NCBI GenBank assembly: GCA_051748125.1
Contig: JBNJHC010000008.1
Span: forward strand, 43,975 to 107,974
Reading direction: 5' to 3'
Origin: Bacteroidota bacterium
Lineage (GTDB): Bacteria; Bacteroidota; Bacteroidia; Flavobacteriales; Flavobacteriaceae
Length of the DNA stretch: 64,000 bases
Part shown: piece after piece, positions 1-64,000 of the stretch
Position numbering within the stretch: position 1 is the first letter of the stretch
Layout: the number at the start of each line of letters is the position of its first letter
The notes under the pieces: generated by a model
Told to the model about the DNA's origin: nothing
Databases searched by the model: none
Seen by the model: the letters and a program-made list of their open reading frames with translations, nothing else
Made by a program: the position numbers and the translations under genes

Positions 1-2420
1 AACGAATTGAGTTAGCTGGTTTTCCTCATCATTCCCTTAATTCTTATTTGCCTAAATTGGTAAAAGCAGGCGAACGTGTTGCAATTTGCGATCAATTAGA
101 AGATCCAAAAGCGACCAAAAAAATCGTAAAAAGAGGCGTAACCGAATTAGTTACTCCGGGTGTTGCTTTAAATGATGAAGTCTTGCAAAGCAAATCGAAT
201 AATTTTTTGTGTGCGGTACATTTTGCTAAGAAAAATATGGGAGTAAGTTTTTTAGATATTTCCACGGGTGAGTTTTTAACTTCTCAGGGAAACCGTGATT
301 ATATCGATAAATTACTTCGGAATTTCAATCCCAGTGAAGTCTTAGTTCCCAAAAAATACAAATCAGATTTTGATCAACAATTCGGGAATGATTTTCATAC
401 CTACTATTTAGAAGATTGGCTTTTCAAAATAGATTATGCCAAAGAATCTTTGAACCAACATTTTGATACTACTTCACTCAAAGGATTTGGCGTAGAAGAT
501 TTAACCGAAGGATTGATTGCTGCGGGAGCAATTTTGTATTATTTGCAAGAAACCAGTCACGATAAACTCACCCACATTACCAATATTTCTAGGATTGCTG
601 AAGACCAATATGTGTGGATGGATCGCTTTACTATACGAAATTTGGAGTTGTACCATAAAAACTCTTCCGAAGCCGTAAGTTTGCTTGACATTATCGATAA
701 AACTATTTCCCCAATGGGAAGTCGATTGCTCAAGCGATGGTTGGCTTTGCCTTTAAAAAATAAAATTGAAATCGATAAGCGGCACAAAACGGTAGCTTAC
801 TTTTATCAGCAATTCGATTTGCAAGAAAAAATTCAGCTTCAATTGAAGCAAATTAGCGATTTGGAGCGGTTGATTTCTAAAGTAGCCACCCAAAAAATTA
901 GTCCGCGTGAGGTTAATCAACTTAGCAATTCGTTAGCAGCCATAGTTCCGATAAAGGAAATTTTGGCAGCATCCGAGAATGAAGAATTGCAAGTGCTAGC
1001 TGACAACATTAATTCTTGTGAACTATTGCAGGATAAAATTACTACTGCATTGCAAGATGAAGCACCCGTAAATGTGCAAAAAGGAAATGTTATTGCCGAC
1101 GGCTTTTCTGAGAGCTTAGACGAATTGCGAAAAATTGCATTTTCAGGAAAAGATTACTTAGATGAAATGCTGAAACGTGAAGCTGAAAAAACAGGAATAA
1201 CAAGTTTAAAAATTGGAAGCAATAATGTTTTTGGGTATTATATTGAAGTTAGAAATACGCACAAATCAAAAGTTCCTGAACATTGGGTTAGAAAGCAAAC
1301 CTTGGTTAGTGCCGAGCGCTACATTACAGAAGAGTTAAAGGAATACGAAGCAAAGATTTTAGGAGCTGAAGAAAAAATACTTCAGTTAGAGCAAGAACTC
1401 TTTACCGAACTGATAGTTTGGCTGATGGATTATATCAAAGTAGTGCAACAAAACGCTCATATAATTGCCAAAATAGATGTGTTCTGTAACTTCGCTCAAT
1501 TGGCACGAGAAGAAAATTATGTACAGCCTCAACTTACCGAAGAATTTGATATTCGCATAGAAGATGGTCGCCATCCTGTAATCGAAAAACAACTTCCGCC
1601 AGGTGAATCGTATATAGCAAATGATATTTATTTGGACCGAGAAAGCCAACAAATGATAATGATAACGGGACCGAATATGAGTGGTAAATCGGCTTTGTTG
1701 CGCCAAACGGCATTAATCGTTATTTTGGCACAAATCGGTTCGTTTGTACCGGCAAAAAGTGCCGAAATCGGATTGATCGACAAGGTTTTTACTAGGGTAG
1801 GAGCGAGCGATAATATTTCGCAAGGCGAATCTACTTTTATGGTAGAAATGAATGAGACAGCTAGTATTTTGAATAATATTTCAGATAGAAGTTTGGTTTT
1901 GTTGGATGAAATTGGTCGGGGTACCAGTACCTATGACGGAATTTCTATCGCTTGGGCAATTAGCGAATATTTACACGAGCATCCAGCTAAAGCCAAAACA
2001 CTTTTTGCTACGCATTACCACGAATTGAATGAGATGACGCAGCAATTTTCACGCATCAAGAACTTTAATGTTTCGGTAAAAGAACTGAAAGACAAAGTTT
2101 TGTTTTTACGAAAACTTGTTCCCGGTGGAAGTCACCATAGTTTTGGAATTCACGTAGCCAAAATGGCAGGAATGCCGCAATATGTTATTCAGCGTGCCAA
2201 CAAAATCCTTGAAAAACTTGAAAAATCGCATTCTTCTGATGAAATTTCAGATCAGATAAAAACGGCTTCCCCCGAACCACAGCTTAGTTTTTTTAACCTA
2301 GATGATCCTTTGCTAGAAAATATTCGCGATGAAATTATCGATTTGGATATTGATACCTTAACACCCGTTGAAGCTTTGATGAAACTGAACGAAATCAAAC
2401 GAATGTTGAAAAAAGACTAA
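1..2420 (+). CDS. mutS: DNA mismatch repair protein MutS (5' end outside window)
   Basis: MutS hallmarks in the ORF-track protein: Walker [25 protein letters not shown]. The frame stays open upstream of the listed TTG back to base 3 (..[17 protein letters not shown]..), so the gene enters from the left edge. Confidence 0.95.
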
Positions 2421-2496
2421 TTTTAAATACGAACCAGTGAAAAAGGATAGTTTTTCTGTAAACAACTAAAATTAATAGCAACTTACACCGATATCA

Positions 2497-2946
2497 ATGA
2501 AATTTAAACAAGAAGTTATCATCAATCAACCAATAGCAAAAGTCATTGAATTATTTGATGATCCAGATAAAATGGGAGATTGGATGGAAGGCTTGCAAGG
2601 TTTTGAACGCATAAGCGGAACTTCTGGTCAACAGGGAGCAAAATCAAAGTTGAAATTTAAGATGGGAAAACGCGAAATTGAAATGATAGAGACCATCACC
2701 ACTCGAAATTTACCAGATGAGTTCAGCGCGATGTATGAAGCAAAAGGTGTGGTTAATTATATCAGCAATCAGTTTGTTCCAATTTCAGAAATGCAAACGC
2801 AATATGTAGCTATAAATGAGTTTCAATTTAAAGGAATAATGAAGCTAGTAGCATTTTTGATGCCCGGAGCGTTTAAAAAACAGTCGCTAAAATACATGAA
2901 TGATTTTAAAAACTTTGCCGAGCAATTTGAAGAAGAATCCTTGTAA
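2497..2946 (+). CDS. SRPBCC (polyketide-cyclase/START-like) domain protein
   Basis: 149 aa. Size and N-terminal pattern (EVIINQPIAKVIELFDDPDKMGDWMEG) resemble SRPBCC-fold proteins. Recognised from memory only. Confidence 0.55.
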   Translation: MKFKQEVIINQPIAKVIELFDDPDKMGDWMEGLQGFERISGTSGQQGAKSKLKFKMGKREIEMIETITTRNLPDEFSAMYEAKGVVNYISNQFVPISEMQTQYVAINEFQFKGIMKLVAFLMPGAFKKQSLKYMNDFKNFAEQFEEESL

Positions 2947-3048
2947 TCACTAGAGTAAGTCATAAATGTCGTATAAATGTCGCCAACAAACCGTTACCTG
3001 TAAGCGGTATCCTTGCTTAGTTTTGTTGAAACTTTAAAAGAGAACTTA

Positions 3049-3615
3049 ATGATGCGTAATATTGGTTTTAAAATTAGACAAATACGAAAGCAAAAAGCTT
3101 GGACACAAGAAGACTTAGCAGAATTAGCTCAAGTGAACTTAAGAACAATTCAACGAATTGAAAACAGTGAAAATGAACCAAGTGGCAAAACTTTACAATT
3201 AATTTGCAGTGCTTTAGAGGTAAATATTGAAGAGGTTATGGATTTCGGTAAGGAAACCGATACTAGCTTTTTACTATTTTTCCATCTTTCAGTACTAAGC
3301 TTTATTCTTATTCCTCTAGGAAATGTAATTCTTCCACTTATTTTATGGATCAATAACAAAAATAAGATTAAAGAATTGAATAAGTTAGGAGTAAATATTT
3401 TGAATTTTCAAATTATTTGGTCAATTCTGGTTTTTATATCAATTATAGGTTTTGCCTATTCAAAAATAATGCATTATGCTTACACAAATCACTTTCTTGG
3501 TATATGGCTAGGTTTAGTAGTTCTGAATATTTTATTACCCATCTATTATGCTTTTAGCACCAAGAAACAGCAAAAGCCCGCCTTTTATCCGAATTTAATT
3601 AAGTTGTTGGAGTAA
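3049..3615 (+). CDS. XRE-family helix-turn-helix protein fused to a multi-pass membrane domain
   Basis: N-terminal HTH signature (IRQIRKQKAWTQEDLAELAQVNLRTIQRIENSENEPS) followed by several hydrophobic segments. ATG at 3049 preferred over the listed TTG at 3013. Confidence 0.6.
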   Translation: MMRNIGFKIRQIRKQKAWTQEDLAELAQVNLRTIQRIENSENEPSGKTLQLICSALEVNIEEVMDFGKETDTSFLLFFHLSVLSFILIPLGNVILPLILWINNKNKIKELNKLGVNILNFQIIWSILVFISIIGFAYSKIMHYAYTNHFLGIWLGLVVLNILLPIYYAFSTKKQQKPAFYPNLIKLLE

Positions 3616-3848
3616 GTTTTTAGAAAGAAGGCCTTATATTGAAAAGCCTGACTGATAGAAGGATTCTATAATAAAAGCCTGAAAAATCATTAAATTTCAT
3701 TAGTTTTTGTTAATTTAGACTTCCTTTTAAACCAATTTATTATTCAATGGCTATTAACAAATATTCTTATGCAAAAATTCCATCCATACATTGGTTATTG
3801 CTGATTTTGATTGATGGGCGGTAATCAAGTTTTAAAAAATAATTCAAG

Positions 3849-4850
3849 ATGAACGAGCAAAATATTATAATTTACAATACAGCTGATGGAAAATCTGCAG
3901 TTAGTCTTTTAGCAAAAGACGGTAAAATTTGGATGAACCAGAATGAACTCGCTGAGCTTTTTGACACCTCAAAACAAAACATCGGGCAACATATATCTAA
4001 GATCTTAAAAGATAATGAGTTAAAGGAAGAGGCAGTTGTAAAGTATTACTTTACAACTGCCTCTGACGGTAAAAATTATAAAGTCGCTTTTTATAGTTTA
4101 GACATGATTTTAGCTATTGGTTTTAGAGTGAGAAGTAAAAGAGGTACGCAGTTTCGAATGTGGGCTAATCAAAACCTTAAAGAATACATGGTTAAAGGTT
4201 TTGTTATGGATGATGAACGTTTGAAGAACCCCGATGGAAGACCTGATTATTTTGATGAATTATTGGAACGTATTCGTGAAATTCGAGCTTCAGAAAAACG
4301 CTTTTATCAAAAAGTCCGTGATTTATTGGCATTGAGTAGCGATTACGATTCAACAGATAAAGCAACTCAAATGTTTTTTGCAGAAACTCAAAACAAATTA
4401 TTGTTTGCAGTAACTCAAAATACAGCCACTGAAATTATTGTAAATCGAGCCGATGCAAATCAACCTAATATGGCATTAACCTCTTGGGAAGGTGATAAGG
4501 TAAGAAAACAAGATATTGTTATTGCGAAAAACTATTTAACAAAAGACGAAATAGACACATTGAGTAGGTTAACAGTCATATTTTTAGAAACAGCTGAGCT
4601 TAGAGTTAAAGAGAGGAAGGACATTACACTTTCTTTTTGGAGAAAAAATGTCGATAAAGTATTAGAGTTTAATGATAAAGAAATTCTACAGAATTCAGGC
4701 TCTGTTTCTCATAAACAGATGGAAGAAAAAGTAAAGTCTGTTTATGGAACATTTGATGAAAGGAGAAAAAAAGCTGAAGCACAGGAAGCAGATCTAGAAG
4801 ATTTGAAATTGTTGGAATCTAAAATTAAGAAGAATAAAAATAATAATTAA
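3849..4850 (+). CDS. rhuM: RhuM-family virulence/Fic-associated protein
   Basis: Conserved RhuM-type N-terminus (IIIYNTADGKSAVSLLAKDGKIWMNQNELAELFDTSKQNIGQHI) and central FRVRSKRGTQFRMWANQ block. Confidence 0.75.
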   Translation: MNEQNIIIYNTADGKSAVSLLAKDGKIWMNQNELAELFDTSKQNIGQHISKILKDNELKEEAVVKYYFTTASDGKNYKVAFYSLDMILAIGFRVRSKRGTQFRMWANQNLKEYMVKGFVMDDERLKNPDGRPDYFDELLERIREIRASEKRFYQKVRDLLALSSDYDSTDKATQMFFAETQNKLLFAVTQNTATEIIVNRADANQPNMALTSWEGDKVRKQDIVIAKNYLTKDEIDTLSRLTVIFLETAELRVKERKDITLSFWRKNVDKVLEFNDKEILQNSGSVSHKQMEEKVKSVYGTFDERRKKAEAQEADLEDLKLLESKIKKNKNNN

Positions 4851-5002
4851 CAAAAGGAATTGATTGCTAAAGAAATCTTGAATTCAACACATAAATGCAA
4901 CTTTTAAATTTGAAATCTTTAATTAATTTTTCAAAAACCAAATAAAATAAACATCAATAACCGCCATCTAACTCCCTATCAACGACTTTTTAAAAGCCAA
5001 AA

Positions 5003-5100
5003 ATGTTATAATACAGTCGATGGAAATCTGTAGTTAGGCTTTTAGCTAAAGATGGTGAAATTTGGATGAACCAGAATAAACTTGCTGAGCTTTTTGACAA
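5003..5100 (+). pseudogene. Degenerate duplicate of the rhuM 5' end
   Basis: About 100 bp aligns by eye with 3864-3965 (..tggaaatctgtagttaggcttttagctaaagatggtgaaatttggatgaaccagaataaacttgctgagctttttgaca..), with substitutions and an early stop. Confidence 0.6.
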
Positions 5101-5118
5101 CTTAAAAAATCTATAAAA

Positions 5119-5156
5119 CAAAAAACCACATTTTTACAAATGTGGTTTTTTGTTTT
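5119..5156. terminator. Bidirectional rho-independent-type hairpin
   Basis: aaaaaaccacattt-ttac-aaatgtggtttttt stem-loop flanked by A and T runs. It lies directly 3' of the minus-strand tRNA. Confidence 0.5.
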
Positions 5157-5159
5157 TCG

Positions 5160-5233
5160 TGACCGCGGGAGGATTCGAACCCCCAACCCTCAGAGCCGAA
5201 ATCTGATATTCTATCCAGTTGAACTACGCGGCC
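5160..5233 (-). tRNA. tRNA-Arg (anticodon UCG)
   Basis: Cloverleaf read by eye on the minus strand. Acceptor GGCCGCG/CGCGGTC; D arm GTTC..GAAT; anticodon stem TCAGA/TCTGA with loop TTTCGGC; T arm GGGGG-TTCGAAT-CCTCC. CCA is not encoded. Confidence 0.85.
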
Positions 5234-5242
5234 TTTATAATT

Positions 5243-5689
5243 TTAAGAAAGCAACTTTTTTACGACGACAGAAATAGTTTTTCCATCAGCTTTACCAGCT
5301 AAATCCTTAGAAGCAGTTCCCATTACTTTACCCATATCTTTCATAGAAGTAGCGCCCGTATCAGCTATAATTTTATTAACAGCAGCTTCAATCTCTGATT
5401 CGCTCATTTGTTCAGGAAGAAAATCTTCAATGATTTTGGCTTCGTTGCGTTCTGTTTCTGCCAAATCTTCACGACCTTGCTCTTCATAAAGTTGAGCCGA
5501 GTCTTTTCGCTGCTTTACTAATTTCTGAACGAGTTTTAATTCTTCTGCTTCTGACATTTCTGAAGCACCAGCACTGGTTTTAGCTTTTAAAATTTCACTT
5601 TTTATCGATCGTAATGAAGCTAAAGCAACGCTGTCTTTTGCTTTCATCGCTTCCTTCATTTTGGTCATTACTTCTTTTTCCAGTGACAT
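5243..5689 (-). CDS. GatB/YqeY domain-containing protein
   Basis: 148 aa with the typical YqeY pattern (MKEAMKAKD..LRSIKSEILKA..LVKQRKDSAQLYEEQGREDLAE..E..IIEDFLP). Confidence 0.85.
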   Translation of the reverse strand: MSLEKEVMTKMKEAMKAKDSVALASLRSIKSEILKAKTSAGASEMSEAEELKLVQKLVKQRKDSAQLYEEQGREDLAETERNEAKIIEDFLPEQMSESEIEAAVNKIIADTGATSMKDMGKVMGTASKDLAGKADGKTISVVVKKLLS

Positions 5690-5774
5690 AGCTTATTTTT
5701 TGCGCAAATATACTAATCTATTTCAAATTATATCTCGTTACAATTGACTTCTGTAAAAATTTCTATGCAATCTT

Positions 5775-7544
5775 TTACATGCGTTCGGGTACATTAATTC
5801 CCAATAAACCAAAAGCTTTTTTGATGGTTTTACCAACCGATTCAGCTAGTTGAACTCTAAATTTGATTTGCGTTTCATCATCGGCTCCCAAAATACTTAC
5901 ATTTTGATAAAAGGAATTGAATTCTTTTACTAAATCATACGTATAATTTGCAATAATCGCCGGGCTGTGCTGAGCTGCTGCTTGCTGAATTATTTCTGGA
6001 TAAAGTGCTAATTGCTTGATGACTGATTTTTCCTTTTCAACTAAAGAATAAGTAGTGATTACTTTCTGATAATCGTTTGGTGCTTTGCGTAAAATCGATT
6101 GAATTCTAGCATAGGTATATTGTATAAACGGCCCTGTATTCCCTTGAAAATCGACTGATTCTTCTGGGTTGAATAAAATTCGTTTACGCGGATCTACTTT
6201 TAAAATGTAGTATTTTAAAGCTCCTAAACCAATGGTTTTATACAAGGCTTCTTTTTCAGCTGGTGTATAGCCATCGAGTTTTCCCAAATCTTCAGAAATT
6301 TCTTTTGCGGTAGTTGTCATTTCTTGCATCAAATCGTCTGCATCGACAACAGTACCTTCGCGACTTTTCATTTTTCCACTAGGTAAATCGACCATACCAT
6401 AACTTAAGTGAAAGAGTTTGTCGGCCCAAGAATAACCGAGTTTTTTTAAGATTAAAAACAGCACCTTAAAATGATAATCTTGTTCGTTACCAACGGTGTA
6501 AACCATTCCGTCCATCGCAAAATCTTCAACACGTTGAATAGCCGTGCCGATATCTTGCGTCATATACACAGCGGTTCCGTCGGCTCTTAAGACCAATTTT
6601 TCGTCTAAACCTTCATCGCTTAGATCAATCCAAACACTGCCATCTTCTTTTTTGAAGAAAACCCCTTCAGCTAAACCTTTTACAATAACGTCTTTGCCGA
6701 GTAAATAAGTGTCGCTTTCATAGTAATTTTTGTCAAAATCAACGCCTAAATCAGCATAGGTTTGTTCAAATCCATCGTACACCCACTGATTCATTTTTTT
6801 CCATAGCGCAACGGTTTCGCTATCGCCTTCTTCCCATTTTTTGAGCATTTTTTGTGCTTCGAGTAGGAGTGGAGCTTGTTTTTTTGCAACTTCTTCTTCC
6901 GTTCCGTTGCTTACCAATTCAGCGATTTCTTTTTTGTATTCCTGATCAAATTTCACATAATACTTCCCTACTAACTGGTCGCCTTTAAAACCACTGGATT
7001 CGGGTGTTTCTCCTTCTCCAAATTTTTGCCACGCCAGCATCGATTTACAGATATGAATACCACGATCGTTGATGATTTGGGTTTTGTAGACTTTTTTTCC
7101 GCTGGCTTTTAAAATTTCAGCAACAGAATAGCCTAATAAATTATTTCTAACATGGCCTAAGTGAAGTGGTTTGTTTGTGTTCGGAGATGAATATTCAACC
7201 ACAATGGTTTCCTCAGTTTCGTTGGAATGACCAAAATTGGCATTTTGTTGTAAATTGTTGAAGTTTTCAACAAAGTATGCATCGCTTAAAACCAAGTTTA
7301 AAAATCCTTTTACCACGTTATATGCTTCAATTTCTTGCGTGGTTTCCACCAAGTATTTTCCTATGGCACTACCGAGTTCTACAGGATTGGTTTTTACAGA
7401 TTTCAGCAATGGGAATACAACTAATGTCAAATCGCCTTCAAACTCTTTTCGAGTAGATTGAAATTCAAATTCACGTAGCTGGACGCTGAATTTTTCTTGT
7501 AAAAAATCACTTATATGGTCGGTAAGTAAATCCGTTATCTGCAT
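5775..7544 (-). CDS. argS: Arginine--tRNA ligase
   Basis: 589 aa. Class I HIGH region (SSPNTNKPLHLGHVRN), a KMSK-like MKSREG motif, and the characteristic C-terminal ..VPERM end. Confidence 0.95.
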   Translation of the reverse strand: MQITDLLTDHISDFLQEKFSVQLREFEFQSTRKEFEGDLTLVVFPLLKSVKTNPVELGSAIGKYLVETTQEIEAYNVVKGFLNLVLSDAYFVENFNNLQQNANFGHSNETEETIVVEYSSPNTNKPLHLGHVRNNLLGYSVAEILKASGKKVYKTQIINDRGIHICKSMLAWQKFGEGETPESSGFKGDQLVGKYYVKFDQEYKKEIAELVSNGTEEEVAKKQAPLLLEAQKMLKKWEEGDSETVALWKKMNQWVYDGFEQTYADLGVDFDKNYYESDTYLLGKDVIVKGLAEGVFFKKEDGSVWIDLSDEGLDEKLVLRADGTAVYMTQDIGTAIQRVEDFAMDGMVYTVGNEQDYHFKVLFLILKKLGYSWADKLFHLSYGMVDLPSGKMKSREGTVVDADDLMQEMTTTAKEISEDLGKLDGYTPAEKEALYKTIGLGALKYYILKVDPRKRILFNPEESVDFQGNTGPFIQYTYARIQSILRKAPNDYQKVITTYSLVEKEKSVIKQLALYPEIIQQAAAQHSPAIIANYTYDLVKEFNSFYQNVSILGADDETQIKFRVQLAESVGKTIKKAFGLLGINVPERM

Positions 7545-7634
7545 GCTAAAAATTTTTCAAATGCAAAGATAATCCAAAATTTAGAAGACAATCCCATATT
7601 TGGCTATAGAATTGCGTACTTTTAAAATAAAAAA

Positions 7635-8057
7635 ATGCTTCATAACGTTTCGTATAATCGTCCTAAAATAAAAGCTGAAATTGATGCTGAAGTCGGTCGT
7701 GCTTTTAATTGGATCGATCGTTTCAAAATGAAAGGAATTGGTTCGGGTAGACTGCAAATTCATTCGTGTAGTATTCAAATTCATAATTTATTGGTGCTGG
7801 ATAATAATGCCAATGTCTGCGGAATTGAACTGCGTCCTAACGGAATTATTTTGAGCTTTCGATCGCTTTTGGAGACTTATGCCTTGGTGATTCCACTTTG
7901 GAAATTGAAAATTTATAAAGGACAAGCTGAAGTTTATTCGGTTTATCGCGATAATTATTTTGTCAAAATCAAAGCAACCGAAAAACGACATCATCAGTTT
8001 ATGCAGAAAATAATTCAATATAAAGCTGAAAATTATGATGCGGGGCAATTGCGTTGA
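7635..8057 (+). CDS. Hypothetical protein
   Basis: 140-aa ORF that fills the argS-SDR gap. Overlapping minus-strand ORFs are shorter and low-complexity. No recognisable domain. Confidence 0.4.
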   Translation: MLHNVSYNRPKIKAEIDAEVGRAFNWIDRFKMKGIGSGRLQIHSCSIQIHNLLVLDNNANVCGIELRPNGIILSFRSLLETYALVIPLWKLKIYKGQAEVYSVYRDNYFVKIKATEKRHHQFMQKIIQYKAENYDAGQLR

Positions 8058-8322
8058 TTTTTGGTGAAAAATTTAAAAATAATAGGTGGTTTTTTTGGTA
8101 TATTTGAGTTTGTATTGCCCATCAATTTTTATTCAATTTAAGCTTTAAGAGAATGTAATTTTTTAACAAGCTATGCTTAACTTCATACTTTAGCCATACT
8201 TAAGCTATGGAGAAGCACTACTTAATACTTAGCTAAAACTGGGCTTGATTTTATTGATTTAACTCATTTCAAAAATTGATTTTAACTGAATTAACTAACG
8301 AGAAGCTAATTAAAACAAAAAC

Positions 8323-9747
8323 ATGAAAATTTTACTTACTGGTGCCAACGGTTATATTGGTATGCGCTTGCTTCCAGCTTTATTGGACCAAGGTCACGAA
8401 GTGATTTGTGCCGTGAGGAGTATCAATCGTTTTTCGGTAGACGAAGCGACTAAATCGGCTATAGAATGTGTGGAAATCGATTTTTTAGAACCCGTTGAAA
8501 ATTCGCCTATTCCTGCTGATATTGATGCTGCTTTTTATTTAATTCACTCCATGTCGGGTTCTACCGATGATTTTGACGAGTTAGAACGCACCACAGCCGA
8601 ACATTTCAATCAGCATTTGGCACACACACAAGTGAAGCAAGTAATTTATTTAAGCGGAATTGTAAATGAAAAAGAACTTTCTAAACATTTGCAATCGCGC
8701 AAGCAGGTGGAAGATATTTTGTATCAAGGTAATTTTAATTTAACGGTTTTACGAGCAGGAATTATTGTCGGGTCGGGAAGTGCTTCATTTGAAATTATTC
8801 GGGATTTATGTGAGAAACTTCCGCTTATGATTACGCCCAAATGGGTAAATACCAAATGCCAGCCCGTTGCCATTCGCGATGTGCTCAAGTTTTTAATCGG
8901 TGTCTTAGGAAATCAAGCTTGTTATGACCAATCTTTTGATATTGCTGGCCCCGATGTGTTAACCTACAAGCAAATGATGAAAATCTATGCGCAAGAAAGA
9001 AAATTGAGTTTGCATATTATCGATGTTCCTGTAATGACACCAAAATTGTCTTCGTATTGGCTGTATTTTGTAACGGCGACTTCGTATAAATTAGCACAAA
9101 ACTTAGTCGATAGTATGCGTGTTGAAGTGATTGCAAAAGAGGAGCGTTTAAAAGAAATTCTTCAGTTAGAAACATTGAGCTACCGAGAGGCAATTCAATT
9201 AGCTTTTGCAAAAATTGAACAAAATCAAGTTTTATCGAGTTGGAAAGATTCAAAAGTAAGTAGTCGATTTTCGGAACGCGATTTAAACAATTTTATTCAA
9301 GTGCCGCAATATGGTTGTATGGTAGATGCGCAAAAGATGAGAGCAACAGATGTTGAAAAATCCTTGGCTAAAATTTGGGCGATTGGTGGCGATAATGGCT
9401 GGTATTATGCTGATATTTTATGGAAAATCAGGGGTTTTTTAGACAAATTGGTCGGTGGGGTTGGTTTACGCCGCGGTCGAACCAATAGCAACAGCATCAA
9501 CCCAGGAGATTCCTTAGATTTTTGGCGTGTCTTGCTAGCTGACAAATCAAATAAACGCTTGTTGTTGTTTGCTGAAATGAAAGTTCCGGGAGAAGCTTGG
9601 CTGGAATTTTTAATCGATGATGAAGGAGTGATTCACCAAACCGCTACTTTTCGACCAAAAGGTTTGCGAGGTCGCTTGTACTGGATGCTGATGCTGCCTT
9701 TTCATTATTTTATTTTTAGGGGAATGTTGAAGCGAATAGCTAAATAA
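8323..9747 (+). CDS. NAD(P)-binding SDR/NmrA-like protein with a C-terminal DUF2867-like domain
   Basis: N-terminal Rossmann motif (ILLTGANGYIGMRL). The long C-terminal extension ending in hydrophobic segments is typical of SDR+DUF2867 fusions; this assignment is from memory. Confidence 0.7.
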   Translation: MKILLTGANGYIGMRLLPALLDQGHEVICAVRSINRFSVDEATKSAIECVEIDFLEPVENSPIPADIDAAFYLIHSMSGSTDDFDELERTTAEHFNQHLAHTQVKQVIYLSGIVNEKELSKHLQSRKQVEDILYQGNFNLTVLRAGIIVGSGSASFEIIRDLCEKLPLMITPKWVNTKCQPVAIRDVLKFLIGVLGNQACYDQSFDIAGPDVLTYKQMMKIYAQERKLSLHIIDVPVMTPKLSSYWLYFVTATSYKLAQNLVDSMRVEVIAKEERLKEILQLETLSYREAIQLAFAKIEQNQVLSSWKDSKVSSRFSERDLNNFIQVPQYGCMVDAQKMRATDVEKSLAKIWAIGGDNGWYYADILWKIRGFLDKLVGGVGLRRGRTNSNSINPGDSLDFWRVLLADKSNKRLLLFAEMKVPGEAWLEFLIDDEGVIHQTATFRPKGLRGRLYWMLMLPFHYFIFRGMLKRIAK

Positions 9748-10107
9748 TTCTGTTAACTGTTGTTTTCGACTCCGCTCGAACTTAAAACAAGTAAATTGGT
9801 AAAACCCCGTAGACTGAATAACTCGATGGTAATCGAATTGTATCGAAGTCTAAGAGAAATTTGAATCGATAATTTTGAATTGGAAGAGTCAAGGAGTTGA
9901 AGGTTAAAGGGGTTTTTGCTCTATTAAACTCTCAATGTCGATTGAAATTAGCGGAATTCTTTTTTTTGTTGCCCATATGGCGTGAACCCATGTTTTGTTG
10001 AATGAATGCAGTATAGTCTCACGTTTTTTTAGACGAGGATTTAATTCATGAGCTAAAATTCAATAACCTAGCTTTTAGTTAATGACCACAAATGTACTTA
10101 CGAGCAC

Positions 10108-10596
10108 TTATCCATTAATGATCCAGTAGTTGATTTGTTTTTTCTTGCTTTCTTTCATTTTTTTGTAAAAATGTGAAATGATTTTTTCTTTTAAAGGATG
10201 GTTTCGTTCTAGGCAATCCTTTCCTTTGGAATCAATAACTTTTAAACACGCAAAATATTCTTTTCTGGTCTCTGTTCCATCAGCAATAACTGTAAATGTT
10301 TCATTATTGTCAAAAAGTGTAATGTCTTTCCAGATTTTTCTTTTAGTGAATGGCATATACAACGAATTTTTTTGCTCATCCCAAAACCCAAAATCAAGGT
10401 ACATTAATTTCATGGTGTCATATGCAGATTCAATATCATAAAACCTTAATTCATTATGATTAGTAGTATCTGTGGTTGAACTCTTTGTATTTTCAAAAAT
10501 CTCTAAATCTTCATAATTGGTTTTAATCGTAATATCTTTTGAAGAAGAACAAGAAGTTAAATTAAGTACCAACAAAATGATAAAAAGTCTTTTCAT
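10108..10596 (-). CDS. Putative lipoprotein, unknown function
   Basis: Internal Met gives MKRLFIILLVLNLTSCSS, a signal peptide plus lipobox Cys. The listed upstream extension is unlikely. Confidence 0.55.
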   Translation of the reverse strand: MKRLFIILLVLNLTSCSSSKDITIKTNYEDLEIFENTKSSTTDTTNHNELRFYDIESAYDTMKLMYLDFGFWDEQKNSLYMPFTKRKIWKDITLFDNNETFTVIADGTETRKEYFACLKVIDSKGKDCLERNHPLKEKIISHFYKKMKESKKKQINYWIING

Positions 10597-10980
10597 AAAT
10601 ATTATTTTTTTAGTTGCGAATCTTGTAAATGATTTGTAATAAACAAAAAATGCAATCAATTTTTATTGTATGAAATTGATTTTATAAAGATACACAAAAT
10701 TACAATTCAGTCAACTGGATAGAGTTTTGAAGTATAAATTTTGAATTGATAATTTTGAAATGTCTTGTCGCTCTGTAGAACTTCAATTCTATTTGCCTTT
10801 GTTGAAATCACCAATCCATCGCTTTTAATTATTATTTGCGAAAAACCAAATGAAAACTTTTTCTGTTTCAATCGAAAAACTATATTTGTCATTCACAATA
10901 TATTGTTAATCTTGGTTAGGTCGTTTGGAGTGAAAAGAGAAGTAAGCTCCTACTACACCTAATAAAGTAGAATAAAATCG

Positions 10981-11781
10981 ATGAAAAAATCCGCTTTAGC
11001 GTTGTTTATATTGACTTTACTATTCATGTCTTCATGTATAGGTCCTAAGAAATTGATTTACCTTCAGCAAGATGAAGATAGTGAAGCTGCTCAAGATTCG
11101 CTATTAACGCTGCAAGAAGTACAAAAACCTTACCGCGTTCAAGTCAATGATATTTTGAGTATTCGGGTAAAGGCAATCGATCAGGAATTGGTTGGGATGT
11201 TTAACCCGATAGACGATTCTAATGCCGATGCCACTACCGAAGAAAAAGCTTATTTCGACGGTTACCGCATCGATAGGCGAGGGGAAATCCGCATTCCAAC
11301 GATGGGGAAGCTCAAAGTGGTGGGAATGACACTTGAAGAAATAGAAACCCTTATTGAAAAGGAGTTGCTAGAGAGTTATTTCACCGAAAAAGCCAACTTG
11401 TTTGTTACCGTCAAATTGCCGGGTATTCGCTATACCACAATGGGTGAAATTGGTTCGCCTGGCGGACAAGTGGTTTATAAACAGCAAGTAAGCATAATGG
11501 AAGCCTTGGCAAATTCGGGTGATATTTTAATGACAGGCGATCGAAAAAATGTAAAGATATTGCGACAATATCCTGAGGGAAAACGAATTCACCACATCGA
11601 CTTAACGTCTATAGATGCAGTCAATTCGCCTTATTATTACATTCAACCAAACGATTTGATTTTGGTTAATCCGTTGCCACAAAAATCCTACGGAATCGGT
11701 ACCGATGGATTTGGAACATTAGCAACGGTACTCGGATTAGTTTCTACGGTAGCAATATTAATTTGGAGATTTAATAGGTAA
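10981..11781 (+). CDS. wza: Polysaccharide export outer-membrane protein (Wza family)
   Basis: Lipoprotein-type signal (LLFMSSCIG), Poly_export-like PYRVQVNDILSIRV, and an SLBB-like segment. The stop overlaps the wzc start. Confidence 0.85.
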   Translation: MKKSALALFILTLLFMSSCIGPKKLIYLQQDEDSEAAQDSLLTLQEVQKPYRVQVNDILSIRVKAIDQELVGMFNPIDDSNADATTEEKAYFDGYRIDRRGEIRIPTMGKLKVVGMTLEEIETLIEKELLESYFTEKANLFVTVKLPGIRYTTMGEIGSPGGQVVYKQQVSIMEALANSGDILMTGDRKNVKILRQYPEGKRIHHIDLTSIDAVNSPYYYIQPNDLILVNPLPQKSYGIGTDGFGTLATVLGLVSTVAILIWRFNR

Positions 11782-14240
11782 TGCAAGACGAAGAATTTAG
11801 CATAGATGAATCAACTGTCAATTTCGATTTTAAAGGATTTCTCTTTAAAATACTAAGTTATTGGTGGCTGTTTTTAATCAGTATCATTATAGGTTTAGGC
11901 GTTGCTTATTACATTAGTGTCCGAAAATTACCCGTATATCAACTTTCGAGTTTAATTGCGGTTAAAGATAATTCTAATCCTTTATTCACTTCCAATACTA
12001 GCCTAACTTTCAATTGGGGCGGCACTTCCAGTAAAGTCAATTCCACAGTTGTAACCTTACAAACCCGTACACACAACGAAAAGGTCGTCAAGGAATTAGA
12101 GTTTTACATCAATTACTTAAGGCAAGGCGAGTATCAGATTGAAGATGCCTACGGAAAAGTTCCTTTTGAAGTTCAATTAGATTCTTCTGCACTACAATTG
12201 CTTAACCAGCAATTTAAAATTCGGTTTGTGGACGAAAACAGCTTCGAATTAATTTTTGAAACGGAAGAAGCATTTGGCGGAAAGCTTTATAATTATTACA
12301 CCGAAGATGAAGTTCAAACCCATTTTATCGCTCAGGATTTTATTAAGGAATACAAATTTGGCGAAAAAATTGAAACGCCATTTTTCAACGGAATTATTAA
12401 TCGTTCTAATATTCCTGTTCAGCCTGGAAGCGAATATTTCTTTAGTTTTAGTCATTTGAATTCCGTCGTCAGCACCTACCAAAATATAATGGTCAATGCT
12501 GAAAAAGACAAAGGTTCTATTTTAAATTTGACCTTGCGTGGACAGAACAAAAAGCGCATTGTAGATTACCTCAATACCACCGTTGAAGTCTTGAGTCAAG
12601 ATATGTTGGATCGTAAAAATTTATTTGCTACGAAAACCATCAATTTTATCGATTCGATGTTAGTCGATCGTGCGCGTGATTTACGCGAAGTTCAAGATGA
12701 ACTAGACAGCTTTAAAACCGAACGGAATGTATTTGATTTAGATGCCGAAAGCGAGCAATACCGTACACGATTACTAGAACTTGATAAAGAAGAACGCGAA
12801 GTTCAAAAAAGCTTAAATTATTACGAAATATTAGAAGAGTATTTGCGTACCAGAAACGATTATTCAGATGTTCCTGCTCCTTCCGTTTCTGGAATTACCG
12901 AACCGAGTATTTCGAGTGCGGTCAATAAAATTATAGAACTTTCTGAGCAACGAAGCTCGTATCGTTATTCAGCAAAACCAGAAGCGCCTGTTATTTTTGA
13001 TGATATCGACCGTCAAATCGATGCAACCAAATCGGTTTTACTCGAAAATATCGAGTCTTCTCAAAAGTTATTGCAGCGTGAACTCAACAACATAAAAGCT
13101 GATATTTTTGAAATTGAAAACAAAGTCAGAGAACTGCCACAAGATCAGCAAGATTTACTAAAAATCGAGCGTCGCTATGAGCTTTCACAAGAAACCTATA
13201 ACCTGTTTTTATCCAAGAAAAATGAGGCGGGATTAATTCGTGCTGCTAATGTTTCAGATGTTATTGTAATCGATGAAGCCAAAGATGTTGGCAGCGGAAA
13301 AATCGGTCCTAACAATCAATTGAATTACGTTATGGCATTGTTGATTGGCGGTTTTGTGCCGTTGATATTTGTGTTTTTGTTAGTCATGCTCGACAACAAA
13401 GTCAACAACCCTAAAGACTTACTCAAAAACAGCCAAATCCCGATGCTTGGAGTCATTGGCAAAAGTTCTATTAAGGGGAATTTAGCGGTGCTAAAAAAAC
13501 CTAGAGGAGCTGTAGCTGAAAGTTTTCGAGCGATAAGAACCAGTTTGAAATTTACGTTTAAACAAAAAGAAGACAACAGCTCTAAAGTGTTGATGAGTAC
13601 TTCGTCCATTTCTGGGGAAGGAAAAACCTTTACGGCTATCAACTTGGCTTCGGTGTTTTCGTTAAGCGGAAAGAAAACAGTTTTAGTGGGATTAGATTTG
13701 CGTAAACCTAAGATTTTTGATGATTTTGGAATCAATAACAAACTCGGTGTTGTTAATTATTTAATCGGTCATAATAGCCTAGATGAAGTTACCCAGTTTT
13801 CGGGTTATGATAATTTAGACCTTATTACTTCTGGTCCTGTACCACCTAATCCATCCGAATTATTAATGGATGATCGAATGGATGAATTGATGACTTCGTT
13901 AAAAGAAAAATACGATTATATCATTTTAGATACGCCGCCAATAGGATTGGTTTCAGACGCTTTAAACCTCGTAAAACACGTTGATGCCACATTGTATTTG
14001 GTTAGACAGAACTACACCAAAAAAGCCATGCTAAATGTGATTAATGATAAGTATCATTCTGGCGAAATAAAAAACATAAGTTTCTTGTTGAATTACTTCG
14101 AGCAAAAAGCGAAATATGGCTATGGTTACGGATATGGCTACGGCTATGGTTACGGCTACGGCTATGGAAAATATGGCGATGCTTACCTCAAACGCGATAA
14201 AAAACGCAGTTGGATCAGGCGAATTCTTACAGGGAAGTGA
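11781..14240 (+). CDS. wzc: Chain-length determinant / tyrosine autokinase (Wzc/GumC-like)
   Basis: 819 aa. Two TM segments flank a long coiled periplasmic region. C-terminal P-loop ATPase (STSSISGEGKTFTA, ILDTPP) and a Tyr-rich tail (YG repeat). Confidence 0.85.
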   Translation: MQDEEFSIDESTVNFDFKGFLFKILSYWWLFLISIIIGLGVAYYISVRKLPVYQLSSLIAVKDNSNPLFTSNTSLTFNWGGTSSKVNSTVVTLQTRTHNEKVVKELEFYINYLRQGEYQIEDAYGKVPFEVQLDSSALQLLNQQFKIRFVDENSFELIFETEEAFGGKLYNYYTEDEVQTHFIAQDFIKEYKFGEKIETPFFNGIINRSNIPVQPGSEYFFSFSHLNSVVSTYQNIMVNAEKDKGSILNLTLRGQNKKRIVDYLNTTVEVLSQDMLDRKNLFATKTINFIDSMLVDRARDLREVQDELDSFKTERNVFDLDAESEQYRTRLLELDKEEREVQKSLNYYEILEEYLRTRNDYSDVPAPSVSGITEPSISSAVNKIIELSEQRSSYRYSAKPEAPVIFDDIDRQIDATKSVLLENIESSQKLLQRELNNIKADIFEIENKVRELPQDQQDLLKIERRYELSQETYNLFLSKKNEAGLIRAANVSDVIVIDEAKDVGSGKIGPNNQLNYVMALLIGGFVPLIFVFLLVMLDNKVNNPKDLLKNSQIPMLGVIGKSSIKGNLAVLKKPRGAVAESFRAIRTSLKFTFKQKEDNSSKVLMSTSSISGEGKTFTAINLASVFSLSGKKTVLVGLDLRKPKIFDDFGINNKLGVVNYLIGHNSLDEVTQFSGYDNLDLITSGPVPPNPSELLMDDRMDELMTSLKEKYDYIILDTPPIGLVSDALNLVKHVDATLYLVRQNYTKKAMLNVINDKYHSGEIKNISFLLNYFEQKAKYGYGYGYGYGYGYGYGYGKYGDAYLKRDKKRSWIRRILTGK

Positions 14241-14244
14241 TTTT

Positions 14245-14560
14245 CAATTTTGAAATGCGAAATAATAATTTTGAATTTTGAAATGTGAATTGTAAACGGT
14301 TCTCAACACTTCAACTTCACTCAGTGCCGGCAATCTCGAACTTGAAACAGGAGAGAAACAAAAAAAGGAAAGCCGAACTTGAAGCATATAAAATTATAGC
14401 TAAAAGCAATACATTGATGTTTAGCTTCGAGCCTCTCAATTCTTCGAGATAAACTCAGTCGAGAAGTGGCTCATTTCAGACTCTTTAACTTGACAGGTTG
14501 GGAGAATCAAAGCGATTTGAAATAATAATTTTGAATTGATAATTTTGAAATTTGAACTAC
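14245..14560. repeat. Family A composite repeat, copy 1
   Basis: Aligns nearly base-for-base with 15402-15735. Made of a TGAATTT word array, the module ggttctcaacacttcaacttcactcagtgccggcaatctcgaacttgaaaca, and the core ttagcttcgagcctctcaattcttcgagataaactcagtcgagaagtg at 14421-14468. Confidence 0.9.
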
Positions 14561-14628
14561 ACTTAAAAAAATATTTTTAAAGTTCTTTTTTTGAGAACTA
14601 ATTGTATATTTGTATCATAATTTGGCTC

Positions 14629-14925
14629 ATGAAACGAATTATTGCGAAAAGTACGCTGAGAGAATTTTGGGAAAAACACGCTGATTCCGAACAGTATTTG
14701 AAAACTTGGTATGATACTGCTAAAAGTGCTAACTGGTTTTCTCCAAATGATGTAAAGCAGACTTATGTTTCAGTAAGTATTCTAAAAAATGGTCGAGTTG
14801 TTTTCAATATAAAAGGAAACTCTTATCGGCTTGTAGTTAAATTTAACTATGAAAAACAATGGGCGTTTATTCGATTTATTGGAACTCATCCTGAATATGA
14901 TAAAATAAACGCTGACACGATTTAA
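14629..14925 (+). CDS. higB: Type II toxin HigB-family mRNA interferase
   Basis: MKRIIAKSTLREFWEKH..NSYRLVVKFNYEKQWAFIRFIGTHPEYDKI matches the HigB_toxin pattern. ATG at 14629 preferred over the listed TTG. Confidence 0.8.
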   Translation: MKRIIAKSTLREFWEKHADSEQYLKTWYDTAKSANWFSPNDVKQTYVSVSILKNGRVVFNIKGNSYRLVVKFNYEKQWAFIRFIGTHPEYDKINADTI

Positions 14926-14937
14926 ACAAAATTGATT

Positions 14938-15312
14938 ATGGATTTAAGACCTATTAAAAACGAGAAAGACTACCGAAACGCACTTGAACGTTTGGAAGTG
15001 ATTTTTGATGCTCCAATTGATACAAAAGAAGGTGATGAAGCTGAAATTTTATCATTGATGATCGAAAATTATGAAAATGAACACTATCCAATCGAGTCAC
15101 CAGATCCAATCGAAGCGATAAAAATACGTATGGAAGAATTGAATTTGCGTCAAAAGGACTTAGTAGGGGTAATTGGCGGAAAGAGCCGAGTATCTGAAAT
15201 CTTAAATCGTAAAAAGAAGTTGACTGTTGAAATGATTAGAGAATTAGAACGCTTACTCCAAATTTCAGCTTCAGTTTTAGTCAATAACTATCAACTTGTT
15301 AAAAAACAATAA
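14938..15312 (+). CDS. higA: HigA-family antitoxin (HTH)
   Basis: Lies 12 bp downstream of higB. C-terminal HTH-like segment (LRQKDLVGVIGGKSRVSEILNRKKKLTVEMIRELERLL), typical of HigA partners. Confidence 0.75.
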   Translation: MDLRPIKNEKDYRNALERLEVIFDAPIDTKEGDEAEILSLMIENYENEHYPIESPDPIEAIKIRMEELNLRQKDLVGVIGGKSRVSEILNRKKKLTVEMIRELERLLQISASVLVNNYQLVKKQ

Positions 15313-15401
15313 GGGGTAACAATTCATAATTGTAATTAGTAAATTGAAAAAACCTCGGAGGCTGAGTGACTCGATGGTAATCGAGTTGTACCGAAGTCAA
15401 A

Positions 15402-15735
15402 GAATTTTGAATTGCGAAATAATAATTTTGAATTTTGAAATGTGAATTGTAAACGGTTCTCGACACTTTGACTTCGCTCAATGCTGGCAAGCTCGAACTT
15501 GAAACAAAGGAGGGACTCGAACTTGAAACAGGAGAGAAACAAAAAAAAAGGAAAGCCGAACTTGAAACATATAAAATTATAGCTAAAAGCAATACATTGA
15601 TGTTTAGCTTCGAGCCTCTCAATTCTTCGAGATAAACTCAGTCGAGAAGTGGCTCATTTCAAACTCTTTAACTTGACAGGTTGGGAGAATCAAAGCGATT
15701 TGAAATAATAATTTTGAAATCTGAACTGTCAAATT
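15402..15735. repeat. Family A composite repeat, copy 2
   Basis: Direct repeat of 14245-14560 with one extra ctcgaacttgaaac sub-unit. Core at 15604-15651. Confidence 0.9.
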
Positions 15736-15910
15736 TGAATTTTGAACTATCAAATGTAAAATACAAAGCCCTAAAAAATCCCTTTGTATAAAAAATTGTA
15801 GAACTAAAGAATATCTGTATTTTTGGGAAAAATTAATCAATAGCAAGTAAATTAATCAATGTTATGAAAAACAATATGATACCTTGCTTTATAACATCTT
15901 TTGAAATCTT

Positions 15911-17191
15911 ATGGAATATAAAATAGCGATCATCGGTTTGGGGTATGTGGGCTTGCCATTGGCAGTTGCATTTGCTGAAAAATACGAAGTTATTGGTTTT
16001 GATATCAATCAAAGTCGGGTAGATGAATTGGCGAAAGGCCACGATCATACGCTGGAAGTAGCGGATGAAGATCTGCAAAAAGTGCTTCAGCAGAAAGGTC
16101 AGTTTGGTTTAAAAGTTACTGCTAATCCTGATGATTTGGTTGCGGCAAATTTTTATGTCGTTACGGTGCCAACACCAACGGATAAAAATCGCCAGCCTGT
16201 TTTAACGCCATTGATTAAAGCTAGTGAAACCATCGGGAAACAGCTTCAAAAGGATGATATTGTCGTGTATGAATCTACGGTGTATCCTGGCGTAACGGAA
16301 GATGTTTGCGTGCCGGTGTTAGAAGAATTTTCAGGAATGACTTTTAATCAGGATTTTTATGTGGGCTATTCCCCTGAACGCATTAACCCAGGTGATAAAA
16401 AACACACGGTTACCAAAATTTTGAAAGTAACTTCTGGGTCAACTCCAGAAATTGCTGAGCGAGTTGATGAAGTCTATAAAAGTGTTATCACTGCTGGAAC
16501 GCATTTGGCTTCTTCCATAAAGGTAGCTGAGGCGGCTAAAGTGATTGAAAACTCACAACGGGATATCAATATCGCTTTTGTAAATGAACTCTCTAAAATA
16601 TTTCGATTATTAGCTATCGATACCGATGATGTACTGGAAGCGGCTGCTACGAAATGGAATTTTATCAAATTCACTCCCGGATTGGTTGGAGGACATTGCA
16701 TTGGAGTAGATCCGTATTATTTAGCCCAAAAAGCACAAGAAGTCGGTTATAACCCAGAAATCATTCTTTCAGGGAGAAGAATGAACGACGGAATGGGACG
16801 TTATGTAGCTAACGAAGTCATTAAATTGATGCTAAACAACGAGGCTAAAGTCAAAAATGGTAAAGCCTTGGTGTTGGGAATCACTTTCAAAGAAAATTGT
16901 CCCGACACACGGAATACGAAAGCAATTGATGTCATCGACGAGCTAAAAGCTTACAACATGGAAGTTGATGTTTGCGATCCGTGGGCAAATCCAGCTGAGG
17001 TAAAAGAACTTTTTGATATCGATTTAATCAGTAACTGCAAAGATTTAACCGAAACCTATGAAGCAGTTGTATTGGCCGTTTCTCACGAAGAATTTTTAGA
17101 ACTGGATTATTCCCGTTTAACAAACGATAAAGGAGTGGTTTTTGATGTAAAATCAATTCTACCAAAACACATCGTAGACGGAAGACTGTAG
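15911..17191 (+). CDS. Nucleotide-sugar 6-dehydrogenase (UDP-GlcNAc/ManNAc dehydrogenase-like, TviB/WbpO type)
   Basis: N-terminal IAIIGLGYVGLPLAVAF Rossmann motif, catalytic GGHCIGVDPYY, 426 aa. Confidence 0.9.
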   Translation: MEYKIAIIGLGYVGLPLAVAFAEKYEVIGFDINQSRVDELAKGHDHTLEVADEDLQKVLQQKGQFGLKVTANPDDLVAANFYVVTVPTPTDKNRQPVLTPLIKASETIGKQLQKDDIVVYESTVYPGVTEDVCVPVLEEFSGMTFNQDFYVGYSPERINPGDKKHTVTKILKVTSGSTPEIAERVDEVYKSVITAGTHLASSIKVAEAAKVIENSQRDINIAFVNELSKIFRLLAIDTDDVLEAAATKWNFIKFTPGLVGGHCIGVDPYYLAQKAQEVGYNPEIILSGRRMNDGMGRYVANEVIKLMLNNEAKVKNGKALVLGITFKENCPDTRNTKAIDVIDELKAYNMEVDVCDPWANPAEVKELFDIDLISNCKDLTETYEAVVLAVSHEEFLELDYSRLTNDKGVVFDVKSILPKHIVDGRL

Positions 17192-17221
17192 TATTCCATT
17201 CAAATTTTATATATTGTACTA

Positions 17222-17258
17222 TTAGCGGTTGGTTTGAAGCATTCAAGTCAACCGCTAA
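17222..17258 (+). terminator. Hairpin downstream of the dehydrogenase gene
   Basis: ttagcggttg..caaccgctaa, a 9-10 bp perfect stem. The T tract after it is weak. Confidence 0.35.
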
Positions 17259-17428
17259 ACTGTTTATAGACGTGTTTTGTAAGCGTTAAAATAATTAAGA
17301 AAATGCCCTTGTAATTTTTTCCATTTTCTGTATTAACTCCTATATTTGAGCTTTCAATAATGAATCATTTTCGCACAGTAAGCCAATCAAAAATGGGACT
17401 TGCTGCGGCGAAGCCGTGGAGAGTTTTG

Positions 17429-17640
17429 GTCGCTGACGCTCCCGTTGTGGGGTTCGCCTCGCTTCGCTTGCTCACTGTTATGGGGTTGCTATCGCAACTG
17501 TTTAGGCGATAGATTTGATTTCAAAATACGATTTAGGTACTAAGCATAACAAATTACAACAGCGAGCTTTGCGAGCACCACAACAGCAGATAAGCGCAGC
17601 GATATCTGCCCCACAACAGAAACCGAAGGTTTCCTACAAC
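17429..17640. repeat. Family X GC-rich palindromic element, copy 1 (short form)
   Basis: GTTGTGGGG/GTTATGGGG words on the left and CCACAACAG/CCCCACAACAG on the right, around a conserved AT-rich centre (gcgatagatttgatttcaaaatacgatttaggtac). Confidence 0.85.
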
Positions 17641-17706
17641 ACTTTTTGAAGTTAAGCCAAATTGTATAAAACAGATTAAAGTTGTATTTTTACTAAAAAT
17701 CAAGTT

Positions 17707-17934
17707 ATGAAAAGGGATGTGCTTATTAGTCAAACAATAAAAAAAATCAAGCAATTACCTGATTACAGACTAAAAGAAGTCAATAGTTATGTTGATTTTT
17801 TATTGAGTAAAATTGATGATCAGATTCTGTTAGAGAATATTAAAGATTTGTCAATGCAATCAGATTCATTTGATTTTTTAAATGATGATGAAGAATTATA
17901 TGAGGTTTCTGATGTTAAGGAACATTACCAATGA
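17707..17934 (+). CDS. Putative antitoxin of the adjacent PemK/MazF toxin
   Basis: 75-aa ORF overlapping the toxin start by 4 nt. Small acidic C-terminus. Assignment rests on position only. Confidence 0.6.
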   Translation: MKRDVLISQTIKKIKQLPDYRLKEVNSYVDFLLSKIDDQILLENIKDLSMQSDSFDFLNDDEELYEVSDVKEHYQ

Positions 17935-18260
17935 GAAAAGGAGACATTGTTTTAATTCCATTTCCTTTTTCTGATTTGACAGGAACAAAAAAACGACCAG
18001 CTGTAATTTTACTTAATGCTGCTGATGATGTGGTGTTATGTTTTATCACTTCACAGTTAAAATGGAAATCTGAATATGATTTAACACTCATGCCATCTGA
18101 AAAAAATGGTATTAAAAAAGAATCTATCATTCGCATAACGAAGTTGGTAACTTTAAGCAAAGATCTTGTTATTGGTAAACTAGGAGAGCTTGACCAAGAA
18201 GAAACTCTTCTTTTAAATAAAAATATAATAAGAGCTTTTAGGCTAAATAACAGCGAGTAA
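17931..18260 (+). CDS. mazF: PemK/MazF-family type II toxin
   Basis: MRKGDIVLIPFPFSDLTGTKKRPAVIL is the hallmark MazF/PemK N-terminus. 109 aa. Confidence 0.85.
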   Translation: MRKGDIVLIPFPFSDLTGTKKRPAVILLNAADDVVLCFITSQLKWKSEYDLTLMPSEKNGIKKESIIRITKLVTLSKDLVIGKLGELDQEETLLLNKNIIRAFRLNNSE

Positions 18261-18552
18261 TGTTGTTAGGTCGCTGGTGCTCTCGTTGTGGGGTTCGCCT
18301 CGCTTCGCTTGCTCACTGTTGTGGGGTCGCTGGCGCTCCTGTTGTGTTGCGCCTTTCGGCGCGTTGTGGGTTGCTATCGCAACTGTTTAGGCGATAGATT
18401 TGATTTCAAAATACGGATTTTAGGTACAGAGCATAACAAATAACAACAGCGAGCTTTGCGAGCACCATAACAGGCAACTTGTTGCCGCCACAACAGCAGA
18501 TAAGCGCAGCGATATCTGCCCCACAACAGAAACCGAAGGTTTCCCACAACAC
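18261..18552. repeat. Family X GC-rich palindromic element, copy 2 (long form)
   Basis: About five GTTGTGG-type words with 13-23 nt spacers, the same AT-rich centre, then about five CCACAAC-type words. Spacers are mini-hairpins (gcgcc-tttc-ggcgc, ggcaac-tt-gttgcc, gcagata..tatctgc, gaaacc-gaa-ggtttc). Confidence 0.9.
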
Positions 18553-18653
18553 TTTTTGAAGTTAAGCCAAATTACATAAAACAGATTAAAGTTATATTTC
18601 TACTAAAAATCAAATTATGAAAAGGGATGCTTCAAGAATTTATGGACTAATCA

Positions 18654-20021
18654 ATGAATAAAAAAACATTAGAGCATATCATCAATACTGGTGAAACAAC
18701 AACTGTTGAGTTTAAAACAAACTTTAACAATGAAGTTGTTGAAACATTAGTAGCATTTGCAAATGCGCAAGGCGGTAAGGTGTTGATTGGGATATCAAAT
18801 GACAAAAATGTTGTTGGGGTTTCATTACAAGAAGAATCTGTTCAAAACTGGATAAATGAGATTAAACAAAAAACAGCGCCAAGCCTTATACCTGATGCAG
18901 ATGTTTTGGAAATAGCGTTTAAAAAAGTATTGGTTTTTACCATAAAAGAATACCCTATTAAACCTGTTTCATTTAGAGGGAGATATTACAAACGTATGGC
19001 AAACGCTAATCATTTATTAAGTGTAGAAGAAGTTGTTAATATGCACTTGCAAACTATCAATTCTAGCTGGGATTACCACACCAATAATTACTCTAAAATA
19101 GATGATATTTCTTTTGAAAAAGTACAATCAGCCATCGAAGTTATAAACAAAAATGGAACAATCATAAATGAAGATCCTATTAATTTTTTGTTTAAGAAAG
19201 ATCTTATAAAAAATGAAAAACTCACCAATGCAGCTTTTTTACTTTTTACAAAAAAGGATACAGTTATCACTACTGTAGAACTGGGACGTTTTCAAACCTC
19301 CATCATTATAAAAGATAACGACCGCTCACAAACAGACTTGATTGCTCAAGTCAATCAAATTATCGGTTTTGTAGAGAAACATATCAATAAAGCTATTATT
19401 ATTACGGGCAAAGCACAGCATACCCAAGAGTGGCAGTACCCTATGGAAGCCATAAGAGAAATAGTTTTGAATATGGTAGTGCACAGGGATTATCGAGATA
19501 CAGCAGATTCTATTGTCAAAATTTTTGACGACTATATAGAGTTTTTTAACCCTGGTAGGTTGCCCGAAAACATAAGCGAAAAAGATTTAATAGAAAACAC
19601 TTATACATCGACGCCTCGAAATAAGTTAATTGCCGATATATTTAGAAGTATGGGGCTTATAGAAAAATATGGTTCTGGTATAAGGCGTATTATTAATTAT
19701 TGTACTGAAGCGGGATTACCAAAGCCTACTTTTCAAAACCAAGGGAATGGTTTTTTAGTAAGGGTATATGGAAAAAAGGCAGAAAATGTCGTAGAAAATG
19801 TCGTAGAAAATGTCGCAGAAAATGTCGCAGAAAATGAAAAAAAGATATTAAGGCTTATAGATAATAATTCTAAATATTCTGCTAAGCAAATGTCAAAACT
19901 ACTTGGTCTTACACAAAGAACTGTGCAAAGATACCTCAAGGAACTGCAAACTAAAAATATAATAGAAAGAATCGGTCCCGCTAAAGGTGGTTATTGGCAT
20001 ATTAACAAAAATAATGACTAA
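18654..20021 (+). CDS. AlbA_2 (Schlafen-like) DNA-binding plus HATPase_c_4-type ATP-binding protein with a C-terminal wHTH
   Basis: N-terminus GETTTVEFKTNFNNEVVETLVAFANAQGGKVLIG is the AlbA_2/divergent-AAA signature. The C-terminal ..LGLTQRTVQRYLKELQ is HTH-like. Confidence 0.75.
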   Translation: MNKKTLEHIINTGETTTVEFKTNFNNEVVETLVAFANAQGGKVLIGISNDKNVVGVSLQEESVQNWINEIKQKTAPSLIPDADVLEIAFKKVLVFTIKEYPIKPVSFRGRYYKRMANANHLLSVEEVVNMHLQTINSSWDYHTNNYSKIDDISFEKVQSAIEVINKNGTIINEDPINFLFKKDLIKNEKLTNAAFLLFTKKDTVITTVELGRFQTSIIIKDNDRSQTDLIAQVNQIIGFVEKHINKAIIITGKAQHTQEWQYPMEAIREIVLNMVVHRDYRDTADSIVKIFDDYIEFFNPGRLPENISEKDLIENTYTSTPRNKLIADIFRSMGLIEKYGSGIRRIINYCTEAGLPKPTFQNQGNGFLVRVYGKKAENVVENVVENVAENVAENEKKILRLIDNNSKYSAKQMSKLLGLTQRTVQRYLKELQTKNIIERIGPAKGGYWHINKNND

Positions 20022-20050
20022 CCGTATAAACAAATTAAAACACTTAGAAA

Positions 20051-20332
20051 GTTGTGATGTTCGCCTCGCTTCGCTTGCTCACTGTTGTGGGGTCGCTGAC
20101 GCTCCTGTTGTGTTGCGCCTTTCGGCGCGTTGTGGGGTTGCTGTCGCAACTGTTTAGGCGATAGATTTGAATTCAAAATACGATTTTAGGTACAGAGCAT
20201 AACAAATAACAACAGCGAGCTTTGCGAGCACCACAACAGCAGATAAGCGTAGCGATATCTGCCCCACAACAGAAACCAAAGGTTTCCCCACAACAGGGAG
20301 GGAGCGCAAGCAACCCGACCACCACAACAATA
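20051..20332. repeat. Family X GC-rich palindromic element, copy 3
   Basis: Same word/spacer architecture and centre as copies 1-2. Ends 14 bp before the wzm ATG. Confidence 0.9.
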
Positions 20333-20345
20333 AGATAACACACAA

Positions 20346-21209
20346 ATGAATAAATCACAATCCAAGGACTGGCTTTACGAAATCAATTCAGAAAAAAGCT
20401 TATTCGATTTTAATTTTAAGGAAATATGGCGGTACAAAGACCTCTTGTTTCTCTTTGTAAAACGCGATATTGTTACGGTTTATAAACAGACTGTTTTAGG
20501 ACCGCTTTGGTTTTTGATTCAACCGTTATTTACTTCGGTTATTTTTACACTTGTGTTTAATAATGTAGCCAGTATTCAGACAGGTACGGTTCCTAATTTT
20601 TTGTTCAACTTAGCGGGAATTACCGCTTGGACGTACTTTAAAGAATGCCTAACTGGAACTTCCAATACCTTTACAAAAAATGCGGGAATCTTTGGTAAAG
20701 TCTATTTTCCGAGAGTAATTATGCCAATGTCGATTACCGTCTCTAACCTGTTGAAACTCGGTATTCAACTGAGTATTTTTACGGGTTTTTATATCTTTTA
20801 TGTCGCTACAGGAAGTAGCGCTTCACCTAATTTTCATTTAGTGCTTTTTCCTGTTTATGTGTTTATGATGGGAATGACAGGTTTAGGACTGGGAATGATT
20901 CTTTCAGCTATGACCACTAAATACCGCGATTTAACAGTACTTATTGGTTTTGGTGTGCAGTTATTGATGTATATATCAGCAGTACCTTTTCCGATGAGTG
21001 AAATTTTAGAACGCAAACCCGAATTTTTCTGGGTGTTTAAATACAATCCGTTAGCTCAAATTATAGAAGGATTTCGTTACATGACACTAGATACTGGCTT
21101 ATTTACATGGGGCGGATTTTTCTATGCGCTGGTATTTTCTATCGTCGTATTTTTTATCGGATTAGGAATTTTTAATCGAACAGAGAAGAGTTTTGTGGAT
21201 ACGGTTTAG
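20346..21209 (+). CDS. wzm: ABC-2 type polysaccharide/O-antigen exporter permease
   Basis: 287 aa, six hydrophobic segments, and the typical N-terminus (LFLFVKRDIVTVYKQTVLGPLWFLIQPL). Confidence 0.85.
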   Translation: MNKSQSKDWLYEINSEKSLFDFNFKEIWRYKDLLFLFVKRDIVTVYKQTVLGPLWFLIQPLFTSVIFTLVFNNVASIQTGTVPNFLFNLAGITAWTYFKECLTGTSNTFTKNAGIFGKVYFPRVIMPMSITVSNLLKLGIQLSIFTGFYIFYVATGSSASPNFHLVLFPVYVFMMGMTGLGLGMILSAMTTKYRDLTVLIGFGVQLLMYISAVPFPMSEILERKPEFFWVFKYNPLAQIIEGFRYMTLDTGLFTWGGFFYALVFSIVVFFIGLGIFNRTEKSFVDTV

Positions 21210-21210
21210 C

Positions 21211-21690
21211 GTAATGGAGGAATGGTGTAATGGAAGAATGGAGGAATAGAGGAATAGTGTAATGGAGGAATGGTATAATAGAGGAATAGTGTAATGGGGG
21301 AATAGTGTAATGGAAGAATGGTGTAATGGAAAAATGGTATAATAGAGGAATGGTGTAATGGGAGAATGGTGTAATAGAGGAATAGTGTAATGGGAGAATG
21401 GTGTAATGGAAGAATAGTGTAATGGAAGAATAGTGTAATGGAGGAATGGTATAATAGAGGAATAGTGTAATGGGAGAATGGTGTAATGGAAGAATAGTGT
21501 AATGGGAGAATAGTGTAATGGGAGAATAGTGTAATGGAAAAATGGTGTAATAGAGGAATGGTGTAATGGGAGAATAGTGTAATGGAGGAATGGTATAATA
21601 GAGGAATGGTGTAATGGGAGAATGGTGTAAAGGAAGAATAGAGTAGTAGTGTAATGGAATAATGGAGTAATTGAAGAATGGTAGTCAAGT
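21211..21690. repeat. Degenerate 8-bp (16-bp super-unit) tandem array, GAATGGTG/TAATGGAA type
   Basis: About 60 consecutive 8-bp units, pattern NAATRGNR, read directly. The reverse complement (CCATTACA/CCATTCTT) is related to the right-hand array. Confidence 0.95.
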
Positions 21691-21772
21691 AGTAGTTTAA
21701 TAGAAAGTTAGTGTATTAAATGTGTAGAAAAAACAAAAATAAACTTAATTGTATTAAGTATAATTTTATCTT

Positions 21773-21938
21773 ACCACTATACCACTATACCACTATACCA
21801 CTATACCACTATACCACTATACCACTATACCACTATACCACTATACCACTATACCACTATACCACTATACCACTACACCACTACACCACTATACCACTAT
21901 ACCACTACACCACTACACCACTACACCACTACACCACT
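21773..21938. repeat. 8-bp tandem array CCACTATA / CCACTACA (about 21 units)
   Basis: Near-perfect period-8 repeat. Ends 18 bp before the wzt ATG. Confidence 0.95.
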
Positions 21939-21956
21939 AATAACTGAAATAAACAA

Positions 21957-23228
21957 ATGAACAACATCATACTAAAAGCCGAAAACATCTCCAAACAATA
22001 CCGACTTGGCTTGGTAGGGACGGGGACGTTGAGTCACGATTTAAATCGTTGGTGGCATCAAATACGGGGGAAAGAAGACCCTTATTTAAAAATTGGTGCG
22101 GAGAACGACCGCAGTAAAAAAGCGGAAACCGATTACGTCTGGGCATTGCGGGATATTAACTTTGATGTCTATGATGGCGATGTACTGGGTATTATTGGAA
22201 AAAATGGCGCGGGTAAATCTACCTTGCTCAAAATTTTATCGCGGGTAACTACGCCGACTACAGGAAGCATTAAAACCAAAGGACGTATTGCTTCTTTACT
22301 AGAAGTAGGTACGGGCTTTCATCCTGAATTAACGGGTCGAGAAAATATTTACCTCAATGGCGCTATTTTGGGGATGACCAAAAGTGAAATTAAAGCCAAG
22401 GAAGAAGAAATAATAGATTTCTCAGGTTGTGCCATGTATATTGATACGCCCGTAAAACGCTATTCCTCAGGAATGCGGGTGCGATTAGCTTTTGCCGTTG
22501 CTGCCCATTTAGAACCCGATATTTTGGTGGTAGATGAAGTCCTAGCCGTAGGTGATGCCGAATTCCAAAAGAAAGCCATTGGCAAAATGAAAGATATTTC
22601 AGGTAACGATGGCAGAACGGTTTTGTTTGTGAGCCATAACATGGCAGCGGTGAAAAGCTTGTGTACACGAGGGATTGTGTTGGAGAATGGAACTTCTGTT
22701 TTTGAAGGGACAGCAGAGGAGTGTGTAAGTTATTATTTGAAAGATGGAAAATCTGAAGCTAATAATGAAAGAGTATTTAAAAATGTAGAAAAGAATGATG
22801 TTTTTAAGCTAAATTCAATTTCGGTTTCAAATGCAGGGAGAAGTTTTGGAGAGCCGATTGTAGAAGACGAGGAAGTTCATTTAAAAACTTCTGTTTACAT
22901 AGAAAAAGAACCAGAGCGCTATCATATTACTTATCATTTATATAACGAACTAGGAGAAGCTATGTTTAGTCTGTCTAACAGAAGGGCAGATGTAAATCTA
23001 GTTAATGGTGTAAATCATCTTGTCTGTAAATTTCCAAAAGGGTTTTTACAGCCAGGTAATTTTTCATTAAAATTTCTACTTGTGAAAGATAGAAAAAAAG
23101 CTATTTACATAGAAGACTCTATTGTTAGTTTTACAGTAGTAAATGCCGGTAGAGAACTTGGGGTTTATATGGGGAAAGAACCTGGTTTTATTATACCTAA
23201 TTTAGAATGGAAACAAGACAATAAATGA
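21957..23228 (+). CDS. wzt: Polysaccharide ABC exporter ATP-binding protein with a C-terminal extension
   Basis: Walker A GKNGAGKST, signature YSSGMRVRLAFA, Walker B ILVVDE. An extra C-terminal domain of about 170 aa, as in Wzt proteins with a glycan-terminus-binding module. Confidence 0.9.
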   Translation: MNNIILKAENISKQYRLGLVGTGTLSHDLNRWWHQIRGKEDPYLKIGAENDRSKKAETDYVWALRDINFDVYDGDVLGIIGKNGAGKSTLLKILSRVTTPTTGSIKTKGRIASLLEVGTGFHPELTGRENIYLNGAILGMTKSEIKAKEEEIIDFSGCAMYIDTPVKRYSSGMRVRLAFAVAAHLEPDILVVDEVLAVGDAEFQKKAIGKMKDISGNDGRTVLFVSHNMAAVKSLCTRGIVLENGTSVFEGTAEECVSYYLKDGKSEANNERVFKNVEKNDVFKLNSISVSNAGRSFGEPIVEDEEVHLKTSVYIEKEPERYHITYHLYNELGEAMFSLSNRRADVNLVNGVNHLVCKFPKGFLQPGNFSLKFLLVKDRKKAIYIEDSIVSFTVVNAGRELGVYMGKEPGFIIPNLEWKQDNK

Positions 23229-24301
23229 TCAACGTCACCAAGACATTTTTTCCGCCCATAAAAGATTACCAAAAGCAAGTGCAACGCATTTGGGATAACC
23301 AGTGGTTGACCAATAATGGGGAGTTGTATAAAGAGCTGTCACAAAAGTTAAAAGACCATTTAGGGGTAAACCATATCATCCCGATGACCAATGGTACGTT
23401 GCCAATTCAAATCGCGTTAAACGCCTATGGAAATGAAGGCGAAATTATTACCACGCCTTTTTCTTATGTGGCAACCACAGCAGCTATTGTTTGGGAAAAA
23501 TGCACCCCAGTTTTTGTGGATATTCATCCCGAATACTTAACGATAGATGAAACCAAAATAGAAGCCGCTATTACCGATAAAACAACGGCAATTCTAGCCA
23601 CGCACGTTTATGGAAATCCGTGTGAGGTAGAAGAAATAGCACAAATAGCAAAAAAGCACGATTTAAAAGTTATTTACGATGCAGCACATTGTTTTGATGT
23701 AGCGTATAAAGGACAATCCGTTTTTAATTACGGAGATGTAAGCACCTGTAGCTTTCACGCCACCAAATTATTTCATACTGGAGAAGGTGGAGCGCTATTT
23801 TGCCAAGACGAAACTACCAAACAAGAACTATGGTTCCGACATAATTTTGGTCATAAAGGACCAGAAAAATACCACGGCTTAGGTATTAATGCCAAAATGA
23901 GTGAATTGCAAGCGGCAATGGGCTTAAGCGTTTTACCGTATATGAAAGAAATCATTGCTGAACGTAAACGTGTATGCGACTATTACGATGCACATCTTGA
24001 TTTTAGTCAATTGAGTAAATTAAAATTAAGAGAACACACTGAATGGAATTACAGTTATTACCCAGTAATTTTTAAAACAGAAAAAGAGCTTTTAAAAGTA
24101 AAAGCAAGATTAGAACACGAAAACATCAACCCAAGGCGTTATTTTTACCCGAGTTTGGAAGAACTGCCTTATATGCAATCATCCAATTGTTCAATAGCTC
24201 AAGATATGGCTAAACGGGTGTTATGTTTGCCTGTTTACGATAGTTTAGATGGCGAAAGTTTAAAAACTATTCTAAACATAATCAACTTAAATATTATATG
24301 A
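23225..24301 (+). CDS. DegT/DnrJ/EryC1/StrS-family sugar aminotransferase
   Basis: 358 aa, WecE/FdtB-like N-terminus (..WLTNNGELYKELSQKLKDHLG..) and the PLP-lysine region SFHATKLFHTGEGG. Confidence 0.85.
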   Translation: MINVTKTFFPPIKDYQKQVQRIWDNQWLTNNGELYKELSQKLKDHLGVNHIIPMTNGTLPIQIALNAYGNEGEIITTPFSYVATTAAIVWEKCTPVFVDIHPEYLTIDETKIEAAITDKTTAILATHVYGNPCEVEEIAQIAKKHDLKVIYDAAHCFDVAYKGQSVFNYGDVSTCSFHATKLFHTGEGGALFCQDETTKQELWFRHNFGHKGPEKYHGLGINAKMSELQAAMGLSVLPYMKEIIAERKRVCDYYDAHLDFSQLSKLKLREHTEWNYSYYPVIFKTEKELLKVKARLEHENINPRRYFYPSLEELPYMQSSNCSIAQDMAKRVLCLPVYDSLDGESLKTILNIINLNII

Positions 24302-26307
24302 AAAACAGCTATAGAATAGCCATAAGTTGTATAGGTAGTGGAGTAGGTCAATCTGTTATAAATTCACTAAAAAATGCAAATCTTTCTTTCTTTACATTAG
24401 GTTTAGGTACAAACCCTTATGCCTTTGGAGCTTATGAATGTGATGCTTATGATTATACAAAATCAATTTATGAAGAAGGTTTTATAGATGAATTGATTGA
24501 AAAATGTAAAGCTTACAAGATTGATTTAGTAGTGCCAGGTTTAGATGATGAAGCTTTACTCTATGCTCAAAACCTTGATAAGTTTAAGGCGGCGGGGATA
24601 AAAACGATTGTCTCTGATGCAGCATTGATTGAATTGTGTCGTGACAAGGAAAAAATGAGTGAAGTGCTCAATCCTATTGTTGATATTTTTGTAAAAAGTT
24701 ATAAAAAAGAAACCCTTAAAGAAGATATTAAGAATGGTAAAGTAGATTTTCCATTTATAGCAAAACCGCGAGGAGGGTTTGCCTCACGAGGTATTGAAAT
24801 TATTCGTGATGAGAACGATTTGCAGAATATAAAAGATTACCATATTGTCCAAGAACTTGCAGTTCCCTTAAAAACGGATCCGTATTTCGAATATTTTCAA
24901 AAACAAATACAGAAAAACAGTAATCCCCAAGTTGCTGAAATATCTATTCAGTTAGTTTACGGTGAAAATCAAAATTTGATAGGAAAAATGGCTTCTTACA
25001 ATAAGCTTCATAACGGGATTCCTATTGAAATTTTACCGTATGATCATCCTGAAATGTGGAAGGTAATAGATCAACTTTCTATTGAATTATTAAAACTAGG
25101 ATTACGAGGGCCTATCAATATTCAAGGACGTATGACTGAAAAAGGTTTAAAGTTATTTGAAATGAATCCAAGATTTACGGGAATAACTGGATTACGTTCT
25201 TTAATGGGGTTTAATGAAGTAGAAGCTTGTGTAAAAGAGTTTTTAGAAATTGACAAAGGGCAAAACCAAATTCGTTTTAACGAACTAAAATTTGGGATGA
25301 GACAAACGGCGGATAAAGCTGTACTGATTGAAAATAACAATAAAATTTCAGAACAATTTAGTCAGTTGCACCCTAATCAAAAAAAGGCGATAAAACCAGT
25401 ACTTTTAGTTACGGGAGCTAGTGGCTTCTTAGGGAAAGAATTAATCAAAAGTTTAAAAAAAGAAAATAAATTTGAAGTCTGGCTACTTGGCAGAAATAAA
25501 CAAAAACTCAAAGACGTTTTTGATAAAACATTTATTTGTTTTGATTATGACGATTTCCAGAATGACCGCATTCACCTAGGTTATGTCGACACCTTAGTTC
25601 ATTTAGGCTTTGCCAGACCACATAAAAGCAACCTAGAAATAGCACAAAGTGTAGCCTTAAGCAATCAATTATTTACAAAAACGAGCTTGCATCACATTCC
25701 ATACATTATTAACATTTCATCACAAAGCGTTTATGGTAATTCATCTAAGCAGCCTTGGACAGAAAGTTCACCAATAAATCCACAAACTACTTACGCGCAA
25801 GCTAAGTTTGCCGTAGAAACTTTTCTCGAAAACATGAACCAAGTTAATTTACATGGAAAATATACGTCTTTAAGGTTATCTACATTAGTAGGTACAGATA
25901 AACAGAATATAGATTTCGTATCTAAAATGATTGAATCTGTTCATAAGAATCAGCCATTACAAGTTTATGGTGGAAATCAAGTTTTACAAAGAATGGACGT
26001 GAAAGATACAGCTGAAGCAATATATCAAGTAATTCTTCAACGTAAATCTATCAATAGAAAAGCCTATAATTTAGGAGCTGTTGAAAAACCAAGTGTGTTA
26101 GAATTAGCAAAACTAATTAAAGATGGATTTGAAAGAATTAATTTCAAAAATCAAATAGAAATTGAACAAGTTCGAACTGATAAAACATATCCAAGCATCG
26201 TAATGGATTCAAATTTATTTTATAAAACATTTGACTGGAAACCAGTTACACCAATAGAGGATAGCATAAAGGGAATGATTGAGAAATCTATTAATAACTA
26301 TCTATGA
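24298..26307 (+). CDS. ATP-grasp domain fused to an NAD-dependent epimerase/dehydratase (SDR) domain
   Basis: N-terminal half has ATP-grasp features (FIAKPRGGFASRGIEII, NPRFTGITG). C-terminal half starts with VLLVTGASGFLGKELI and has a YAQAK catalytic motif. Confidence 0.7.
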   Translation: MKNSYRIAISCIGSGVGQSVINSLKNANLSFFTLGLGTNPYAFGAYECDAYDYTKSIYEEGFIDELIEKCKAYKIDLVVPGLDDEALLYAQNLDKFKAAGIKTIVSDAALIELCRDKEKMSEVLNPIVDIFVKSYKKETLKEDIKNGKVDFPFIAKPRGGFASRGIEIIRDENDLQNIKDYHIVQELAVPLKTDPYFEYFQKQIQKNSNPQVAEISIQLVYGENQNLIGKMASYNKLHNGIPIEILPYDHPEMWKVIDQLSIELLKLGLRGPINIQGRMTEKGLKLFEMNPRFTGITGLRSLMGFNEVEACVKEFLEIDKGQNQIRFNELKFGMRQTADKAVLIENNNKISEQFSQLHPNQKKAIKPVLLVTGASGFLGKELIKSLKKENKFEVWLLGRNKQKLKDVFDKTFICFDYDDFQNDRIHLGYVDTLVHLGFARPHKSNLEIAQSVALSNQLFTKTSLHHIPYIINISSQSVYGNSSKQPWTESSPINPQTTYAQAKFAVETFLENMNQVNLHGKYTSLRLSTLVGTDKQNIDFVSKMIESVHKNQPLQVYGGNQVLQRMDVKDTAEAIYQVILQRKSINRKAYNLGAVEKPSVLELAKLIKDGFERINFKNQIEIEQVRTDKTYPSIVMDSNLFYKTFDWKPVTPIEDSIKGMIEKSINNYL

Positions 26308-27296
26308 GTTACGAAAAAAACAACACCCTAGAAGCTGCTTTAAAACAAATCAACTCATTATTAAAACCAGTTGAATTAGAAGAAGCTTCAAAAATTAGTC
26401 AACCAAAATATCCCAATTTATTTTTAATTGGAGGACCGCGTTGTGGAAGTACACTTTTTACGCAGTGGGCAGCCGATTCGAATATCTTTTCGTATCCTTC
26501 TAATTTCTTATCACGTATGTATGAAGCTCCCTATATAGGGGCGTTAATATACAATATCGTTACAAAAACGGAGTATCAGTATCGCGATGAGTTTGCAGAC
26601 GTTAATGCAGATTTTAAATTAAATTCATCTATCGGAAAAACCAAGGGATTTAAAGCACCACACGAGTTTTGGTATTTTTGGAGACGTTTTATGAAATTCC
26701 CTGAAGTACCGTTTTCAGAGAAAGAGTTTGAAGAACAATTTGATTTTGAAACGTTTCAAAAAGAATTAGCTCTAATCCAAAAAGCATTTGATGATAAACC
26801 ATTTTTATTTAAAGCTAAAATAGCCAATTGGTATTTAAAGCCACTCCATAAGAATATTGACAAAGCAATTTATTTGCATTTACATAGAGAACCTGTGGCT
26901 ATGACTCGATCCTTGCTCAAAGCAAGAGAAAAATGGGTGGGTAGCCGAGAAAAATGGTTTTCGTGGAAACCGAGAGAATATGATATGATAAAAGATATGG
27001 ATGTTTACCATCAAGTGGCAGGGCAGATTTACTTCTTAGAAAAAGAGATTTTAAAACAAAAGGAATGCTTAGGCGACAGATATATATCATTTAGCTATGA
27101 AGAGTTTTGTGAGAATCCAGAAAAAATATACCAAGAAATTACAGCTAAAATTAAACACTTTTCTCCAGAATTTACAATTCCTAAATATCAAGGTGAGTCA
27201 AAATTTACACCTTCCAATCCAATTTCAGAAGAGGATAAATTTATAAAACAAGCCTTTAATTATTTTGAAACTAAATATGGTAAATTAGAATACTAA
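26304..27296 (+). CDS. Putative sulfotransferase
   Basis: 5'-PSB-like loop LIGGPRCGSTLF and 3'-PB-like HREPVAMTRS. Otherwise unrecognised. Confidence 0.6.
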   Translation: MSYEKNNTLEAALKQINSLLKPVELEEASKISQPKYPNLFLIGGPRCGSTLFTQWAADSNIFSYPSNFLSRMYEAPYIGALIYNIVTKTEYQYRDEFADVNADFKLNSSIGKTKGFKAPHEFWYFWRRFMKFPEVPFSEKEFEEQFDFETFQKELALIQKAFDDKPFLFKAKIANWYLKPLHKNIDKAIYLHLHREPVAMTRSLLKAREKWVGSREKWFSWKPREYDMIKDMDVYHQVAGQIYFLEKEILKQKECLGDRYISFSYEEFCENPEKIYQEITAKIKHFSPEFTIPKYQGESKFTPSNPISEEDKFIKQAFNYFETKYGKLEY

Positions 27297-27297
27297 A

Positions 27298-28341
27298 GTG
27301 GATATATCTAAAATATACAAGGAACGTTTTGCATTAGAAAAGGAATATTTAGGGACAAATAAGCCTGTCAATAAAATTTCGCCACTTGTTTCGGTTTGTA
27401 TTGCTACTTATCAGCACGTTAATTACATAAAAGACTGTTTAGAAGGTGCATTAATGCAAAAAACAGATTTTGATTTTGAAATTATTTTAGGAGAAGATGA
27501 AAGTACAGATGGGACAAGAGAAATTTGTATAGAATATGCAGAGAAGTACCCTGATAAAATCAGATTGTTTTTAAGAAATCGAGAAACCTCACAGTTATAC
27601 GACAATAAGGATAATTTTATTTGTCGCTTTAATGGTAAGTGGAATAGAGAGTCTGCCCAAGGTAAATACATCGCTATGTGCGAAGGCGACGATTACTGGA
27701 CTGACCCTTTAAAATTGCAAAAGCAGGTGGATTTTCTGGAGGCTAATCCAGATTTTGTGGTGTGTAGTCATAACGCAAAAATTGTAGATCAAAACGGGAA
27801 ATTAATTCAAGAAAAAAAACTCCCAAAGCTCAATGAAGATAAAATTTATTCTAGCACGGAGTTGAAGAAAGGAGCATTTTTACTGACTTTGTCTATAGTT
27901 TTTAAAAATCTACCGATTTTTAAAAACTATCCAGAAGAGTCATTTAAAGTATTAAACGGAGATACATTCTTAATCAGTTTGCTAGGTAAATTTGGGAAAG
28001 GATATTACATGGAAAATATACGACCCGCTGTTTATCGAGTTCATTCAGGAGGTATTTGGAGTACTAAAAAAAATGATAAAATATTTGCAACGCAAAATAA
28101 ATTAAAATTATTTCAAGCATTAAAACAACTTCATCATAATGATGATGAGCTAGTTATCTATTTCGAAACTAAAATAACAAATGCTTATAGATTGTTATTA
28201 AGAAACTTAGAAAGACTAGCATTCAACGAAGTATTGAGTGTTAATAAAAACTACATAATAAGACATAATTTTGTAAGAGAACGATATCGAATAAAAGAGT
28301 TGTTAAAAGAGAATCTGAACTATCTAAAATCAAAAACCTAA
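27298..28341 (+). CDS. Family 2 glycosyltransferase
   Basis: VSVCIATYQHVNYIKDCLEGAL, LGEDESTDGT and CEGDDYW motifs. GTG start 1 nt after the upstream stop. Confidence 0.8.
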   Translation: MDISKIYKERFALEKEYLGTNKPVNKISPLVSVCIATYQHVNYIKDCLEGALMQKTDFDFEIILGEDESTDGTREICIEYAEKYPDKIRLFLRNRETSQLYDNKDNFICRFNGKWNRESAQGKYIAMCEGDDYWTDPLKLQKQVDFLEANPDFVVCSHNAKIVDQNGKLIQEKKLPKLNEDKIYSSTELKKGAFLLTLSIVFKNLPIFKNYPEESFKVLNGDTFLISLLGKFGKGYYMENIRPAVYRVHSGGIWSTKKNDKIFATQNKLKLFQALKQLHHNDDELVIYFETKITNAYRLLLRNLERLAFNEVLSVNKNYIIRHNFVRERYRIKELLKENLNYLKSKT

Positions 28342-28403
28342 TACCGTATATTATTTGTTGCACGCCATTTTAGTTAAATAGTTAACAAAAATCAACCAAA
28401 AAC

Positions 28404-29537
28404 CTACTCACGCAACCTATAAAAATGCTCAACAATCGCCATCCATTCTTTGCGTTCCTTTGTTGCAGCACGTTGGTAGGTGTCCGTGGGATAGTCTAAC
28501 TGTAGCGAGTATTTATTCTTGCTTTTGTTGAACCATTGTCTAAATGCCACATCTTTTATCAAAATTGTTTCATCCTTTTCAGACATTTTACGGTATAAAA
28601 AAGAAAGCATTTTATGACTTGTAATTTGTTTTGCACAGGCATCAAAAAACAGAAAATCCTTAGCGTCTTTAAAGATATGCTTGGGATAATCAATTTCAGC
28701 AGTTTGCTTGGATTGTTTAGAAGTATTTTCAGCCGCTTGATGAGGTTGGGAGTTATCATTCAGTTGGAGGTAGGAATCAAATTCAGTACGGACTTCATCA
28801 AAAAGATGGTCTTCTTCCAAATCAAGGAAGTGTATAATTTCATTGATAAGATGTTCCATCCATCTTTTACAAACTTGGTGAAATTGAGCGGTTTCAGTTT
28901 CACTTAAAAGCGGTGGATGCAGTAAATGCTTTAAGTCGGTTCGATGTAGGCTAATTAAATCAGCAGGAATAGCATTTGAATTAAACTTAAAATTAGTTAA
29001 GGCATTAATAATAAGAGCAGTCAAAATGGAATTAGCTATTTTATCAAATAATTCTTTAACTTCAAGGAATGATACAATTTCTAGATTAAGTTCTTTTGAG
29101 GTCAAATATTCTTGAAAGGATATATCAGTATTGAGGTATGGAGGGATAGCTTTAATCAATTTCTCCAGTTTTTCAATGCAAGGTTTAAAAGATGAAATTT
29201 CTTTCAGATAGTCGTTAGTAAGGGCTGGTTTTTGCGTATTCATCAAAAAGTTATACTCAATTTTCCAATAATAGGAGAGTAAATATTTTTTTTGATTATT
29301 TGAAGTAATAGAGCAGCGATGAAGAGTATGTTCATTATATAAATCAAGCAACTCATTTTGGTCAATCTTTTTTTTGTAGTTGTTGTCATTAACAACACCT
29401 CCGTCAACATAAAATAGGTAAGCAATCATGTTTTTTACAAACTGTTGCGGAGCGGTAAGTTTACCAGCATTATAATCTTGAATTCTATAGGTAATGTCTT
29501 TTTCAAATGGATTGGTCGAGTATAAATCAAAATTCAT
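28404..29537 (-). CDS. Hypothetical protein (377 aa)
   Basis: Long uninterrupted ORF with no recognisable domain. Preceded on its own strand by an AT-rich stretch and six direct repeats. Confidence 0.55.
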   Translation of the reverse strand: MNFDLYSTNPFEKDITYRIQDYNAGKLTAPQQFVKNMIAYLFYVDGGVVNDNNYKKKIDQNELLDLYNEHTLHRCSITSNNQKKYLLSYYWKIEYNFLMNTQKPALTNDYLKEISSFKPCIEKLEKLIKAIPPYLNTDISFQEYLTSKELNLEIVSFLEVKELFDKIANSILTALIINALTNFKFNSNAIPADLISLHRTDLKHLLHPPLLSETETAQFHQVCKRWMEHLINEIIHFLDLEEDHLFDEVRTEFDSYLQLNDNSQPHQAAENTSKQSKQTAEIDYPKHIFKDAKDFLFFDACAKQITSHKMLSFLYRKMSEKDETILIKDVAFRQWFNKSKNKYSLQLDYPTDTYQRAATKERKEWMAIVEHFYRLRE

Positions 29538-29626
29538 TAATTATATTTTTATAAATTAGCGTGATAATTTACTATAAAAATATATTTTAACAAAATAAAA
29601 AACTAAAAATAACAGTATAGTTAATA

Positions 29627-29756
29627 AAAAAGTAAGCGAGCTTTAAAAAAAAGCAGCCGAGGTTTAGTAGAAAAGTAACCAAGGTTTTTGAAAAAAGTAG
29701 CCGAGCTTTTGCAGAAAAGCAAGCCAACTTTTTAGTAGAAGCAGCCGAGCTTTTTT
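29627..29756. repeat. Six tandem 20-24 bp iteron-like repeats (AAAAGYARCCRAGSTTTT)
   Basis: aaaagtaagcgagcttt / aaaagcagccgaggttt / aaaagtaaccaaggttttt / aaaagtagccgagctttt / aaaagcaagccaacttttt / aagcagccgagctttttt, read directly. Confidence 0.85.
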
Positions 29757-29795
29757 ACAGCAGGAGAGAAATATAAACTAGAAGCGCCTGTTAGG

Positions 29796-29830
29796 CACAA
29801 AAAAAGCCGATGCATCACACACCGGCTTGT
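29796..29830 (-). terminator. Rho-independent-type terminator of the HU-like gene
   Basis: Minus strand: AAGCCG-13 nt loop-CGGCTT followed by TTTTTGTG. Confidence 0.5.
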
Positions 29831-29850
29831 ACCTAAAAACTTAACAAATT

Positions 29851-30267
29851 TTAGTCACTGTCAGGTCTTAAAATTTTAAAGTCTAGGGTATTCAGCGCCT
29901 TCTTAACATGTTTAGAAGGTCTATAATTGAGCCTAATACGTTTCAAGTTGCTGATATCAACATCTTCAGGTGTCTCACTCCCCGAAGAATTTACAGCCAC
30001 TTGAAAGCTACCAAGTTTACCCAATTCTACCACGCGACCTTGTCGCAGTTCGTCTAACATATTATGGACAAAGGCATGAAGAACCGCTAAACAGTCAGGT
30101 TCTCGCACCGTAGATTGATTGGATATGAGGTAAGCTAAATGCTCTAAATCTGAATTGCCATTTTTAATGGCTTGTAAGTAAAACTTTTCAGGCGCTTCTA
30201 TATTATTTGGGTTTATTTTCGCCTGAACTTTTAGTAAATTAACCCTATTATTAAAATTAGTAATCAT
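29851..30267 (-). CDS. Bacteroidetes-type HU-family DNA-binding protein
   Basis: 138 aa. ..LEHLAYLISNQSTVREPDCLAVLHAFVHNMLDELRQGRVVELGKLGSFQV.. matches the long HU-like proteins common in Bacteroidota. Confidence 0.7.
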   Translation of the reverse strand: MITNFNNRVNLLKVQAKINPNNIEAPEKFYLQAIKNGNSDLEHLAYLISNQSTVREPDCLAVLHAFVHNMLDELRQGRVVELGKLGSFQVAVNSSGSETPEDVDISNLKRIRLNYRPSKHVKKALNTLDFKILRPDSD

Positions 30268-30559
30268 AAAATTTAATTTTTAAAAATTTATTATTAATAG
30301 TTCTAAAATCCCGGTGAGTAGAAGTGGCTACCACCTCATAATTAAGTAGAACTAAGCTTAATTATTTCTCAATTTTTGCACTAAAACTTTATTTCATTCG
30401 CATTATTTTTTGTTTTAACTGCAAATATATGAGCTATATGTCTTAAACCCTGTACAAGAAAATAGAGTTTACGGGCAAAATAAATGAATTTACTCAGTTA
30501 TTTTGCAAGTCATTGGTAGTTAGTCTGTTGTCTGTTAATTTTTAATTTTTAATTTTGAA

Positions 30560-31290
30560 ATAATAATTTTGAATTGTGAAATTTGAATTGTGAATTGGAA
30601 AAGTCAAAAAATCAGTGACCAACATTCTCAGGGTAAACAATACTGTTTAACTTCGAGCCTCTCAATTCTTCGAGATAAACTCAGTCGAGAAGTGTCAGTT
30701 GTTCTCGACTCCGCTCGAACTTGAAACAAAGATGTAACTCGAACTTCAAACAAAAGTAGAAGCTCGAACCTGCAACAAAGAATAGTTTAAGTAAAATCGG
30801 TACTTGACCCTTCGATATTGCTCAGTTTAACTTCTATACTGTTTAGCTTCGAGCCTCTCAATTCTTCGAGATAAACTCAGTCGAGAAGTGTCAGTTGTTC
30901 TCGACTCCGCTCGAACTTGAAACAAAGATGTAACTCGAACTTGAAACAAGAGCGAAACAAAAAAAAAGAAATCCGAACTTGAAGCATATAAAATTATAGC
31001 TAAAAGCAACACAATACTGTTTAGCTTCGAGCCTCTCAATTCTTCGAGATAAACTCAGTCGAGAAGTGTCAGTTGTTCTCGACTCCGCTCGAACTTGAAA
31101 CAATTGACGTTTCGTTTATCTTCGAGCTAGTTTATACTGAGTCCTCAATCCTTCGGGATAAACTCCGTCGAGAAGTAGCTGGTTCTTGAAACTTCAATTC
31201 AATATTTCAAGCCCTTGAACTAAATTAAGGTGAAAAAGTTGGGAGAGTTGAAATGGTAATTTTGAATTTTGAAATGTATTCGGAGTAGAA
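30560..31290. repeat. Cluster of family A modules (three full cores plus one degenerate)
   Basis: Core ttagcttcgagcctctcaattcttcgagataaactcagtcgagaagtg at 30647-30694 (one mismatch, ttaac for ttagc), 30843-30890 and 31021-31068. A diverged copy lies at about 31114-31178. Confidence 0.9.
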
Positions 31291-31329
31291 TAAATTTTTT
31301 CGTAAATTTGAATTTAAAGAAAATTAATA

Positions 31330-31548
31330 ATGGATATTCAAACAACAAAACTTGAACTCTTAAAAACTATTATGGATAATGAAAACGCTGAATTTATCCA
31401 AAGAGTTGCTGATTTTGTTAAAAAGGAAAAAACTGACTTTTGGGACGAATTAAGCCTATCTGAACAAAAAGAAATTAAACAAGGAATAAGCGAATTGAAT
31501 GAAGGAAAAAGAGTATCGTATGAATCCTTTTTGAATAAAATTTCTTGA
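31330..31548 (+). CDS. Putative antitoxin of the ParE/RelE-like toxin
   Basis: 72 aa, overlaps the toxin start by 4 nt. Same family as 33251-33487 (shared ..SEQKEIKQGISELNEGKRVSYESF.. pattern). Confidence 0.6.
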   Translation: MDIQTTKLELLKTIMDNENAEFIQRVADFVKKEKTDFWDELSLSEQKEIKQGISELNEGKRVSYESFLNKIS

Positions 31549-31856
31549 TGAAAGTATTTTTATCTGAACTTGCCGAATCAAAACTTATTAAATTATCTGA
31601 GTACTTGTTAGAAAACTGGAACCTAAAAACTCGTGATAAGTTTATTTCAAAGTTGACTGATAAAATAAAACAAATATCTATTCAACCAAATAGTTGCCCA
31701 CAATCAACTGAATTTAATGGGTTTTATAAATGTGTAGTAACTAAACAAACTACTTTTTATTACAGAATATTAAATGAAGAAGATGAGATAGAGATTATCA
31801 CAATTTTTGACACTAGACAAAATCCTAACGAATTAAAAAAAGACATTGAATTTTGA
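31545..31856 (+). CDS. RelE/ParE-family type II toxin
   Basis: 103 aa with the family-typical C-terminal IEIITIFDTRQNP. Confidence 0.8.
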   Translation: MMKVFLSELAESKLIKLSEYLLENWNLKTRDKFISKLTDKIKQISIQPNSCPQSTEFNGFYKCVVTKQTTFYYRILNEEDEIEIITIFDTRQNPNELKKDIEF

Positions 31857-32087
31857 AATAGCAAATATGAAATCTGAAATATGAATTTTGAATTTTGAAA
31901 TGTAAAATGTAAACGGTTCTCGAAACTTCAACTTCGCTCAGAATAGACTTCTTCACTGTTTAGCTTCGAGCCTCTCAATTCTTCGAGATAAACTCAGTCG
32001 AGAAGTGTCAGTTGTTCTCGACTTCGCTCAAACTTGAAACAAAGAAAAGCTTGAGTTGAAACATTTTTTTTTGAAAGAGCAGTTTAA

Positions 32088-32528
32088 ATGAAAAAAGAAA
32101 AGTATAAATATTCTGCTGAGAAGGAATTGATGTATTTTGAGTTCTTTAGTGTTGGTCCAAAAGGAGAGATTAAAAAGGTTATTGAATTTTCAGAGACCAA
32201 CGTTAAAGATGTTTATAATCTTGCTTTTGGTGATTTTGACGAAAAAACACAGCGAATAAGTGACAGTGTTGTGACCAATAATGGCGATAGCTTAAAAGTA
32301 CTTGCAACAGTGGCATCTTCTGTTTATGCGTTTACAGCTGAACGAACTGACGCCTGGGTTTTTGCGACAGGAAGCACTGCTGTTAGAACAAGGTTATACC
32401 GTATGGGATTAACGAACAACCTGGCTGAGGTCTCTAAAGACTTTCACATATATGGTTTAAAGGACGATAAGTGGGAAGATTTCTTAATCGGGGAAGATTA
32501 CGAAGCTTTTTTAGTCAAACGAAAATAG
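32088..32528 (+). CDS. Conserved hypothetical protein (resembles Bacteroidota DUF6934-type proteins; name from memory)
   Basis: 146 aa. The pattern FFSVGPKGEIKKVIEF..YNLAFGD..NNGDSLKVLATVASSVYAF..GSTAVRTRLYRMG is recalled from many Bacteroidota hypotheticals. Confidence 0.6.
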   Translation: MKKEKYKYSAEKELMYFEFFSVGPKGEIKKVIEFSETNVKDVYNLAFGDFDEKTQRISDSVVTNNGDSLKVLATVASSVYAFTAERTDAWVFATGSTAVRTRLYRMGLTNNLAEVSKDFHIYGLKDDKWEDFLIGEDYEAFLVKRK

Positions 32529-32541
32529 TTACATTTGTAGT

Positions 32542-32688
32542 ATGAATCCAAAAGACCTAAATAAGAAAAAAACACCGATTGTAAAAATCGATAAAGGACT
32601 CGAAAAGTATCGAGGTAAGGTTCTTTTTCCCAAAAAACTCAAGAAAGCTAACGAAATTCTTGACAGAGTTGGACTGCCTAAGGCTTAA
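32542..32688 (+). CDS. Small ORF (48 aa) coupled to the preceding gene
   Basis: Not in the ORF track because it is under 60 aa. ATG lies 13 bp after the upstream stop. Translates to MNPKDLNKKKTPIVKIDKGLEKYRGKVLFPKKLKKANEILDRVGLPKA. Confidence 0.4.
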   Translation: MNPKDLNKKKTPIVKIDKGLEKYRGKVLFPKKLKKANEILDRVGLPKA

Positions 32689-32740
32689 TAAGCACAAGTC
32701 CCTAATATCACCTAAATCTTTTTAGTACGTTCTCTTTCTG

Positions 32741-33205
32741 TTAACTGTTAATTTTGAAATGTAATAGGCTTTAAGCAGTAGGCTGTAGGCAGTAAGCAGT
32801 AGGCTGTAGGCTGAAATTGGTGAATGGTGATATCGGATTTTGAAATAATAATTGTGAATTTTGAAATGTAAAATGAAAAATGTAAACGGTTCTCGACACT
32901 TCAACTTCGCTCAGTGCTGGCAAGCTCGAACTTAAAACAAGAGCGAAACAAAAAAAAAGAAATCCGAACTTGAAGCATATAAAATTATAACTAAAAGCAA
33001 CACAATACTGTTTAGCTTCGAGCCTCTCAATTCTTCGAGATAAACTCAGTCGAGAAGTGTCAGTTGTTCTCGACTCCGCTCGAACTTGAAACAATTGACG
33101 TTTCGTTTATCTTCGAGCTAGTTTATACTGAGTCCTCAATTCTTCGAGATAAACTCAGTCGAGAAGTAGCTCATTTCAATCCCTTGAACTTGATAGGGTG
33201 GTTAA
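32741..33205. repeat. Family A composite with a GTAGGCT-type 7-bp word array
   Basis: gcagtag gctgtag gcagtaa gcagtag gctgtag array, then modules shared with 14245-14560. Core at 33012-33059, diverged core at about 33104-33170. Confidence 0.9.
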
Positions 33206-33250
33206 AATAAAAATCATTATTTTTGATAAACGGCAATAAATTAGATTGAA

Positions 33251-33487
33251 ATGGATTCGACTGCACACATAAAAAAGAACCTGATTTCAAGAATTAAGAA
33301 TTCAAAAGATTTGGATTTTTTAAAAGCGCTTCAGCAAATATTGGACACTTCCGAACAGGAGCTGTACCAATTATCAACCGAACAAAAAGAAGCAATTTCA
33401 AAAGGTAGCGAGCAAATCAAGAAAGGTCAATTTTCTAGTAACGAATCCGTAATTTCTGAAATGAAAGAATGGCTGTCAAAAAAATAA
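33251..33487 (+). CDS. Putative antitoxin of the ParE/RelE-like toxin (second copy)
   Basis: 78 aa, paralogous in pattern to 31330-31548. Overlaps the downstream toxin ORF. Confidence 0.6.
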   Translation: MDSTAHIKKNLISRIKNSKDLDFLKALQQILDTSEQELYQLSTEQKEAISKGSEQIKKGQFSSNESVISEMKEWLSKK

Positions 33488-33771
33488 TATGGTCAGCTTT
33501 AGCCAAATCGGAGTTTCGTGATATTCTTGAATTTTATACACGCAGAAACCAATCAGCTACCTACAGTCTAAAGCTTTTAGAAGAAACAGAAGAGGTATTA
33601 ACTACGCTGTCAAAAAATGAATTTATTGGGCGATTAACATCAAATAAAAAAACGCGCGTACTACCAATGAAAGCCTATTTGATTTTCTACGAGATAAACG
33701 AAAAGACCATCGAGATAGTTTCATCTGGGATAACCGGCAAGATCATAAAAAACGTAGGATTAGATAAATAA
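33469..33771 (+). CDS. RelE/ParE-family toxin with a probable frameshift in the C-terminal motif
   Basis: After ..IEIV the listed frame reads SSGITGKIIKNVGLDK. The frame starting at 33720 reads FIWDNRQDHKKRRIR*, the expected family ending (WDxRQ). Confidence 0.65.
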   Translation: MAVKKIIWSALAKSEFRDILEFYTRRNQSATYSLKLLEETEEVLTTLSKNEFIGRLTSNKKTRVLPMKAYLIFYEINEKTIEIVSSGITGKIIKNVGLDK

Positions 33772-34030
33772 CCAAGTATAATAGTAAGTTTTATAACTAA
33801 ACATATAGACAAGCTGAGTTGGATTTTGAATTTTTAATTGTGAATTTTGAATTTTCAATTATGAATTTTGAGTTTTGAATTGTGAATTTTGAGTTTTGAA
33901 ATATCACTGCCTGGACTTCGATACATCCGTCTTGGATGTTGAAATGTGAAATAGAAAATGCGTGAGGCGTTGGCAGTAACGGTAAAAAACCGTTTCCAAT
34001 AGCTAATTTCCGATATAAAAGCATAAATTT

Positions 34031-35026
34031 ATGAGCAAACTTAACAGGATAATGGATAAACGATTTGCTGATATAATTCGACTGATTAAAAAATCTAGGG
34101 TTAAGGCTATAAAATCAGTGAATGCTGAACTAATTAACCTGTATTGGAATATTGGAGAGTACATTAGTAATAAAATTGAACAGTCAGAATGGGGTGATTC
34201 GGTTGTAATGGAATTATCAAAATATATTCAGAAAACTGAACCTGAACTCAAAGGCTTCTCCGACAAAAATATTTGGAGAATGAAACAGTTTTACGATACT
34301 TACAAAGACTTTCCAAAACTCTCAACACTGTTGAGAGAAATTAGTTGGTCTCACAATTTAGCTATTTTCTCTAGGTGTAAAACTACAGAAGAAAGAGAGT
34401 TTTATTTGAAATTGGCTAAACAAGAAAATTACAGTTTCCGAGAACTTGATCGACAAATCTCTTCAAGTCTTTTTGAGCGGACAATGATTGGAAACTCAAA
34501 ACTCTCGACAGAGTTGAGAGAAAATAACAAAGATTTAATAAACACATTTAAGGATAGTTATGTTTTTGAGTTTCTGAATTTACCTGAACGTCATAGTGAA
34601 CACGATTTACAGTATGGTCTTATTGAGCAAATGAAAAATTTTATCCTTGAACTTGGCAAAGACTTTTTGTTTATTGGCGAGGAATATAAATTGCAAGTAG
34701 GGAATAGTGACTTTTTTATAGATTTGCTATTTTATCATCGCGGACTTCAGTGTTTGGTAGCTTTTGAGCTCAAAACAGACAAGTTTAAACCCGATCATTT
34801 AGGACAATTAAATTTCTATTTGGAAGCATTAGATAGAGACATAAAAAAGGCAAATGAAAATCCAAGTATCGGAATTTTATTATGTAAGGATAAAGATAGT
34901 GAAGTTGTTGAATATGCATTAAATAGAAGCCTTTCACCAACAATGGTTTCTGATTATAAAACACAACTTCCTGACAAAAAAATATTACAGAAGAAATTAC
35001 ACGAATTATTTGATAGTGATTTGTGA
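34031..35026 (+). CDS. DUF1016/YhcG-family PDDEXK nuclease-domain protein
   Basis: 331 aa. ..LINLYWNIGEYI.., ..SWSHNLAIF.., and the nuclease core DLLFYHRGLQCLVAFELKTDKFKPDHLGQLNFYL. Confidence 0.8.
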   Translation: MSKLNRIMDKRFADIIRLIKKSRVKAIKSVNAELINLYWNIGEYISNKIEQSEWGDSVVMELSKYIQKTEPELKGFSDKNIWRMKQFYDTYKDFPKLSTLLREISWSHNLAIFSRCKTTEEREFYLKLAKQENYSFRELDRQISSSLFERTMIGNSKLSTELRENNKDLINTFKDSYVFEFLNLPERHSEHDLQYGLIEQMKNFILELGKDFLFIGEEYKLQVGNSDFFIDLLFYHRGLQCLVAFELKTDKFKPDHLGQLNFYLEALDRDIKKANENPSIGILLCKDKDSEVVEYALNRSLSPTMVSDYKTQLPDKKILQKKLHELFDSDL

Positions 35027-35812
35027 TTTCGGATTTTGAAATAATAATTTTGAATTTTGAATTGTGAATTGTGAATTGTGAATTTTGAATTTTGAATTGT
35101 GAATTGTGAATTGTGAAATGAAAAATGTAAATGGTGATAGGCTTTAAGCAGTAGGCTGTAGGCTGAAATTGGTGAATGGTGATTTTGGATTTTGAATTGT
35201 GAAATTTGAATTGTGAATTGGAAAAGTCAAAAAATCAGTGACCAACATTCTCAGGGTAAACAATACTGTTTAGCTTCGAGCCTCTCAATTCTTCGAGATA
35301 AACTCAGTCGAGAAGTGGCTGGTTCTTGAAACCTCAATCAGCATTTCAAGCCCTTGAGCTAAATTAAGGTGAAAAGGTTGGGAGAGTTGAAATGATGATT
35401 TTGAATTGTGAATTTTGAATTGTGAATTGGAAAAGTCAAAAAATCAGTGACCAACATTCTCAGGGTAAACAATACTGTTTAGCTTCGAGCCTCTCAATTC
35501 TTCGAGATAAACTCAGTCGAGAAGTGGCTGGTTCTTGAAACCTCAATCAGCATTTCAAGCCCTTGAGCTAAATTAAGGTGAAAAGGTTGGGAGAGTTGAA
35601 ATAATAATTTTGAATTGTGAGATTTGAATTTTGAATTGTAAATGGTGATAGGCTGTAGGCTGAAATTGGTGAATGGTGATGTCGGATATCTGATTTAGAA
35701 ATGTAAAGTATCAAATTTGAAATAATAATTTTGAATTTTTAATTGTGAATTTTTAATTGTGAATTTTGAAATGATAATTGTAAAATTTGAAATGTGAAAC
35801 CTGAACTAAAAA
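35027..35812. repeat. Dense intergenic repeat block (7-bp word arrays plus a duplicated family A unit)
   Basis: GAATTKT period-7 arrays, GTAGGCT-type arrays at about 35135-35180 and 35645-35690, and family A cores at 35270-35317 and 35479-35526, exactly 209 bp apart. Confidence 0.9.
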
Positions 35813-35814
35813 AT

Positions 35815-35934
35815 ATGAACCCCAAAAACAAGCAACCCCTTGTTTCAGTTATTATCCCGGCTTACAATCGGGCGCATCTTATTGGTGAAACGCTGGATTC
35901 TGTTTTAGCGCAGACCTACCAAAATTGGGAGTGA
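35815..35934 (+). pseudogene. 5' stub of a GT2 glycosyltransferase gene (duplicate of the start of 36787-37710)
   Basis: 35839-35933 matches 36802-36896 at 94 of 95 positions by eye. The ORF stops at W-E-TGA where the intact gene continues W-E-C-I-I-V-D-D. Confidence 0.85.
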
Positions 35935-35971
35935 ATACATAGTACTTAGGTTTAATTAATATAACATTTTT

Positions 35972-36784
35972 ATGAAAAATATAACTCCAATTTTTTTGAT
36001 TGGTGCTATGAAATCTGGCACTTCTAGTATTTATAAACATTTAGAACTTCATCCTGAAATATGTTTTTCTCCATTGAAAGAACCAGAATATTTTTCAGTT
36101 AAGATGGGGAAGGCTGTGTATAAGGAAGGTGATTTTTGGGATTTATTTGATTTGAAGCCTCAGCATAACTTTGTTTTTGATGGTTCTACAGGTTATACAA
36201 AATATCCTGCAGAGAATGGAGTTGCAAAGCGAATTTTTGAATATGGATTGAAACCTAAATTTATTTATATCGTCAGGAATCCTTATGATAGAATAGTGTC
36301 ACACTATAATTTTATGCAAAAAAACTTAAAATGGAACAATTCGATTACATCAAATCATTTAATTAATGTTTCAAATTATTACTTGCAGTTATGTGAGTAC
36401 GAGAAATATTTTAAAAGAGAAGACATTCTAGTTGTTGATTTTGATGATTTGAAAAGTGATTATAAGTCATTATTGAAGAGAATATATGATTTTATTGGTG
36501 TAAAAGAATATGTATTTGCAGACCAGAATATTAAAAACAATATAACCAAACCCGTAAATAGAAAAGAATTAAAATTGAAAAAGAAGCTTGGCGGTAAGTT
36601 TAATTTTATCCCAAAATCAATAAGAAAATTAGTAAAACAGCTCATAAGTAAATCAATGAGAAAAGATAAAAGAAAATTAACAGCAAATGAGAGAGAGTAC
36701 ATTTTTAGTAAATTAAACAATGATATGATTTTATTTCAAGAAAGTTATAGTTTTTCTGTTTCAAAATGGGGATTTGGTAAATAA
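35972..36784 (+). CDS. Sulfotransferase
   Basis: 5'-PSB loop FLIGAMKSGTSSIY and 3'-PB VRNPYDRIVSHY. Confidence 0.75.
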   Translation: MKNITPIFLIGAMKSGTSSIYKHLELHPEICFSPLKEPEYFSVKMGKAVYKEGDFWDLFDLKPQHNFVFDGSTGYTKYPAENGVAKRIFEYGLKPKFIYIVRNPYDRIVSHYNFMQKNLKWNNSITSNHLINVSNYYLQLCEYEKYFKREDILVVDFDDLKSDYKSLLKRIYDFIGVKEYVFADQNIKNNITKPVNRKELKLKKKLGGKFNFIPKSIRKLVKQLISKSMRKDKRKLTANEREYIFSKLNNDMILFQESYSFSVSKWGFGK

Positions 36785-36786
36785 AT

Positions 36787-37710
36787 ATGAAGAAATCTAA
36801 TCTTGTTTCAGTTATTATCCCGACTTACAATCGGGCGCATCTTATTGGTGAAACGCTGGATTCTGTTTTAGCGCAGACCTACCAAAATTGGGAGTGCATT
36901 ATTGTAGACGATGGCTCCACGGACAACACCGATGAAGTAGTAGGAGAATATGTCAAAAAAGACCCACGCTTTAAATATTACCACCGCCCAGATGAACATT
37001 TACCAGGCGGAAATGGAGCTAGGAACTACGGGTTTAAGATGAGCAAAGGCGAATATGTGAATTGGTTGGATAGTGATGATTTATTTTCAGAAAATAAAAT
37101 TGAAGAGCAGATTAAAATTGCTTTAAAAGAAAACGCTGATATTATAACATGCAAATGGGGAATGTTTTGCAATAGTAATAAAGAAGTATTTGAAAATTTA
37201 AAGGTTTACAAAAATTACACTAACTCCTTTCATTTTTTTGAAGATCTTTATGCTAATAAAGGATATTTTACACCTCATGTTTACTTAGTAAAATATGATT
37301 TTTTATCAAAAACAAATCAATTATGGCATGAGTCCCTTAGGATTAATCAAGATGGTGTTATGTTTACCCTGCTTATACAACAAGCGAAAAAAATATCTTA
37401 CTCTAAAAATGGTATTTGTTATTACAGGCAAACAAGGAGTGATTCTACAAGTTTATTAAATGATAAGAAAATATTTCAATTCATTTCAACAGTTAAGCTT
37501 ATTGAAGAAATGCACAAGATTGTATACAATGGTAGATTGCCCGAAACATTTAAAAATTATAAATGGAGATCATACCTTAGAATCCCAAGGGAATTTTATA
37601 AGGAATTAAAAACAGAATCTCATTTTTTCAGTGAAGAAATGAAAAGACAGCGTAAAAGTGAAACTTTAAAAAAGAAGCTAAAACTTTTTCTTAAACAAGT
37701 TTTGAGGTAA
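36787..37710 (+). CDS. Family 2 glycosyltransferase
   Basis: [41 protein letters not shown]. Confidence 0.85.
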   Translation: MKKSNLVSVIIPTYNRAHLIGETLDSVLAQTYQNWECIIVDDGSTDNTDEVVGEYVKKDPRFKYYHRPDEHLPGGNGARNYGFKMSKGEYVNWLDSDDLFSENKIEEQIKIALKENADIITCKWGMFCNSNKEVFENLKVYKNYTNSFHFFEDLYANKGYFTPHVYLVKYDFLSKTNQLWHESLRINQDGVMFTLLIQQAKKISYSKNGICYYRQTRSDSTSLLNDKKIFQFISTVKLIEEMHKIVYNGRLPETFKNYKWRSYLRIPREFYKELKTESHFFSEEMKRQRKSETLKKKLKLFLKQVLR

Positions 37711-38663
37711 TGGATGCAACTATAAATACCTATTTAATCTGTGCTTCGTACAACAACTTTAAAAAAGGTAGTCATATTATTAAGCAGTTTGTTAATTCAG
37801 ATAACAGTACAAGGTCACAATTACTTTTTGTAGAAAATGGATGTGAAGACAATTTTAAACGTTACAAAGAAGATTTTGGAAGCTTTGAAAAAATTTCTTT
37901 AGTATATTCTGAATCTCCTAACAAATCAAAATGTATTAATACGCTTATCGCTAATTATGTTAGTAAAGAAGAAGCGCTAATCATTTGTGTAGACGATGAT
38001 ATCGACTTCCCTGAAACATTTGTCAAACGATATCAAGAAGTTGCATTTGAAAAAGGTAACAAGTATTTTTTTGGTGGAGGCTATAGAGTTCCCAACGAAT
38101 TAATGAGTCTAGCTGACAAAGGGCATAAAAAGATGTATCAACCTTCACAGTTTTCAAAAACAGATGCTGCTTTTTTAAATGCTAAGCGTTTAATTTTTTT
38201 TGGATGTAATTTTTGTTTTTATAAATCACAATGGGTAGAGGTACGTGGGTATGATGTAAGGTTTGGCCCTGGAACTAAGCACAATTTAGGTGCTGATGAA
38301 TCTGTTTTTCAAAAAAAAATGATGTATGTAGGATTTAAGCCTTTTTTTGTTACCAATAATCAAGTAACGCATTATCCAGATGCCAAATCTTATCAATTGG
38401 AATCAGTACAAAAACGAAATATACATAATGGCTATACACATGGATTTAGTTTTTTGATTGAAAGCAAACAATTTTTCAAGATTGACTTTTTTCATCGCTT
38501 ATCAGGTATGGTCAAATCCCTAATTGAATACAAGTTAAAAAAACAAAAACAGAAATATGTTCAAAAAAAATATTACACAATTGGTCATTTTAAGGCTTTG
38601 GTTACTTTTTTGAGAATAGATAACAGAAAATCAATTTACCATAATTTAGAAAGAATTGAATAA
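37710..38663 (+). CDS. GT2-like glycosyltransferase
   Basis: CVDDDIDFP (DxD) and the segment FFGCNFCFYKSQWVEVRGYDVRFGPG, which resembles the C-terminal GT2/GalT region. Confidence 0.6.
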   Translation: MDATINTYLICASYNNFKKGSHIIKQFVNSDNSTRSQLLFVENGCEDNFKRYKEDFGSFEKISLVYSESPNKSKCINTLIANYVSKEEALIICVDDDIDFPETFVKRYQEVAFEKGNKYFFGGGYRVPNELMSLADKGHKKMYQPSQFSKTDAAFLNAKRLIFFGCNFCFYKSQWVEVRGYDVRFGPGTKHNLGADESVFQKKMMYVGFKPFFVTNNQVTHYPDAKSYQLESVQKRNIHNGYTHGFSFLIESKQFFKIDFFHRLSGMVKSLIEYKLKKQKQKYVQKKYYTIGHFKALVTFLRIDNRKSIYHNLERIE

Positions 38664-39891
38664 TAAAAAAAACATATTGCTTTTAATTGAAAGCATCAAC
38701 CCCAACGATTCTAGTGGGGTTAAAGGCAGGCTAGCTTTAATCAATAATTTAATTAAAATTGGGCATGAAGTTAAAGTCCTGCACTTAGATCAAAACTATA
38801 CCGAAACACCAAATTTCAATGCTGAAGTCATAGCGCGTTCTAAAAGTTCCAAATATTATTGGTTGAGCAAACTCAATACTTTTCTAAAAAAGTTTGGGAT
38901 TAAGCTCAATCAACGAGTAGAAGCTAAATTAGGCTTTTCATTTTCCCATTTTGAAGATGTTAATCGATTTAAAAAAGCACTACAACAAGAAAACCCTGAA
39001 GCTTATGATATTGTGCTTACTTGTAGCAAAGCAGCCAGTTTTAGGCCGCATAAAGCCGTATTAGAAAGTCCTCAATGGCATAGCAAATGGTACGCTTATA
39101 TTCATGACCCATATCCGATGTATGCTTATCCAAGACCATATGATTGGGCTGAGCCAGGATCTTTGCAAAAAAGAGCTTTCTTTTTAGAGGTGTATGCTAA
39201 GGCAACTAAACTAGTTTACCCAAGTCAGTTACTCGCCGAATGGATGGAGTCTTATTATCCTAACCATAATCAGAAGCGCTTAATTATACCACATCAAATT
39301 ACAGATCATTTAAAAGAGATTAAAACAAATGGTTCTATCTTACCTTCTTTTTTTGATTCAAAAAAGTTTAATTTATTACATGCAGGAAGTTTAATGAAGC
39401 AACGACCGCCATTTGTTCTGATGAAAGCTTTTACTAAGTTTTTAAATGATAACCCAAAGGCCAAACAAAATGCAGTTTTAATTTTTATCGGTAATTGTTT
39501 TGAAGGGCACAAAGCAGCCATGGAAAAGTTAATGCATGAAAATATTATTAAGCATAACACTTACCTAGATTTCAATACTGTTTTTAAACTGCAAAAGCTA
39601 GCAAGTGTTAATATTGTGATAGAAGCCGATACGTGGTTAAGTCCTTTTCTCCCTGGTAAAATACCGCATTTAGTAGTGGCTAATAAGCCCATTTTACATG
39701 TAGGGCCAACAACTAGTGAAACAATGCGTCTGCTAGGTAAAAACCATGAACTCCATACGCCAAATAATGAAAAAAATATTACAACTTTAGCTAAGAAAAT
39801 TGAGGCTATATATAAGCATTGGGAAATCGAACAAGACCTGACATTAAATCGAAAGGATTTGGAAATCTATTTAACTCATTTTAATTTGTAG
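38656..39891 (+). CDS. Hypothetical protein, possible GT-B-fold glycosyltransferase
   Basis: 411 aa embedded among GT genes. The N-terminus (NILLLIESINPNDSSGVKGRLALINNLIKIGHEV) resembles GT-B N-domains. TTG start overlaps the upstream stop. Confidence 0.4.
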   Translation: MNNKKNILLLIESINPNDSSGVKGRLALINNLIKIGHEVKVLHLDQNYTETPNFNAEVIARSKSSKYYWLSKLNTFLKKFGIKLNQRVEAKLGFSFSHFEDVNRFKKALQQENPEAYDIVLTCSKAASFRPHKAVLESPQWHSKWYAYIHDPYPMYAYPRPYDWAEPGSLQKRAFFLEVYAKATKLVYPSQLLAEWMESYYPNHNQKRLIIPHQITDHLKEIKTNGSILPSFFDSKKFNLLHAGSLMKQRPPFVLMKAFTKFLNDNPKAKQNAVLIFIGNCFEGHKAAMEKLMHENIIKHNTYLDFNTVFKLQKLASVNIVIEADTWLSPFLPGKIPHLVVANKPILHVGPTTSETMRLLGKNHELHTPNNEKNITTLAKKIEAIYKHWEIEQDLTLNRKDLEIYLTHFNL

Positions 39892-39966
39892 TGATATAGA
39901 ATTAATACTAAATACTTTAAAATAATTGCTTGAAAAAAAGATGAATTTTTATTAAAAAATTGAAGT

Positions 39967-41064
39967 TTGAAAATTAGCATTTTATACGCTTATCGTAATA
40001 GAGAAAAACAACGGATTAAAAATTCGTTGAAGTCACTTGCAAACCAAAATGAAAGTAACTTTGAAGTGGTTTTTGTGGACTACGGTAGTAGTGATGCCTT
40101 TGCATCTCGTATTCAAAAGGTAGTTGAAGGCTTTTCATTTGCATCCTATCATTACATTGCACACCCAGGCTTGTTATGGAATAAAAGCAAAGCCCTTAAT
40201 TATGCCGCTTCAAAAGCCAAAGGAGAATTTGTTTTTGTAGCTGATGTCGATATTTGTTTTGATACAAATGCAATAAGAACATTTTTGAGCTTAGCAAACA
40301 CAAGTCAATTTTGTTTATTCAAGCTCTCCTACTTAAAGCAAGAAGTTACTCAACCACAAATTGCTACAGGAAAATTTACTGAAAATCAAATCAAGCATCA
40401 TGGCTATATCAATGGGATGATTTTAGTAAGTAAACCCAACTTCTTTTCAATAGAAGGCTATGACGAGTTCTATCACTTTTACGGATCAGAGGATGTTGAT
40501 TTATACGAACGATTTAAAAACAGCGGATTGAAAGAATATAAAAATTCAGAGACCTTGTTCTTTCATCAATGGCATCCCATTTATAATTCAATTAATGATT
40601 CAGTAATGGAAGTAACGCCTCGTTTTTTCAATATTAAAAAAATCAATCAACAACATTTTTTCTTTCAGCAAAAACAAAAAGCGGTAAAGCCTATTTTACA
40701 TCAAAAACTAAATCAATATATCCTAAAAAAAGAAGATCAACTTTGCAAGAATGATGCAACAAAAAGCATAGAAATCACCAACGACCATGCAAAAGTCTGG
40801 CATTTAATTAAAGTTGTGCTTCCTAGCCTTGAGGGGAATATTGTGCACATAAGAATTAAAGAAGACGAATATTTTTCTTCCTTGAAGTATCGCCTAAAAA
40901 AGCAATTAAAAAAATCAGATCGTGTTCCTATGTCAATGAAAGCGGTAAATGATTTAATCCTTGAAGAAATCCTATTGAAGTACAGACATCATAATTACAC
41001 CTTTAAAATAGGGAAAGATTTAAAATCAATTACATTTATAATTCAATTGGAACAATGTCTTTAA
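39967..41064 (+). CDS. Family 2 glycosyltransferase
   Basis: ISILYAYRNREKQRIKNSLKSLANQ, VFVDYGSSD, ADVD, GSEDVDLYERF. The listed start is TTG. Confidence 0.7.
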   Translation: MKISILYAYRNREKQRIKNSLKSLANQNESNFEVVFVDYGSSDAFASRIQKVVEGFSFASYHYIAHPGLLWNKSKALNYAASKAKGEFVFVADVDICFDTNAIRTFLSLANTSQFCLFKLSYLKQEVTQPQIATGKFTENQIKHHGYINGMILVSKPNFFSIEGYDEFYHFYGSEDVDLYERFKNSGLKEYKNSETLFFHQWHPIYNSINDSVMEVTPRFFNIKKINQQHFFFQQKQKAVKPILHQKLNQYILKKEDQLCKNDATKSIEITNDHAKVWHLIKVVLPSLEGNIVHIRIKEDEYFSSLKYRLKKQLKKSDRVPMSMKAVNDLILEEILLKYRHHNYTFKIGKDLKSITFIIQLEQCL

Positions 41065-41960
41065 GAAGGGTTCAAAAAAAAATAGAACGTCAATTTTTCA
41101 ATTGGAAAATTGAATTAATACCAGAACAAAACATCTTGTTTTTTGGAGATCCTCGTGGCGGAACAACTTGGATGGGAGAGACCTTGTCAAAATTATTTCA
41201 GTTACCCATTTTGTGGGAGCCTATGTTGCCAAGAAAAGATTCACGCTTTGCAAAGCATCAGTTTGCATCCCGTCAATTTTTACCAGACGATTTACAAGAT
41301 GCTTCTATAAAATCATCATTTGAGGATTTATTTAGGGGGAAGCATATTGATCATTGGGAAATTCAACACACGACGGCAAGTGATTTAGCAAAAGCAAAAG
41401 CAGCGATTATTAAGTTTACTCGCGGCAATATGTTATTACCCTACTTAACAGCCAATTTTCACTTTCAAAAAAAACCAATTTATATGTTACGTAATCCCTT
41501 TGCAGTGGTTGCATCGCAATTAAAACATGCAGGTTGGAAAGACGCAAAACCTTTTTTTGAAATTCCTAAGTCTTCACATAACCATGTGTACCTAGCACAC
41601 GAAGATTTTTTAAAGAAACTCAATACACTAGAAGAAGTGCAAATAGCTAAATGGGCATTGACCAACCAGCAAGTAGTCTCTCATCCAAGACATGACAAGG
41701 ATTGGATATATATTACGTACGAAGAAACCTTGCTTCAACCTGAAAAGACCTTGACCAAAATTTTAAATAGATGGGGCTCTAAAGACGTGCATCTGTCTAC
41801 TATAGATTTTGATAAAAAAAGCAGAACAAGCGCAGATAACATCATAAAAACCAAAGAAGAACAACTAAATCATTGGCGAAAATCATTTTCAAGTCAACAA
41901 ATGAATAAGATGAAGAATGTTTTAGATTATTTTGAAATGTCTTATGAAAACATCAATTAA
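41055..41960 (+). CDS. Putative sulfotransferase
   Basis: FFGDPRGGTTWMGE (5'-PSB-like) and LRNPFAVVASQ (3'-PB-like). Confidence 0.65.
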   Translation: MSLRRVQKKIERQFFNWKIELIPEQNILFFGDPRGGTTWMGETLSKLFQLPILWEPMLPRKDSRFAKHQFASRQFLPDDLQDASIKSSFEDLFRGKHIDHWEIQHTTASDLAKAKAAIIKFTRGNMLLPYLTANFHFQKKPIYMLRNPFAVVASQLKHAGWKDAKPFFEIPKSSHNHVYLAHEDFLKKLNTLEEVQIAKWALTNQQVVSHPRHDKDWIYITYEETLLQPEKTLTKILNRWGSKDVHLSTIDFDKKSRTSADNIIKTKEEQLNHWRKSFSSQQMNKMKNVLDYFEMSYENIN

Positions 41961-41966
41961 TTTAGC

Positions 41967-42050
41967 ATGCAAAAAAGAAAAATCTGCGTAGTAGTAACCG
42001 CACGCACTTCCTATTCCAGAATAAAAAACGCTTTAAAGATTGATTACTAG
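41967..42050 (+). pseudogene. 5' stub of neuC (duplicate of the start of 43928-45088)
   Basis: 41967-42037 matches 43928-43998 with 5 mismatches in 71 bp by eye (MQKRKICVVVTAR.SYSRIK..). The stub ends in TAG after 27 codons. Confidence 0.8.
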
Positions 42051-42079
42051 ATTAAATTAAAATTAACTTAAATTGTAAT

Positions 42080-43009
42080 ATGGCAAACCCAACTTTTATA
42101 ATTGGCGGAGAAAGACGCTCTGGTTCAACCACATTATATGAGCTTACAAATAATCATCCCGAAATTGATATGTTTCATTATAGTGACATGGATTTTTTTA
42201 TAGAATCTAATCTTTTTAGTAGGTCAGCTATAAAAAATAATGAAATTAAGCAATGGAATGGGCAATCTAAAATAGAAAATTATAAAGCTAATTTTATTAA
42301 TGAAAACAAAATTACAGGTCAAAAAGACGCTGATTTACTGTGGTGGAAGCCTTCACACAAAAGATTAGCTGAATTTTTGCCTTCTACTAAGTTTGTTTTT
42401 GTTTTAAGAAATCCTGTAGATAGAGCGCTAAGTCAATATTGGAATGAATTTAGAAAAGGTAGAGAAACAAGAAGTTTTGAAGAAGCTTTAAGATATGAAG
42501 AAAATCATGAAATGTCTGAATGGGAGAAACTCCATCTTCAATATAAAAAAAGAGGTTGTTATGCTGAATCTTTAAAGCATTTCTTGACTTACATAGATAG
42601 TAAAAAGTGTCATGTTATTGTTCTTGAAAAACTAAAGGATAACAAGGATGCAGAGTTGAAAAAGCTAGGTGATTTTTTAGGAGTCAACCCAATTGATTTT
42701 AAAATAAATACAGATAATAAAGTTAATAGAGAAGAAGCTCTTATTATAAATCCTGCAATCAGATCAAAATATTTGGTTAAACTAATTATACTTTATGATA
42801 AGGTTGTAAATAAAATCATAGTTAAATATACCAGTGATAGCAAGAAAAGAACTAAACTAAGATCTAAATTCATGCAAGTGGGTAAAAAATCTGCTAGAGA
42901 AGTTACAAAAATAAATGCCAATTTAATTAAAGGATTGAAAGAATTTTATAAGCCTTATAATATTGAATTAGAAAAGTTAATTAAACAAAATTTAAGTGAA
43001 TGGGACTAA
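42080..43009 (+). CDS. Sulfotransferase
   Basis: FIIGGERRSGSTTLYE and LRNPVDRALSQYWNE motifs. Confidence 0.8.
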   Translation: MANPTFIIGGERRSGSTTLYELTNNHPEIDMFHYSDMDFFIESNLFSRSAIKNNEIKQWNGQSKIENYKANFINENKITGQKDADLLWWKPSHKRLAEFLPSTKFVFVLRNPVDRALSQYWNEFRKGRETRSFEEALRYEENHEMSEWEKLHLQYKKRGCYAESLKHFLTYIDSKKCHVIVLEKLKDNKDAELKKLGDFLGVNPIDFKINTDNKVNREEALIINPAIRSKYLVKLIILYDKVVNKIIVKYTSDSKKRTKLRSKFMQVGKKSAREVTKINANLIKGLKEFYKPYNIELEKLIKQNLSEWD

Positions 43010-43917
43010 GAACAATTAAGACATATTTGAAGCAAAAAATTTTATCGGTGAAGCCTAATTCACAATATAATTTTTTGATTAAGAAATTAGAAAAAACCTT
43101 AGATTTAGATTTAGCCATCAAAGTTATGGCTACAGATTATTATAAAGAAAATCTTGTCATACAGGAAGTAAATCTTAATCAATTTGATAAAGTTACAGTT
43201 ATTGCTCCACATCAGGATGACGAAGTTATTGGTTGTGGTGGGTTATTGTCGGCATTAAAAAATCAAAATAAAAAGATAGATTTAATTTTCTTAACTGATG
43301 GTCGGCCTTCAACAAAGGAATATCAATCAATGGTCAATACAAGAAATAAAGAGGCATTAGAAGTTGGTGGAAAATTGGGAGCTGATGTCTATTTTATTGA
43401 TGTAGATAATGTAAGTTTAGATTTTAAAGAAGAGCATTTTGCTAAACTTAAAAATATATTAGATATAAATAATTCGACAATTTTTATGCCTTGGGCACTT
43501 GATGCGCCACCAAAACACAGACTATGTAATGCTTTTATAAATGAATTTTTTAAAAAAGTAAAACTTCCAAATTATAAGCAATTATTTAATTACCAAGTAC
43601 ATACTTCCTTAGTTCCAAATTTATATTTTGATTACACTTCTATTAAAGACGAAAAAAAATATTTAATAGATATATATAAATCTCAACTAGAATATCAAAA
43701 TTATAAACATTTAAGTCTTTCTTTGGACGGTTGGAATTCAAGATTACTCGGTTGGAGTAAGCAACCTAAATTCATAGAGGTTTTTCAGCAAATACCTTTT
43801 ATAGAATGGAATAAGTGGATAGAAATGTATAAGGTTGATGTTCAAGCAACATTCAAAGGAGACCCAAATTGTATTAAATCTTTTAATGATTTAATGAATT
43901 TATCTAAATCCTTGTAA
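43000..43917 (+). CDS. PIG-L/LmbE-family deacetylase
   Basis: VIAPHQDDEVIGCGG signature plus a downstream LTDG motif. Confidence 0.75.
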   Translation: MGLRTIKTYLKQKILSVKPNSQYNFLIKKLEKTLDLDLAIKVMATDYYKENLVIQEVNLNQFDKVTVIAPHQDDEVIGCGGLLSALKNQNKKIDLIFLTDGRPSTKEYQSMVNTRNKEALEVGGKLGADVYFIDVDNVSLDFKEEHFAKLKNILDINNSTIFMPWALDAPPKHRLCNAFINEFFKKVKLPNYKQLFNYQVHTSLVPNLYFDYTSIKDEKKYLIDIYKSQLEYQNYKHLSLSLDGWNSRLLGWSKQPKFIEVFQQIPFIEWNKWIEMYKVDVQATFKGDPNCIKSFNDLMNLSKSL

Positions 43918-43927
43918 TTAATCTATC

Positions 43928-45088
43928 ATGCAAAAAAGAAAAATCTGCGTCGTTGTAACCGCTCGCCCTTCCTATTCCAGAATAAAAACCGCTTTAAAAG
44001 CCATTAAAAAGCATCCTGATTTAGAATTGCAATTGGTGGTGGCGGCTTCGGCTTTATTAGAACGCTACGGAACGGCGGTTAATTATATCAAAGCCGATGG
44101 CTTTAACATAGATGCCAAAGTTTTCAACGTCTTAGAAGGCGAAAACCTCACTGCTGCTGCCAAAACCACAGGCATTGGTATTTTAGAGTTGTCTAGTGTG
44201 TTTGAAAACTTGCAACCTGACATTGTGGTTACCGTAGCCGATCGATTTGAAACCATGGCAACGGCTATTGCGGCTTCCTACATGAATATTCCTTTAGCCC
44301 ATATACAAGGTGGTGAAGTCACGGGCAATATCGATGAAAAGGTAAGGCATAGTATTACCAAGTTAGCCGATTATCATTTAGTCGCTTCAAAAGATGCCCA
44401 AGAACGCGTTTTAAAATTAGGCGAAGAACCTTGTTCAGTATTTAATACGGGTTGTCCATCCATCGATTTAGCCAAAGAAGTTCAGGGACTCAAACAACTG
44501 AGTTTTGATCCCTACAAAACATATGGCGGTGTAGGAGCTCAACCTGATCTAAGCAACGGCTATTGGGTAGTCATGCAACATCCAGTTACTAACGAATATC
44601 AAAATTCTCGTAAGCATGTAGAAACTACTTTAGAAGCCATTCGCCAACAAACAGCTTTTCCGGTGTTGTGGTTTTGGCCCAATGTAGATGCAGGTTCAGA
44701 TGGTACATCTACGGGTATTCGCGCTTTTAGAGAAAAATACGATGTAGAACACGTACATTTCTTTAAAAACATGCAAGGCAATGATTTCCTTAATTTGCTA
44801 GATCAAGCCATAGGTTTAATCGGGAATTCATCGGTAGGAATTCGAGAATGCGCCTATTTGGGCGTTCCGGTGATTAATATCGGTAGTCGACAAAACCGTC
44901 GCCAACGGGGTAATAATGTTATGGATGTCAATTACAGTACGCAAGAAATCACCCAAGCCATGAGCCAAATCCAATCCAACCCAAGACCCACACCAGCCAT
45001 TATTTACGGTGAAGGCGATGCAGGAGAAAAGATAGCTGCTGTTTTAGCAAAGGTTGAATTGAAGTTTCATAAGACGATTGTTTATTAG
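43928..45088 (+). CDS. neuC: UDP-N-acetylglucosamine 2-epimerase (hydrolysing), NeuC type
   Basis: KICVVVTARPSYSRIK, DRFE, HIQGGEVTGNIDEKVRHSITKLA. 386 aa. Confidence 0.9.
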   Translation: MQKRKICVVVTARPSYSRIKTALKAIKKHPDLELQLVVAASALLERYGTAVNYIKADGFNIDAKVFNVLEGENLTAAAKTTGIGILELSSVFENLQPDIVVTVADRFETMATAIAASYMNIPLAHIQGGEVTGNIDEKVRHSITKLADYHLVASKDAQERVLKLGEEPCSVFNTGCPSIDLAKEVQGLKQLSFDPYKTYGGVGAQPDLSNGYWVVMQHPVTNEYQNSRKHVETTLEAIRQQTAFPVLWFWPNVDAGSDGTSTGIRAFREKYDVEHVHFFKNMQGNDFLNLLDQAIGLIGNSSVGIRECAYLGVPVINIGSRQNRRQRGNNVMDVNYSTQEITQAMSQIQSNPRPTPAIIYGEGDAGEKIAAVLAKVELKFHKTIVY

Positions 45089-45094
45089 TAATTT

Positions 45095-45190
45095 AGTCTT
45101 CAGTCTTCAGTCGTCAGTCGTCAGTTGTCTGTAGACAGTAGACTAAAGACCGAAGACAGTAGAAAGTAGACAGTAAACCAAAGACAGAAT
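45095..45190. repeat. Period-7 word array that switches strand sense (CAGTCKT x5, then CAGTAGA/CGAAGAC type)
   Basis: tagtctt cagtctt cagtcgt cagtcgt cagttgt | ctgtaga cagtaga ctaaaga ccgaaga cagtaga .. read directly. The two halves are partly self-complementary. Confidence 0.9.
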
Positions 45191-45211
45191 ATAATAGACC
45201 AAATAAAAAAA

Positions 45212-45556
45212 ATGGATTACAAGAAGTTGAATGTTTGGAAAGAATCAATTGAATTAGTTAAGCAGGTTTATGTAGTAACGGCAAATTTTCCAAAAGAAGA
45301 GAAATATGGATTGATAAGTCAATTAAGACGTGCATCTGTTTCAATTCCATCTAATATAGCTGAAGGTAATAGTCGGAGCTCAGACAGAGATTATAAAAGA
45401 TTTGTCGAAATAGCGTACGGTTCTGCATTAGAACTAGAAACTCAATTAATAATATCTGTTGAATTAAAGTTTATTGATGAAAATAATGAGATTTTTAGTC
45501 AACTAGAACAAGTCAAAAAACTTTTATCAGGGTTTATGAAATATCTCAAGAAATAA
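45212..45556 (+). CDS. Four-helix-bundle protein (23S rRNA intervening-sequence protein / Avd family, PF05635-like)
   Basis: MDYKKLNVWKESIELVKQVY..FPKEEKYGLISQLRRASVSIPSNIAEGNSR..A.GSALELETQL is the family signature. Confidence 0.85.
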   Translation: MDYKKLNVWKESIELVKQVYVVTANFPKEEKYGLISQLRRASVSIPSNIAEGNSRSSDRDYKRFVEIAYGSALELETQLIISVELKFIDENNEIFSQLEQVKKLLSGFMKYLKK

Positions 45557-45570
45557 GTTTAAAATTGATA

Positions 45571-45710
45571 GTCCACAGTCCACAGTCCACAGTTGACTGT
45601 CGACTGTAGACCGAAGACAATCGACCGAAGACAGAAGACAGAAGACAATAGACCGAAGACCGAAGACAGAAGACAATAGACAGTAGACAGTAGACAGAAG
45701 ACAGAAGACA
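45571..45710. repeat. Period-7 word array (20 units, GTCCACA then GWAGACA type)
   Basis: gtccaca x3, gttgact, gtcgact, gtagacc, gaagaca, atcgacc, gaagaca x3 .. Exactly 140 bp in register. Ends 7 bp before neuA. Confidence 0.95.
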
Positions 45711-45717
45711 CTAAATA

Positions 45718-46422
45718 ATGGACGACAAAAAGAATAGAATATTAGCAATAATCCCTGCTCGTGGCGGCAGTAAGGGCGTTCCTAGAAAAAATATAAAAGA
45801 ACTTGGCGGTAAACCCTTGTTAGCTTACACAGCAGATGCTGCACTTGCATCAAATTTAATTAGCAAAGTTATCTTATCTACTGAAGACGAAGAAATAATG
45901 AAGGTTGGTAAGTCATTAGGATTAGATGTACCTTTTCAGCGCCCAAGTGAATTAGCACAAGATCAATCAGGTAGTTTAGGCGTTGTTCAACACGCCATTC
46001 AGTTTTTTGAAGATAAAGGCGTATTTTTTGATGCAGTAATTCTTTTACAAGTAACCTCACCTTTTAGAGAAACAGGTTTTATCGATCAAGCGCTTGAAAA
46101 ATTTATCGCTTCAAAAGCTGAGGCTTTAATAAGTGTGTTGCCGGTACCACATGAATATAATCCGCATTGGGTATTCGAAGCCGATAATAATGATAATTTA
46201 AGCATTGCAACAGGTGAAAAGCAAATCATCAAACGGCGTCAAGATTTACCAACCGCTTATTTTCGCGATGGTAGTATTTATATCACCAAAACTGAAGTAA
46301 TTAAGCAAGGGAGTTTTTTTGGAGAAAAATTGAGTTATATAAAATCTAATCCTGCAAAATATGTTAATATTGATACTTTAGACGATTGGAAAAAAGCAGA
46401 AGAAATGCTAAAAGAAATTTAA
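45718..46422 (+). CDS. neuA: Acylneuraminate (nonulosonate) cytidylyltransferase
   Basis: ILAIIPARGGSKGVPRKNIKELGGKPLLAYT is the CMP-NeuAc synthetase N-terminal signature. Confidence 0.9.
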   Translation: MDDKKNRILAIIPARGGSKGVPRKNIKELGGKPLLAYTADAALASNLISKVILSTEDEEIMKVGKSLGLDVPFQRPSELAQDQSGSLGVVQHAIQFFEDKGVFFDAVILLQVTSPFRETGFIDQALEKFIASKAEALISVLPVPHEYNPHWVFEADNNDNLSIATGEKQIIKRRQDLPTAYFRDGSIYITKTEVIKQGSFFGEKLSYIKSNPAKYVNIDTLDDWKKAEEMLKEI

Positions 46423-46425
46423 CCA

Positions 46426-47826
46426 ATGAGACACAATAAAATACTCATTTTAATACCAGACGGAGTAGGTTTAAGAAACTTTGTCTTTTCTAAAATACCT
46501 GATTTTTTAAAGAAATCTTCCATAAGCTTTACATATTGGAATGCAACTCCTTTTGATTTTGATAAAGTAGGATTTAAGTCAATCCCACTAAAGGCTCAAC
46601 CACACCCAAAATCAGATTTGCTTAAAAGAGCTCGAAAAATAATAGAAATTAATAATTCAATAAAAAAAACAAAGAACTTAAATTATAAGTCATACATCTT
46701 TAAACCAGCAAACAAAAGATTTAAACAAAAAGTAAAAAATATAATAGAGAAATTCTATGTTTTTAAATATCGCAATAATCTAAAAACATTACGCAATAAG
46801 ATCAAAAAAACAGAATCTGGTACCACCTATTTCCAAAAGTGCATTGAACAACTTAAGAAACAACAACCACATTTATTATTGGTAAGCAATCAGCGACCAA
46901 TAAACGCTGTTGCACCAGTTGAAGCTGCTAAGATGTTAGGTATACCTACTATTAGTTTTGTCTTTTCATGGGATAATTTACCAAAAGCAACCATGGTGGT
47001 TGAAACAGATCACTACCTGGTTTGGAGTGATTTAATGAAGATGCAACTACTTGATTATTATTCTTATATTGATGCTAATCAAGTTTTTGTGGTGGGTACG
47101 CCTCAGTTTGAAATTCATTCTATTTCAAATTTTATCGAGTCACGAGACGCCTTTTGTGCAAAGTATAGTCTAGATAAAAATAAAGAATACATTTGTGTTT
47201 CTGGTGATGATATTACTACTAGCCCTCATGACCAAAACTACCTAAACGATATAGCAACAGCTGTAAGGTATATAAATGATAACAAGCTGTATTCGAAAAC
47301 GATAGGTATTATATTTAGACCTTGTCCTGTAGATTATTCTGATCGTTTTGACGAAGTTTTAACAGCTTATGCCGATGAAATTACAACCATACGCCCAGCT
47401 TGGAAAAAACATGCAGATGCTTGGAATACCATAATGCCTACTTTAGAAGATCAAATACTTCTAGCAAATACAGTAAAACATACCAGTTTAGTAATCAATG
47501 TAGGCTCATCAATGGCTTTTGATTATGCAGCACAAAATAAAGCTTGCTGTTACATCAATTACAATCCCAATGTCAAAGAATTGAAGAAAGACATCTATAA
47601 AATTTATAACTATATTCACTTCCAATCCATGCCCAATAAAGACGCAGTCATTTGGTTAAATTCCAAAGAAGAAATAGCGGACAAAATCTTGGAAGGACTC
47701 AACAATCAACAAAAATATGTAGCAAATGCTCAAAAATGGTTTGAAGTAATCAATCAACAACCAGCAGACCAAGCCTCAGAACGCATTGTGAAGGCGATTA
47801 ATCAGATAATAAGTAATAAACTATGA
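46426..47826 (+). CDS. Hypothetical protein (466 aa) in the neu sub-cluster
   Basis: Long ORF translationally coupled to neuA and the next gene. No motif recognised with confidence. Confidence 0.6.
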   Translation: MRHNKILILIPDGVGLRNFVFSKIPDFLKKSSISFTYWNATPFDFDKVGFKSIPLKAQPHPKSDLLKRARKIIEINNSIKKTKNLNYKSYIFKPANKRFKQKVKNIIEKFYVFKYRNNLKTLRNKIKKTESGTTYFQKCIEQLKKQQPHLLLVSNQRPINAVAPVEAAKMLGIPTISFVFSWDNLPKATMVVETDHYLVWSDLMKMQLLDYYSYIDANQVFVVGTPQFEIHSISNFIESRDAFCAKYSLDKNKEYICVSGDDITTSPHDQNYLNDIATAVRYINDNKLYSKTIGIIFRPCPVDYSDRFDEVLTAYADEITTIRPAWKKHADAWNTIMPTLEDQILLANTVKHTSLVINVGSSMAFDYAAQNKACCYINYNPNVKELKKDIYKIYNYIHFQSMPNKDAVIWLNSKEEIADKILEGLNNQQKYVANAQKWFEVINQQPADQASERIVKAINQIISNKL

Positions 47827-48620
47827 AACAAAAAATTATATTTTCTAATTCATACTCTCCTAGAACTGGTCATAATTTTGTAGCTGAAGTTTTTAAAACA
47901 TTTCTTGAAGCCGATGTTTTAATTCATCATAGAAGTGAAACTCGTATTGCACCATTATTAGATGCATACTTTAGCATATATGATACACATATCTATGGGG
48001 TAAAAGATAAAGATTTCTTTGATTACTTATTCATAAATGATTTAAGAAATAAAATCATCTCTAAAAGCGATAAAGAGTCTATTATTATTAAAAACACTTC
48101 TTTTGTTGGGATTGAACATATTAATCGAGTTTTTCCAAATGATATCCAAATCTTAATTTTACGGGATCCTTATGCGGTATTGAAATCTTTATTTAAAGGA
48201 ATGAGTCTTGGTAAAAGGAATACTAAAAATACCTTAAAAAAGATAGGTATATTTGTTGGAATTTATCCTTTGTATTATTCATGGCTTTTTAATAAAAAAA
48301 TAATTAAAAAAATACCAGATCTTAACAATTATACAGTTGTGAGATATGAAGATTTGGTAATTAAAGACGATAATACTTTGATTAAATTGAGGGATATGTT
48401 TGAAACAGAGAAGTCCCTAAATAAGATTAAAGAAGATATTGACAATATCAAAGTTATTAATACATCTTTCACAAATGAGACAGGAGCCAAGCATATTTGG
48501 GAGGCTAAGCAAAAGTCTCGTAAATTTAATCCTATTAATCGTAAAGGTCACAATTGGTTAGTTAGATTTACTTTAAAGGTTGGGTGTTATCCATTAAGAA
48601 AAAAAATGGGATATATATAG
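47823..48620 (+). CDS. Sulfotransferase-like protein
   Basis: Weak 5'-PSB-like YSPRTGHNF and clearer 3'-PB-like LRDPYAVLKS. Confidence 0.5.
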   Translation: MKQKIIFSNSYSPRTGHNFVAEVFKTFLEADVLIHHRSETRIAPLLDAYFSIYDTHIYGVKDKDFFDYLFINDLRNKIISKSDKESIIIKNTSFVGIEHINRVFPNDIQILILRDPYAVLKSLFKGMSLGKRNTKNTLKKIGIFVGIYPLYYSWLFNKKIIKKIPDLNNYTVVRYEDLVIKDDNTLIKLRDMFETEKSLNKIKEDIDNIKVINTSFTNETGAKHIWEAKQKSRKFNPINRKGHNWLVRFTLKVGCYPLRKKMGYI

Positions 48621-48621
48621 A

Positions 48622-49779
48622 ATGAAAATAGCTTATCTTACACCAGAGTATCCACACCCTAAATGCAATCATTCTGCAGGTATTGGGACAAGCATCTATA
48701 ATTTAGGCAACGCTTTAATAAATCTCGGGCATGAAGTACGTGTATTGGTTTATGGGCAAGACCAAGATGAGGTATTTTCAGATAATGGCATTATTGTACA
48801 AAAAATAAAGAATGTAAAAGTAAAAGGCTTATCACGGTGGTTGACTCAAAAAAAAATCGAAAAAATCATCAATCAACTTTACGATCATCATAAAATTGAC
48901 CTTGTAGAGTCGATTGATTGGGGTGGAATAACCTCTTTTGTACAACCTAAAAAGTGTCCCATTATTATCAAACTACACGGAAGCGATACCTATTTTTGTA
49001 AACTCGAAAAGCGACATCTTAAAAAGAAAAATTACTACCATGAAAAAAGAGCACTCAAAAAAGCCGATGCGCATTTAGCGGTAAGTGATTTTGTAGCACA
49101 AAAAACCAATGCGTTTTTTGATTTGAACATCAACTTTACAACCGTATATAATGGTATTAATTTAAAGCATTTTACAGCAGAAAATTCAGGTCAGGTGAAT
49201 ACAAACCAGCTATTGTATGTAGGCACATTAATCAGAAAAAAAGGGGTTTTGGATTTAGCACACATATTTAATCAGCTCATTACACTTCAACCCAAAGCTG
49301 AACTTATCTTAATTGGAAGTGATGCAAGCGATATACAAACAGGAAATTCATCTACTTGGGAACTAATGAAAGAAATTTTTTCTGAACAAGCTCAGAAAAA
49401 CGTGCAATATCATGGTAAAGTACCTTACGATAAAGTAAAAACTTACATTGCTAAGGCGAGTGTTTGCGTATTTCCTTCTTATGCTGAAGCCTTTCCAGTG
49501 AGTTGGCTAGAAGCCATGGCGATGAAAAAGGCCATTGTAGCCTCAAATATCGGATGGGCGCAAGAAGTCATTGAAAATGGGAGTGAAGGCTTTTTGATTC
49601 ACCCTTCAGATCATCAACTTTTTGCTGAAAAAATTAATACACTATTAATTAATCAACCTTTAAGAAAAAAACAAGGCCGACAAGCGCAAGAAAAAATAAT
49701 TAAAGACTTTTCTCATACAGTTATTGCTCAAAAGAATTTAGATTTTTACAATTCAATTATAGAAAATCAACATGATTAA
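48622..49779 (+). CDS. Family 4 (GT-B) glycosyltransferase
   Basis: C-terminal EX7E region: PSYAEAFPVSWLEAMAMKKAIVASNIG. Confidence 0.85.
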   Translation: MKIAYLTPEYPHPKCNHSAGIGTSIYNLGNALINLGHEVRVLVYGQDQDEVFSDNGIIVQKIKNVKVKGLSRWLTQKKIEKIINQLYDHHKIDLVESIDWGGITSFVQPKKCPIIIKLHGSDTYFCKLEKRHLKKKNYYHEKRALKKADAHLAVSDFVAQKTNAFFDLNINFTTVYNGINLKHFTAENSGQVNTNQLLYVGTLIRKKGVLDLAHIFNQLITLQPKAELILIGSDASDIQTGNSSTWELMKEIFSEQAQKNVQYHGKVPYDKVKTYIAKASVCVFPSYAEAFPVSWLEAMAMKKAIVASNIGWAQEVIENGSEGFLIHPSDHQLFAEKINTLLINQPLRKKQGRQAQEKIIKDFSHTVIAQKNLDFYNSIIENQHD

Positions 49780-51319
49780 ACTTGTTCACGATACTTCTAA
49801 GGTTATATCTTGTCAATCAGGTGGAAAGGTGTTATCTGTTTATCATCAAAAACCTTTAGTCCAGACGTTTTTTGAAATTGCAAAAGACTATCCTGATGAG
49901 CTATTGATTTGGGTACATCAAGATATTCATCAAAATTTAAATACCGAGTCTTTTGATGAGATATTTCATCATAAACGCATCATGGCTAGTTATTCAGATG
50001 TTCAATATTTACCTGAAGCTATCGGATATGTTGAGCAAAGCCCATTTATCAACGTTAATCTTGAAGTAAAATACCCAACTTGGCGGATGCATCAAAATGT
50101 GGGCGGTATTAACACTGCGGTCGTGAATAAGTTAGAACCCTTTATTAAAAGGCATAAAAACCTCAATTATATTCTGCATAGTATAGCCAAACTGGCTCAG
50201 CCTCAAGGTTTGTTATGTTATTCGCATCCTAAATTACTAAAACCTGTTAAAAAGCTTCAAACTTTACAAAACCAAAAAGCCAACACCTCAGAAGTGTTTA
50301 GCTTTGTAGCTCAACATTACAAATGGGTATGGAAGCATCTTTTGCTCTTAAACTTAACGATATACGAATCTAAATTTAATCTTTGGGCATGGTTAAAAAG
50401 TTTGTTTTTATCGCAAATCAAAGTTAAATCATCACTCTTAAATTCAGTTTCATTACCTGAACTAAAGCCATTCAATAAATCTCAAATTCAGCTTGATGTG
50501 ATTATCCCTACAATTGGGCGAAAAAAATATTTATATGATGTGCTGAAAGACTTATCAAAACAGTCGTTACTACCCCAAAATGTTATTATAATCGAGCAAA
50601 ATCCTGATCCAGAGACCCAGAGTGAACTCGATTATTTAGTATCAGAACAATGGCCTTTTAAAATCACACACCGATTTATACATCAAACAGGCGCATGCAA
50701 TGCCCGAAATATGGCTTTAGATTTAGTGAAGTCTGAATGGGTATTTTTAGCTGATGATGATAATAGAATGAACGAGAATTTGATTGAAAGCACTTTCCAA
50801 CAGATGTTAATTTATAAATTAGATTGTTTAACAACAGTTTATATTCAAAAACATGAAGTAAACCTAAATCAAACCTTTCAGCAATGGGCAACTTTTGGTG
50901 CAGGTAATTCGTTTTTAAATTTTCAAAAGGCAAAAGCCATTAGATTCCATAAAGGTCTTGAATATGGTTACGGTGAAGATGTTGATTTTGGTATGCAGCT
51001 AAGGAATAAAGGAATTGATGTATTATACTCACCTGACATTGTAATAGATCACCTTAAAGCTCCCGTAGGTGGGTTTAGAACCAAGCCAAAATTATCATGG
51101 GGAAACGAAAAGCCTTTGCCAAAACCATCCCCAACTGTATTACTTTCAAAAATTTTACACAACAGCGAGCCTCAAGTTTATGGTTATAAAACACTGTTGT
51201 TTCTAAATACATTAAAATCAAAAGGATTAATACATTTCTTTTCTCACCTCAGCTATTTTAAAAAAGCTTGGAATACGAGTTTGCGCTGGTCTACAATTTT
51301 AAATAATAAACATCAATGA
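49772..51319 (+). CDS. GT2 glycosyltransferase with a long N-terminal extension
   Basis: The GT2 core starts near residue 240 (LDVIIPTIGRKKYLYDVLKDLSKQS, LADDDN). Confidence 0.7.
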   Translation: MIKLVHDTSKVISCQSGGKVLSVYHQKPLVQTFFEIAKDYPDELLIWVHQDIHQNLNTESFDEIFHHKRIMASYSDVQYLPEAIGYVEQSPFINVNLEVKYPTWRMHQNVGGINTAVVNKLEPFIKRHKNLNYILHSIAKLAQPQGLLCYSHPKLLKPVKKLQTLQNQKANTSEVFSFVAQHYKWVWKHLLLLNLTIYESKFNLWAWLKSLFLSQIKVKSSLLNSVSLPELKPFNKSQIQLDVIIPTIGRKKYLYDVLKDLSKQSLLPQNVIIIEQNPDPETQSELDYLVSEQWPFKITHRFIHQTGACNARNMALDLVKSEWVFLADDDNRMNENLIESTFQQMLIYKLDCLTTVYIQKHEVNLNQTFQQWATFGAGNSFLNFQKAKAIRFHKGLEYGYGEDVDFGMQLRNKGIDVLYSPDIVIDHLKAPVGGFRTKPKLSWGNEKPLPKPSPTVLLSKILHNSEPQVYGYKTLLFLNTLKSKGLIHFFSHLSYFKKAWNTSLRWSTILNNKHQ

Positions 51320-52311
51320 AGTTAAGTTTAATCATCTGTACCTACAAAAGGGCTGAACCTTTATTAAGACTTTTGGACTCAGTTAAAGTGCAAAGTTATT
51401 TACCCGATGAGATATTAATCATTGACGGTTCACCAGATGATGATACTAAGCACGCACTTAATAAAATTAACTTAAAAGAATTAAATTATTACAAAGTTAA
51501 GCCTGAACAACGTGGCTTAACCAAACAACGTAATATTGGCATTGATCTTTGTAGAAAAGATATGGATATAGTTGCTTTTCTGGATGATGATACTGTTTTA
51601 AAACAAAATTACTTTAAGAATCTAATAGCCATATTTAAGACTAATCCGAACATCACAGGTATTGGTGGTATAGCTGTAAATGAAAATCAATGGCAAAAAG
51701 CCGATAAAGCAAAAAAAGACCTAAATAACTTATATGTTGAAGGCTATAAAGTCAAATTATCTTTGAGGTACAGAATTAGGCAAACACTAGGATTAATGTC
51801 TAAGCTAGCTCCAGGGAAAATGCCTAAATTCTCTCATGGAAACACTCAATCTTATCCTTTAACTGGGAAATTTTATGACGTTGATTTAATAGTTGGTATG
51901 TCAATGTCATTTCGGTCAAATGTAGTTTTTTCTCAAAAATTTTCAGAATATTTTGAAGGCTATGGTTTGTATGAAGATGCAGATTATTCAATAAGGGCTT
52001 TAAAATTTGGTCAGAATGTCATTGCAACCAGTGTTCAGCTAGAACACCATCACCATCCATCTGGTCGTCCTAATCAATTTCAATACGGGCAAATGGTGGT
52101 TAAAAACGGTTGGTATGTGTGGCGTTTACGCTGGCCTAATCCTGGGTTTAAAAATGTACTAAAATGGCATGCTAATGTTTTATTACTCACCTTTCTTAGA
52201 TTTTTGAATACCTTTACCACAGCCAACAAAAAGCAAGCCTTCACCGAAAGTTGCGGTCGCTTTTGGGCTTGGTTAAAATTGTGGTTTGTTAAACCTAAAA
52301 TAGAAAGATGA
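51316..52311 (+). CDS. Family 2 glycosyltransferase
   Basis: LSLIICTYKRAEPLLRLLDSVKVQS, IIDGSPDD, FLDDDT. Confidence 0.85.
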   Translation: MKLSLIICTYKRAEPLLRLLDSVKVQSYLPDEILIIDGSPDDDTKHALNKINLKELNYYKVKPEQRGLTKQRNIGIDLCRKDMDIVAFLDDDTVLKQNYFKNLIAIFKTNPNITGIGGIAVNENQWQKADKAKKDLNNLYVEGYKVKLSLRYRIRQTLGLMSKLAPGKMPKFSHGNTQSYPLTGKFYDVDLIVGMSMSFRSNVVFSQKFSEYFEGYGLYEDADYSIRALKFGQNVIATSVQLEHHHHPSGRPNQFQYGQMVVKNGWYVWRLRWPNPGFKNVLKWHANVLLLTFLRFLNTFTTANKKQAFTESCGRFWAWLKLWFVKPKIER

Positions 52312-53423
52312 CTTTCCTAATCATTTCACATACCAATCATTATAAAGTCAACGATCAACTTTATGCCTACGCGCCTTACGTCCGTGAGATGAATTTATGG
52401 TTGAAGCATGTAGATCAAGTTAATATTGTTGCGCCTGTATCGAATAACTTTGATCAAAACATCAGTTTAGCGTATCAACACAGCAATATTTCTATTGAAG
52501 AAATGCCGGCATTTTCTTTAATTGGCTTGAAAGAAAAATTATCAACTTTAACTAAACTGCCTAAAATTTTTAATACGCTTTACAAAGCCATGAAACACGC
52601 CGATCATATTCATTTGCGCTGTCCAGGCAATATGGGTTTATTGGGCTGTTTCGTTCAAATTCTATTTCCCAAAACCCCAAAAACCGCTAAATATGCTGGC
52701 AATTGGGACCCGCGGTCAAAACAGCCTTGGACTTATAAGCTACAACAATGGATTTTAAGCAATACTAGGCTAACTAAAAACATGCAAGTTTTGGTTTACG
52801 GACAATGGCCAAATCAAACGCCAAACATTAAGCCCTTTTTTACCGCGACCTATCACGATAAAGAAAAAGAGCCCTTGTACGTTAGAAATTATACCAAACC
52901 TTGGCACTTTTGTTTTGTGGGGAGTTTATCTCCAGGGAAACGCCCACAATTAGCTCTAAAACTTGTGCATCAACTCAGAGCAAAAGGCATAGAAGCCATT
53001 GTGCATTTTTACGGTAATGGCGAACTCAAAGCTGACTTAGATAAAAACATTCAACAATTAAAAGCTCAAGATTGGGCATTTTTGTATGGCAATCAACCTA
53101 AAGACGTGGTCAAAAAGGCTTTAAAATACTCGCATTTCCTCATTTTACCAAGCCAATCTGAAGGTTGGCCAAAAGTGGTGGCCGAGGCCATGTTTTGGGG
53201 CTGTGTCCCCATTGTCACTCCTATTTCTTGCGTGCCTTGGATGTTGGATGACGGTCAGCGTGGCGTTTTAATGGATGTTCAAAACATAGATAAAACAGTA
53301 AATAAACTCAAATCTTTTAAAGACAGCCCGAAAGATTTAGAGTTGTTATCAACCAATGCAGCCCATTGGTCACGAAATTATACTTTAGACAAGTTTGAAG
53401 ATGAAATTCGTAAATTGTTATAA
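52308..53423 (+). CDS. Family 4 (GT-B) glycosyltransferase
   Basis: PSQSEGWPKVVAEAMFWGCVPIVT EX7E-type motif. Confidence 0.8.
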   Translation: MTFLIISHTNHYKVNDQLYAYAPYVREMNLWLKHVDQVNIVAPVSNNFDQNISLAYQHSNISIEEMPAFSLIGLKEKLSTLTKLPKIFNTLYKAMKHADHIHLRCPGNMGLLGCFVQILFPKTPKTAKYAGNWDPRSKQPWTYKLQQWILSNTRLTKNMQVLVYGQWPNQTPNIKPFFTATYHDKEKEPLYVRNYTKPWHFCFVGSLSPGKRPQLALKLVHQLRAKGIEAIVHFYGNGELKADLDKNIQQLKAQDWAFLYGNQPKDVVKKALKYSHFLILPSQSEGWPKVVAEAMFWGCVPIVTPISCVPWMLDDGQRGVLMDVQNIDKTVNKLKSFKDSPKDLELLSTNAAHWSRNYTLDKFEDEIRKLL

Positions 53424-53426
53424 ATA

Positions 53427-53497
53427 AGACAGTCCACAGTCGACAGTCGACAGTATACAGTGGACAGAAGACAGTATACAGTGGACAGAAGACAAAA
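53427..53497. repeat. Period-7 word array (GACAGTC/GACAGAA type)
   Basis: gacagtc cacagtc gacagtc gacagta tacagtg gacagaa gacagta tacagtg gacagaa, read directly. Confidence 0.9.
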
Positions 53498-53505
53498 GAG
53501 AGAAA

Positions 53506-53744
53506 ATGGATTACAAGAAATTAAATGTTTGGAAAGAATCAATTGAATTAGTCAAGCTGATTTATCAAGTCACTGCTATTTTTCCTAATGATGAAAGATA
53601 CGGTTTGATCACTCAACTAAGACGTGCGTCAGTTTCAATTCCATCTAACACTTGACCTGTGAAATAAATTTAAAGCCGTATGAAAGATTTCTTTTACGTT
53701 TTAAAAAACTTTTGTCAGGATTTATTAAATATCTTAAGAAATAA
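53506..53744 (+). pseudogene. Four-helix-bundle (Avd/23S-IVS-type) gene with an internal deletion
   Basis: The first 49 codons parallel 45212-45556 (MDYKKLNVWKESIELVK..QLRRASVSIPSN), then a TGA at 53653. The 3' end (..KKLLSGFIKYLKK*) survives in another frame. About 105 bp shorter than the intact copy. Confidence 0.8.
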
Positions 53745-53758
53745 GTTTAAAATTGATA

Positions 53759-53850
53759 GTCCACAGTCGACAGTCTACAGTAGACGGAAGACAGAAGACA
53801 GTATACAGTGGACAGTAGACTGACAAAAGACAACAGACAACAAAAGACAG
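53759..53850. repeat. Period-7 word array downstream of the degraded four-helix-bundle gene
   Basis: Begins with the same gtttaaaattgatagtccacagtc junction as 45557-45580, then the gacagtc/gaagaca/gacagta series up to the next ATG. Confidence 0.9.
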
Positions 53851-53854
53851 AACC

Positions 53855-54931
53855 ATGAAACAAAAGCATCATCAACCCATACGTGTCTTGCAAATCATCG
53901 ACTCCTTAGAAGCTGGTGGTGGTGAACGCATGGCTGTTAATTTAACCAATGCGCTTCATCAAAAAGTTGATTTTTCTGGCTTAATTGCCACCCGTAAGGA
54001 AGGTTTGTTAAAAGCTGAGATTGATCATCTAGACCATTATTTATATGTAAATAAACGGCGTTCTGTAGATTTTAAAGCCCTCAGTTTAGCGATGCAGTTT
54101 GTTAAGAAGCACCAAATTACGCATTTACACGCCCATAGCACTTCATTTTTTTTTGCAACGCTTATTAAAATCAGAAAACCAAAGTTAAAACTGATTTGGC
54201 ACGATCATCATGGTAATCGGCCTAACGAAAAAAATCAGAATAATGCGACTATAAAAATATTTTCAGCTTTCTTTAATCATGTTATTATATGTAGTCAACC
54301 CCTTGAAAATTGGGCTAAAAAAAAGCTTCTGTGCAAAAGAGTGACTTTAATTAGCAATTTTGTATCAAATTCAAGTAAACCTACAAAAATACATCATTCA
54401 AAAGAATACATCGTTTCAGTTGCTAACTTACGAGACCCTAAAGATCATTTTACGCTTATTAATGCATTTGAAATTATTTCTAGACAATTTGATATTGATC
54501 TTTTACTAGTTGGTGATGATCGCCAAGACGATTATTCAAAAAAAATAAAACAACAAATAGTCAAAAAGAATCTTAATAATAGAGTTTATGTATTAGGTCT
54601 GCAGTCAAATGTAGCCGCCTATATTAAAAATGCAAAAATTGCTGTATTATCATCAAAAATTGAAGGTTTGCCAATGGCGCTGTTGGAATATGCCATAGCT
54701 CAAAAACCTGTGGTGGTCACTGATGTAGGCCAATGCAGGATGGTGGTAGGTGATTTTGCAAAACTAGTTCAACCGGGTCATCCCAATGCGCTAGCGGCAG
54801 CGCTAAATTATTATTTATCACATCCCAAAGATGCAAAACAAGATGCTGAACGATTACATCAAAAAGTGATAGCAGAATATGGTGAAACAGCCATTATTAA
54901 TCAAATCATTAAGATTTATGAAAAGCTATAA
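53855..54931 (+). CDS. Family 4 (GT-B) glycosyltransferase
   Basis: IRVLQIIDSLEAGGGERMAVNL N-terminus and SSKIEGLPMALLEYAIAQKPVVVTDVG. Confidence 0.85.
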   Translation: MKQKHHQPIRVLQIIDSLEAGGGERMAVNLTNALHQKVDFSGLIATRKEGLLKAEIDHLDHYLYVNKRRSVDFKALSLAMQFVKKHQITHLHAHSTSFFFATLIKIRKPKLKLIWHDHHGNRPNEKNQNNATIKIFSAFFNHVIICSQPLENWAKKKLLCKRVTLISNFVSNSSKPTKIHHSKEYIVSVANLRDPKDHFTLINAFEIISRQFDIDLLLVGDDRQDDYSKKIKQQIVKKNLNNRVYVLGLQSNVAAYIKNAKIAVLSSKIEGLPMALLEYAIAQKPVVVTDVGQCRMVVGDFAKLVQPGHPNALAAALNYYLSHPKDAKQDAERLHQKVIAEYGETAIINQIIKIYEKL

Positions 54932-55057
54932 GCCAGGCAACGCTATTAGATTGGCAATCATTTCTAAAATCAGTAATATTGTAGATGATTAACTTGATTT
55001 TGCACCAATTAACGTTTGAAGACTCAAAAGATTTTAAAGAAAATTAATAACAAAATA

Positions 55058-56074
55058 ATGACAACACAAGCCTCGCTTTATACCATCGCTGAAATAGGTC
55101 AAGCCCATGAAGGGAGTTTAGGCATGCTATATGCCTACATCGATGCTTTAGCTGAAACCGGTGTTAATGCGGTTAAATTTCAAACGCATGTGGCACATGC
55201 CGAAAGTAGTATACATGAACCTTTTCGGGTCCAATTTTCAAAGCAAGATGCATCGCGTTACGATTATTGGGAGCGAATGTCATTCACACCAGAGCAGTGG
55301 AAAGCTATCGGGAATTACACGAAATCTAAGGGGCTTGATTTCATTAGTAGTCCTTTTTCTAATGCAGCGGTTGATATTTTAGAGCAAGCTGAAGTCGATG
55401 CTTATAAAATTGGGAGTGGAGAAGTGACCAACCTATTATTGCTTGAAAAAATAGCCCAAACTCAAAAGCCAGTTATTATTTCAAGCGGGATGAGTTCTTT
55501 TGCGGAGTTAGATCGTTCTGTCGCCTTTTTATTAGATCGAAAAGTTAATTTGAGTATTCTTCAATGCACAACGGCTTATCCAACAAAGCCTGAGCAATAT
55601 GGTCTAAATGTTATACAAGAACTGAAGCAACGTTATCCTACCGTAACTATCGGTTTCTCTGATCACTCGGGCTCCTTATCTGCAGGTTTAGCAGCCATTA
55701 CCTTGGGCGCTCAAATTTTAGAGTTTCATGTGGTGTTTCATAAAAAAATGTTTGGTCCAGACGTTAAAGCATCCTTAACCATAGAGCAAACCAAAAACTT
55801 GGTTGATGGCGGGAAAGATATCATCACCGCGCTTAAAAATCCTATTGATAAAAAAAGCAACCATCAATTTAGTGATTTAAAATCAATTTTTGAAAAGTCA
55901 TTGGCGGTTAATAAAGATTTACCAGAAGGTCACACCATTCAATTTGAAGATTTAGAAGCCAAAAAACCAAAAGGTTACGGCATTGATGCTTCAACCTATC
56001 AAGCTATTATAGGTAAAAAGTTAGTTTATAAAAAAAAAGCTTGGGATTTTTTAAAAAATAGTGATTTAAAATAA
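55058..56074 (+). CDS. neuB: N-acetylneuraminate (nonulosonate) synthase
   Basis: IAEIGQAHEGSLGMLYAYIDALAETGVNAVKFQTH, SDHS, and a C-terminal SAF-like segment. ATG at 55058 preferred over the listed TTG at 55016. Confidence 0.9.
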   Translation: MTTQASLYTIAEIGQAHEGSLGMLYAYIDALAETGVNAVKFQTHVAHAESSIHEPFRVQFSKQDASRYDYWERMSFTPEQWKAIGNYTKSKGLDFISSPFSNAAVDILEQAEVDAYKIGSGEVTNLLLLEKIAQTQKPVIISSGMSSFAELDRSVAFLLDRKVNLSILQCTTAYPTKPEQYGLNVIQELKQRYPTVTIGFSDHSGSLSAGLAAITLGAQILEFHVVFHKKMFGPDVKASLTIEQTKNLVDGGKDIITALKNPIDKKSNHQFSDLKSIFEKSLAVNKDLPEGHTIQFEDLEAKKPKGYGIDASTYQAIIGKKLVYKKKAWDFLKNSDLK

Positions 56075-56156
56075 TTTTTTAATTTTTGTTTTAATAATTT
56101 ATATAAAAATATGTTTAAGGATGAGTTTGTGTTGCAGTATTAAAAATTAAAGTTAT

Positions 56157-57560
56157 ATGAGTAATTCTTTTGACGCTACTGCTCAAAAAAAGTTAATGGA
56201 TATCACCTTACACGTAGGAATTGGTGTTGTTTTGAGTGTCTTAGGCTTTCTAGGGACCTTCTATTTTTTAATGATTTTAGCTTATTTTTTTATCCAAATC
56301 TTTAAGCAAAAAGACAAGACTTATTTTGTTTTAGCTGGAGCCGCTTATATAGCCTCAGCAGAAGTTTTTTTGCGGATGACTAGCGCCATACCATTTTGGG
56401 AAATGGGGAAGTATATGGTAATTCTATTTATGTTGGTCGGTATGTTTTACAAGGGATTTAAGTTACAAGCTTGGCCTATTCTGATATTTATTATGTTGCT
56501 ATTGCCCGGAGTTTATATTTCGTATCTGAATAACGACTTTATTGACGAGAGCTTTCGTAAAACAATTTTGTTTAACCTTTCAGGCCCTTTGTCGCTGTTT
56601 GCTACGGCCTTGTTTTGTTATCAACGCAAAGTGAAGTTTAAAGAAATGATGAAGTTGGTTGATGTAATGATATTGCCGATTATTTCTATGACCATCTATA
56701 TTATTTTGTACTCACCTTCATTAGAAGAAGTAGTTTTTACAACTGATTCTAATGCGGTAACTTCTGGAGGGTTTAGTGGGAACCAGGTTTCAACAGTATT
56801 AGGATTCGGGATGTTTTTAGCGTATGTTCGATTTTTAATACCACATCGATTTATACTATTACGTTTGCTTAATATTGTATTCTTAGGACTCTTTACTTAT
56901 CGCGCCTTATTAACTTTTTCTCGTGGAGGAGTAGTTACTGCTGTCCTAATGATGCTGGTATTTACGTTGCTATATTTTAATTGGGCACCATTAGTGGCTA
57001 AGGCAAAAGCAACAATTAAATTAGCTGGAGTTGGGTTTGGTGGTTTTTTATTGTGGGGTGTAGCAATGGCAGCAACTGGGGGATTAATTTTTAATCGCTA
57101 TACGGGTAAAAATATAATAGGTGAAGAAAAAGATATTACTACGGGTCGTTTAGATATTTTAGCAGAAGAATTAGCTGCTTTTTTAGAAAACCCAGTTTTT
57201 GGAGTAGGTGTAGGTTTAGGAAAGTTATTTCGTTTTGAACAAACAGGAATAAGTGCAGCTTCTCATAATGAAGTATCTCGAATGTTAGGAGAACATGGTT
57301 CTTTAGGTATTTTAGCTTTATTGATTTTGCTTAGCGTGCCTGTAGGCTTTTTCTTATTTAAAGCCAAGAACCTTTTTTTAGTGCCATTAGTTGCTTTTTG
57401 GTTTTTAACCATTAATCATTCTTCTATGCGGGTAGCTTTACCGGGGTTTTTATATGGTTTGGCATTGTTGCAATTAACGTATCCTAGTAAAAAAGAAAAG
57501 GCAAAAGTCACGAAGAAATCTATAAAAAAGAAACCTCGCGTTGGGGTTTTAGCCAATTAA
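56157..57560 (+). CDS. O-antigen ligase / Wzy-like polymerase family membrane protein
   Basis: At least 10 hydrophobic segments and a Wzy_C-like loop (LTFSRGG..., SHNEVSRMLGEHGSLG). Confidence 0.8.
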   Translation: MSNSFDATAQKKLMDITLHVGIGVVLSVLGFLGTFYFLMILAYFFIQIFKQKDKTYFVLAGAAYIASAEVFLRMTSAIPFWEMGKYMVILFMLVGMFYKGFKLQAWPILIFIMLLLPGVYISYLNNDFIDESFRKTILFNLSGPLSLFATALFCYQRKVKFKEMMKLVDVMILPIISMTIYIILYSPSLEEVVFTTDSNAVTSGGFSGNQVSTVLGFGMFLAYVRFLIPHRFILLRLLNIVFLGLFTYRALLTFSRGGVVTAVLMMLVFTLLYFNWAPLVAKAKATIKLAGVGFGGFLLWGVAMAATGGLIFNRYTGKNIIGEEKDITTGRLDILAEELAAFLENPVFGVGVGLGKLFRFEQTGISAASHNEVSRMLGEHGSLGILALLILLSVPVGFFLFKAKNLFLVPLVAFWFLTINHSSMRVALPGFLYGLALLQLTYPSKKEKAKVTKKSIKKKPRVGVLAN

Positions 57561-57563
57561 ACT

Positions 57564-58586
57564 ATGCCTAAAACAATTGTATATATCGGTAATCGCCTGG
57601 CTAAAAAAGGCAATAATGTAACCTCAATAGAAACACTCGGTAATTTTTTAGCAAATGAAAATTACCGTGTAATTAAATATTCTTCGGTTCAGTTTCCGTT
57701 TTTAAGATTGATTGATATGCTTTGGGGAATTGTTAAAAATCAAGCTAAAGCAGATTTTATTTTAATCGACACTTATAGTAGTTTAGCCTTTTGGTTCGCT
57801 TATTTATCTGCTAAGCTAAGCAGAGCTTTCAATATAGTTTATATTCCTATTTTAAGGGGTGGTGATTTACCCAAACGTTTGCAAAAAAATCCCAAACAAT
57901 GTCGAGAATTGTTCGGGAATGCTTATGTTAATATTGCGCCTTCGCCGTATTTGCTGTCTGCTTTTGAAGATCATTCATTTCAAAATTTGCGGTACATCCC
58001 TAATACGATTGAAATTAAAAACTACAGGTTTAAAAAACGCAAAGAAATTTCGCCTAAACTTTTGTGGGTACGAGCGTTTTCAAGTGAGTATAATCCGTTG
58101 TTAGCTTTACAAGTTTTAGCAAAAGTCCTTAACAACTACCCGCAAGCAAAACTAACTATGATTGGTCCTTTTAAGGACGACTCGATTGATATTTGCCGTG
58201 CTTATGCTAAACAACACCAACTCCCAGTCGAGTTTACAGGAGGATTGCCGAAACAAGAATGGATTGAACGAGCGGCTGATTGTGATTTATTTATCAATAC
58301 AACCAATGTAGATAATACGCCTGTAAGTGTAATTGAAGCTATGGCGCTTGGCTTGCCAGTGGTTACTACCAATGTGGGAGGAATTCCGTATTTACTCTCG
58401 CACGGAGTTGATGCTTTATTGGTGAAACCCGACAATGCAAATGCCATGTGTTCCGCTATTGAACAGCTATTAAGTTCTCCTGATTTGGTAGAAAAAATAG
58501 CCGCTAATGCTTTGACTAAAGTTCAAAAATATGATTGGGAAGTAGTTAAAAAACAATGGTTTGACGTGTTTGATTCAATTGAATAA
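57564..58586 (+). CDS. Family 4 (GT-B) glycosyltransferase
   Basis: VDNTPVSVIEAMALGLPVVTTNVGGIPYLL. Confidence 0.85.
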   Translation: MPKTIVYIGNRLAKKGNNVTSIETLGNFLANENYRVIKYSSVQFPFLRLIDMLWGIVKNQAKADFILIDTYSSLAFWFAYLSAKLSRAFNIVYIPILRGGDLPKRLQKNPKQCRELFGNAYVNIAPSPYLLSAFEDHSFQNLRYIPNTIEIKNYRFKKRKEISPKLLWVRAFSSEYNPLLALQVLAKVLNNYPQAKLTMIGPFKDDSIDICRAYAKQHQLPVEFTGGLPKQEWIERAADCDLFINTTNVDNTPVSVIEAMALGLPVVTTNVGGIPYLLSHGVDALLVKPDNANAMCSAIEQLLSSPDLVEKIAANALTKVQKYDWEVVKKQWFDVFDSIE

Positions 58587-58685
58587 CTCGTTTACAATTT
58601 ATAAATCAGTTGTACCTGCTGATAATTAACTAAACATTAGAAAAATACTAAAAAGCACCCGCTTATATTTGCCAAAAGACCTCGT

Positions 58686-60287
58686 ATGACCGAAAGTTTA
58701 CCTTATTGTAAGACGTTTTACTTTTCTCGTCTATTTCAAGATTATATCGATCAAAAAACTAGCTTAACTAAGCTTTACAATCGGTTTCCACATATCGATA
58801 ATTTTGCGCAACAACTCGAAGAAAAACAAAATTCTTTTTCGGTTGAAAGGCGAAAAACTTTGGTTGAAGTTTTACAACATCAATATAAAAATACCGCTGT
58901 TTCTGAAGCAACACAATTTCACTTTACCAATTTAACGAAAGAAAATACGTTCACCGTTACTACGGGACACCAACTCAATATTTTTACGGGCCCTTTATAT
59001 TTTTTGTATAAAATTGTTTCCGCTATTGAGCTTTGTCGCGAGCTTAAAGTTCATTATCCTGAACATCAGTTTGTTCCCGTGTACTGGATGGCTACAGAGG
59101 ATCATGATTTTGATGAAATCAGTTTTTTCAATTATCGAGGAAAAAAATGGGACTGGAAGCAAACCCAAGAAGGACCAGTCGGTAGAATGTCTACTAAAAG
59201 CCTTGAAAATACTGTAAACAAACTTTGTGAAAGTCTTGGGAAAAGCGATGCTGCTGAAGACTTGAAAACGCTTTTTACAAAGGCTTATCTGCAAGAACAT
59301 AATTTAGCCGATGCTACCCGGATTTTAGTAAATGAACTGTTTGGTGATTACGGTTTGGTGATTATCGACGGTGATGATCAGTCCTTAAAACAACAAGCGA
59401 TTCCTCATTTTGAAAAGGAATTATTTCACCAACAGGTTGAAAAAAACACGCAAAATGCTAACCAATATATTCAGGAATTAGGCTATTCGCTTCAAGTAAA
59501 TCCGCGTGAAATCAATTTGTTTTATATAAAAGATGGCTTGCGTGAGCGAATTGTTTCAACAGAGTCGGGTGGTTTTGCTGTTGTTAATACTGAAATCACT
59601 TTTTCGGCAACAGAAATTCAAGAAGAACTGCATCAATATCCAGAGCGATTTTCTCCCAACGTGATGATGCGTCCGCTGTATCAAGAAGTTGTTTTGCCTA
59701 ATTTGTGCTACATCGGAGGTGGCGGAGAACTCGCCTATTGGTTGCAGCTCAAGGATTATTTTGAAGCAGAAAACATTCCATTTCCAACTTTACTACCGCG
59801 AAATTCAGCTTTGTTGTACACCCAAAAACAAGCCCAAAAAGCCAAGCGACTTGAAGTAAATATCACCGATTTGTTTTTAAACACCGATGAGTTAAAAACA
59901 AAATTGACGCATCAACTTTCTACAATTGAAATTGATTTCAGTCAGCAGAAAAAATTCCTCGAGCAACAATTTGAAGATTTATACCGCATTGCTCAAAAAA
60001 CCGATGCTTCATTTGAAGGAGCTGTAGCAGCACAAGAGCAAAAACAGAAAAATGGATTAGACCATTTAGAAAAGCGCTTGCGAAAAGCCCAAAAAAGAAA
60101 GTTAGCCGATTACTTAAACCGAGTTGAAGCGCTTCAAGACGAGCTTTTTCCTCAAAAAATGTTGCAAGAACGCCACGCAAACTTTATGGAGTTTTATGAA
60201 TTTACCAATGGAAAATTAATACCGATTTTATTCGATTCATTTCAACCTTTACAAATGGATTTTAGTTTGATTTCATTGGATCGGTAA
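58686..60287 (+). CDS. bshC: Bacillithiol biosynthesis cysteine-adding enzyme BshC
   Basis: 533 aa, with TGHQLNIFTGPLYFLYKI, MATEDHDFDEI and IGGGGELAYWLQL motifs typical of BshC. Confidence 0.85.
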   Translation: MTESLPYCKTFYFSRLFQDYIDQKTSLTKLYNRFPHIDNFAQQLEEKQNSFSVERRKTLVEVLQHQYKNTAVSEATQFHFTNLTKENTFTVTTGHQLNIFTGPLYFLYKIVSAIELCRELKVHYPEHQFVPVYWMATEDHDFDEISFFNYRGKKWDWKQTQEGPVGRMSTKSLENTVNKLCESLGKSDAAEDLKTLFTKAYLQEHNLADATRILVNELFGDYGLVIIDGDDQSLKQQAIPHFEKELFHQQVEKNTQNANQYIQELGYSLQVNPREINLFYIKDGLRERIVSTESGGFAVVNTEITFSATEIQEELHQYPERFSPNVMMRPLYQEVVLPNLCYIGGGGELAYWLQLKDYFEAENIPFPTLLPRNSALLYTQKQAQKAKRLEVNITDLFLNTDELKTKLTHQLSTIEIDFSQQKKFLEQQFEDLYRIAQKTDASFEGAVAAQEQKQKNGLDHLEKRLRKAQKRKLADYLNRVEALQDELFPQKMLQERHANFMEFYEFTNGKLIPILFDSFQPLQMDFSLISLDR

Positions 60288-60473
60288 TTTGTAAAATTTG
60301 TTTTCGGTTGTCTGGCTTTGGTTTTCTGGTGTTCTCGACACTTCGACATTGTTTAGCATCGAGCGGAGTCAAGATGTAAACGGTTCTTGACACTTCAACT
60401 TCGCTCAGTACTGGTAAGCTTGAACTTGAAACAGAAAGAATTTTATAAGATACTGGAACTCATCAATACATTT

Positions 60474-61028
60474 TTAGAGAAAAAGAAAATAGGATGCAGC
60501 ATTATACAAAACGATATTAATGGAACTAAAAAGTAAGCTGTTTAAAGAATATTTGTTTCCTAAATATTTATTCATCTTGATGAAGTAAAAAACAGTTGCA
60601 AAAAGAACTATTATTGGGATTATTAACCTGTTGTTTAAAATTATTTCACTTAAACCATAATTAGGTGTTGATGAATAATATGAAAACTTAAAGTATAAGC
60701 CAGTAAAATTATCGATAATGTAAGCTAAAAGACTAAAACTGTCTGTAAGCAATAACCAAAAAGCTAAGCTGCTTAACCATTTATTTTTTTTGATGTAATA
60801 ATAACCCAAAATGATAAATGAAATCTTAACTAAAAAAAACAGCGCATAAAAAACATACACCTGAAAGTTGTTGTTTACTAAACAAATAAAACCAAAAAGC
60901 ATAAGTTTTGGCTTTACTCCAAAACTCAAGAATAAAATAAGGTTATAGATAATGTGGTTAAATAACAAGTAGAATACAATTGGTAATGTTAAATTGAATA
61001 GCTTCCATTTTATAGATAATTTGTGCAT
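60474..61028 (-). CDS. Hypothetical integral membrane protein
   Basis: 184 aa, five to six hydrophobic segments, no recognised family. Confidence 0.5.
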   Translation of the reverse strand: MHKLSIKWKLFNLTLPIVFYLLFNHIIYNLILFLSFGVKPKLMLFGFICLVNNNFQVYVFYALFFLVKISFIILGYYYIKKNKWLSSLAFWLLLTDSFSLLAYIIDNFTGLYFKFSYYSSTPNYGLSEIILNNRLIIPIIVLFATVFYFIKMNKYLGNKYSLNSLLFSSINIVLYNAASYFLFL

Positions 61029-61088
61029 AATTATAAATAATAATAATTTAATACGATTAACTATATTTAGTTACGGGAAAATTAGCAA

Positions 61089-61484
61089 TTATTTTTTAAT
61101 CTCAAAATATTTCATTAATTTTGTATGGTTATCTTGTGAAGATAGGCAGGTATCAACCCAATAGCCTTTTATTTTTGGGTATTCAGTCAAACCTCTGTAA
61201 TAGAAAAACTTAAATTCATTCTTAATAATAAATGGGACAATATTATTCTTGTTATTATAAGTGTCCAACAACTCACTAATGTGTTTTTCTACCTCATTTG
61301 GTTTGGATGTTTCAATTCCTCCCACAACATTAGGCTTTGACTTATATGCCCCAAGGCTGAACCATACTTTATTTGAGTTTGAAGTGTTTAATTTTAAGAT
61401 TTTATAAAATTTTTTAATCTGCTTTTCTGATAAAGATTCGTCAACTATTTTTAGCATATAATCAAAACACTGAAAACGATTCAC
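61089..61484 (-). CDS. Hypothetical protein (131 aa)
   Basis: ORF only. Co-oriented with its neighbours. Confidence 0.45.
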   Translation of the reverse strand: MNRFQCFDYMLKIVDESLSEKQIKKFYKILKLNTSNSNKVWFSLGAYKSKPNVVGGIETSKPNEVEKHISELLDTYNNKNNIVPFIIKNEFKFFYYRGLTEYPKIKGYWVDTCLSSQDNHTKLMKYFEIKK

Positions 61485-61500
61485 TGTTTCAATAATATCG

Positions 61501-61695
61501 TCAATGTTTGTTGTATTTGTTTCTTTTTTCAGTAAATAAGGTGTTGGTTTCGTAAATGTATCTTGTTTGTTCTTCCGATAATTGATTGCCTTCTATTCTG
61601 TTGGTATTGTAAGTTAGCCTTATTTGGGTTTTATGATAAATTCCACCTTTTAGATTGCTCGATTTTTCTTCTTGCAATGTTTCTGAAGGTTTCAT
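61501..61695 (-). pseudogene. N-terminal fragment of a Fic/DOC-family protein
   Basis: GGIYHKTQIRLTYNTNRIEGNQLSEEQTRYIYETNT matches the region upstream of the Fic core. The ORF ends after 64 aa, without the HPFxxGNG motif. Confidence 0.6.
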
Positions 61696-61832
61696 TGTAG
61701 ATAAGTTTGAATAACGAAGGTACTTTTTTTTTAAAGTTTTTCAGTTAAATTTTGAGTTTTGAAAATACACAAACCTTTCATTTCAGCACCAAATTTCGCC
61801 ATTTTTGTTATGTGCTGTTGGCAACTGTGTTT

Positions 61833-62381
61833 TTATTTTATTATTTCAATTCCTTTAGTAACATCTCTGAAAAATGATTCTAATTCCGATTTGCTTTTTT
61901 CAATCAGTTCAGTTTCTGTGATTTCCGTTTTGTTTATATCAAATAGTTTTATTTTTTGGTTTGAATACGATAAATAACTAATTGTAGAATCCGTTTCAAA
62001 ATCTCCTTGATAAAATGACTTATCATAATTATATTCCAATTGCTTGACAAATTTAAAATTCAGTTTTCCGTTTTTTTCTGTCCAATAAGTGTAATTCAGT
62101 TTTCCAAGTTCTCCATATGTCCAAAAATCATAAACAACATAATCGAATTTTTTATCGTGGAATATAATCAATTCACCACCTTCAGAAGAGTGACCAAAAA
62201 GGTCAAAAGTGTCAGTTCCAAATTCCGCTTTATTTTTCTCAAAATCTTGAAGTAATTCAAAGTCTTTAAGTTCAGAAACACTTTTTTCAACTAAATCAGT
62301 TTCCGTTTTCTTTTCAGGTTTCTGCTTTTCGCCACAAGAGTAAAATCCGATTATTAGAAAAATGATTAAAGTTTTGTTCAT
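61833..62381 (-). CDS. Putative lipoprotein, unknown function
   Basis: Internal Met gives MNKTLIIFLIIGFYSCGEK, a signal peptide plus lipobox. Confidence 0.55.
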   Translation of the reverse strand: MNKTLIIFLIIGFYSCGEKQKPEKKTETDLVEKSVSELKDFELLQDFEKNKAEFGTDTFDLFGHSSEGGELIIFHDKKFDYVVYDFWTYGELGKLNYTYWTEKNGKLNFKFVKQLEYNYDKSFYQGDFETDSTISYLSYSNQKIKLFDINKTEITETELIEKSKSELESFFRDVTKGIEIIK

Positions 62382-62541
62382 AGGTTTTTCTGACATTGTT
62401 GCCAACGTTTTCGTGTATGCGCAGTAGCGCGTAAAAATTCCAAATTTTTCAATTCAATCTCAAAGTTAGCAAATTATCGCAAACTTTGGTTTCAGTCACA
62501 AACCCAGCTATTGCGTATACACAGTGTTAGCAGTTCGGCCT

Positions 62542-64000
62542 TTATGCTCTGTTTTTTATTACATTATAAATATTCAAGTCGTTATCTATTTTTAGAAAAG
62601 CTAAGAAGATTAGTTTCAAATATGTGAAATAAGCATACTTGTGTTTTTCTACTTCATTTGGGTCAGCTTGAGTTCCGTGCAAATAGCTATTTCTTAAATC
62701 TATTCCATTCGTGAATTCACTTTTGTTCAAGAAATAATTAAAATACGCTTGTTCAGGTTTTGAAAATAATGAACTCTCAAAATAAATTATATCTTCTGTC
62801 TCCATTCTTAGAGCTTCTTCTTGAAAATCCATTGGATAATGATAATAAGAACCTACCTCATTATCGTATAAGTCTTTAAATATTAAAACTCTTGCTGGAT
62901 TTACTATTTGTATAAAATCATTTTTATCTACTTCGATAAATCCATTTTTTATGAGATAATTTAATCTTGGTTTTTGATGTTCCTCGTAACTGGTAAATTT
63001 CACTTCTTCATTTGCTAATAAATCAAAAAAAGTACTGTATTTATCGTCTTTAAATGGCTCAACATATGCCAGAAGAGTTTGGTCAGAAAAAAAAGTATTT
63101 GAAATACCAACCATTAACTGGTTACTTTCATTGAAGTAGATGTATTTCTTTGAATTTAAACTTGGAATGTCTTTTATCTTTGAAGGCGAAGATGAAATTT
63201 GTAAAAGTTCAAAATCGATGTTTCCATCCTCAACATATAATTTAAATTGTTTTAAAGCAGATTCAAATTCGGGTGCTAACAATCTCACTTTTTCAAAATA
63301 CGTGGTTGCGGTAGGAATTGAAAATCTGGCATTATCCGCAAAAGAATATTTTTCTTGTAATGCACTTGTAAAAACAAAATGAAGTATATCTTCCAGAGAG
63401 TTATTTAAATTACGAATTACTTGACTGTAACTAAAGATTTGACCTTGTGATGTCATTTCTGATAATGAAAATGAAGTTCCACCTCTATATTCATTTTGAG
63501 AGTGTACACCCATAATACGTTCGAACAAACCTAATTCACTTTTCTTGCTTACAAGATTTATTCTATTATGATTATCTAAGTATTCAAATAGGAATTTAAA
63601 ATTTAGAAATAATTGGTAAGGATTACTATTTTTTTTGATAAAATCTAAACTATAAGAATAATGCGCTATCAAATCATCATCAACAAATCCGTCTTTAATT
63701 TTTGAAGTATTCTCTGGAAAACTAATTGTTACTCCATATTTCATACCTCCATTTTCTGAAAAAAACTTTCCAGTTTCTTTTTTGTGTAAACGTTTCGCTT
63801 TCAGTCTCGTTTTATCAGAAATTTTAAAATCATTTCTATTCCTCAAATTTTCAATTAACCCTACATAATTTAAGTTTGTTTCGTTGGAATCTAAATAATT
63901 AGATACTATGATTTCTTTATGTTCGATTGTTAGACTCTTGGGAAGAACTTTTTGGTTTTTTTTAAATTCATCTTTTACCTCATAAATCGAAAGTAAAATT
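62542..64000 (-). CDS. Large hypothetical protein with a possible C-terminal HEPN-type motif (5' end outside window)
   Basis: The frame stays open upstream of the listed TTG to the window edge (..EIIVSNYLDSNETNLNYVGLIENL-RNRND..). The C-terminus carries IDLRNSYLHGT, which fits Rx4H. Confidence 0.6.
   Translation of the reverse strand, partial: ILLSIYEVKDEFKKNQKVLPKSLTIEHKEIIVSNYLDSNETNLNYVGLIENLRNRNDFKISDKTRLKAKRLHKKETGKFFSENGGMKYGVTISFPENTSKIKDGFVDDDLIAHYSYSLDFIKKNSNPYQLFLNFKFLFEYLDNHNRINLVSKKSELGLFERIMGVHSQNEYRGGTSFSLSEMTSQGQIFSYSQVIRNLNNSLEDILHFVFTSALQEKYSFADNARFSIPTATTYFEKVRLLAPEFESALKQFKLYVEDGNIDFELLQISSSPSKIKDIPSLNSKKYIYFNESNQLMVGISNTFFSDQTLLAYVEPFKDDKYSTFFDLLANEEVKFTSYEEHQKPRLNYLIKNGFIEVDKNDFIQIVNPARVLIFKDLYDNEVGSYYHYPMDFQEEALRMETEDIIYFESSLFSKPEQAYFNYFLNKSEFTNGIDLRNSYLHGTQADPNEVEKHKYAYFTYLKLIFLAFLKIDNDLNIYNVIKNRA

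Follow-up and report, generated by a model that had tools for sequence, protein, structure and literature searches.

Resident repeat spacers and inserted toxin-antitoxin and defence-type modules in a glycan-export operon of a Bacteroidota bacterium

Why is a flavobacterial glycan-export operon interrupted between wzc and wzm by toxin-antitoxin genes and long repeats? In the window, by which we mean the whole 64-kb stretch of DNA that was analysed, a preliminary description had placed the end of wzc at 14240 and the start of wzm at 20346, and both positions hold (the gene at 20346 encodes an ABC-2 permease). It had read the interval, here island 1, as four co-oriented units with a copy of repeat family A or X at every junction, compared it to a chromosomal integron array, and added that a capture platform, if this is one, would use an undescribed site and enzyme. 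The features of the locus, from wza to wzt, are these:

10981-11781, plus strand, wza (Pfam Poly_export), start of the glycan-export backbone
11781-14240, plus strand, wzc (Pfam Wzz/GNVR/AAA_31), start of the glycan-export backbone
14246-14560, plus strand, repeat A1
14563-15321, plus strand, higBA module (Pfam HigB_toxin, E 1e-32, and HTH_3 antitoxin)
14606-14613, plus strand, promoter-like TATATTTG in the higBA module
14629-14925, plus strand, higB
14932-15312, plus strand, higA
15403-15739, plus strand, repeat A2, direct copy of A1 in which 26 nt are duplicated internally
15911-17191, plus strand, TviB-like nucleotide-sugar dehydrogenase (Pfam UDPG_MGDP), backbone gene
17428-17641, plus strand, repeat X1, a foldback (fold z = -3.2)
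17642-18260, plus strand, mazEF-like module (Pfam)
17642-17706, plus strand, upstream region of the mazEF-like pair
17707-17934, plus strand, DUF2281-like antitoxin, mazE (Pfam)
17931-18260, plus strand, PemK/MazF toxin (Pfam)
18269-18551, plus strand, repeat X2 (fold z = -5.6)
18552-18629, plus strand, segment after X2 that duplicates the region upstream of mazE and 13 nt of the 5′ end of mazE
18635-20048, plus strand, AlbA_2/HATPase_c_4/wHTH module (Pfam; ORF 18654-20021)
20051-20332, plus strand, repeat X3, directly 5′ of the wzm start codon (fold z = -5.7)
20346-21209, plus strand, wzm, ABC-2 permease
21210-21956, plus strand, wzm-wzt spacer of 747 nt
21957-23228, plus strand, wzt

The genes wza, wzc and the TviB-like dehydrogenase, followed by wzm and wzt, make up the conserved glycan-export backbone of island 1, and the true insertions in it are three: higBA, the mazEF-like pair and the AlbA_2 gene, all of toxin-antitoxin or defence type. 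Synteny of wza and wzc extends to 12 Psychroflexus-clade loci and the metagenomic relative L067, and the dehydrogenase lies about 150 nt 3′ of wzc in 11 of the 12 loci and likewise in L067. It shares 78-81% amino acid identity with the copies of these relatives, and its plasmid matches carry the annotation tviB. Given its place next to wzc, the dehydrogenase was rejected as a cassette, and as part of the conserved backbone it makes the count of four units wrong. All genes of the interval lie on the plus strand. Export by Wza/Wzc and export by Wzm/Wzt are different routes, and the view of wzm and wzt as the usual partners of wzc was not borne out: neither was found within 10 kb of wzc in the 12 Psychroflexus-clade loci. 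The order wzc-dehydrogenase-epimerase-X-wzm was seen only in the closest relative, L067.

The spacers of island 1 are unusually long and consist of self-complementary tandem sub-repeats. Both repeat families were recovered as described, with two copies of A that are 92-94% identical and differ by one 26-nt indel, three copies of X with segments 95-97% identical, and an A or X copy at five of five junctions. In A1, runs of heptamers are combined with a 'GTAAACGGTTCTC...CTCGAACTTGAAACA' module and with a core 'CCTCTCAA...TTGGGAGA' that forms a hairpin, and GAAATAATAATTTTGAA bounds this mosaic on both sides; the repeat has an RNA fold z of -3.1 and gave no Rfam match. The 27-mer of the A core has 11 matches in the 64-kb window (0 expected), all of them on the plus strand and hence co-oriented with the genes, and A modules lie in three separate stretches, at 14-16 kb, 30-36 kb and 60.4 kb. 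The second of these is an island with the same grammar as the first:

30268-35793, plus strand, island 2, A-family mosaics

Here the mosaics lie between two ParE-type toxin-antitoxin pairs, DUF6934 and a YhcG nuclease that matches the PADLOC candidate PDC-S02, and the island holds a 247-nt pair that is 98% identical and a tandem pair of 209 nt at 99%. Identity between A1 or A2 and the island-2 copies is at most 82%, and the nearest relative of each copy is its own neighbour.

In family X, units of 25-57 nt form a foldback around an AT-rich centre; the left-arm units end in CTGTTGTGGGG and the right-arm units in CCCCACAACAG. Its pattern has three matches in the 64-kb window (0 expected), all confined to the island-1 locus. 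X1, X2 and X3 differ from one another by whole sub-units, X1 being without two left-arm units present in X2 and X3. X1 and X2 share homology beyond the repeat: at 96% identity between 17578-17719 and 18488-18629, it reaches about 90 nt into unique sequence, through the region upstream of mazE and up to nt 13 of the ORF. The wzm-wzt spacer, in the order (GGAATRGTGTAATGGR)n, AT-rich centre, (TACCACTA)n, shares the foldback design of X with unrelated sequence.

In L067 the dehydrogenase and epimerase are followed by an X-like element, wzm, a second X-like element, a 23S_rRNA_IVP gene, a third X-like element and wzt. This locus is without mazEF and albA yet X-like copies bracket its core genes, wzm and wzt; the element 5′ of wzm is syntenic with X3; X is resident in this relative. 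Another locus, L051, has an X-like element that separates two glycan genes and is inverted relative to transcription. An X-like arm carries a 114-nt indel (2 x 57 nt) between samples that are 99.2-99.9% identical, and the sub-unit number of X-like copies is polymorphic within one population. Within the window, the spacers bearing A or X each border at least one accessory gene, while core-core spacers are mostly short and repeat-free. Relatives differ in which accessory units they have, and the breakpoints fall at or within the repeats. The interval is modular and variable among them, in agreement with the preliminary description.

For the attC question a covariance model (CM R1) was built from the attC sites of higBA cassettes in relatives, and half-site HMMs were also run. 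Two sites were identified in the window:

61696-61830, minus strand, attC site (CM R1 34 bits, E 1e-4)
62397-62539, minus strand, attC site (CM R1 96.4 bits, E 6e-17)

They flank a 190-aa cassette ORF, with a cassette start, G|TTGGCAAC, that matches its own R'' box, GTTGCCAAC, and both are contained in a minus-strand cassette array at about 60.4-64 kb, some 40 kb from island 1. Two further genomes of the clade also have attC matches, about 9 kb 3′ of wzc. In island 1 the best match to the covariance model reached 10 bits (E 4.6), and the half-site HMMs gave nothing in either island. The X boxes, C-GTTGTGG and CCACAAC-A, resemble the R'/R'' boxes of the clade's attC sites, but their polarity, GTT first and AAC last, is the reverse. 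A and X were therefore rejected as attC sites.

The higBA and AlbA_2 modules are discrete, sharp-ended units that occur elsewhere in unrelated contexts, where their boundaries are not A or X. The higBA module is 86% identical at the nucleotide level to its counterparts in L111-L120 and 85% to that in L121, with the same ends, and is found in at least five different neighbourhoods over 11 loci, bounded by attC and not by A. In these relatives it is a bona fide attC-bearing integron-type cassette, with a G|TT crossover and R'/R'' complementarity. The copy in the window begins 2 nt past A1, ends in an R''-like box, AAGGGGTAACA, and is without the cassette's first ~10 nt and the attC beyond R''. 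Its source is the clade's pool of attC-bearing integron-type cassettes, and the cassette ends have been lost here. The AlbA_2 module, which has weak pAgo-associated similarity, has the same ends in L106 (86% nucleotide identity) and L108 (88%), in different contexts, and in all is found in at least three contexts besides that of the window; the albA copies of L106-L108 gave no match with the attC covariance model. For the mazEF-like pair no close relative was found in the homolog search, the closest homolog being just 64% identical and from another order. The ends of modules and repeats coincide within a few nucleotides; in X3 the first sub-unit is missing, its place being taken by the right end of the AlbA_2 module.

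The statement that nothing resembles attC thus stands for the interval itself and fails for the window, with its two attC sites, and for the relatives, with their higBA cassette. The integron analogy is closer than had been thought, as higBA circulates as an attC cassette and an attC array lies in the window. Island 1 shares with chromosomal integron arrays and CALINs compact co-oriented accessory units that include type II toxin-antitoxin modules, structured imperfect palindromes between the units that begin directly after the stop codon, and a unit content that differs between relatives. It departs from them in that A and X, composites of tandem sub-repeats 210-335 nt long, fail the clade-specific attC model, that X-like repeats bracket core genes in L067, that no module has the G|TT ends of a cassette, and that no intI is encoded in the window.

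Could A and X then be the sites of a dedicated, undescribed capture system beside the classical integron? Such a system would account for co-oriented units with a repeat at every junction, for presence/absence breakpoints at or inside repeats, for the 'repeat, small gene, repeat' grammar shared by related loci (GIY-YIG, 23S_rRNA_IVP, AlbA_2), and for the likeness of the X boxes to attC R boxes. The small GIY-YIG nuclease genes that lie inside X-like and A-like repeats of relatives would allow an enzyme partner encoded beyond the 64 kb. Among the ORFs of at least 100 aa in the window, however, we found no integrase, transposase or RAYT, the kind of enzyme that the preliminary description had proposed to look for in linkage with the repeats. 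The failure as attC, the bracketing of wzm and wzt by X-like repeats even without insertions, the inverted copy in L051, the modules not bounded by A or X elsewhere and the dehydrogenase as ancestral backbone all argue in the same direction, and the flanking copies bear a signature of local duplication. A dedicated site and enzyme is thus not the best reading, and we consider it very unlikely. We find it rather unlikely that A and X are mobile non-autonomous foldback or MITE-like elements, passengers and not the cause of the modular layout, which would have transposed into the permissive intergenic DNA of earlier insertions, perhaps favouring attC hairpin remnants. The long inverted sub-repeat arms of X with their AT-rich centre, single strands that fold strongly (z about -5.7), and the occurrence of A modules in three window regions and around the GIY-YIG gene in L106 are in keeping with this. 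Elements that target attC sites are known (the IS1111-attC group, group IIC-attC introns), and in island 1 each of the three accessory modules has a TAAC-type box at its end with a repeat 10-80 nt on, but TAAC beside a TAA stop codon is weak evidence. At the ends of A and X neither target-site duplications nor defined terminal inverted repeats are visible, X has no autonomous partner and the window no transposase; X copies are local and syntenic with no sign of dispersed insertion, and the homology of X1 and X2 in unique flank could not be produced by transposition of X alone.

The integron integrase may instead have inserted the modules outside att sites, by the attG or isolated-cassette route, with subsequent decay of attC; A and X would then be unrelated operon-internal RNA or DNA structures, candidates being processing, stabilising or insulating hairpins. 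This we judge distinctly unlikely. The attC cassette nature of higBA in relatives, the true attC array in the window and the attC matches past wzc in two clade genomes speak for it, and A and X span spacers from stop codon to start codon in a co-directional operon. IntI drives cassette insertion at genomic GWT sites (Loot et al.), and higBA, too, lies outside an att site and inside a chromosomal operon. A SALIN (Loot et al.), however, keeps its attC and starts at the crossover TT, and the window higBA has neither, so that neither of its junctions is an IntI junction; the missing attC match of the albA copies and the missing intI also count against this route.

The most likely reading, to which we give about even chances, is another one, in which recombination-prone repeat spacers were landing pads for modules and were then duplicated locally. 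Three selfish or defence-type modules (higBA, the mazEF-like pair and the AlbA_2/HATPase/wHTH gene) would have landed in the long spacers, which, being dispensable, hairpin-forming and homologous, would tolerate and attract insertions. The spacers would next have been copied by unequal homologous recombination or replication slippage, with the result that every insert is flanked by spacer copies (A-higBA-A; X-mazEF-X-albA-X), and co-orientation would be the expected outcome of selection in a 50-kb single-strand operon. The sub-unit indel, the sub-unit differences among X copies, the X1/X2 flank homology and the closeness of neighbouring copies support slippage or local duplication. That higBA and albA occur elsewhere without A or X borders supports the independence of the modules, and the architecture of the wzm-wzt spacer points to a general spacer design. 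Also in favour are the contiguous wza-wzc-dehydrogenase backbone of relatives, the X-like elements of L067 and L051, the failure of A and X as attC and the window's lack of a candidate enzyme. Against landing pads, A and X spacers always border accessory genes, a bias that a capture site would also give; module and repeat ends match more tidily than random illegitimate insertion would predict; all A cores are co-oriented with the genes and the X boxes resemble R'/R'' boxes; and GIY-YIG genes sit within repeats of relatives.

Other systems offer partial parallels. REP/BIME clusters are hot spots of recombination and insertion and provide mRNA-stabilising hairpins. Like them and the RAYT-mobilised REPINs of Proteobacteria, the repeats here have short palindromic units in opposed orientations, in operon spacers and in varying number; unlike them, they come from Bacteroidota, the units have no GTAG-type head, the window has no RAYT (Y1 transposase) gene, and X has been seen at this locus and its syntenic counterpart only. 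In the minimal mobile elements of Neisseria, and in defence-gene hot spots between conserved core genes, accessory or defence-type genes are swapped between conserved flanks by homologous recombination, with no dedicated recombinase. Accessory and defence-type genes are found here as well (YhcG, AlbA_2), but the insertions lie between repeat spacers of a biosynthetic operon, and each of them leaves the spacer in duplicate. On the landing-pad reading A and X are not sites that belong to the modules but spacer repeats specific to the lineage, which reside in the locus, and we infer that, through recombination, they may have served this glycan-export operon as landing pads.

The gene content that the preliminary description had assigned to the wzc-wzm interval (island 1, 14241-20345) agrees with the ORFs and Pfam matches, and the base composition of the window is that of a genome of about 35% GC.

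Genes and repeat copies in and around island 1 (genes from ORF and Pfam matches).
10981-11781, + strand, wza
11781-14240, + strand, wzc
14246-14560, + strand, repeat copy A1, 92-94% identical to A2
14629 (higB ATG) to 15312 (end of higA), + strand, higB (HigB_toxin, E 1e-32) and higA (HTH_3 partner)
15403-15739, + strand, repeat copy A2, one 26-nt indel relative to A1
15911-17191, + strand, UDPG_MGDP-type dehydrogenase
17428-17641, + strand, repeat copy X1, segments 95-97% identical to X2 and X3
17707-18260, + strand, DUF2281-like ORF and PemK/MazF (PemK_toxin, E 7e-14; the DUF2281-like partner is weak, under the Pfam cut-off)
18269-18551, + strand, repeat copy X2, segments 95-97% identical among X copies
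18654-20021, + strand, AlbA_2/HATPase_c_4/wHTH protein
20051-20332, + strand, repeat copy X3, segments 95-97% identical among X copies
20346-21209, + strand, ABC-2 permease (wzm)
21957-23228, + strand, wzt

Judged by the relatives of its Wzc, the source of the window falls in the Flavobacteriaceae, near Psychroflexus. The same dehydrogenase follows wza-wzc after about 150 nt in 11 of 12 Psychroflexus-clade loci (78-81% amino acid identity), and for this reason we regard it as ancestral and not as a cassette. The island had been described as four co-oriented units; they are compact and co-oriented and differ between relatives, except that the dehydrogenase is invariant backbone. The event in the wzc-dehydrogenase gap of the window is, as read from this comparison, the insertion of higBA with one A copy on either side. 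Beyond wza, wzc and the dehydrogenase the 12 loci share nothing else with the 64-kb window, and none has wzm and wzt within 10 kb downstream of wzc. No relatives at least 90% identical to ugd, wzm or MazF were found, and when the whole of island 1 was compared by blastn with plasmids and phages, the matches listed all lay within the dehydrogenase. The 3′ end of wzc contains a 12-nt tandem repeat (14115-14162) that encodes a tyrosine-rich (YGYG) tail, as expected for a BY-kinase.

A closer metagenomic relative, L067 (sister contigs L061, L074, L078 and L079), carries wza, wzc, dehydrogenase, epimerase, an X-like element, wzm, an X-like element, a 23S_rRNA_IVP gene (four-helix-bundle family), an X-like element and wzt, in this order, and its wzm is 85% identical to that of the window at the amino acid level. 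Both mazEF and the AlbA_2 gene are absent from L067, where the X-like elements bracket core genes and occur without the insertions. These elements span from stop codon to start codon, and in their arms a 57-nt unit is repeated in tandem; five samples of the L067 population are 99.2-99.9% identical, yet the length of one arm varies among them by exactly 114 nt, or two units. At another related locus, L051, an X-like element separates two other glycan genes and runs counter to the direction of transcription. These comparisons are evidence that X is probably a resident, unstable spacer of this locus.

Within the 64 kb X is confined to island 1, where its diagnostic pattern was observed three times against zero expected. 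It is a foldback: the left-arm units end in CTGTTGTGGGG, the centre is AT-rich, and the right-arm units, many of which form small local hairpins, end in the reverse complement CCCCACAACAG. The fold z-scores of X2 and X3 are -5.6 and -5.7, respectively. A 21-mer of X had no match in the genome contig collection, and the X pattern had two matches in viral contigs. A more generic X pattern matched 88 metagenomic loci, but blastn similarity to X was seen in only seven of them, which all belong to the Ga03079xx series; among the others, L087 proved on inspection to be an unrelated 24-nt satellite. The wzm-wzt spacer (21210-21956) is itself a 747-nt foldback of the same design as X and of unrelated sequence, which also speaks for X as a resident spacer. 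In it a G-rich 16-mer array of about 470 nt, (GGAATRGTGTAATGGR)n, precedes an AT-rich centre and about 22 copies of TACCACTA, the last array stopping 10 nt upstream of the wzt ATG; its GC skew reaches +0.97.

Repeat A is a three-part mosaic of heptamer runs (TGAATTT / TGAATTG), a 'GTAAACGGTTCTC...CTCGAACTTGAAACA' module and a hairpin core 'CCTCTCAA...TTGGGAGA', with GAAATAATAATTTTGAA at both ends. Its 27-nt core was observed 11 times against zero expected, on the + strand only, and had no matches in viral contigs. A modules occur in three regions of the window: island 1; island 2 (30.3-35.8 kb), where A-module mosaics separate two ParE-type toxin-antitoxin pairs, DUF6934 and a YhcG nuclease; and a single module at 60371-60433. 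Searching Rfam yielded only a tRNA for the whole window at the gathering threshold and no match for 14.0-20.6 kb at E <= 1, so A and X are not described RNA families. A coding role for A and X was rejected, as indels break every small ORF between copies. Promoter-like sites from a sigma-70 scan were in modest excess (39 vs 28.8 ± 5.3 in shuffled sequence) and terminator-like sites showed no excess over the shuffled expectation, the scan being unsuited to Bacteroidota promoters.

At the left edge of island 2, two minus-strand genes (28404-30267), encoding a 377-aa protein without a Pfam match and an HU-HIG DNA-binding protein, break the otherwise single-strand locus. A 98-nt 5′ piece of a GT2 glycosyltransferase gene is duplicated with 98% identity (35839-35936 and 36802-36899) upstream of a sulfotransferase gene, leaving a fragment ORF of 46 aa; this is a further insertion with a direct duplication on either side, here of coding sequence. 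Heptamer arrays of the GACAGTA / GACAGAA types, partly palindromic, at 45089-45717 flank a 23S_rRNA_IVP four-helix-bundle gene (45212-45556), and a 77%-identical remnant of this unit, lacking an intact ORF, lies at 53427-53648 (within 53424-53854). The tandem repeats alongside members of the 23S_rRNA_IVP family in L106 and L067 are quite different from these heptamers.

Adjacent small toxin and antitoxin genes of known families, the hallmark of type II systems, are present in island 1, and two of its modules were found elsewhere. Eleven other loci contain the higBA DNA (14563-15321) at 85-86% identity and with matching ends, but beside different neighbours, among them a HaeIII-type R-M system, a Gp49/HTH pair, UPF0158 and DUF5677. 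Copies of the AlbA_2 module (18635-20048) that share its ends lie in two further contexts: in locus L106 downstream of a DegT gene and upstream of a remnant of a different DegT allele, and in locus L108 with a GIY-YIG gene on one side and a 23S_rRNA_IVP gene on the other. The L106 arrangement (9840-11610: a full DegT aminotransferase gene, the module and a 91-aa remnant with 43% amino acid identity to the window DegT) is the kind of mosaic junction that recombinational replacement typically produces in glycan loci. Locus L107 has a truncated AlbA_2 homolog (84% identical), here too downstream of a DegT gene. No A or X3-type elements bound the higBA and AlbA_2 copies in other loci, and no MazF homologs above 64% identity were found. 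L107 also carries three AlbA_2 paralogs between wzm and wzt. Within the window AlbA_2 ORF, a 12-nt tandem repeat AGAAAATGTCGT (19781-19840, about 4.5 copies) codes for an (ENVV/ENVA)n linker ahead of the wHTH, and the L107 paralogs have other 12-nt repeats at the linker position.

In the relatives, higBA is, judged by its boundaries, a textbook integron cassette. Varied upstream elements all end in '...ACG|TTACCCTTTA', the cassette ORFs have the complementary box AAAGGGTAAC at their end, with an imperfect palindrome of about 115 nt behind it, and divergence resumes exactly after '...GAGAACCG|TT'. The cassettes have G|TT bounds and starts complementary to their own R'' boxes (GTTACCCTTT / AAAGGGTAAC; GTTCTACGCA / TGCGTAGAAC). 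From 12 attC-type sites of these relatives, in which the AACA and CGTT boxes are invariant on alignment, we built a clade-specific covariance model (CM R1), with compensatory changes in 10 of 14 stem pairs, and scanned the whole window with filters off. Two significant sites emerged, both on the minus strand.

attC sites identified in the window by CM R1.
61696-61830, - strand, attC site, 34 bits, E 1e-4
62397-62539, - strand, attC site, 96 bits, E 6e-17

The cassette between them starts with G|TTGGCAAC, which matches its own R'' box GTTGCCAAC. In islands 1 and 2 the best CM R1 score was 10 bits (island 1 E 4.6), and half-site HMMs had no match in either. On both strands X has GTT first and AAC last, the reverse of attC. 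The earlier statement that nothing resembles attC holds for island 1 itself; true attC sites lie elsewhere in the window, at 61.7 and 62.4 kb.

The minus strand of 60400-64000 is a genuine integron-type cassette array adjoining the glycan locus. It contains a 434-aa ORF matching the PADLOC candidate PDC-S56, a 190-aa ORF, another ORF, apparently frameshifted, that is Fic-like by eye with no domain-search support, and a 184-aa ORF that has no Pfam match and by eye seems membrane-embedded. Related loci L111-L121 (metagenomes Ga03079xx and ERZ273163xx; P. sediminis FNCW01000002) hold attC-type arrays of toxin-antitoxin, R-M and unknown genes, with attC of about 140-205 nt and a cassette order shuffled from sample to sample; the P. 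sediminis array includes IS110-family transposases.

Island 1 shares array-like workings with integrons but lacks intI, attC and G|TT boundaries. Homology of the window higBA to the cassette sets in about 10 nt after the cassette start and extends no further than the R'' box; because the first ~10 nt and all beyond the R'' box are missing, its junctions are not integrase junctions. IntI-mediated insertion outside att sites is documented and predicts an intact attC and a TT-start, whereas the window higBA has neither. An isolated cassette (SALIN / attG) is likewise not indicated, as no attC or half-site lies beside higBA, mazEF or albA. No recombinase or RAYT (IS200/IS605-like Y1 transposase) of the kind the preliminary description had envisaged emerged: Pfam found no integrase (Phage_integrase), transposase or RAYT domain in window ORFs of at least 100 aa. 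The window thus has no intI, but its contig is 112,363 nt long and might carry one farther away. REP/BIME elements with a RAYT differ in the same respect, no window ORF having a Y1 transposase domain. X shares long inverted arms with MITEs and foldback transposons, and the ends of X1-X3 and A1-A2 show no target-site duplication. A diversity-generating retroelement was rejected, as 23S_rRNA_IVP/Avd-like genes are present but a reverse transcriptase is absent, and so was a CRISPR-like array, spacers and cas genes being absent. By analogy, the nearest counterparts of island 1 are spacers of BIME-like or foldback type that serve as hot spots of recombination, and defence-gene hot spots flanked by core genes.

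The closest relative of every repeat copy is its own neighbour. Homology between X1 and X2 (96%) outruns the repeat by about 90 nt, taking in the region upstream of mazE together with the gene's first 13 nt, and therefore a dead mazE start lies upstream of the AlbA_2 gene. The right end of the AlbA_2 module takes the place of the first sub-unit of X3, and island 2 holds two tandem copies, 99% identical, that enclose no gene. These patterns point to local duplication with unequal recombination or slippage, through which the flanking copies would have arisen, and not through independent site-specific events. All A- and X-bearing spacers in the window adjoin an accessory gene, and module ends and repeat ends meet to within a few bases, as would also be expected if the repeats were capture sites or had been drawn to remnants of attC. 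Since this bias and these tidy ends suit capture or attraction too, we give only about an even chance to the explanation that A and X are resident spacers of the glycan-export operon, on which modules landed and which were duplicated locally.

That X, and perhaps A as well, serve as functional substrates for another, undescribed gene-capture system beside a classical integron seems to us quite improbable. One conceivable form is an integron integrase acting on arrays of reversed-polarity R-box-like motifs: the X motifs C-GTTGTGG ... CCACAAC-A resemble the boxes of the clade's attC sites. Another conceivable form is targeting of A/X hairpins by small GIY-YIG nucleases nested in related repeats. 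A-related motifs lie on either side of the GIY-YIG genes in L106 and L107, and the window has no GIY-YIG gene. Such genes (88-105 aa) are nested in X-like or A-like repeats with direct copies flanking them (L107 1-6800; L108 1-2757; L106 17700-18450). If A and X were enzymatic substrates, this would be a new and highly interesting capture platform, and flavobacterial polysaccharide operons would carry dedicated landing pads for toxin-antitoxin and defence genes.

For annotation, island 1 is a warning that toxin-antitoxin modules set among structured, conserved repeats can pass for an integron; with an attC model specific to the clade, the true array and the mimic were told apart cleanly in one window. 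A side result may matter as much, namely the attC-type arrays in Psychroflexus-clade genomes and metagenomes, in which stems covary, crossovers lie at G|TT and the order of cassettes is shuffled. Integrons are reported to be almost absent from Bacteroidetes (IntegronFinder 2.0), and because of this rarity the arrays of Flavobacteriaceae merit a study of their own. With resident spacers as the explanation of island 1, a surface-polysaccharide operon can gather toxin-antitoxin and defence-type genes via repeat-built spacers and without a visible recombinase, which bears on the linkage of phage-receptor loci with defence genes.

Follow-up and report, generated by a model that had tools for sequence, protein, structure and literature searches.

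Family X, a mosaic palindromic repeat between the genes of a Psychroflexus surface-polysaccharide operon

The closest described systems are the REP/BIME/REPIN repeats, such as BIME-2 of E. coli and the Pseudomonas REPINs, which are mobilised by RAYT (TnpA-REP) enzymes. They are extragenic, relatively GC-rich and often located in operons, and are mosaics of short tandem and inverted units in strain-variable number. Their inverted units form a long hairpin, a short conserved sequence lies beside hairpins with compensating stems, and the families differ by species. The BOX elements of Streptococcus pneumoniae (boxA-(boxB)n-boxC), dispersed in >100 copies, are modular and non-coding, with partly complementary terminal modules, an internal module in variable repeat number and stable stem-loops predicted in their transcripts. 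Mycobacterial MIRUs are tandem direct repeats of ~50 nt between operon genes, polymorphic in copy number among strains, and contain short ORFs that overlap the stop and start codons on either side. Integron attC sites (including the Vibrio VCRs) are imperfect palindromes of 57-141 nt, with cores ordered RYYYAAC ... GTTRRRY, between small accessory genes including toxin-antitoxin pairs; direct copies bracket the cassettes, and structure is partly more conserved than sequence.

Here we describe Family X, a repeat found in a 64-kb window (the whole stretch of DNA analysed) of a Psychroflexus genome (GC 34%), which shares the above traits apart from those contrasted below. The original prediction had likened it to a "BIME-like cluster of REP units". 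Its extragenic, mosaic and palindromic nature and variable unit number agree with that description, but the defining REP/BIME features were not seen (no tag, and in the window neither dispersed copies nor, among the scanned ORFs, a RAYT gene). In REP, the imperfect palindrome of each unit measures 20-65 nt and has the tetranucleotide GT[AG]G (or CGTC) at the foot (PMC3733652, PMC6006769), whereas the flank in Family X is a 10-11-nt word, with no conserved GTAG or CGTC beside its hairpins and no sequence similarity to these repeats. Moreover, its units are direct within an arm while REP units alternate, and only 3-4 copies in one operon were seen, against tens to hundreds dispersed. Unlike BOX, Family X is operon-confined, repeats a 56-nt doublet on one side of the palindrome and is unrelated in sequence. 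It behaves like a MIRU-type VNTR, but has a palindromic layout and a 56-nt period that is not a multiple of 3, and hence no ORF-preserving unit length. An attC identity was rejected, given that the order GTTGTGG ... CCACAAC has the reverse polarity, core position 5 is T rather than a purine, and the elements (215-650 nt) are multi-unit and 2-5 times longer; in addition, Family X also separates core biosynthetic genes, its duplication junction lies outside the element, and no intI integrase domain stands beside the array in the scanned ORFs of the 64-kb window.

The original prediction that this is not a described family held in the database searches. With gathering thresholds, Rfam, whose Flavobacteria motifs were included, matched only a tRNA at 5160-5233, and at E <= 10 on 17300-20400 it gave only chance snoRNA/sRNA matches inside coding genes. 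Plasmids and phages gave no blastn match, and none of the 110 stretches of viral contigs with two words 10-30 nt apart carried opposed arrays. The centre 19-mer GTTTAGGCGATAGATTTGA matched three times in the genome collection (Synechococcus, Christensenella and a MAG), with no words nearby and at about the number estimated for chance. A literature search found no described Psychroflexus or Flavobacteriaceae repeat of this kind. Family X is a real, conserved and undescribed family, loosely REP/BIME- or BOX-like, whose function we infer.

The copies occupy gaps between same-strand genes of an ABC-transporter-type surface-polysaccharide operon and, where core genes adjoin, leave little space to the neighbour on either side. 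The features are as follows.

15911..17191 (+): UDP-glucose/GDP-mannose dehydrogenase (ugd), upstream core gene (Pfam)
17428..17642: copy c1, the shortest; left arm 17428-17506 (S1-W-S2-W-S4-W), centre 17507-17552, right arm 17553-17642
17643..17719 (+): 77-bp segment common to c1 and c2, second copy at 18553-18629 (read from the sequence; alignment)
17707..18260 (+): toxin-antitoxin (MazEF-like) pair between c1 and c2 (Pfam)
18261..18552: copy c2; left arm 18261-18391 (W-S1-W-S2-W-S1-W-S3-W-S4-W), centre 18392-18440, right arm 18441-18552
18654..20021 (+): AlbA_2 / HATPase_c_4 / winged-HTH protein, 455 aa, between c2 and c3 (Pfam, NCBIfam)
20051..20329: copy c3; left arm 20051-20158, centre 20159-20205, right arm 20206-20329
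20162..20169 (+): TAGATTTG in the centre of c3, also at 17510-17517 and 18395-18402 in the other centres (read from the sequence)
20346..21209 (+): ABC-2 polysaccharide-export permease, downstream core gene

Each copy consists of four parts: a 56-nt doublet array, two inner hairpin units, an AT-rich loop of ~50 nt and a right arm. The proposed arrangement, with (C)TGTTGTGGGG words in opposed arrays on either side of an AT-rich centre, was borne out: with <=1 mismatch allowed, GTTGTGGGG has 22 matches in the window, compared with 4.8 +/- 2.3 in shuffled sequence (0/100 shuffles reach 22), and 17 of these 22 matches fall inside the three predicted intervals, forward in the left halves and reverse in the right. 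All three copies were recovered, with boundaries amended to 17428-17642, 18261-18552 and 20051-20329. In the left arm, tandem copies of the doublet S1-W-S2-W (23+33 nt) precede two hairpin units, and the spacers form a fixed series (S1 tcgctNNcgctcc, S2 ttcgcctcgcttcgcttgctcac, S3 gcgcc-tttc-ggcgc, S4 gttgc-tatc-gcaac). The right arm carries the doublet inverted and shortened, plus small palindromic spacers. Word spacing is bimodal (22-24 nt, n=26; 33-34 nt, n=20), and the hairpin spacers of 13-24 nt have CTGTTGTGGGG / CCCCACAACAG on their flanks. An element carries 5-20 words, and the copies have a GC content of 47-50% against 33.7% for the window. The motif GCG(N1-2)AGC, known from extraordinarily stable DNA mini-hairpins (PMC13037366), is present on the CA-rich strand in most S1-, S2- and S4-type units (16 of the 19 window matches inside the elements). 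In the right arm, mini-hairpin motifs are on the non-template strand.

Two statements about the spacers stood only in part. "Most spacers self-complementary" is true of S3, S4, ggcaac-tt-gttgcc, gcagata-N10-tatctgc and gaaacc-gaa-ggtttc, but not of S1, S2, cgagctttgcgag or the outer c3 spacer. That the spacers of the two arms cannot pair was partly wrong, since a profile of the left-arm doublet also finds the right arms, in opposite orientation (E = 1e-4 to 6e-6), and in the c2 minimum-energy fold a portion of the S2 region is paired to a portion of the right-arm spacer gcagataagcgcagcgatatctg. On c1 the profile matches the left arm at 17429-17486 (+) with E = 2e-13 and the right arm at 17619-17577 (-) with E = 6.5e-4. 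Because the 56-nt period (23+33) is not divisible by 3, Family X is non-coding; the ORFs of 50-63 aa that run through the arms were rejected as coding, given that the arms are A-poor with few stops and the 22-24/33-34-nt units shift the frame. Helical phasing of the words was likewise rejected, as spacings of 23 and 33 bp do not hold one helix face. A resemblance to DnaA boxes or ops (CCACA; CGGTAGCG in one e2 unit of the relative described below) was seen by eye only and is treated as chance.

The alignment of c1, c2 and c3 gave a mean column identity of 82%, with differences consisting of whole units, in agreement with the prediction that unit number differs between copies. Copies c2 and c3 are 88% identical over 269 nt, unit indels included, and c2 and c1 80% over 240 nt; the right arm of c2 has one extra unit (ggcaacttgttgcc) and that of c3 an extra outer unit (gggagggagcgcaagcaacccgacc). 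The 77-bp segment holds the upstream region and the first 13 nt (ATGAAAAGGGATG) of the antitoxin ORF, and because it runs past the element into this ORF, the duplicated unit is larger than the element and the junction does not lie at a fixed site within it. Word search, sensitive blastn and the doublet profile found no further copies in the 64-kb window beyond these three within 3 kb.

The ABC-2 permease served both for placing the host in Psychroflexus and as the query for syntenic regions. An Antarctic-lake Psychroflexus (L116) carries four homologous elements (e1 to e4) in the same operon, with the same S1-S2-S3-S4 order and one of them inverted. The same word/spacer order at four slots of another Psychroflexus lineage shows that Family X is a genuine repeat family and not one local duplication. 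Copy c3, which ends 16 nt upstream of the permease ATG, is the positional counterpart of e1 and of a copy with decayed words in a further relative (L132). Element e2 extends from the permease stop codon to 11 nt short of the following ATG, and e3 begins at the stop codon of a 23S_rRNA_IVP gene. In the metagenome collection, 9/9 true matches fall in four slots of one operon (Antarctic population), and no copies outside the polysaccharide operon were seen there or in the 64-kb window. Among 15 contigs, the doublet number is 3 or 4 in e2 and 5, 6 or 8 in e3, in 56-nt steps. In 15/15 contigs, which come from several samples, the centre points the same way relative to the S1 arm. The invertible promoters (invertons) of Bacteroidetes polysaccharide loci have a segment between inverted repeats that occurs in both orientations within a population; no inverted centre was seen here in the majority state that assemblies show, although a rare inversion may occur. 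P. planctonicus, P. salis and MBR-150 keep the operon without Family X, and other repeat families fill its slots. Given these sister species and the decayed L132 copy, any host function is dispensable or replaceable.

The direct copies bracket accessory genes, with the arrangement element-TA-element-AlbA_2-element in the window and element-IVP-element in L116; they also part core genes (epimerase|permease, AsnS-like gene|GT1). The antitoxin (17707-17934) is a 75-aa DUF2281-like protein and the toxin (17931-18260) a 109-aa PemK/MazF protein (Pfam). They are only 45% and 57% identical to the same-slot pair of P. planctonicus, compared with 90% for the neighbouring permease, which suggests cassette turnover in this slot between sister species. 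The nearest MazF homologue in the database is 64% identical, with an uninformative context, and a protein look-up gave no exact-sequence record for either the AlbA_2 or the MazF protein. Further accessory genes of the window, e.g. HigBA, are bracketed by other repeat families. A scan of 50 window ORFs (Pfam, NCBIfam) found no Y1 transposase, integrase or recombinase and no RAYT (Y1, IS200-like) gene flanked by units, and the operon start showed neither a NusG-like gene nor one for a dedicated regulator. A MITE or transposon was rejected in view of the ragged ends (S1 or W start, W' or S1' end) and the lack of flanking duplications at seven insertion points.

Between lineages the arms are 72-83% identical (aligning at 77% over 127 nt, E = 9e-22), while in the flanking genes, ugd and the permease, four-fold sites are only 30-35% identical between window and L116, which is saturation. 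This comparison suggests that the arms are constrained, and the conservation of sequence, not of pairing alone, would fit protein recognition better than structure alone. Copies within a genome are far more alike than copies from different lineages. The "conserved centre" holds among the three copies of this genome but not beyond them, since the relatives' centres do not align. All three centres contain TAGATTTG, which fits the -7 promoter consensus of Bacteroidetes, TAnnTTTG, exactly and has TTG 21 nt upstream; its chance occurrence is estimated at ~7%. The box is a possible rightward promoter and is absent from all four L116 elements.

Folding, a check that the original prediction had proposed, showed that the copies fold far better than dinucleotide shuffles (z = -3.8 to -6.4 for single-strand DNA, -4.0 to -8.0 for RNA). 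In the RNA minimum-energy folds, 6/7 elements pair their first 40 nt with their last 60 nt, the ends of e4 staying unclosed, so that the DNA and RNA folds reproduce the long single hairpin that an inverted doublet gives in REP/BIME/REPIN. The small hairpins show compensatory changes (gcgcc/ggcgc to gtgcc/ggcac, gcagata/tatctgc to gcaagt/acttgc, ggaagc/gcttcc to ggcaac/gttgcc). A "ladder stem" was not supported as a conserved structure: left arms have 2-16 words against 3-8 in right arms, and most left-arm units have no partner because the arms are so unbalanced (up to 16 words vs 4-5). Read by hand, inter-arm mismatches have no bias toward G-U over A-C and thus give no RNA-specific signal, and nothing points to a stand-alone "large structured RNA" gene. 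A single-stranded-DNA recombination role is a possible candidate.

We tentatively favour, at a probability of roughly 45%, the reading that Family X is an intergenic mosaic palindrome under constraint, which spreads and changes size through recombination and slippage and forms a stop-to-start hairpin in the operon transcript. Array length would change via slipped-strand or unequal recombination, and new copies would arise from duplication or from recombination between copies, which could also bring accessory genes into the operon, each together with one copy of the element. As we assume from the gene arrangement, the element would be transcribed within the operon, and its two arms would pair to form a long, branched hairpin that begins immediately behind one stop codon and ends immediately ahead of the following start. 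Such an intercistronic stem-loop may stabilise or delimit mRNA segments, as REP/BIME elements do in enterobacterial operons, and insulate inserted genes, with selection keeping word and spacers for the hairpin structure or for a recognising protein. Copy c1 is perhaps outside the read-through transcript, because a strong terminator-like hairpin follows ugd (17222-17258) and a candidate promoter lies in the centre.

That Family X is a functionless, minisatellite-like sequence copied a few times within one locus would account for the confinement of every copy to one operon, the VNTR-like unit numbers, and the patchy distribution among species with one decayed copy. Arm identity far above that of four-fold sites, the compensated hairpins and a GC content kept at 47-50% in a 34% GC genome argue against it, and this reading, already disfavoured by the arm conservation, is very unlikely. 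The conserved arms and the "dead" L132 copy would also fit a REPIN/BIME-type replicator, in which word and adjacent hairpin are the ssDNA recognition or cleavage site of an HUH (Y1, RAYT-like) enzyme that acts in trans from a gene located elsewhere and conservation reflects the requirement of the enzyme rather than host benefit. The grammar is that of REP and IS200/IS605 ends (a short conserved sequence at the foot of hairpins with compensating stems), inverted doublets can fold REPIN-like, and most S1-, S2- and S4-type units have the mini-hairpin motif; moreover, Bacteroidetes commonly have TnpA-REP subclasses 2.4 and 2.6, the latter with structures that are atypical and GTAG-less (PMC6006769). 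Only three copies in 64 kb, four slots of one operon in the Antarctic population, no Y1 gene in the scanned ORFs, ragged ends and the missing tag make such a replicator unlikely.

Recombination sites of a cassette system (integron attC or Xer/pdif-like), each accessory gene travelling with one copy by site-specific insertion or excision in the element, would explain the alternation of elements and accessory genes in both lineages, the non-orthologous toxin-antitoxin pairs in the same slot of sister species and an imperfect palindrome of conserved structure, and other repeat families of the window likewise bracket accessory genes. Nevertheless, no recombinase was detected in the scanned ORFs, core genes are separated too, the c1/c2 duplication continues for 77 bp beyond the element and reaches into the antitoxin ORF, the words read GTTGTGG rather than GTTRRRY in the reverse order and at greater length than attC, and Rfam is silent; we regard this as improbable. 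The word and S1/S2, conserved in sequence and restricted to a single operon, could instead be dsDNA or non-template-strand binding-site arrays for an operon-specific protein (a regulator, a nucleoid protein or NusG-paralogue "reloading"), with the centre maybe a promoter module for the downstream gene; the -7 box with its TTG in c1-c3 and the mini-hairpin motifs on the non-template strand of the right arm are consistent with this. Against it stand the 23/33-bp spacing off a single helical face, the highly variable unit number, the failure to find a regulator gene at the operon start, the box missing from the relative's four elements and the single centre orientation, with no sign of an invertible switch, and we consider it quite doubtful. 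As a long shot, the word and mini-hairpin units would be docking sites for a dedicated protein on single-stranded or non-template-strand DNA, making the elements an integrase-independent, operon-embedded system that captures and insulates accessory genes (toxin-antitoxin, AlbA_2, 23S-IVP) without breaking operon expression; the protein may be an HUH/Y1 enzyme of an atypical Bacteroidetes kind or an elongation factor of the NusG type.

If the favoured stop-to-start hairpin reading is true, long polysaccharide operons of these Flavobacteriia carry their own sequence-constrained intergenic modules, which change length between strains and go along with the acquisition of toxin-antitoxin and defence-type genes within the operon. 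This would be one route for surface-polysaccharide loci to diversify yet stay expressed, and would extend REP/BIME-like biology to a phylum with barely described elements of that type. The practical significance of Family X is modest at present; the variation in number of 56-nt units could serve as a strain marker.

Three copies of Family X with opposed words were present in the window, as the original prediction had described, with these refined limits:

17428-17642, copy c1
18261-18552, copy c2
20051-20329, copy c3

With at most one mismatch allowed, the window contains 22 matches to the word GTTGTGGGG, compared with 4.8 ± 2.3 in shuffled sequence, where none of 100 shuffles reached 22. Of these matches, 17 fell inside the three intervals, whose left halves carry the word in forward and whose right halves carry it in reverse orientation. 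The GC content of the copies was 47-50%, compared with 33.7% for the window, and they aligned with a mean column identity of 82%, differing by whole units. Since the likeness of c1 and c2 continues for 77 bases 3' of the element and reaches 13 nt into the antitoxin ORF, the duplicated unit is larger than the element itself.

Parsing of all copies revealed a fixed series of spacers, in which the left arm consists of tandem S1-W-S2-W doublets followed by the two hairpin units S3 and S4:

W, word, (C)TGTTGTGGGG
S1, 13-nt spacer, tcgctNNcgctcc
S2, 23-nt spacer, ttcgcctcgcttcgcttgctcac
S3, hairpin unit, gcgcc-tttc-ggcgc
S4, hairpin unit, gttgc-tatc-gcaac

The start-to-start spacing of the words was bimodal (22-24 nt, n = 26; 33-34 nt, n = 20), giving a period of 56 nt, which excludes a coding sequence. 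Beyond an AT-rich centre of about 50 nt, the words of the right arm are inverted, and the spacers between them are either small perfect palindromes (ggcaac-tt-gttgcc, gaaacc-gaa-ggtttc) or inverted S2 and S1. The earlier statement that the spacers of the two arms cannot pair holds only in part, because a profile HMM built from the left-arm doublet gave opposite-strand matches in the right arms (E = 1e-4 to 7e-4 in the window; E = 6e-6 in L116, an Antarctic-lake Psychroflexus locus), and in the minimum-energy fold of c2 some of the S2 region was paired with a portion of the right-arm spacer gcagataagcgcagcgatatctg. Most S1-, S2- and S4-derived units contain GCG(N1-2)AGC on the CA-rich strand, which is the motif that forms DNA mini-hairpins of extraordinary stability (PMC13037366). 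With the looser GCG(N0-2)AGC, 19 of 37 window matches lay inside the three elements, three of these 19 being right-arm GCGAGC with zero loop bases. The mini-hairpin motif may be taken as a lead only, as it is also a trivial outcome of AGCG direct repeats.

The elements lie in a polysaccharide export and synthesis cluster of a Psychroflexus host, whose ABC-2 permease shares 90% identity with the P. planctonicus and P. salis permeases:

10981-14240, Wza/Wzc-like genes
15911-17191, Ugd
20346-21209, ABC-2 permease
21957-23228, Wzt-type ATPase

Between c1 and c2 lies a toxin-antitoxin pair (DUF2281-like antitoxin, PemK/MazF toxin), and between c2 and c3 an AlbA_2/HATPase_c_4/HTH protein. The toxin-antitoxin pair shares 45-57% identity with the pair of the sister species, compared with 90% for the permease; judged by sequence, the pairs at this slot are non-orthologous. 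In the sister species, the ugd-permease interval holds small GIY-YIG or DUF559 (Vsr-like) nuclease genes and an epimerase, with no AlbA_2 gene (L114 7070-7826, L115 6742-7147, L132 6152-6412, L133 5672-6433). The ugd-permease interval is a hot spot at which small genes of selfish type accumulate. Directly 3' of ugd (17222-17258), a hairpin with a 17-bp stem is followed by a T-rich tail; it resembles a terminator upstream of c1, and c1 may lie beyond ugd read-through.

Homologous elements were found in the Antarctic-lake metagenomic Psychroflexus (permease 85% identical), in three slots that surround the permease and a 23S_rRNA_IVP gene:

L116 8886-9355, Family X element
L116 10223-10672, Family X element
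L116 11050-11580, Family X element

A metagenome-wide scan for S2+W (TCGCTTCGCTTGNNNNCTGTTGTG) hit 10 contigs, one by chance and the other nine all in this operon; confinement to the operon was judged from a single exact 20-base pattern across metagenomes and from Psychroflexus loci totalling about 150 kb. The scan also uncovered a fourth slot, which lies about 13 kb downstream and is flanked by AsnS-like and glycosyltransferase genes; in contig L123 its copy is inverted relative to the third-slot element (e3), with the genes all on one strand. The order S1, S2, S3, S4 and the inverted S2'/S1' were identical in the Antarctic relatives and the window, and the centres were not alignable. Among contigs of the same Antarctic population, unit number varied by 56-nt steps (3 or 4 doublets in the second-slot element; 5, 6 or 8 in e3). 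The left arms of the first- and fourth-slot elements are broken alike by an AT-rich insert of about 75 nt (gtgccgcactttgtgcgagcatgctcgtaaaattacataaattgaaaat...; L116 8950-9030, L131 9480-9560). At these slots, P. planctonicus, P. salis, Psychroflexus sp. MBR-150 and another metagenomic relative had no Family X and carried other repeat families. In a further relative, L132, whose permease is 90% identical, the c3 slot is occupied by a short copy that retains the hairpin spacers gcgccttcggtgc, gaaaccgaaggtttc (same as the window) and ggagggagcgatagcgaaccgacc; its words, as read by eye, have degraded to AT-rich sequence.

When the window was compared with L116, ugd and the permease were 30-35% identical at four-fold degenerate sites, which is saturation, and the Family X arms were 72-83% identical (e.g. 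77% over 127 nt, E = 9e-22), about as conserved as neighbouring coding DNA (72-76%). Small hairpins showed paired substitutions (gcgcc/ggcgc to gtgcc/ggcac, gcagata/tatctgc to gcaagt/acttgc, ggaagc/gcttcc to ggcaac/gttgcc). Given this conservation at saturated divergence and the paired changes, purely neutral persistence of the arms appears unlikely, and a functionless local duplication is an improbable explanation. The arms would have been either selected, for the host or for the element's own propagation, or exchanged later than the flanking genes.

Family X matched no Rfam family at gathering or permissive thresholds, the check that the original prediction had proposed, and showed no similarity to plasmids or phages. 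The suggested BIME-like cluster of REP units was not borne out, as neither a GT[AG]G nor a CGTC tag is present, dispersed copies were seen neither in the 64-kb window nor among the metagenome hits, and no RAYT gene was visible in the 50 window ORFs scanned; a REPIN-like replicator that relies on a distant HUH enzyme is unlikely. An attC site was rejected for its wrong core, reversed polarity, wrong size and the lack of an integrase among the scanned ORFs, and a MITE for ragged ends and absent target duplication. An inverton appears unlikely, the orientation of the centre being constant in 15 of 15 assembled contigs, which show the majority state of a population. Recombinase or transposase domains were absent from the 50 window ORFs scanned (7 others, mostly at 23-58 kb, were left out), and a site-specific recombination site for cassettes seems hardly probable. 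A protein-binding or promoter module is rather doubtful: each window centre contains TAGATTTG (17510-17517, 18395-18402, 20162-20169), oriented toward the downstream gene with TTG 21 nt upstream, an exact match to the Bacteroidetes-type -7 box consensus (TAnnTTTG), but the L116 and L131 centres lack this box. The decayed L132 copy holds a similar TGAATTTG.

Folded as DNA, c1-c3 gave z = -3.8 to -6.4. As RNA (mRNA strand, stop codon to next start), seven elements gave -70 to -197 kcal/mol (z = -4.0 to -8.0), and in six of them the first 40 nt paired with the last 60 nt. The proposed ladder-like stem is not a conserved structure, because unit number varies and the arms are unequal (up to 16 words on the left against 4-5 on the right).

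Family X is a real, undescribed, genus-restricted repeat family under clear sequence constraint; its word-plus-hairpin grammar is unusual, and it belongs with the palindromic or mosaic repeats found between bacterial genes, a broad and well-known class. Our tentative preference, at a probability of roughly 0.45, is a constrained mosaic intergenic palindrome. Its arrays would lengthen and shorten in the observed 56-nt steps through slippage or unequal exchange, and copies would increase locally through duplication or recombination, thereby placing accessory genes between direct copies. In the operon transcript, pairing of the arms may give a long hairpin that spans the gap between a stop codon and the next start. 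Such an intercistronic hairpin might have a stabilising or insulating role, like that of REP/BIME elements in E. coli.

Other repeat families were also observed nearby. Direct repeats of about 320 bp (14237-14556 and 15394-15739; 94% identical over 206 nt, with TGAATTT heptamers and GTAAACGGTTCTCGACACTTCAACTTCGCTCAGTGC...) flank a HigB/HTH-antitoxin cassette (14629-15312), a repeat-gene-repeat layout shared with Family X. The 23S_rRNA_IVP (bAvd-like) gene is tightly enclosed by opposed arrays in three genomes, of a different family in each, all with a GTTGT/ACAAC core: GTCGTCA/GTTGTCT then AGACAGT heptamers in the window (gene 45212-45556; arrays 45111-45210 and 45579-45748), GTTGTCC then AACCGAT heptamers in P. 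planctonicus (L114 10864-11254, 11625-11760), and Family X in the Antarctic relative (L116 10223-11580). The entire permease/ATPase gap of the window (21111-21950) is a tandem array of 8/16-nt period, including (TACCACTA)n at 21772-21947; in relatives this slot holds the IVP gene and its flanking repeats. Within the polysaccharide cluster, 30500-35850 carries a series of small accessory genes spaced by several repeat families (117-247-nt units, (TGAATTG)n arrays):

31330-31856 and 33251-33771, two ParE-type toxin-antitoxin pairs
32088-32528, DUF6934
34031-35026, YhcG PDDEXK nuclease

In MBR-150 (L135), the permease has near-identical segments of about 130 nt on both sides (9701-10000 and 10876-11177), with GGTAGTA/AGTGAAC-type heptamer arrays and CCCCTCTCCTTTGGAGAGGG hairpins, a further distinct family in the same slots.

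Follow-up and report, generated by a model that had tools for sequence, protein, structure and literature searches.

Organization of the wzm-wzt gap

The 64,000-nucleotide stretch of DNA analysed here (the window) is AT-rich, with a G+C content of 34%, and forms a long polysaccharide locus in which nearly all genes lie on the plus strand. Relationships of the Wzt protein place the organism in the Flavobacteriaceae, close to Psychroflexus, and a Psychroflexus tropicus protein is 87% identical to the Wzt of the window. An exact look-up of this Wzt gave no match on any other contig, and no closer genome carrying the same wzt or its array was found. Searches with Rfam at gathering thresholds detected no rRNA in the window, with one tRNA as the only match.

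The wzm and wzt genes are both intact and in register, and they are separated by 747 bp. An earlier note on this DNA described the gap as two inverted arrays on either side of an AT-rich spacer. Sequence inspection and Tandem Repeats Finder (TRF) confirm this architecture and set the spacer at 81 bp. The parts of the locus are as follows.

20346-21209, plus strand: wzm, open reading frame for an ABC-2 permease (PF01061, E = 5.8e-16)
21211-21642, no strand assigned: left arm, regular core, 27 units of 16 bp of the GTAATGGA-GGAATGGT type, GT/GA-rich
21643-21690, no strand assigned: left arm, degenerate tail (TRF and sequence inspection)
21691-21771, no strand assigned: AT-rich spacer ('loop'), 81 bp, 83% A+T, no open reading frame
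21772-21939, no strand assigned: right arm, AC-rich, 21 units of YACCACTA, no G
21940-21956, plus strand: A-rich leader ATAACTGAAATAAACAA, 17 nt between the right arm and the wzt ATG
21957-23228, plus strand: wzt, open reading frame for an ABC ATPase (PF00005, with a weak, sub-threshold Wzt_C match)

The left arm begins 1 nt past the TAG stop codon of wzm. It had been described as about 60 units of 8 bp at positions 21211-21690, and both its location and its degeneracy are borne out. The period reported by TRF is 16 rather than 8, with 26.8 copies, 82% matches and a score of 529 over positions 21211-21639, and the array continues at 21651-21681. Each 16-bp unit is a dimer of the 8-bp halves RTAATRGR and RRAATRGT, and a further periodicity of roughly 150 bp is superimposed on the 16-bp one. 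The arm contains one C in 480 nt, and the 27-unit core has none on the plus strand. Variation among its units is nearly all G<->A. Deviations from the column consensus comprise 45 transitions and 4 transversions in the left arm, compared to 6 and 0 in the right arm.

The right arm is far more regular and matches its earlier description as about 21 near-perfect units. TRF finds a period of 8, 21.0 copies, 98% matches and a score of 294 at positions 21772-21939, ending 17 nt before the wzt ATG. Fifteen of the units read TACCACTA and six read CACCACTA. The true length of such a near-perfect array could differ from the assembled one through mis-assembly.

Two small open reading frames cross the arrays, one of 160 aa on the minus strand and one of 75 aa on the plus strand. 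Neither has a Pfam match, and they were rejected as genes and treated as repeat artefacts. Scans of the plus strand of the gap found no sigma-70-like site and no terminator, and the Bacteroidetes -7 motif (TAnnTTTG) is not present on this strand.

Complementarity of the two arms

In the best register, the left and right arms form 11 Watson-Crick pairs and 1 G-U pair per 16 positions, in agreement with the initial estimate of about 6 of 8 pairs per unit. Permuted units of the same composition match this pairing in about 2% of trials. Unit complementarity alone is thus beyond chance only modestly, at p about 0.02. The left and right units had also been said to differ, after reverse complementation, by a single base. 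This is true of the GTAATGG half-unit compared with the minority variant CCACTACA of the right arm, and it does not extend to any of the other units. A variants, which are common at positions 6 and 14 of the left unit, disrupt G-C pairs.

Folding predictions give almost no structure to either arm by itself (left arm, -0.1 kcal/mol over 192 nt; right arm, 0.0 kcal/mol over 168 nt). The latter value fits, without proving, the suggestion that the right arm serves as an unstructured leader for wzt. When the arms are joined, the pairing gain is -111 kcal/mol, compared to -85 +/- 5 kcal/mol for arm-wise shuffles and -68 +/- 14 kcal/mol for unit-permuted arrays, of which 0 of 25 match the native value. 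The whole gap is no more stable than its own dinucleotide shuffles (-147 versus -160 +/- 8 kcal/mol, z = +1.7). Shuffling blends the C-free arm with the G-free one, so this control says little, and arm-wise controls were used in its place. As predicted by these models, arm-arm pairing is real, yet loose, and it joins arms of unequal length, since the left arm (480 bp) is three times longer than the right (168 bp).

The wzm-wzt junction in relatives

The earlier note proposed a comparison of the gap with those of related genomes, and its length does differ among them. In L087, a locus whose Wzt is 75% identical to that of the window, wzm and wzt are about 5 bp apart, which represents the uninterrupted state. 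Because this junction is so short, the 747-bp gap is interpreted as an insertion. P. tropicus (L001) and two metagenomic loci (L003 and L004) are the closest relatives. Their Wzt proteins are 84-87% identical to that of the window, and their gaps measure about 580-780 bp. In all three, the gap is filled by a small gene of the PF05635 (23S_rRNA_IVP) family, flanked by inverted pairs of 7-bp tandem repeats: TAGTGAA|TTCACGA in L001 and GGTTATC|AACCGAC in L003 and L004. These junction cassettes use other units than the window does, so the module in the window is not simply their ortholog minus the gene, and a replacement or a separate insertion is needed at its junction. Two independent short-read assemblies of another relative (L085 and L086) end 50 bp upstream of wzt.

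A wider baseline is provided by a scan of a genome collection with Wzt, which gave 80 Bacteroidota loci among the matches listed, no Psychroflexus among them. The gap between wzm and wzt is at most 60 bp in 43 of 72 of these listed loci and exceeds 120 bp in 24 of 72. Many of the larger gaps hold inserted genes and short arrays, so the premise that the two genes are normally adjacent describes merely the majority state (about 60%). At L071, the wzm|wzt junction consists of a GGTGATGAA arm, a PF05635 gene and a CATCACTTC arm. Two other junctions (L027 and L039) carry a GT-rich arm only, which counts against interpreting the gap of the window as a cassette relic.

PF05635 cassettes in the window and elsewhere

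Two further PF05635 loci are found within the window itself.

45089-45717, plus strand: intact cassette with a PF05635 gene at 45212-45556 (Pfam E = 3.4e-38)
53424-53854, plus strand: decayed paralogous cassette with a PF05635 pseudogene at about 53506-53741 that carries an internal deletion

The cassette at 45.2 kb consists of an AGTCTTC|GAAGACA inverted pair of 7-mers, the gene, and a second inverted pair, AGTCCAC|AGAAGAC, whose end lies 7 nt ahead of the next ATG. The pseudogene at 53.5 kb is flanked by GACAGTN/AGAAGAC arrays, as is the gene at 45.2 kb. Paralogy between the two cassettes spans gene and arrays and ends at the outer edges of the arrays. The window shows three stages of one kind of element: intact at 45 kb, decayed at 53 kb and gene-less at 21 kb.

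The same layout recurs in all 12 of the PF05635 genes examined (45.2 and 53.5 kb in the window, L001, L003, L004, L071, L051, L080, L139, L140, L141 and L089). In each, a GT-rich array follows the upstream stop codon, the next start codon is preceded by a complementary AC-rich array, and in the simplest cassettes the gene occupies the 'loop' between both arms. The family identity of the genes is confirmed by Pfam. Their hosts are Flavobacteriaceae, other Bacteroidota and one member of the Sericytochromatia. Junctions and units vary widely, for example:

L051 and L080: rmlB|rmlA junction, arms of 8-bp units around a PF05635 gene
L139: Psychroflexus salarius, PF05635 gene between complementary arrays
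L140: Sericytochromatia (a different phylum), AAGTTAG / CTTCTAA arms around a PF05635 gene
L141: Wenyingzhuangia, hemL|hemE junction, GTTGGTA / CAACTAC arms around a PF05635 gene

The wzm-wzt gap shares the placement of these arrays, which lie 1 nt after the TAG and 17 nt before the ATG. Its spacer is located where related cassettes hold their PF05635 gene. However, the gap contains no such gene, and tblastn with three IVP proteins found no PF05635 coding trace at positions 21210-21956 at E <= 10.

With a single TRF criterion, 46 intergenic arrays were called in 815 kb, and 14 of them adjoin the 8 PF05635 genes present there. In this set, C exceeds G in 13 of 22 start-proximal arrays versus 2 of 23 stop-proximal arrays, and AC-rich arrays finish 0-18 nt before start codons at many loci. 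A uniform test of duplex energy between the 90 nt upstream and the 90 nt downstream of every gene places PF05635 genes at a median rank of 91 of 699, with three of them near or below the median. The enrichment is only moderate in part because arms fall outside the 90-nt windows and in part because GC-rich loci dominate the raw energies. GC content, arm length and arm position confound both this ranking and a matrix of cognate and non-cognate duplexes, which lend only moderate support.

Unit types of the window at other loci

Metagenomes were scanned for (YACCACTA)x4, and of the 49 contigs retrieved most resemble eukaryotic microsatellites and three are bacterial and informative. In L089, two co-directional genes enclose (GGTGTAGT)n, then a PF05635 gene that encodes 117 aa (E = 1e-32), then (CCATTACA)n. 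Its units are the reverse complements of the right arm and of the left half-unit of the window, so that the arm units of the window surround a PF05635 gene elsewhere. The predicted cross-duplex between the GT arm of L089 and the right arm of the window reaches -131 kcal/mol. L129, an unrelated locus, combines units of the TAATGGTG type with TACCACTA units across a 37-bp spacer. It lacks the gene and is a second gene-less copy like that of the window. In both L089 and L129 the module is oriented opposite to that of the window. The third contig (L124) has a similar array pair between polA and an aminotransferase gene.

Homology between the spacers of the window and L129 was considered and dropped, as 168 of 500 shuffles reach the alignment score. 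The spacer similarity is not significant, and it is consequently the units alone that relate these two loci.

Turnover of the arrays

Comparison with P. salarius indicates how rapidly such arrays change. The PF05635 protein of the window is 97% identical to its P. salarius counterpart, the locus is syntenic, and the gene at 45.2 kb and the pseudogene at 53.5 kb are 97-99% identical to P. salarius DNA. The arrays that flank them show indels of 7, 21 and 28 bp relative to P. salarius, along with many substitutions in their units. These sister arrays turn over much faster than the adjacent pseudogene, in support of slippage or unequal exchange, and such turnover explains how an arm in the wzm-wzt gap could reach 480 bp with a dimeric higher-order unit. 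Slipped-strand length variation, which had been proposed for the gap arrays, gains support indirectly, through these indels of their sisters, and heptamer numbers that vary have also been published for the Coxiella IVS (PMC4990558).

Origin of the gap

The wzm-wzt gap is probably a gene-less, over-expanded and fast-slipping relic of the PF05635 cassette family, and would represent the counterpart in an mRNA operon of the intervening sequences (IVSs) of rRNA. A full cassette consists of an upstream stop codon, a GT-rich array, a small PF05635 gene, a complementary AC-rich array and the next start codon. The gene product is taken to be the 23S rRNA intervening-sequence protein, S23p, an Avd-like four-helix bundle that is probably encoded by a selfish gene. 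Such cassettes appear to occupy junctions of co-transcribed genes, and because their arms can pair, the insert may form a stem-loop as in a 23S rRNA IVS. At the wzm|wzt junction of the window, the arms and the 81-bp loop are presumably all that remains. Arms probably grow, shrink and diverge rapidly through slippage or unequal exchange, which would explain why the left arm has reached 480 bp with a 16-bp unit and why the right arm is near-perfect. The spacer holds no PF05635 remnant, so the arm pair may have lost its gene or may never have held one, and gene loss is not proven.

The module is presumably read through within a wzm-wzt transcript, in which its arms would pair. By analogy with rRNA IVS stems, the paired arms may be cut by RNase III. 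The processing or attenuation between wzm and wzt that the earlier note considered would likewise be a matter of analogy. The G-free right arm and the A-rich 17 nt that follow it probably keep wzt translatable. The module is likely to be tolerated, not needed. For wzt expression, an effect is at most inferred. Since the nearest relatives carry a PF05635 gene between the same two transporter genes, the gap is viewed as an insertion relic and not a dedicated regulatory device.

Several other origins and functions can be weighed against this history. Satellites might have been born in place by slippage in a pre-existing spacer, unrelated to PF05635 cassettes and with no role at the RNA level, and their arms might be complementary through chance or hairpin-templated strand switching. 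Unit complementarity only modestly beyond chance would suit this origin, and the 16-bp and ~150-bp periodicities and the 45:4 transition bias resemble ordinary satellite dynamics. YACCACTA arrays also occur on many unrelated metagenomic contigs, mostly without a partner array, and long 7-bp arrays have been described in Flavobacteriaceae without known function (PMC4679880). Birth in place is nevertheless unlikely given that both unit types surround a PF05635 gene in L089 and are paired again in L129, that the closest relatives hold PF05635 cassettes at the same junction, and that intact and decayed cassettes exist within the same window. It is scarcely credible that the arrays are an artefact of collapsed, expanded or chimeric assembly. 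The 168 bp of near-identical units in the right arm exceed many short reads, and the two short-read assemblies L085 and L086 do break 50 bp upstream of wzt. However, the left arm is degenerate enough for unique assembly, the flanking genes are intact and in register, and the same architecture is found in independent assemblies of other organisms.

Two further proposals assign the arrays a function. In one, the number of arm units alters the pairing register or the leader length, thereby tuning wzt and glycan export as a contingency switch. This locus makes surface polysaccharide, which is a usual target of phase variation, the sister arrays of close relatives differ by whole units, and the 8-bp unit is not a multiple of three. 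Against such a switch, the arrays sit between a stop and a start codon rather than inside an open reading frame or between promoter elements, the plus strand of the gap has no promoter-like site, and the small open reading frames across the arrays have no family match. Arrays of this kind are also present at the housekeeping junctions hemL|hemE, rmlB|rmlA and polA, and control of glycan export by unit number seems improbable to us. The other proposal is that the element benefits its host. The right arm could act as a Shine-Dalgarno-independent leader in Bacteroidota, or as a Rho-loading tract, and the left arm could mask it unless wzm is translated, which would couple wzt to wzm. A translational role has been proposed for heptamers just upstream of start codons (MacGregor 2015, PMC4679880), the right arm alone is predicted to be unfolded (0.0 kcal/mol), and AC-rich arrays end 0-18 nt before starts, with the bias of C over G described above (13/22 versus 2/23 for stop-proximal arrays). 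The left arm is much longer than masking requires, though, and most wzm-wzt pairs do without such an element. Orientation is opposite in L089 and L129, and array polarity is uninformative about transcriptional direction, since an inverted pair with its G-rich array first reads the same on both strands. A host benefit of this type is quite unlikely.

Read as a probable relic of the PF05635 cassette family, the gap is explained in part by an element of a known kind that occupies a new setting. In at least two phyla, members of the family lie at operon junctions between complementary arrays. Such arrays break short-read assemblies and create false open reading frames, and annotators of polysaccharide loci should recognize them.

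Comparison with known systems

REP and BIME elements are dispersed, transcribed palindromes at intra-operon junctions of enterobacteria that can form stem-loops in mRNA. REPs are single palindromes of 35-40 bp that are linked to RAYT transposases. The module studied here resembles them as a palindromic element at an operon junction that may give rise to an mRNA stem-loop. It differs in that REPs are not tandem arrays, and no RAYT gene was seen here.

Cyanobacterial STRR sequences are comparable tandem repeats. They belong beside the long simple-sequence repeats (LSSRs) of bacteria, a term from Mrazek 2007 as cited in PMC4679880, and the TAACTGA arrays of Beggiatoaceae, Cyanobacteria and Bacteroidetes (MacGregor 2015, PMC4679880). 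Long heptamer arrays are also known from the Flavobacteriaceae Gramella and Aequorivita, where they often end just before start codons (PMC4679880). The gap arrays are LSSRs in the sense that they are intergenic tandem repeats with units of 5-11 nt and a length far beyond chance. They share with all these repeats the 7-8-bp unit, the intergenic location and the frequent termination right before a start codon. In contrast, the arrays described here are complementary inverted pairs tied to PF05635. Simple-sequence repeats of contingency loci in Haemophilus and Neisseria, as outlined for example in PMC12721329, are likewise slippage-prone units near genes for surface structures. The module is distinguished from these by its stop-start position, its two complementary arrays, the housekeeping junctions at which its relatives reside and a gap in which no promoter was found.

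A close likeness is to the IVSs of 23S rRNA in Coxiella, Leptospira, Salmonella and others, which are also inserts in a transcribed region with complementary ends. In the literature the Coxiella IVS counts as a selfish element (Warrier et al. 2016, PMC4990558). It has inverted repeats at its ends that make up a stem, RNase III excises it, and a decaying S23p open reading frame occupies the loop (PMC4990558). Tandem GACAGAT heptamers upstream of this frame vary in number among strains (PMC4990558), and they are of the same type as the GACAGAA and GACAGTA units in the 45- and 53-kb cassettes of the window. Larger IVSs of 23S rRNA have an S23p/PF05635 open reading frame in the loop that is often decaying or absent, as in the cassette family. 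The gap, too, has complementary termini that are predicted to form a stem, with imperfect pairing at 12 of 16 positions. Its arrays of 168 and 480 bp would pair at about 75%, whereas the IVS stem is a near-perfect 28 bp. The gap module also lies between protein genes of a polysaccharide operon and not in helix 25 or 45 of 23S rRNA, its copy has no open reading frame, and an RNase III step would apply to it by analogy.

No paper tying PF05635 genes to pairs of complementary flanking arrays at operon junctions, outside rRNA, came up in the literature searches. The cassettes connect the question of the origin and function of the IVS and its S23p open reading frame (PMC4990558) with that of the long heptamer arrays (PMC4679880). 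As a tentative extension, PF05635 genes and their arms might constitute one widespread selfish class that inserts into transcribed junctions, which would be rRNA helices in some bacteria and operon junctions in Bacteroidota and others, and leaves 7-8-bp arrays as relics. Members of this class would be removed or neutralized at the RNA level because their arms pair across the insert. If this were true, many of the unexplained 7-8-bp intergenic arrays of Bacteroidota, Cyanobacteria and Beggiatoaceae, including those in the wzm-wzt gap, would be gene-less relics, and the cassette would be a bacterial 'intervening sequence' of mRNAs.

Repeats and small genes in the polysaccharide locus

The polysaccharide locus behaves as a sink for small selfish genes. 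Four toxin-antitoxin pairs stand in its junctions: HigB and its HTH partner, DUF2281 and PemK/MazF, and two pairs of the ParE type. A YhcG nuclease of the PD-(D/E)XK kind and a DUF6934 protein are encoded there as well. Repeat arrays flank all four pairs and both of the other genes. The features concerned, and further repeats of the window, are as follows.

Repeats and small genes in the window
14602-15312, 17707-18260, 31330-31856, 32088-32528, 33251-33771, 34031-35026: toxin-antitoxin pairs, YhcG and DUF6934 genes
About 14400, 15600, 30640, 30850, 31010, 31960, 33010, 35270, 35480: dispersed repeat with CTGTTTAGCTTCGAGCCTCTCAATTCTTCGAGATAAACTCAGTCGAGAAGTG (hairpin)
35188-35642: 209-bp tandem repeat, 2.2 copies, listed with the dispersed repeat
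17360-17650, 18261-18560, 20040-20345: module of about 300 bp, three copies
29621-29757: 22-bp unit (AAAAGCAGCCGAGCTTTTT-like), about 6 copies
19779-19836, 14114-14168: in-frame coding repeats

Many junctions of the locus are filled by the dispersed CTGTTTAGCTTCGAGCCTCTCAATTCTTCGAGATAAACTCAGTCGAGAAGTG repeat, which is usually surrounded by heptamer arrays of AATTTTG/AATTGTG. This repeat also gives rise to spurious minus-strand open reading frames, whose products begin MRGSKLN... or MFQVRAESRTTD....

The modules of about 300 bp look like a second family of inverted arrays, one that lacks the small PF05635 (23S_rRNA_IVP) gene. The left half of each consists of GTTGTGG(GG) repeats with small GC-rich hairpins between them, and the right half of CCACAACAG repeats and hairpins; the two halves are complementary because of these repeat sequences. 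All three copies lie directly upstream of a gene. In the case of the last copy, the ATG of the permease gene wzm follows about 24 nt past its end.

The remaining repeats are of other kinds. The 22-bp array lies downstream of one minus-strand gene (29851-30267) and upstream of another (28404-29537), and may be a protein-binding array. Two repeats are coding: the AlbA_2/HATPase_c_4/HTH gene (18654-20021) contains 4.8 in-frame copies of GCAGAAAATGTC, encoding ENVVENVAEN..., and in the gene for the Wzz/GNVR/AAA_31 protein (11781-14240) eight in-frame copies of GGCTAC encode a YGYGYG tail.

Substitutions in the wzm-wzt gap

Over both arrays of the wzm-wzt gap (21211-21939), transitions outnumber transversions by 51 to 4, with G and A exchanged in the left array and T and C in the right. 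This near-purity could stem from mutation bias or from unit-to-unit conversion. Pairing is not maintained by this variation, since an A at position 6 or 14 of the left unit stands opposite C.

Arrays and assembly breaks in relatives

Past the trpA stop of Psychroflexus tropicus lies, immediately, a long array of 22 AGTGAAT units (L001, 2670-2826), and at the same place in a metagenomic relative one of 13 AGTAGTG units (L003, 589-678). The TRF screen that gave both arrays gave no complementary partner array beside either.

For one relative, whose Wzt is 81% identical, two independent short-read assemblies (L085 and L086, positions 1-50) are each interrupted at a point 50 bp ahead of wzt, directly past a small hairpin, which suggests that a repeat at the wzm-wzt junction defies assembly. 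A Lewinellaceae metagenome-assembled genome (L067) has an inverted pair at 1902-2023, directly after wzm and upstream of an inserted gene: four copies of AAGGAATG, a 55-bp spacer and four copies of TCATTCCA. Its gap is 53% G+C, and a toxin-antitoxin-like pair stands ahead of wzt. The GGAATG unit of this pair of arrays is similar to the left half-unit of the gap array in the window.

Follow-up and report, generated by a model that had tools for sequence, protein, structure and literature searches.

Heptamer-framed four-helix-bundle genes as probable IVS-like residents of operon spacers in Psychroflexus polysaccharide loci

Introduction

The function of the protein family encoded in intervening sequences (IVSs) of 23S rRNA and the origin of these IVSs have been open questions since 1993, and bacterial genomes contain a surplus of 7-base repeats that still lacks an explanation. 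In a polysaccharide locus of a Flavobacteriaceae genome, a gene of this family is bounded on both sides by arrays of 7-base words, and this arrangement occurs in two spacers of the window (the whole stretch of 64,000 nucleotides that was analysed). What are such a gene and its repeats doing between biosynthetic genes? A reading made from the sequence alone had proposed a self-contained mobile or selfish cassette. The explanation favoured here, and considered moderately probable, is that of an operon-dwelling, IVS-like cassette composed of a PF05635 gene and two arms built from a lineage-specific 7-base word.

Organization of the two cassettes

All features described are on the plus strand. Cassette 1 lies between a neuC-like UDP-GlcNAc 2-epimerase gene (43928–45088; Pfam PF02350, Epimerase_2, E 7.8e-70) and a neuA-like cytidylyltransferase gene (45718–46422; PF02348, CTP_transf_3, E 9e-23), orthologues of the latter at ≥60% identity being present in 13 genomes of the genus. 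It directly adjoins the TAG stop of the neuC-like gene (45086–45088), whose context (tattag, then t) is kept across relatives. The 5′ arm (45089–45211; TRF rows 45095–45129 and 45131–45187) comprises, in order, an inverted segment (45095–45131) with the words AGTCTTC (twice), AGTCGTC (twice) and AGTTGTC, the sense words GTAGACA/GAAGACA and an A-rich leader. The reversal of sense and the self-complementarity previously noticed in this array correspond to an inverted repeat (I1) with 19-nt arms that are 84% complementary, and to a local hairpin (dG −26, z −3.5). The intact lineage-A gene of 114 codons follows (45212–45556). After its stop comes the junction gtttaaaattgatagtccacagtc (45557–45580), the start of a 3′ arm (45557–45717; TRF rows 45570–45710) that contains three GTCCACA words, a sense reversal (hairpin 45571–45611) and about 15 GACAGAA/GACCGAA/GACAATA words running up to the neuA ATG; a hairpin in this arm has dG −20 and z −4.4.

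Cassette 2 lies between two genes for GT4-family glycosyltransferases, GT4a (52308–53423; Glycos_transf_1, PF00534, E 3.6e-26) and GT4b (53855–54931; PF00534, PF13692 and PF13439). Its 5′ arm (53424–53505; TRF rows 53426–53504) uses GTCCACA, GTCGACA, GACAGAA and GTATACA in sense orientation only, without the inverted segment present in copy 1, and contains a hairpin (dG −19.6, z −5.8). Then follow the N-terminal 48 codons of a lineage-A PF05635 gene, ending ...SIPSN (53506–53649), which tblastn aligns at 83% identity with residues 1–48 of copy 1; the remnant of a GIY-YIG mini-element (53650–53702), recognized by comparison with an intact element in genome G022; and the last 13 codons of the gene (KKLLSGFIKYLKK) with their stop (53703–53744; alignment A1). 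The junction (53745–53768, the same as in copy 1) and the 3′ arm extend to the next ATG (53745–53854; TRF and alignment A1), with a hairpin of dG −18.5 and z −2.4.

Each cassette occupies the entire gene-to-gene spacer, from stop codon to next start codon. The profile matches to PF05635, Epimerase_2 and CTP_transf_3 uphold the earlier placement of an intact copy between neuC and neuA, as the two Glycos_transf_1 neighbours do for the second copy (53506–53744). The period-7 arrays that had been described around both copies are recovered by TRF as GACAGNN/GTCCACA heptamer arrays, and the common junction proves to be part of 27 identical nt, stop codon included (TAAGTTTAAAATTGATAGTCCACAGTC; alignment A1). 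The two copies are ∼82% identical in their 5′ coding parts, which rules out copy 2 as a recent duplicate of copy 1.

The encoded protein

The protein of copy 1 scores well above the curated cut-offs of both profiles of the family, with 130.6 bits for PF05635 (cut-off 33.8; E 3.4e-38) and 125.1 bits for TIGR02436 (cut-off 24; E 1.3e-36). A match to PDB 2gsc (E 3.9e-25, residues 3–112) shows that it resembles XCC0516, a pentameric four-helix bundle of solved structure. The conserved motif of the family, RxxxSxxxNxxE (PMC3936711), is present as QLRRASVSIPSNIAEG, with Q in copy 1 where the GxxR form in the literature begins with G. Comparison with the gene of genome G024 gives 39 synonymous and 16 non-synonymous codon differences, a ratio indicating that the cassette protein is under purifying selection. 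A PADLOC search for defence systems returned no match for this protein or for the GIY-YIG protein.

Heptamer arrays and their pairing

Across the 2.4-Mb genome, 19 arrays are found at lag 7 (0–7 for lags 5–12), a number above chance, and these are confined to five loci, among them all four PF05635 genes. The inventory of these genes that the sequence-only reading called for thus finds arrays at every one; around the other two copies they consist of different words and come without the shared junction. The association extends to the genus, where arrays flank 19 of 32 distinct cassettes versus 1 of 32 control flanks, and inverted arms of at least 16 nt are found in 15 of the 32 versus none of the 32 controls. 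The array counts refer to a threshold of 20 of 28 at lag 7, which separates cassettes from controls (19 vs 1); at a stricter 23 of 28 only 6 of the 32 cassettes retain arrays, since 8-mers or two alternating words make up many of the arms. Arrays and inverted arms are likewise present in most of 52 metagenome relatives, each with its own words. The word of the Coxiella heptamers was considered as a cross-phylum marker of a subfamily and found no support, since among the metagenome relatives it is present only in the one at 83% identity.

At the neuC–neuA junction, lineage A uses GACAGAA/GTCCACA, lineage B CAACGAA/CAACCAG and lineage C GTGAAGA/CTCACAA. Sequence comparison supports the view that the arm word follows the protein lineage across sites rather than the site. 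Heptamer arrays also flank toxin–antitoxin and other small modules and are not exclusive to PF05635 genes, and binding of the arms by their own protein becomes less likely for that reason.

The two arms of each cassette are predicted to pair. The duplex between 5′ and 3′ arms reaches −34 to −40 kcal/mol in cassette 1 and −38.9 in cassette 2, and in neither case is any of 200 shuffles as low. When cassette 1 is folded as a whole, both the MFE and the centroid structures pair 45080–45125 with 45680–45715, so that complementary termini enclose the ORF in a stem, as in an IVS; the full fold of cassette 2 has no gene-enclosing stem. The pairing is imperfect, and copy 2 and the orthologue in genome G013 have no clean inverted 5′ arm. 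The only Rfam match in the window is a tRNA, and the cassettes have none. Promoters of Bacteroidota differ from the sigma-70 consensus, and no TAnnTTTG box occurs on the plus strand inside either cassette.

A GIY-YIG element in the second copy

The sequence-only reading had described copy 2 as having an internal deletion of ∼105 bp and a premature stop. A plain deletion with a chance stop, and the cause of decay that it implies, had to be abandoned, since positions 53650–53702 are the remnant of an invading GIY-YIG element, which is intact in G022. Within the window only its 5′ end remains, consisting of the 5′ inverted repeat ACTTGACCTGTGAAATA, a leader and an ATG at 53680 with seven codons (MKDFFYV). 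The supposed premature stop, TGA (53653–53655), is supplied by the inverted repeat, and the deletion junction falls at about 53699–53702. The intact element stands at the orthologous site in G022 (locus L046, 1225–1520) as a gene of 87 codons whose product matches PF01541 (E 1.2e-16), bounded by terminal inverted repeats (ACTTGACCTGTGAAATA ... TATTTCACAGGTTAGAC) and inserted in the SNIAEG motif of the host gene.

Intact elements are present in G022, G009, G001, G005 and G394. Five independent PF05635 host genes from two genera are split at the same codon, the insertion point always being between ...N and EG... of SNIAEG; the uninterrupted target reads ...TCTAATATAGCTGAAGG.... A GIY-YIG ORF, inverted repeats and a single conserved target in different alleles are thus combined, as in a homing-type mini-element. 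No NCBIfam model matches the GIY-YIG proteins. Homologues of lower identity (≤74%) are not nested in PF05635 genes, and one-mismatch matches of the element end pattern are unrelated genes.

These comparisons indicate that copy 2 was inactivated by the homing-style insertion of a predicted GIY-YIG nuclease element into the codons of the invariant S-x-x-x-N-I-A-E-G motif, and that a later microhomology deletion of ∼400 bp took out the greater part of both element and host gene, joining the element to the last 13 host codons. The product of these events is found almost unchanged in G013, with 146 of 147 nt the same in the 5′ coding part, 51 of 51 in the element remnant and 44 of 44 in the 3′ coding end; the latter is also identical to that of G022 (43 of 43).

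Occupancy and turnover of the sites

Empty sites in relatives, as expected of a mobile cassette, do exist. Among 41 Psychroflexus genomes, the neuC–neuA junction is empty once, in G003, where the genes overlap (TAATG), and the GT4–GT4 spacers of G005, G016 and G002 are nearly empty (39–70 nt). Elsewhere the neuC–neuA junction is occupied by cassettes of three or more protein lineages, every lineage having an arm word of its own, and by 3′ leftovers of former occupants, which remain in G002, G005 and G013. Arms also occur without a gene (C21:13353–13428); at the fadB–thiolase site, 10 relatives carry a gene and the present genome has arms alone. Related lineages occupy unrelated operons (fatty-acid oxidation, 2-oxoacid dehydrogenase and sugar loci), and the same lineage, arms and junction are found at two non-homologous sites.

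From these alignments it emerges that a gene is passed on, and exchanged, together with its arms as a unit, and that over evolutionary time the neuC–neuA and GT4–GT4 junctions in polysaccharide loci of Psychroflexus have seen cassettes arrive, displace one another and decay. In that sense the self-contained cassette first proposed survives, as a unit with turnover at two sites; its mobility is another matter, as neither a mobility enzyme nor a duplicated target nor any recent movement was seen. Filled and empty junctions show no target-site duplication at either site, and no recent insertion was detected. A transposon or MITE was rejected on the same junctions and because the single ORF has no transposase domain. 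Copy 1 is common to G013 and G024, and the broken copy 2 to G013 and G022, at the same positions; insertions common to two or three species are old and inherited. Shared positions had been named beforehand as evidence against mobility, as had other copies lacking arrays and junction: the positions are shared and the junction is missing elsewhere, but the arrays are there.

Recombination or regulation?

Shared sites, and the failure to find an enzyme or a target duplication, fit a rival account in which the cassettes have no mobility of their own. They would be old residents of spacers, carried along as homologous recombination shuffles hypervariable polysaccharide segments between Psychroflexus species, and the arrays would be fast-evolving simple repeats. 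Although rather unlikely, this account draws on several features of the locus. The block from 43.9 to 56 kb is 82–89% identical to G013 (P. salarius) as against a genome background of 68–71%, which means that the locus itself has been exchanged. The cassette cores reach 96.5% and 99.6% nucleotide identity and the flanking genes 82–92%, but a coding tract of ∼1.1 kb made of ordinary genes (49.5–50.6 kb) is also ∼99% identical, so that the cores are not uniquely conserved. From one side of cassette 2 to the other, identity to G013 also rises from 82% to 92%. The locus is a recombination mosaic, and the high identity of the cassette cores is for that reason no more than suggestive.

Cassette and flanks do not share a single history. 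In G013 the flanking genes of copy 1 are 87% identical and the cassette protein 97%; in G012 the neuC tail is 97% and neuA 82% identical and the cassette protein only 41%. For the cassettes of the neu site, monophyly is rejected by an AU test with a marginal p of 0.032, and strongly supported branches alone do not demand more than one origin there. The stop and junction of copy 1 are the same in G013 (27 of 27 nt), and among 185,579 species genomes the lineage-A junction is found elsewhere only in Psychroflexus salarius. What argues against exchange of flanking genes as the whole explanation is that it cannot place the same lineage, arms and identical junction at two non-homologous sites, nor related lineages in unrelated operons; arm words that track the protein clade from site to site and clean empty sites point in the same direction.

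The evidence for selection and for host dependence bears on a further alternative, a domesticated regulatory module in which the arrays would act as RNA-stability, attenuation or phase-variable elements and the protein as an RNA- or DNA-binding factor setting the ratio of upstream to downstream expression. Purifying selection on the protein and the exact filling of the spacers agree with it, as do repeat numbers that vary between close relatives. The start codon of neuA falls within the 3′ arm in several relatives, which on this reading makes the host dependent on the arm, and 3′ remnants are always kept beside the downstream gene. The need for a downstream start codon explains such retention equally well. 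G003 has a working operon with no cassette, and other species have one with unrelated lineages; the copy that remains at GT4–GT4 is dead, and a homing-type nuclease element targets the gene family itself. Domestication is accordingly judged quite unlikely.

Comparison with known elements

Integron gene cassettes, with the arms as attC sites, would share the small, promoter-less, co-oriented genes, each followed by an imperfect palindrome, and an array-like series of such modules is present at 30–36 kb of the window. This origin is very improbable: no tyrosine recombinase (PF00589) is encoded on contig C8, the five PF00589 matches of the genome all being on other contigs; tandem heptamer arrays stand on both sides of the gene instead of a single attC with R and L boxes; and the cassettes are single, inside biosynthetic operons.

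In Pfam, Avd-like proteins are captured by PF05635 (PMC10053308), and Avd of Bordetella phage BPP-1 (bAvd, PDB 4DWL) has a distantly related four-helix-bundle fold. A link to diversity-generating retroelements was already raised from the sequence. That the genes encode the Avd accessory protein of such an element, or are what is left of one, is nevertheless exceedingly improbable, since the weak similarities to bAvd (PF22296, E 3.9e-4) and NF033474 (20.2 bits) are far under the cut-offs of 40 and 80 bits, the 99.9%-complete genome has no RVT_1 (PF00078) reverse transcriptase match, and template and variable repeats are both lacking, the repeats beside the genes being heptamer arrays.

The closest parallel to the favoured IVS-like cassette is offered by the ORF-bearing IVSs of 23S rRNA in Leptospira and Coxiella burnetii (S23p; Warrier et al. 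2016, PMC4990558), which encode the same PF05635 family. In both cases the gene is enclosed by complementary termini, strains differ in the number of repeats and the ORF tends to decay. In Coxiella the terminal stem is cut by RNase III and heptamers precede the S23p start codon (PMC4990558); directly before it stand three GACAGAT and one GACAGAA, the same words as in the lineage-A arms here and in G022. The differences are equally clear. The IVS is hosted by helix 45 of 23S rRNA, whereas both cassettes lie between protein-coding genes, exactly from stop to start (the 23S rRNA gene is absent from the assembly, so that a further copy may lie in rRNA); the IVS has a 28-bp stem and the cassettes long degenerate arrays of 80–160 nt; cutting by RNase III is shown for Coxiella and would apply to the cassettes by inference; and several cassette lineages compete for one site, unlike 23S IVSs.

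Hairpin-forming repeats of operon spacers such as REP/BIME, Correia and ERIC are transcribed with the flanking genes, as the cassettes would be, and the gene-less arm relic resembles them. Unlike arm pairs of tandem 7-mers, each tied to one gene lineage, these known repeats are gene-free and lie scattered as hundreds of near-identical copies. The invader of copy 2 resembles homing endonuclease genes of the free-standing GIY-YIG type, and also the Ssn nucleases, a family of small GIY-YIG proteins that act on single strands and are linked to hairpin repeats (Chenal et al. 2025, PMC11893778), in being a minimal GIY-YIG protein with short inverted repeats at the same conserved codon in different hosts. 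It differs from homing genes in having no intron or intein context and in disrupting its host gene, and its predicted nuclease specificity would be directed at a selfish gene family, not at a housekeeping gene. No paper was found in the literature on either element type outside rRNA.

A proposed model and its significance

Under the IVS-like explanation, the cassette would be co-transcribed with its operon, and the arms would pair in the RNA as local hairpins and as a gene-enclosing stem, yielding double-stranded RNA. RNase III, whose gene (rnc) is present in the genome, may cut the paired arms as it does in 23S rRNA IVSs, with the result that the insert would be tolerated and the downstream gene still expressed. 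Co-transcription and cutting are put forward here only by analogy. The protein may recognize its own heptamer word, which would account for the co-variation of word and protein lineage, and, with no recombinase encoded in the cassette, spread would depend on host recombination or on a nuclease provided in trans. A bolder version, tentative and rather doubtful, holds that PF05635 proteins bind their own arrays sequence-specifically and that the cassettes are a widespread class of recombinase-free mobile operon parasites, the free-living form of the rRNA IVS, which would insert exactly between stop and start, render themselves harmless by excision from mRNA through RNase III and compete for a few safe slots, while a dedicated GIY-YIG homing element would hunt their invariant SNIAEG motif.

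For two junctions, one genus provides a series comprising a clean empty site, arms only, a full cassette, replacement by a rival lineage, invasion by a nuclease element and a deleted remnant. With this series two ideas become directly testable in a marine flavobacterium that is not a pathogen, namely that the gene and its arms are a single mobile unit and that RNA processing takes place at the arms. Several such passengers can be hosted by one capsule or O-antigen-type operon, and annotation pipelines label them ‘four helix bundle protein’ while overlooking the repeats.

Anatomy of the cassettes

The genome carrying the window (2.42 Mb, 34% G+C, 99.9% complete; window on contig C8) holds an intact PF05635 four-helix-bundle gene (copy 1, 45212-45556, 114 codons; PF05635 E 3.4e-38, TIGR02436 E 1.3e-36), whose protein matches XCC0516, a pentameric four-helix bundle of solved structure (2gsc, E 3.9e-25). 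It lies between a neuC-like gene (Epimerase_2, ending at 45088) and a neuA-like gene (cytidylyltransferase, starting at 45718). The repeat framing of the gene described in the sequence-only reading is complete, as the 629-base spacer is wholly gene and arrays and nothing more. The 5′ arm begins immediately past the neuC TAG with AGTCTTC twice, AGTCGTC twice and AGTTGTC, and then reverses sense midway, as had been noticed, into GTAGACA, GAAGACA and similar words. The 3′ arm opens with gtttaaaattgata, continues with three GTCCACA words and switches sense a second time, after which some 15 words of the GACAGAA, GACCGAA and GACAATA types run up to the neuA ATG. Copy 2 (53506-53744), broken and located between two glycosyltransferase genes (GT4a and GT4b), has the same array type, and the junction trailing both copies is indeed identical over 27 nt including the stop codon. 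The copies thus form a same-genome pair with a common arm word and junction. Outside this genome, a 22-mer conserved in the cassette was matched solely in Psychroflexus salarius DSM 25661.

Known element classes do not account for this anatomy. A usual-sense transposon is excluded by the lack of transposase and target duplication, and an integron cassette by a contig without integrase or attC sites. The link with Avd proteins of diversity-generating retroelements raised earlier does not hold here, as a reverse-transcriptase search of the genome was negative and Avd scores fell under the cut-off. No Rfam family or PADLOC model matched.

Association of heptamer arrays with PF05635 genes

At lag 7, the genome has 19 windows of ≥80% self-identity; the other lags from 5 to 12 yield 0-7. 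The lag-7 windows are confined to five places, which take in each of the genome's four PF05635 genes. For the third of these genes, the neighbors on either side encode E2 and E1 of a 2-oxoacid dehydrogenase, and for the fourth, enoyl-CoA hydratase and 3-hydroxyacyl-CoA dehydrogenase. Arrays accompany every PF05635 copy of the genome, but the shared junction does not: the third and fourth genes lack it, and their arrays consist of other words (AATTGTG; GAATATCAAACAC). Two sugar-operon islands make up the rest; the genes flanked by arrays there are ParE toxin-antitoxin pairs, a gene for DUF6934 and one for a DUF1016/YhcG nuclease. In the window island at 30500-35800, the spacers surrounding such genes (30-36 kb) are filled with the AATTGTG/AATTTTG word that also flanks the PF05635 gene of contig C18 (G000:C18:45334-45370), so that unrelated cargo genes share one arm word.

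The link between arrays and PF05635 genes exceeds chance across the genus. Among 32 distinct cassettes from 41 genomes, lag-7 arrays (20 or more of 28 positions) accompany 19, whereas of 32 control flanks situated 600 nt farther outward only 1 has them; inverted arms of ≥16 nt are found in 15 cassettes and in none of the 32 controls. Of 52 metagenome relatives (43-83% identity), most are built alike, with words particular to each. Gene and arms are inherited together.

Turnover at fixed slots

PF05635 genes occur in 38 of the 41 genus genomes, up to 12 per genome and frequently clustered. The neuC|neuA slot was compared with 13 other genomes having neuA orthologues at ≥60% identity (genomes are coded G, the present one being G000). 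The empty site sought in relatives exists in G003, where the end of neuC and the start codon of neuA overlap (TAATG). Lineage A of the protein, with GACAGAA/GTCCACA arms, occupies the slot in the present genome, in G013 (P. salarius, 97% amino acid identity) and in G024 (86%); lineage B (56%), with CAACGAA/CAACCAG arms, in G015 and G016; and lineage C (~41%), with GTGAAGA/CTCACAA arms, in G012, G030, G020 and G002, with a broken form in G022. In G005 (locus L055), a different, 107-aa GIY-YIG gene with inverted arms of TCGAGATGGAGC-type 12-mers has supplanted most of a lineage-B cassette, of which the first ~8 nt (taatttag) and the last ~20 codons are left.

Leftovers at this slot are invariably 3′ ends adjoining neuA. 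In G002, the intact lineage C is followed by a lineage-A tail (23 nt at 96% and 27 nt of arm at 93%) and by further, weaker tails, and in G013 lineage A has behind it a 54-nt piece (93%) of the 3′ region that trails the G023 gene. At L051 (G012), L052 (G030) and L056 (G020), the neuA start codon lies within the 3′ arm or overlaps the stop of the cassette gene, giving open frames of 312-335 aa versus 234. With a start codon inside the arm, the heptamer array is translated as a NeuA N-terminal extension, and selection for neuA translation can account for the survival of 3′ ends.

The GT4|GT4 slot holds lineage A only in the present genome, G013 and G022; the spacer measures 39-70 nt in G005, G016 and G002, and five other genomes have non-coding repeats of an unrelated kind there. 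Between fadB and thiolase, ten relatives carry a PF05635 gene, and the present genome has a 76-nt spacer (G000:C21:13353-13428) with AAGTACT/TACTTAA arm words only, which is an arms-only relic or precursor. Psychroflexus slots thus form a graded series of site states, with lineage replacement at neuC|neuA: cassettes turn over and decay at fixed slots. Of the two histories weighed for them, mobility is favored by empty slots and rival lineages at neuC|neuA, while vertical inheritance keeps part of its ground because lineage A sits at the same sites in relatives (G013 and G024 at one, G013 and G022 at the other).

Possible separate histories of cassettes and flanking genes

Protein identities of cassettes are incongruent with those of flanking genes. 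In G012, the neuC tail is 97% and neuA 82% identical, and the cassette protein 41%; in G013, flanking genes stand at 87% and the cassette protein at 97%. A maximum-likelihood tree of 38 proteins from the genus divides the ten neu-site cassettes into four groups, two of which are sisters of groups from another site (support 87/83 and 88/93). Holding neu-site cassettes together is rejected by the AU test (dlnL 17.7, p 0.032), a marginal rejection of a single origin, and the strongly supported branches by themselves do not force more than one.

Nucleotide identity to P. salarius is 68-71% for housekeeping DNA of the window and 82-89% in the colinear sugar block (43.9-56 kb). Copy 1 (96.5%; 9 synonymous and 3 non-synonymous codon changes) stands between neuC at 82% and neuA at 83%. 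The dead core of copy 2 (241/242, 99.6%) stands between GT4a at 82% and GT4b at 92%, identity stepping from 82% to 92% across the cassette. Arms reach 73-88%. Selection on the protein cannot explain a pseudogene better conserved than its working neighbors. A ~1.1-kb tract of ordinary biosynthetic genes (49500-50600) is ~99% identical to P. salarius, as conserved as the cassette cores, which points to short pieces of the polysaccharide locus having recombined recently. The honest reading is that the locus is a mosaic, with cassette cores making up, as it happens, two of its three youngest tracts.

Predicted structure of the arms and possible mechanism

Folding gives each of the four arrays its own hairpin, more stable than shuffled sequence (dG -26, -20, -19.6 and -18.5, with z of -3.5, -4.4, -5.8 and -2.4, respectively). 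The inverted 5′ segment of copy 1 pairs with the 3′ arm at -34 to -40 kcal/mol (0/200 shuffles as low) and more weakly with its own array (-24 kcal/mol, 5/200), and the long-range stem with the 3′ arm encloses the gene in MFE and centroid structures alike. Copy 2 is without the inverted segment and its full fold contains local hairpins only; an arm-to-arm duplex is still possible through quasi-palindromic GTCSACA words (-38.9).

A comparable arrangement is known from the Coxiella 23S intervening sequence, which encodes the same protein family, has GACAGAT/GACAGAA heptamers before its ORF and ends in a stem that RNase III cleaves (PMC4990558). By analogy, the cassette, itself lacking a TAnnTTTG box, would be transcribed together with the operon, and its arms may form double-stranded RNA cuttable by the cell's RNase III, the gene for which is present in the genome. 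Co-variation of proteins and words suggests that the PF05635 protein may recognize its own heptamer word, though the presence of arrays around unrelated modules weakens this proposal. The protein itself is under purifying selection, since copy 1 differs from G024 by 39 synonymous and 16 non-synonymous codons. The searchable literature places the family within rRNA or treats it as Avd, with a passing mention in cas operons, and gave no other setting.

A GIY-YIG mini-element in PF05635 genes

Copy 2 is not the plain internal deletion with a premature stop that it had been taken for. In the orthologous spacer of G022, the same lineage-A gene is interrupted after ...SIPSN by an 87-codon ORF with a GIY-YIG domain (E 1.2e-16), behind which the C-terminal half of the host gene is intact. 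Copy 2 retains only the first 53 bases of this element (53650-53702: ACTTGACCTGTGAAATA, a 30-nt leader, ATG and 7 codons). The element entered first and supplied the TGA at 53653, and a deletion at GTT microhomology then fused what was left of it to the final 13 host codons. Since P. salarius shows the identical deleted state, the deletion is older than the split of the two lineages or was exchanged between them.

Several GIY-YIG observations were made alongside. In G009 (L088, L022; G009:C4:41176-43332), two same-lineage cassettes ~1.6 kb apart, 96% identical in their N-terminal part, comprise one intact copy and one split by the element, a parallel to copies 1 and 2. Two identical tandem 101-aa GIY-YIG genes, each ending in a partial tRNA repeat, adjoin a tRNA gene (G000:C2:5300-6900), and a truncated third copy lies directly behind another tRNA (G000:C1:120500-121300), an arrangement resembling a nuclease-gene slot tied to tRNAs. 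No paper combining the mini-element and the PF05635 family was found in the literature searched, the nearest being that on the Ssn family, small GIY-YIG nucleases tied to hairpin repeats (PMC11893778).

The closest four homologues of the nuclease gene (84-100% identity) are in G022 (L087), G009 (L088), G001 (L089) and G005 (L090), and a fifth, in another genus (G394, L114), was found via the end sequence of the element. The element is ~297 nt long and runs from ACTTGACCTGTGAAATA to TATTTCACAGGTTAGAC, with inverted ends of 12-15 nt. All five occupy the same codon of PF05635 genes, each from a different subfamily, with the N of SNIAEG on one side and its EG on the other; the interrupted host runs ...N / T(stop)PVK(stop)..M(K/G/R)DF(F/Y)Y(V/I)..SYFTG(stop) / TEG..., in frame on both sides, with both halves still open in four of the five. 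The target is the conserved RxxxSxxxNxxE motif of the family (PMC3936711). A GIY-YIG element has thus invaded PF05635 genes in two genera, and same-codon, in-frame, end-bounded insertions are, judged by sequence, the signature of a putative homing-type element aimed at the invariant motif of the family.
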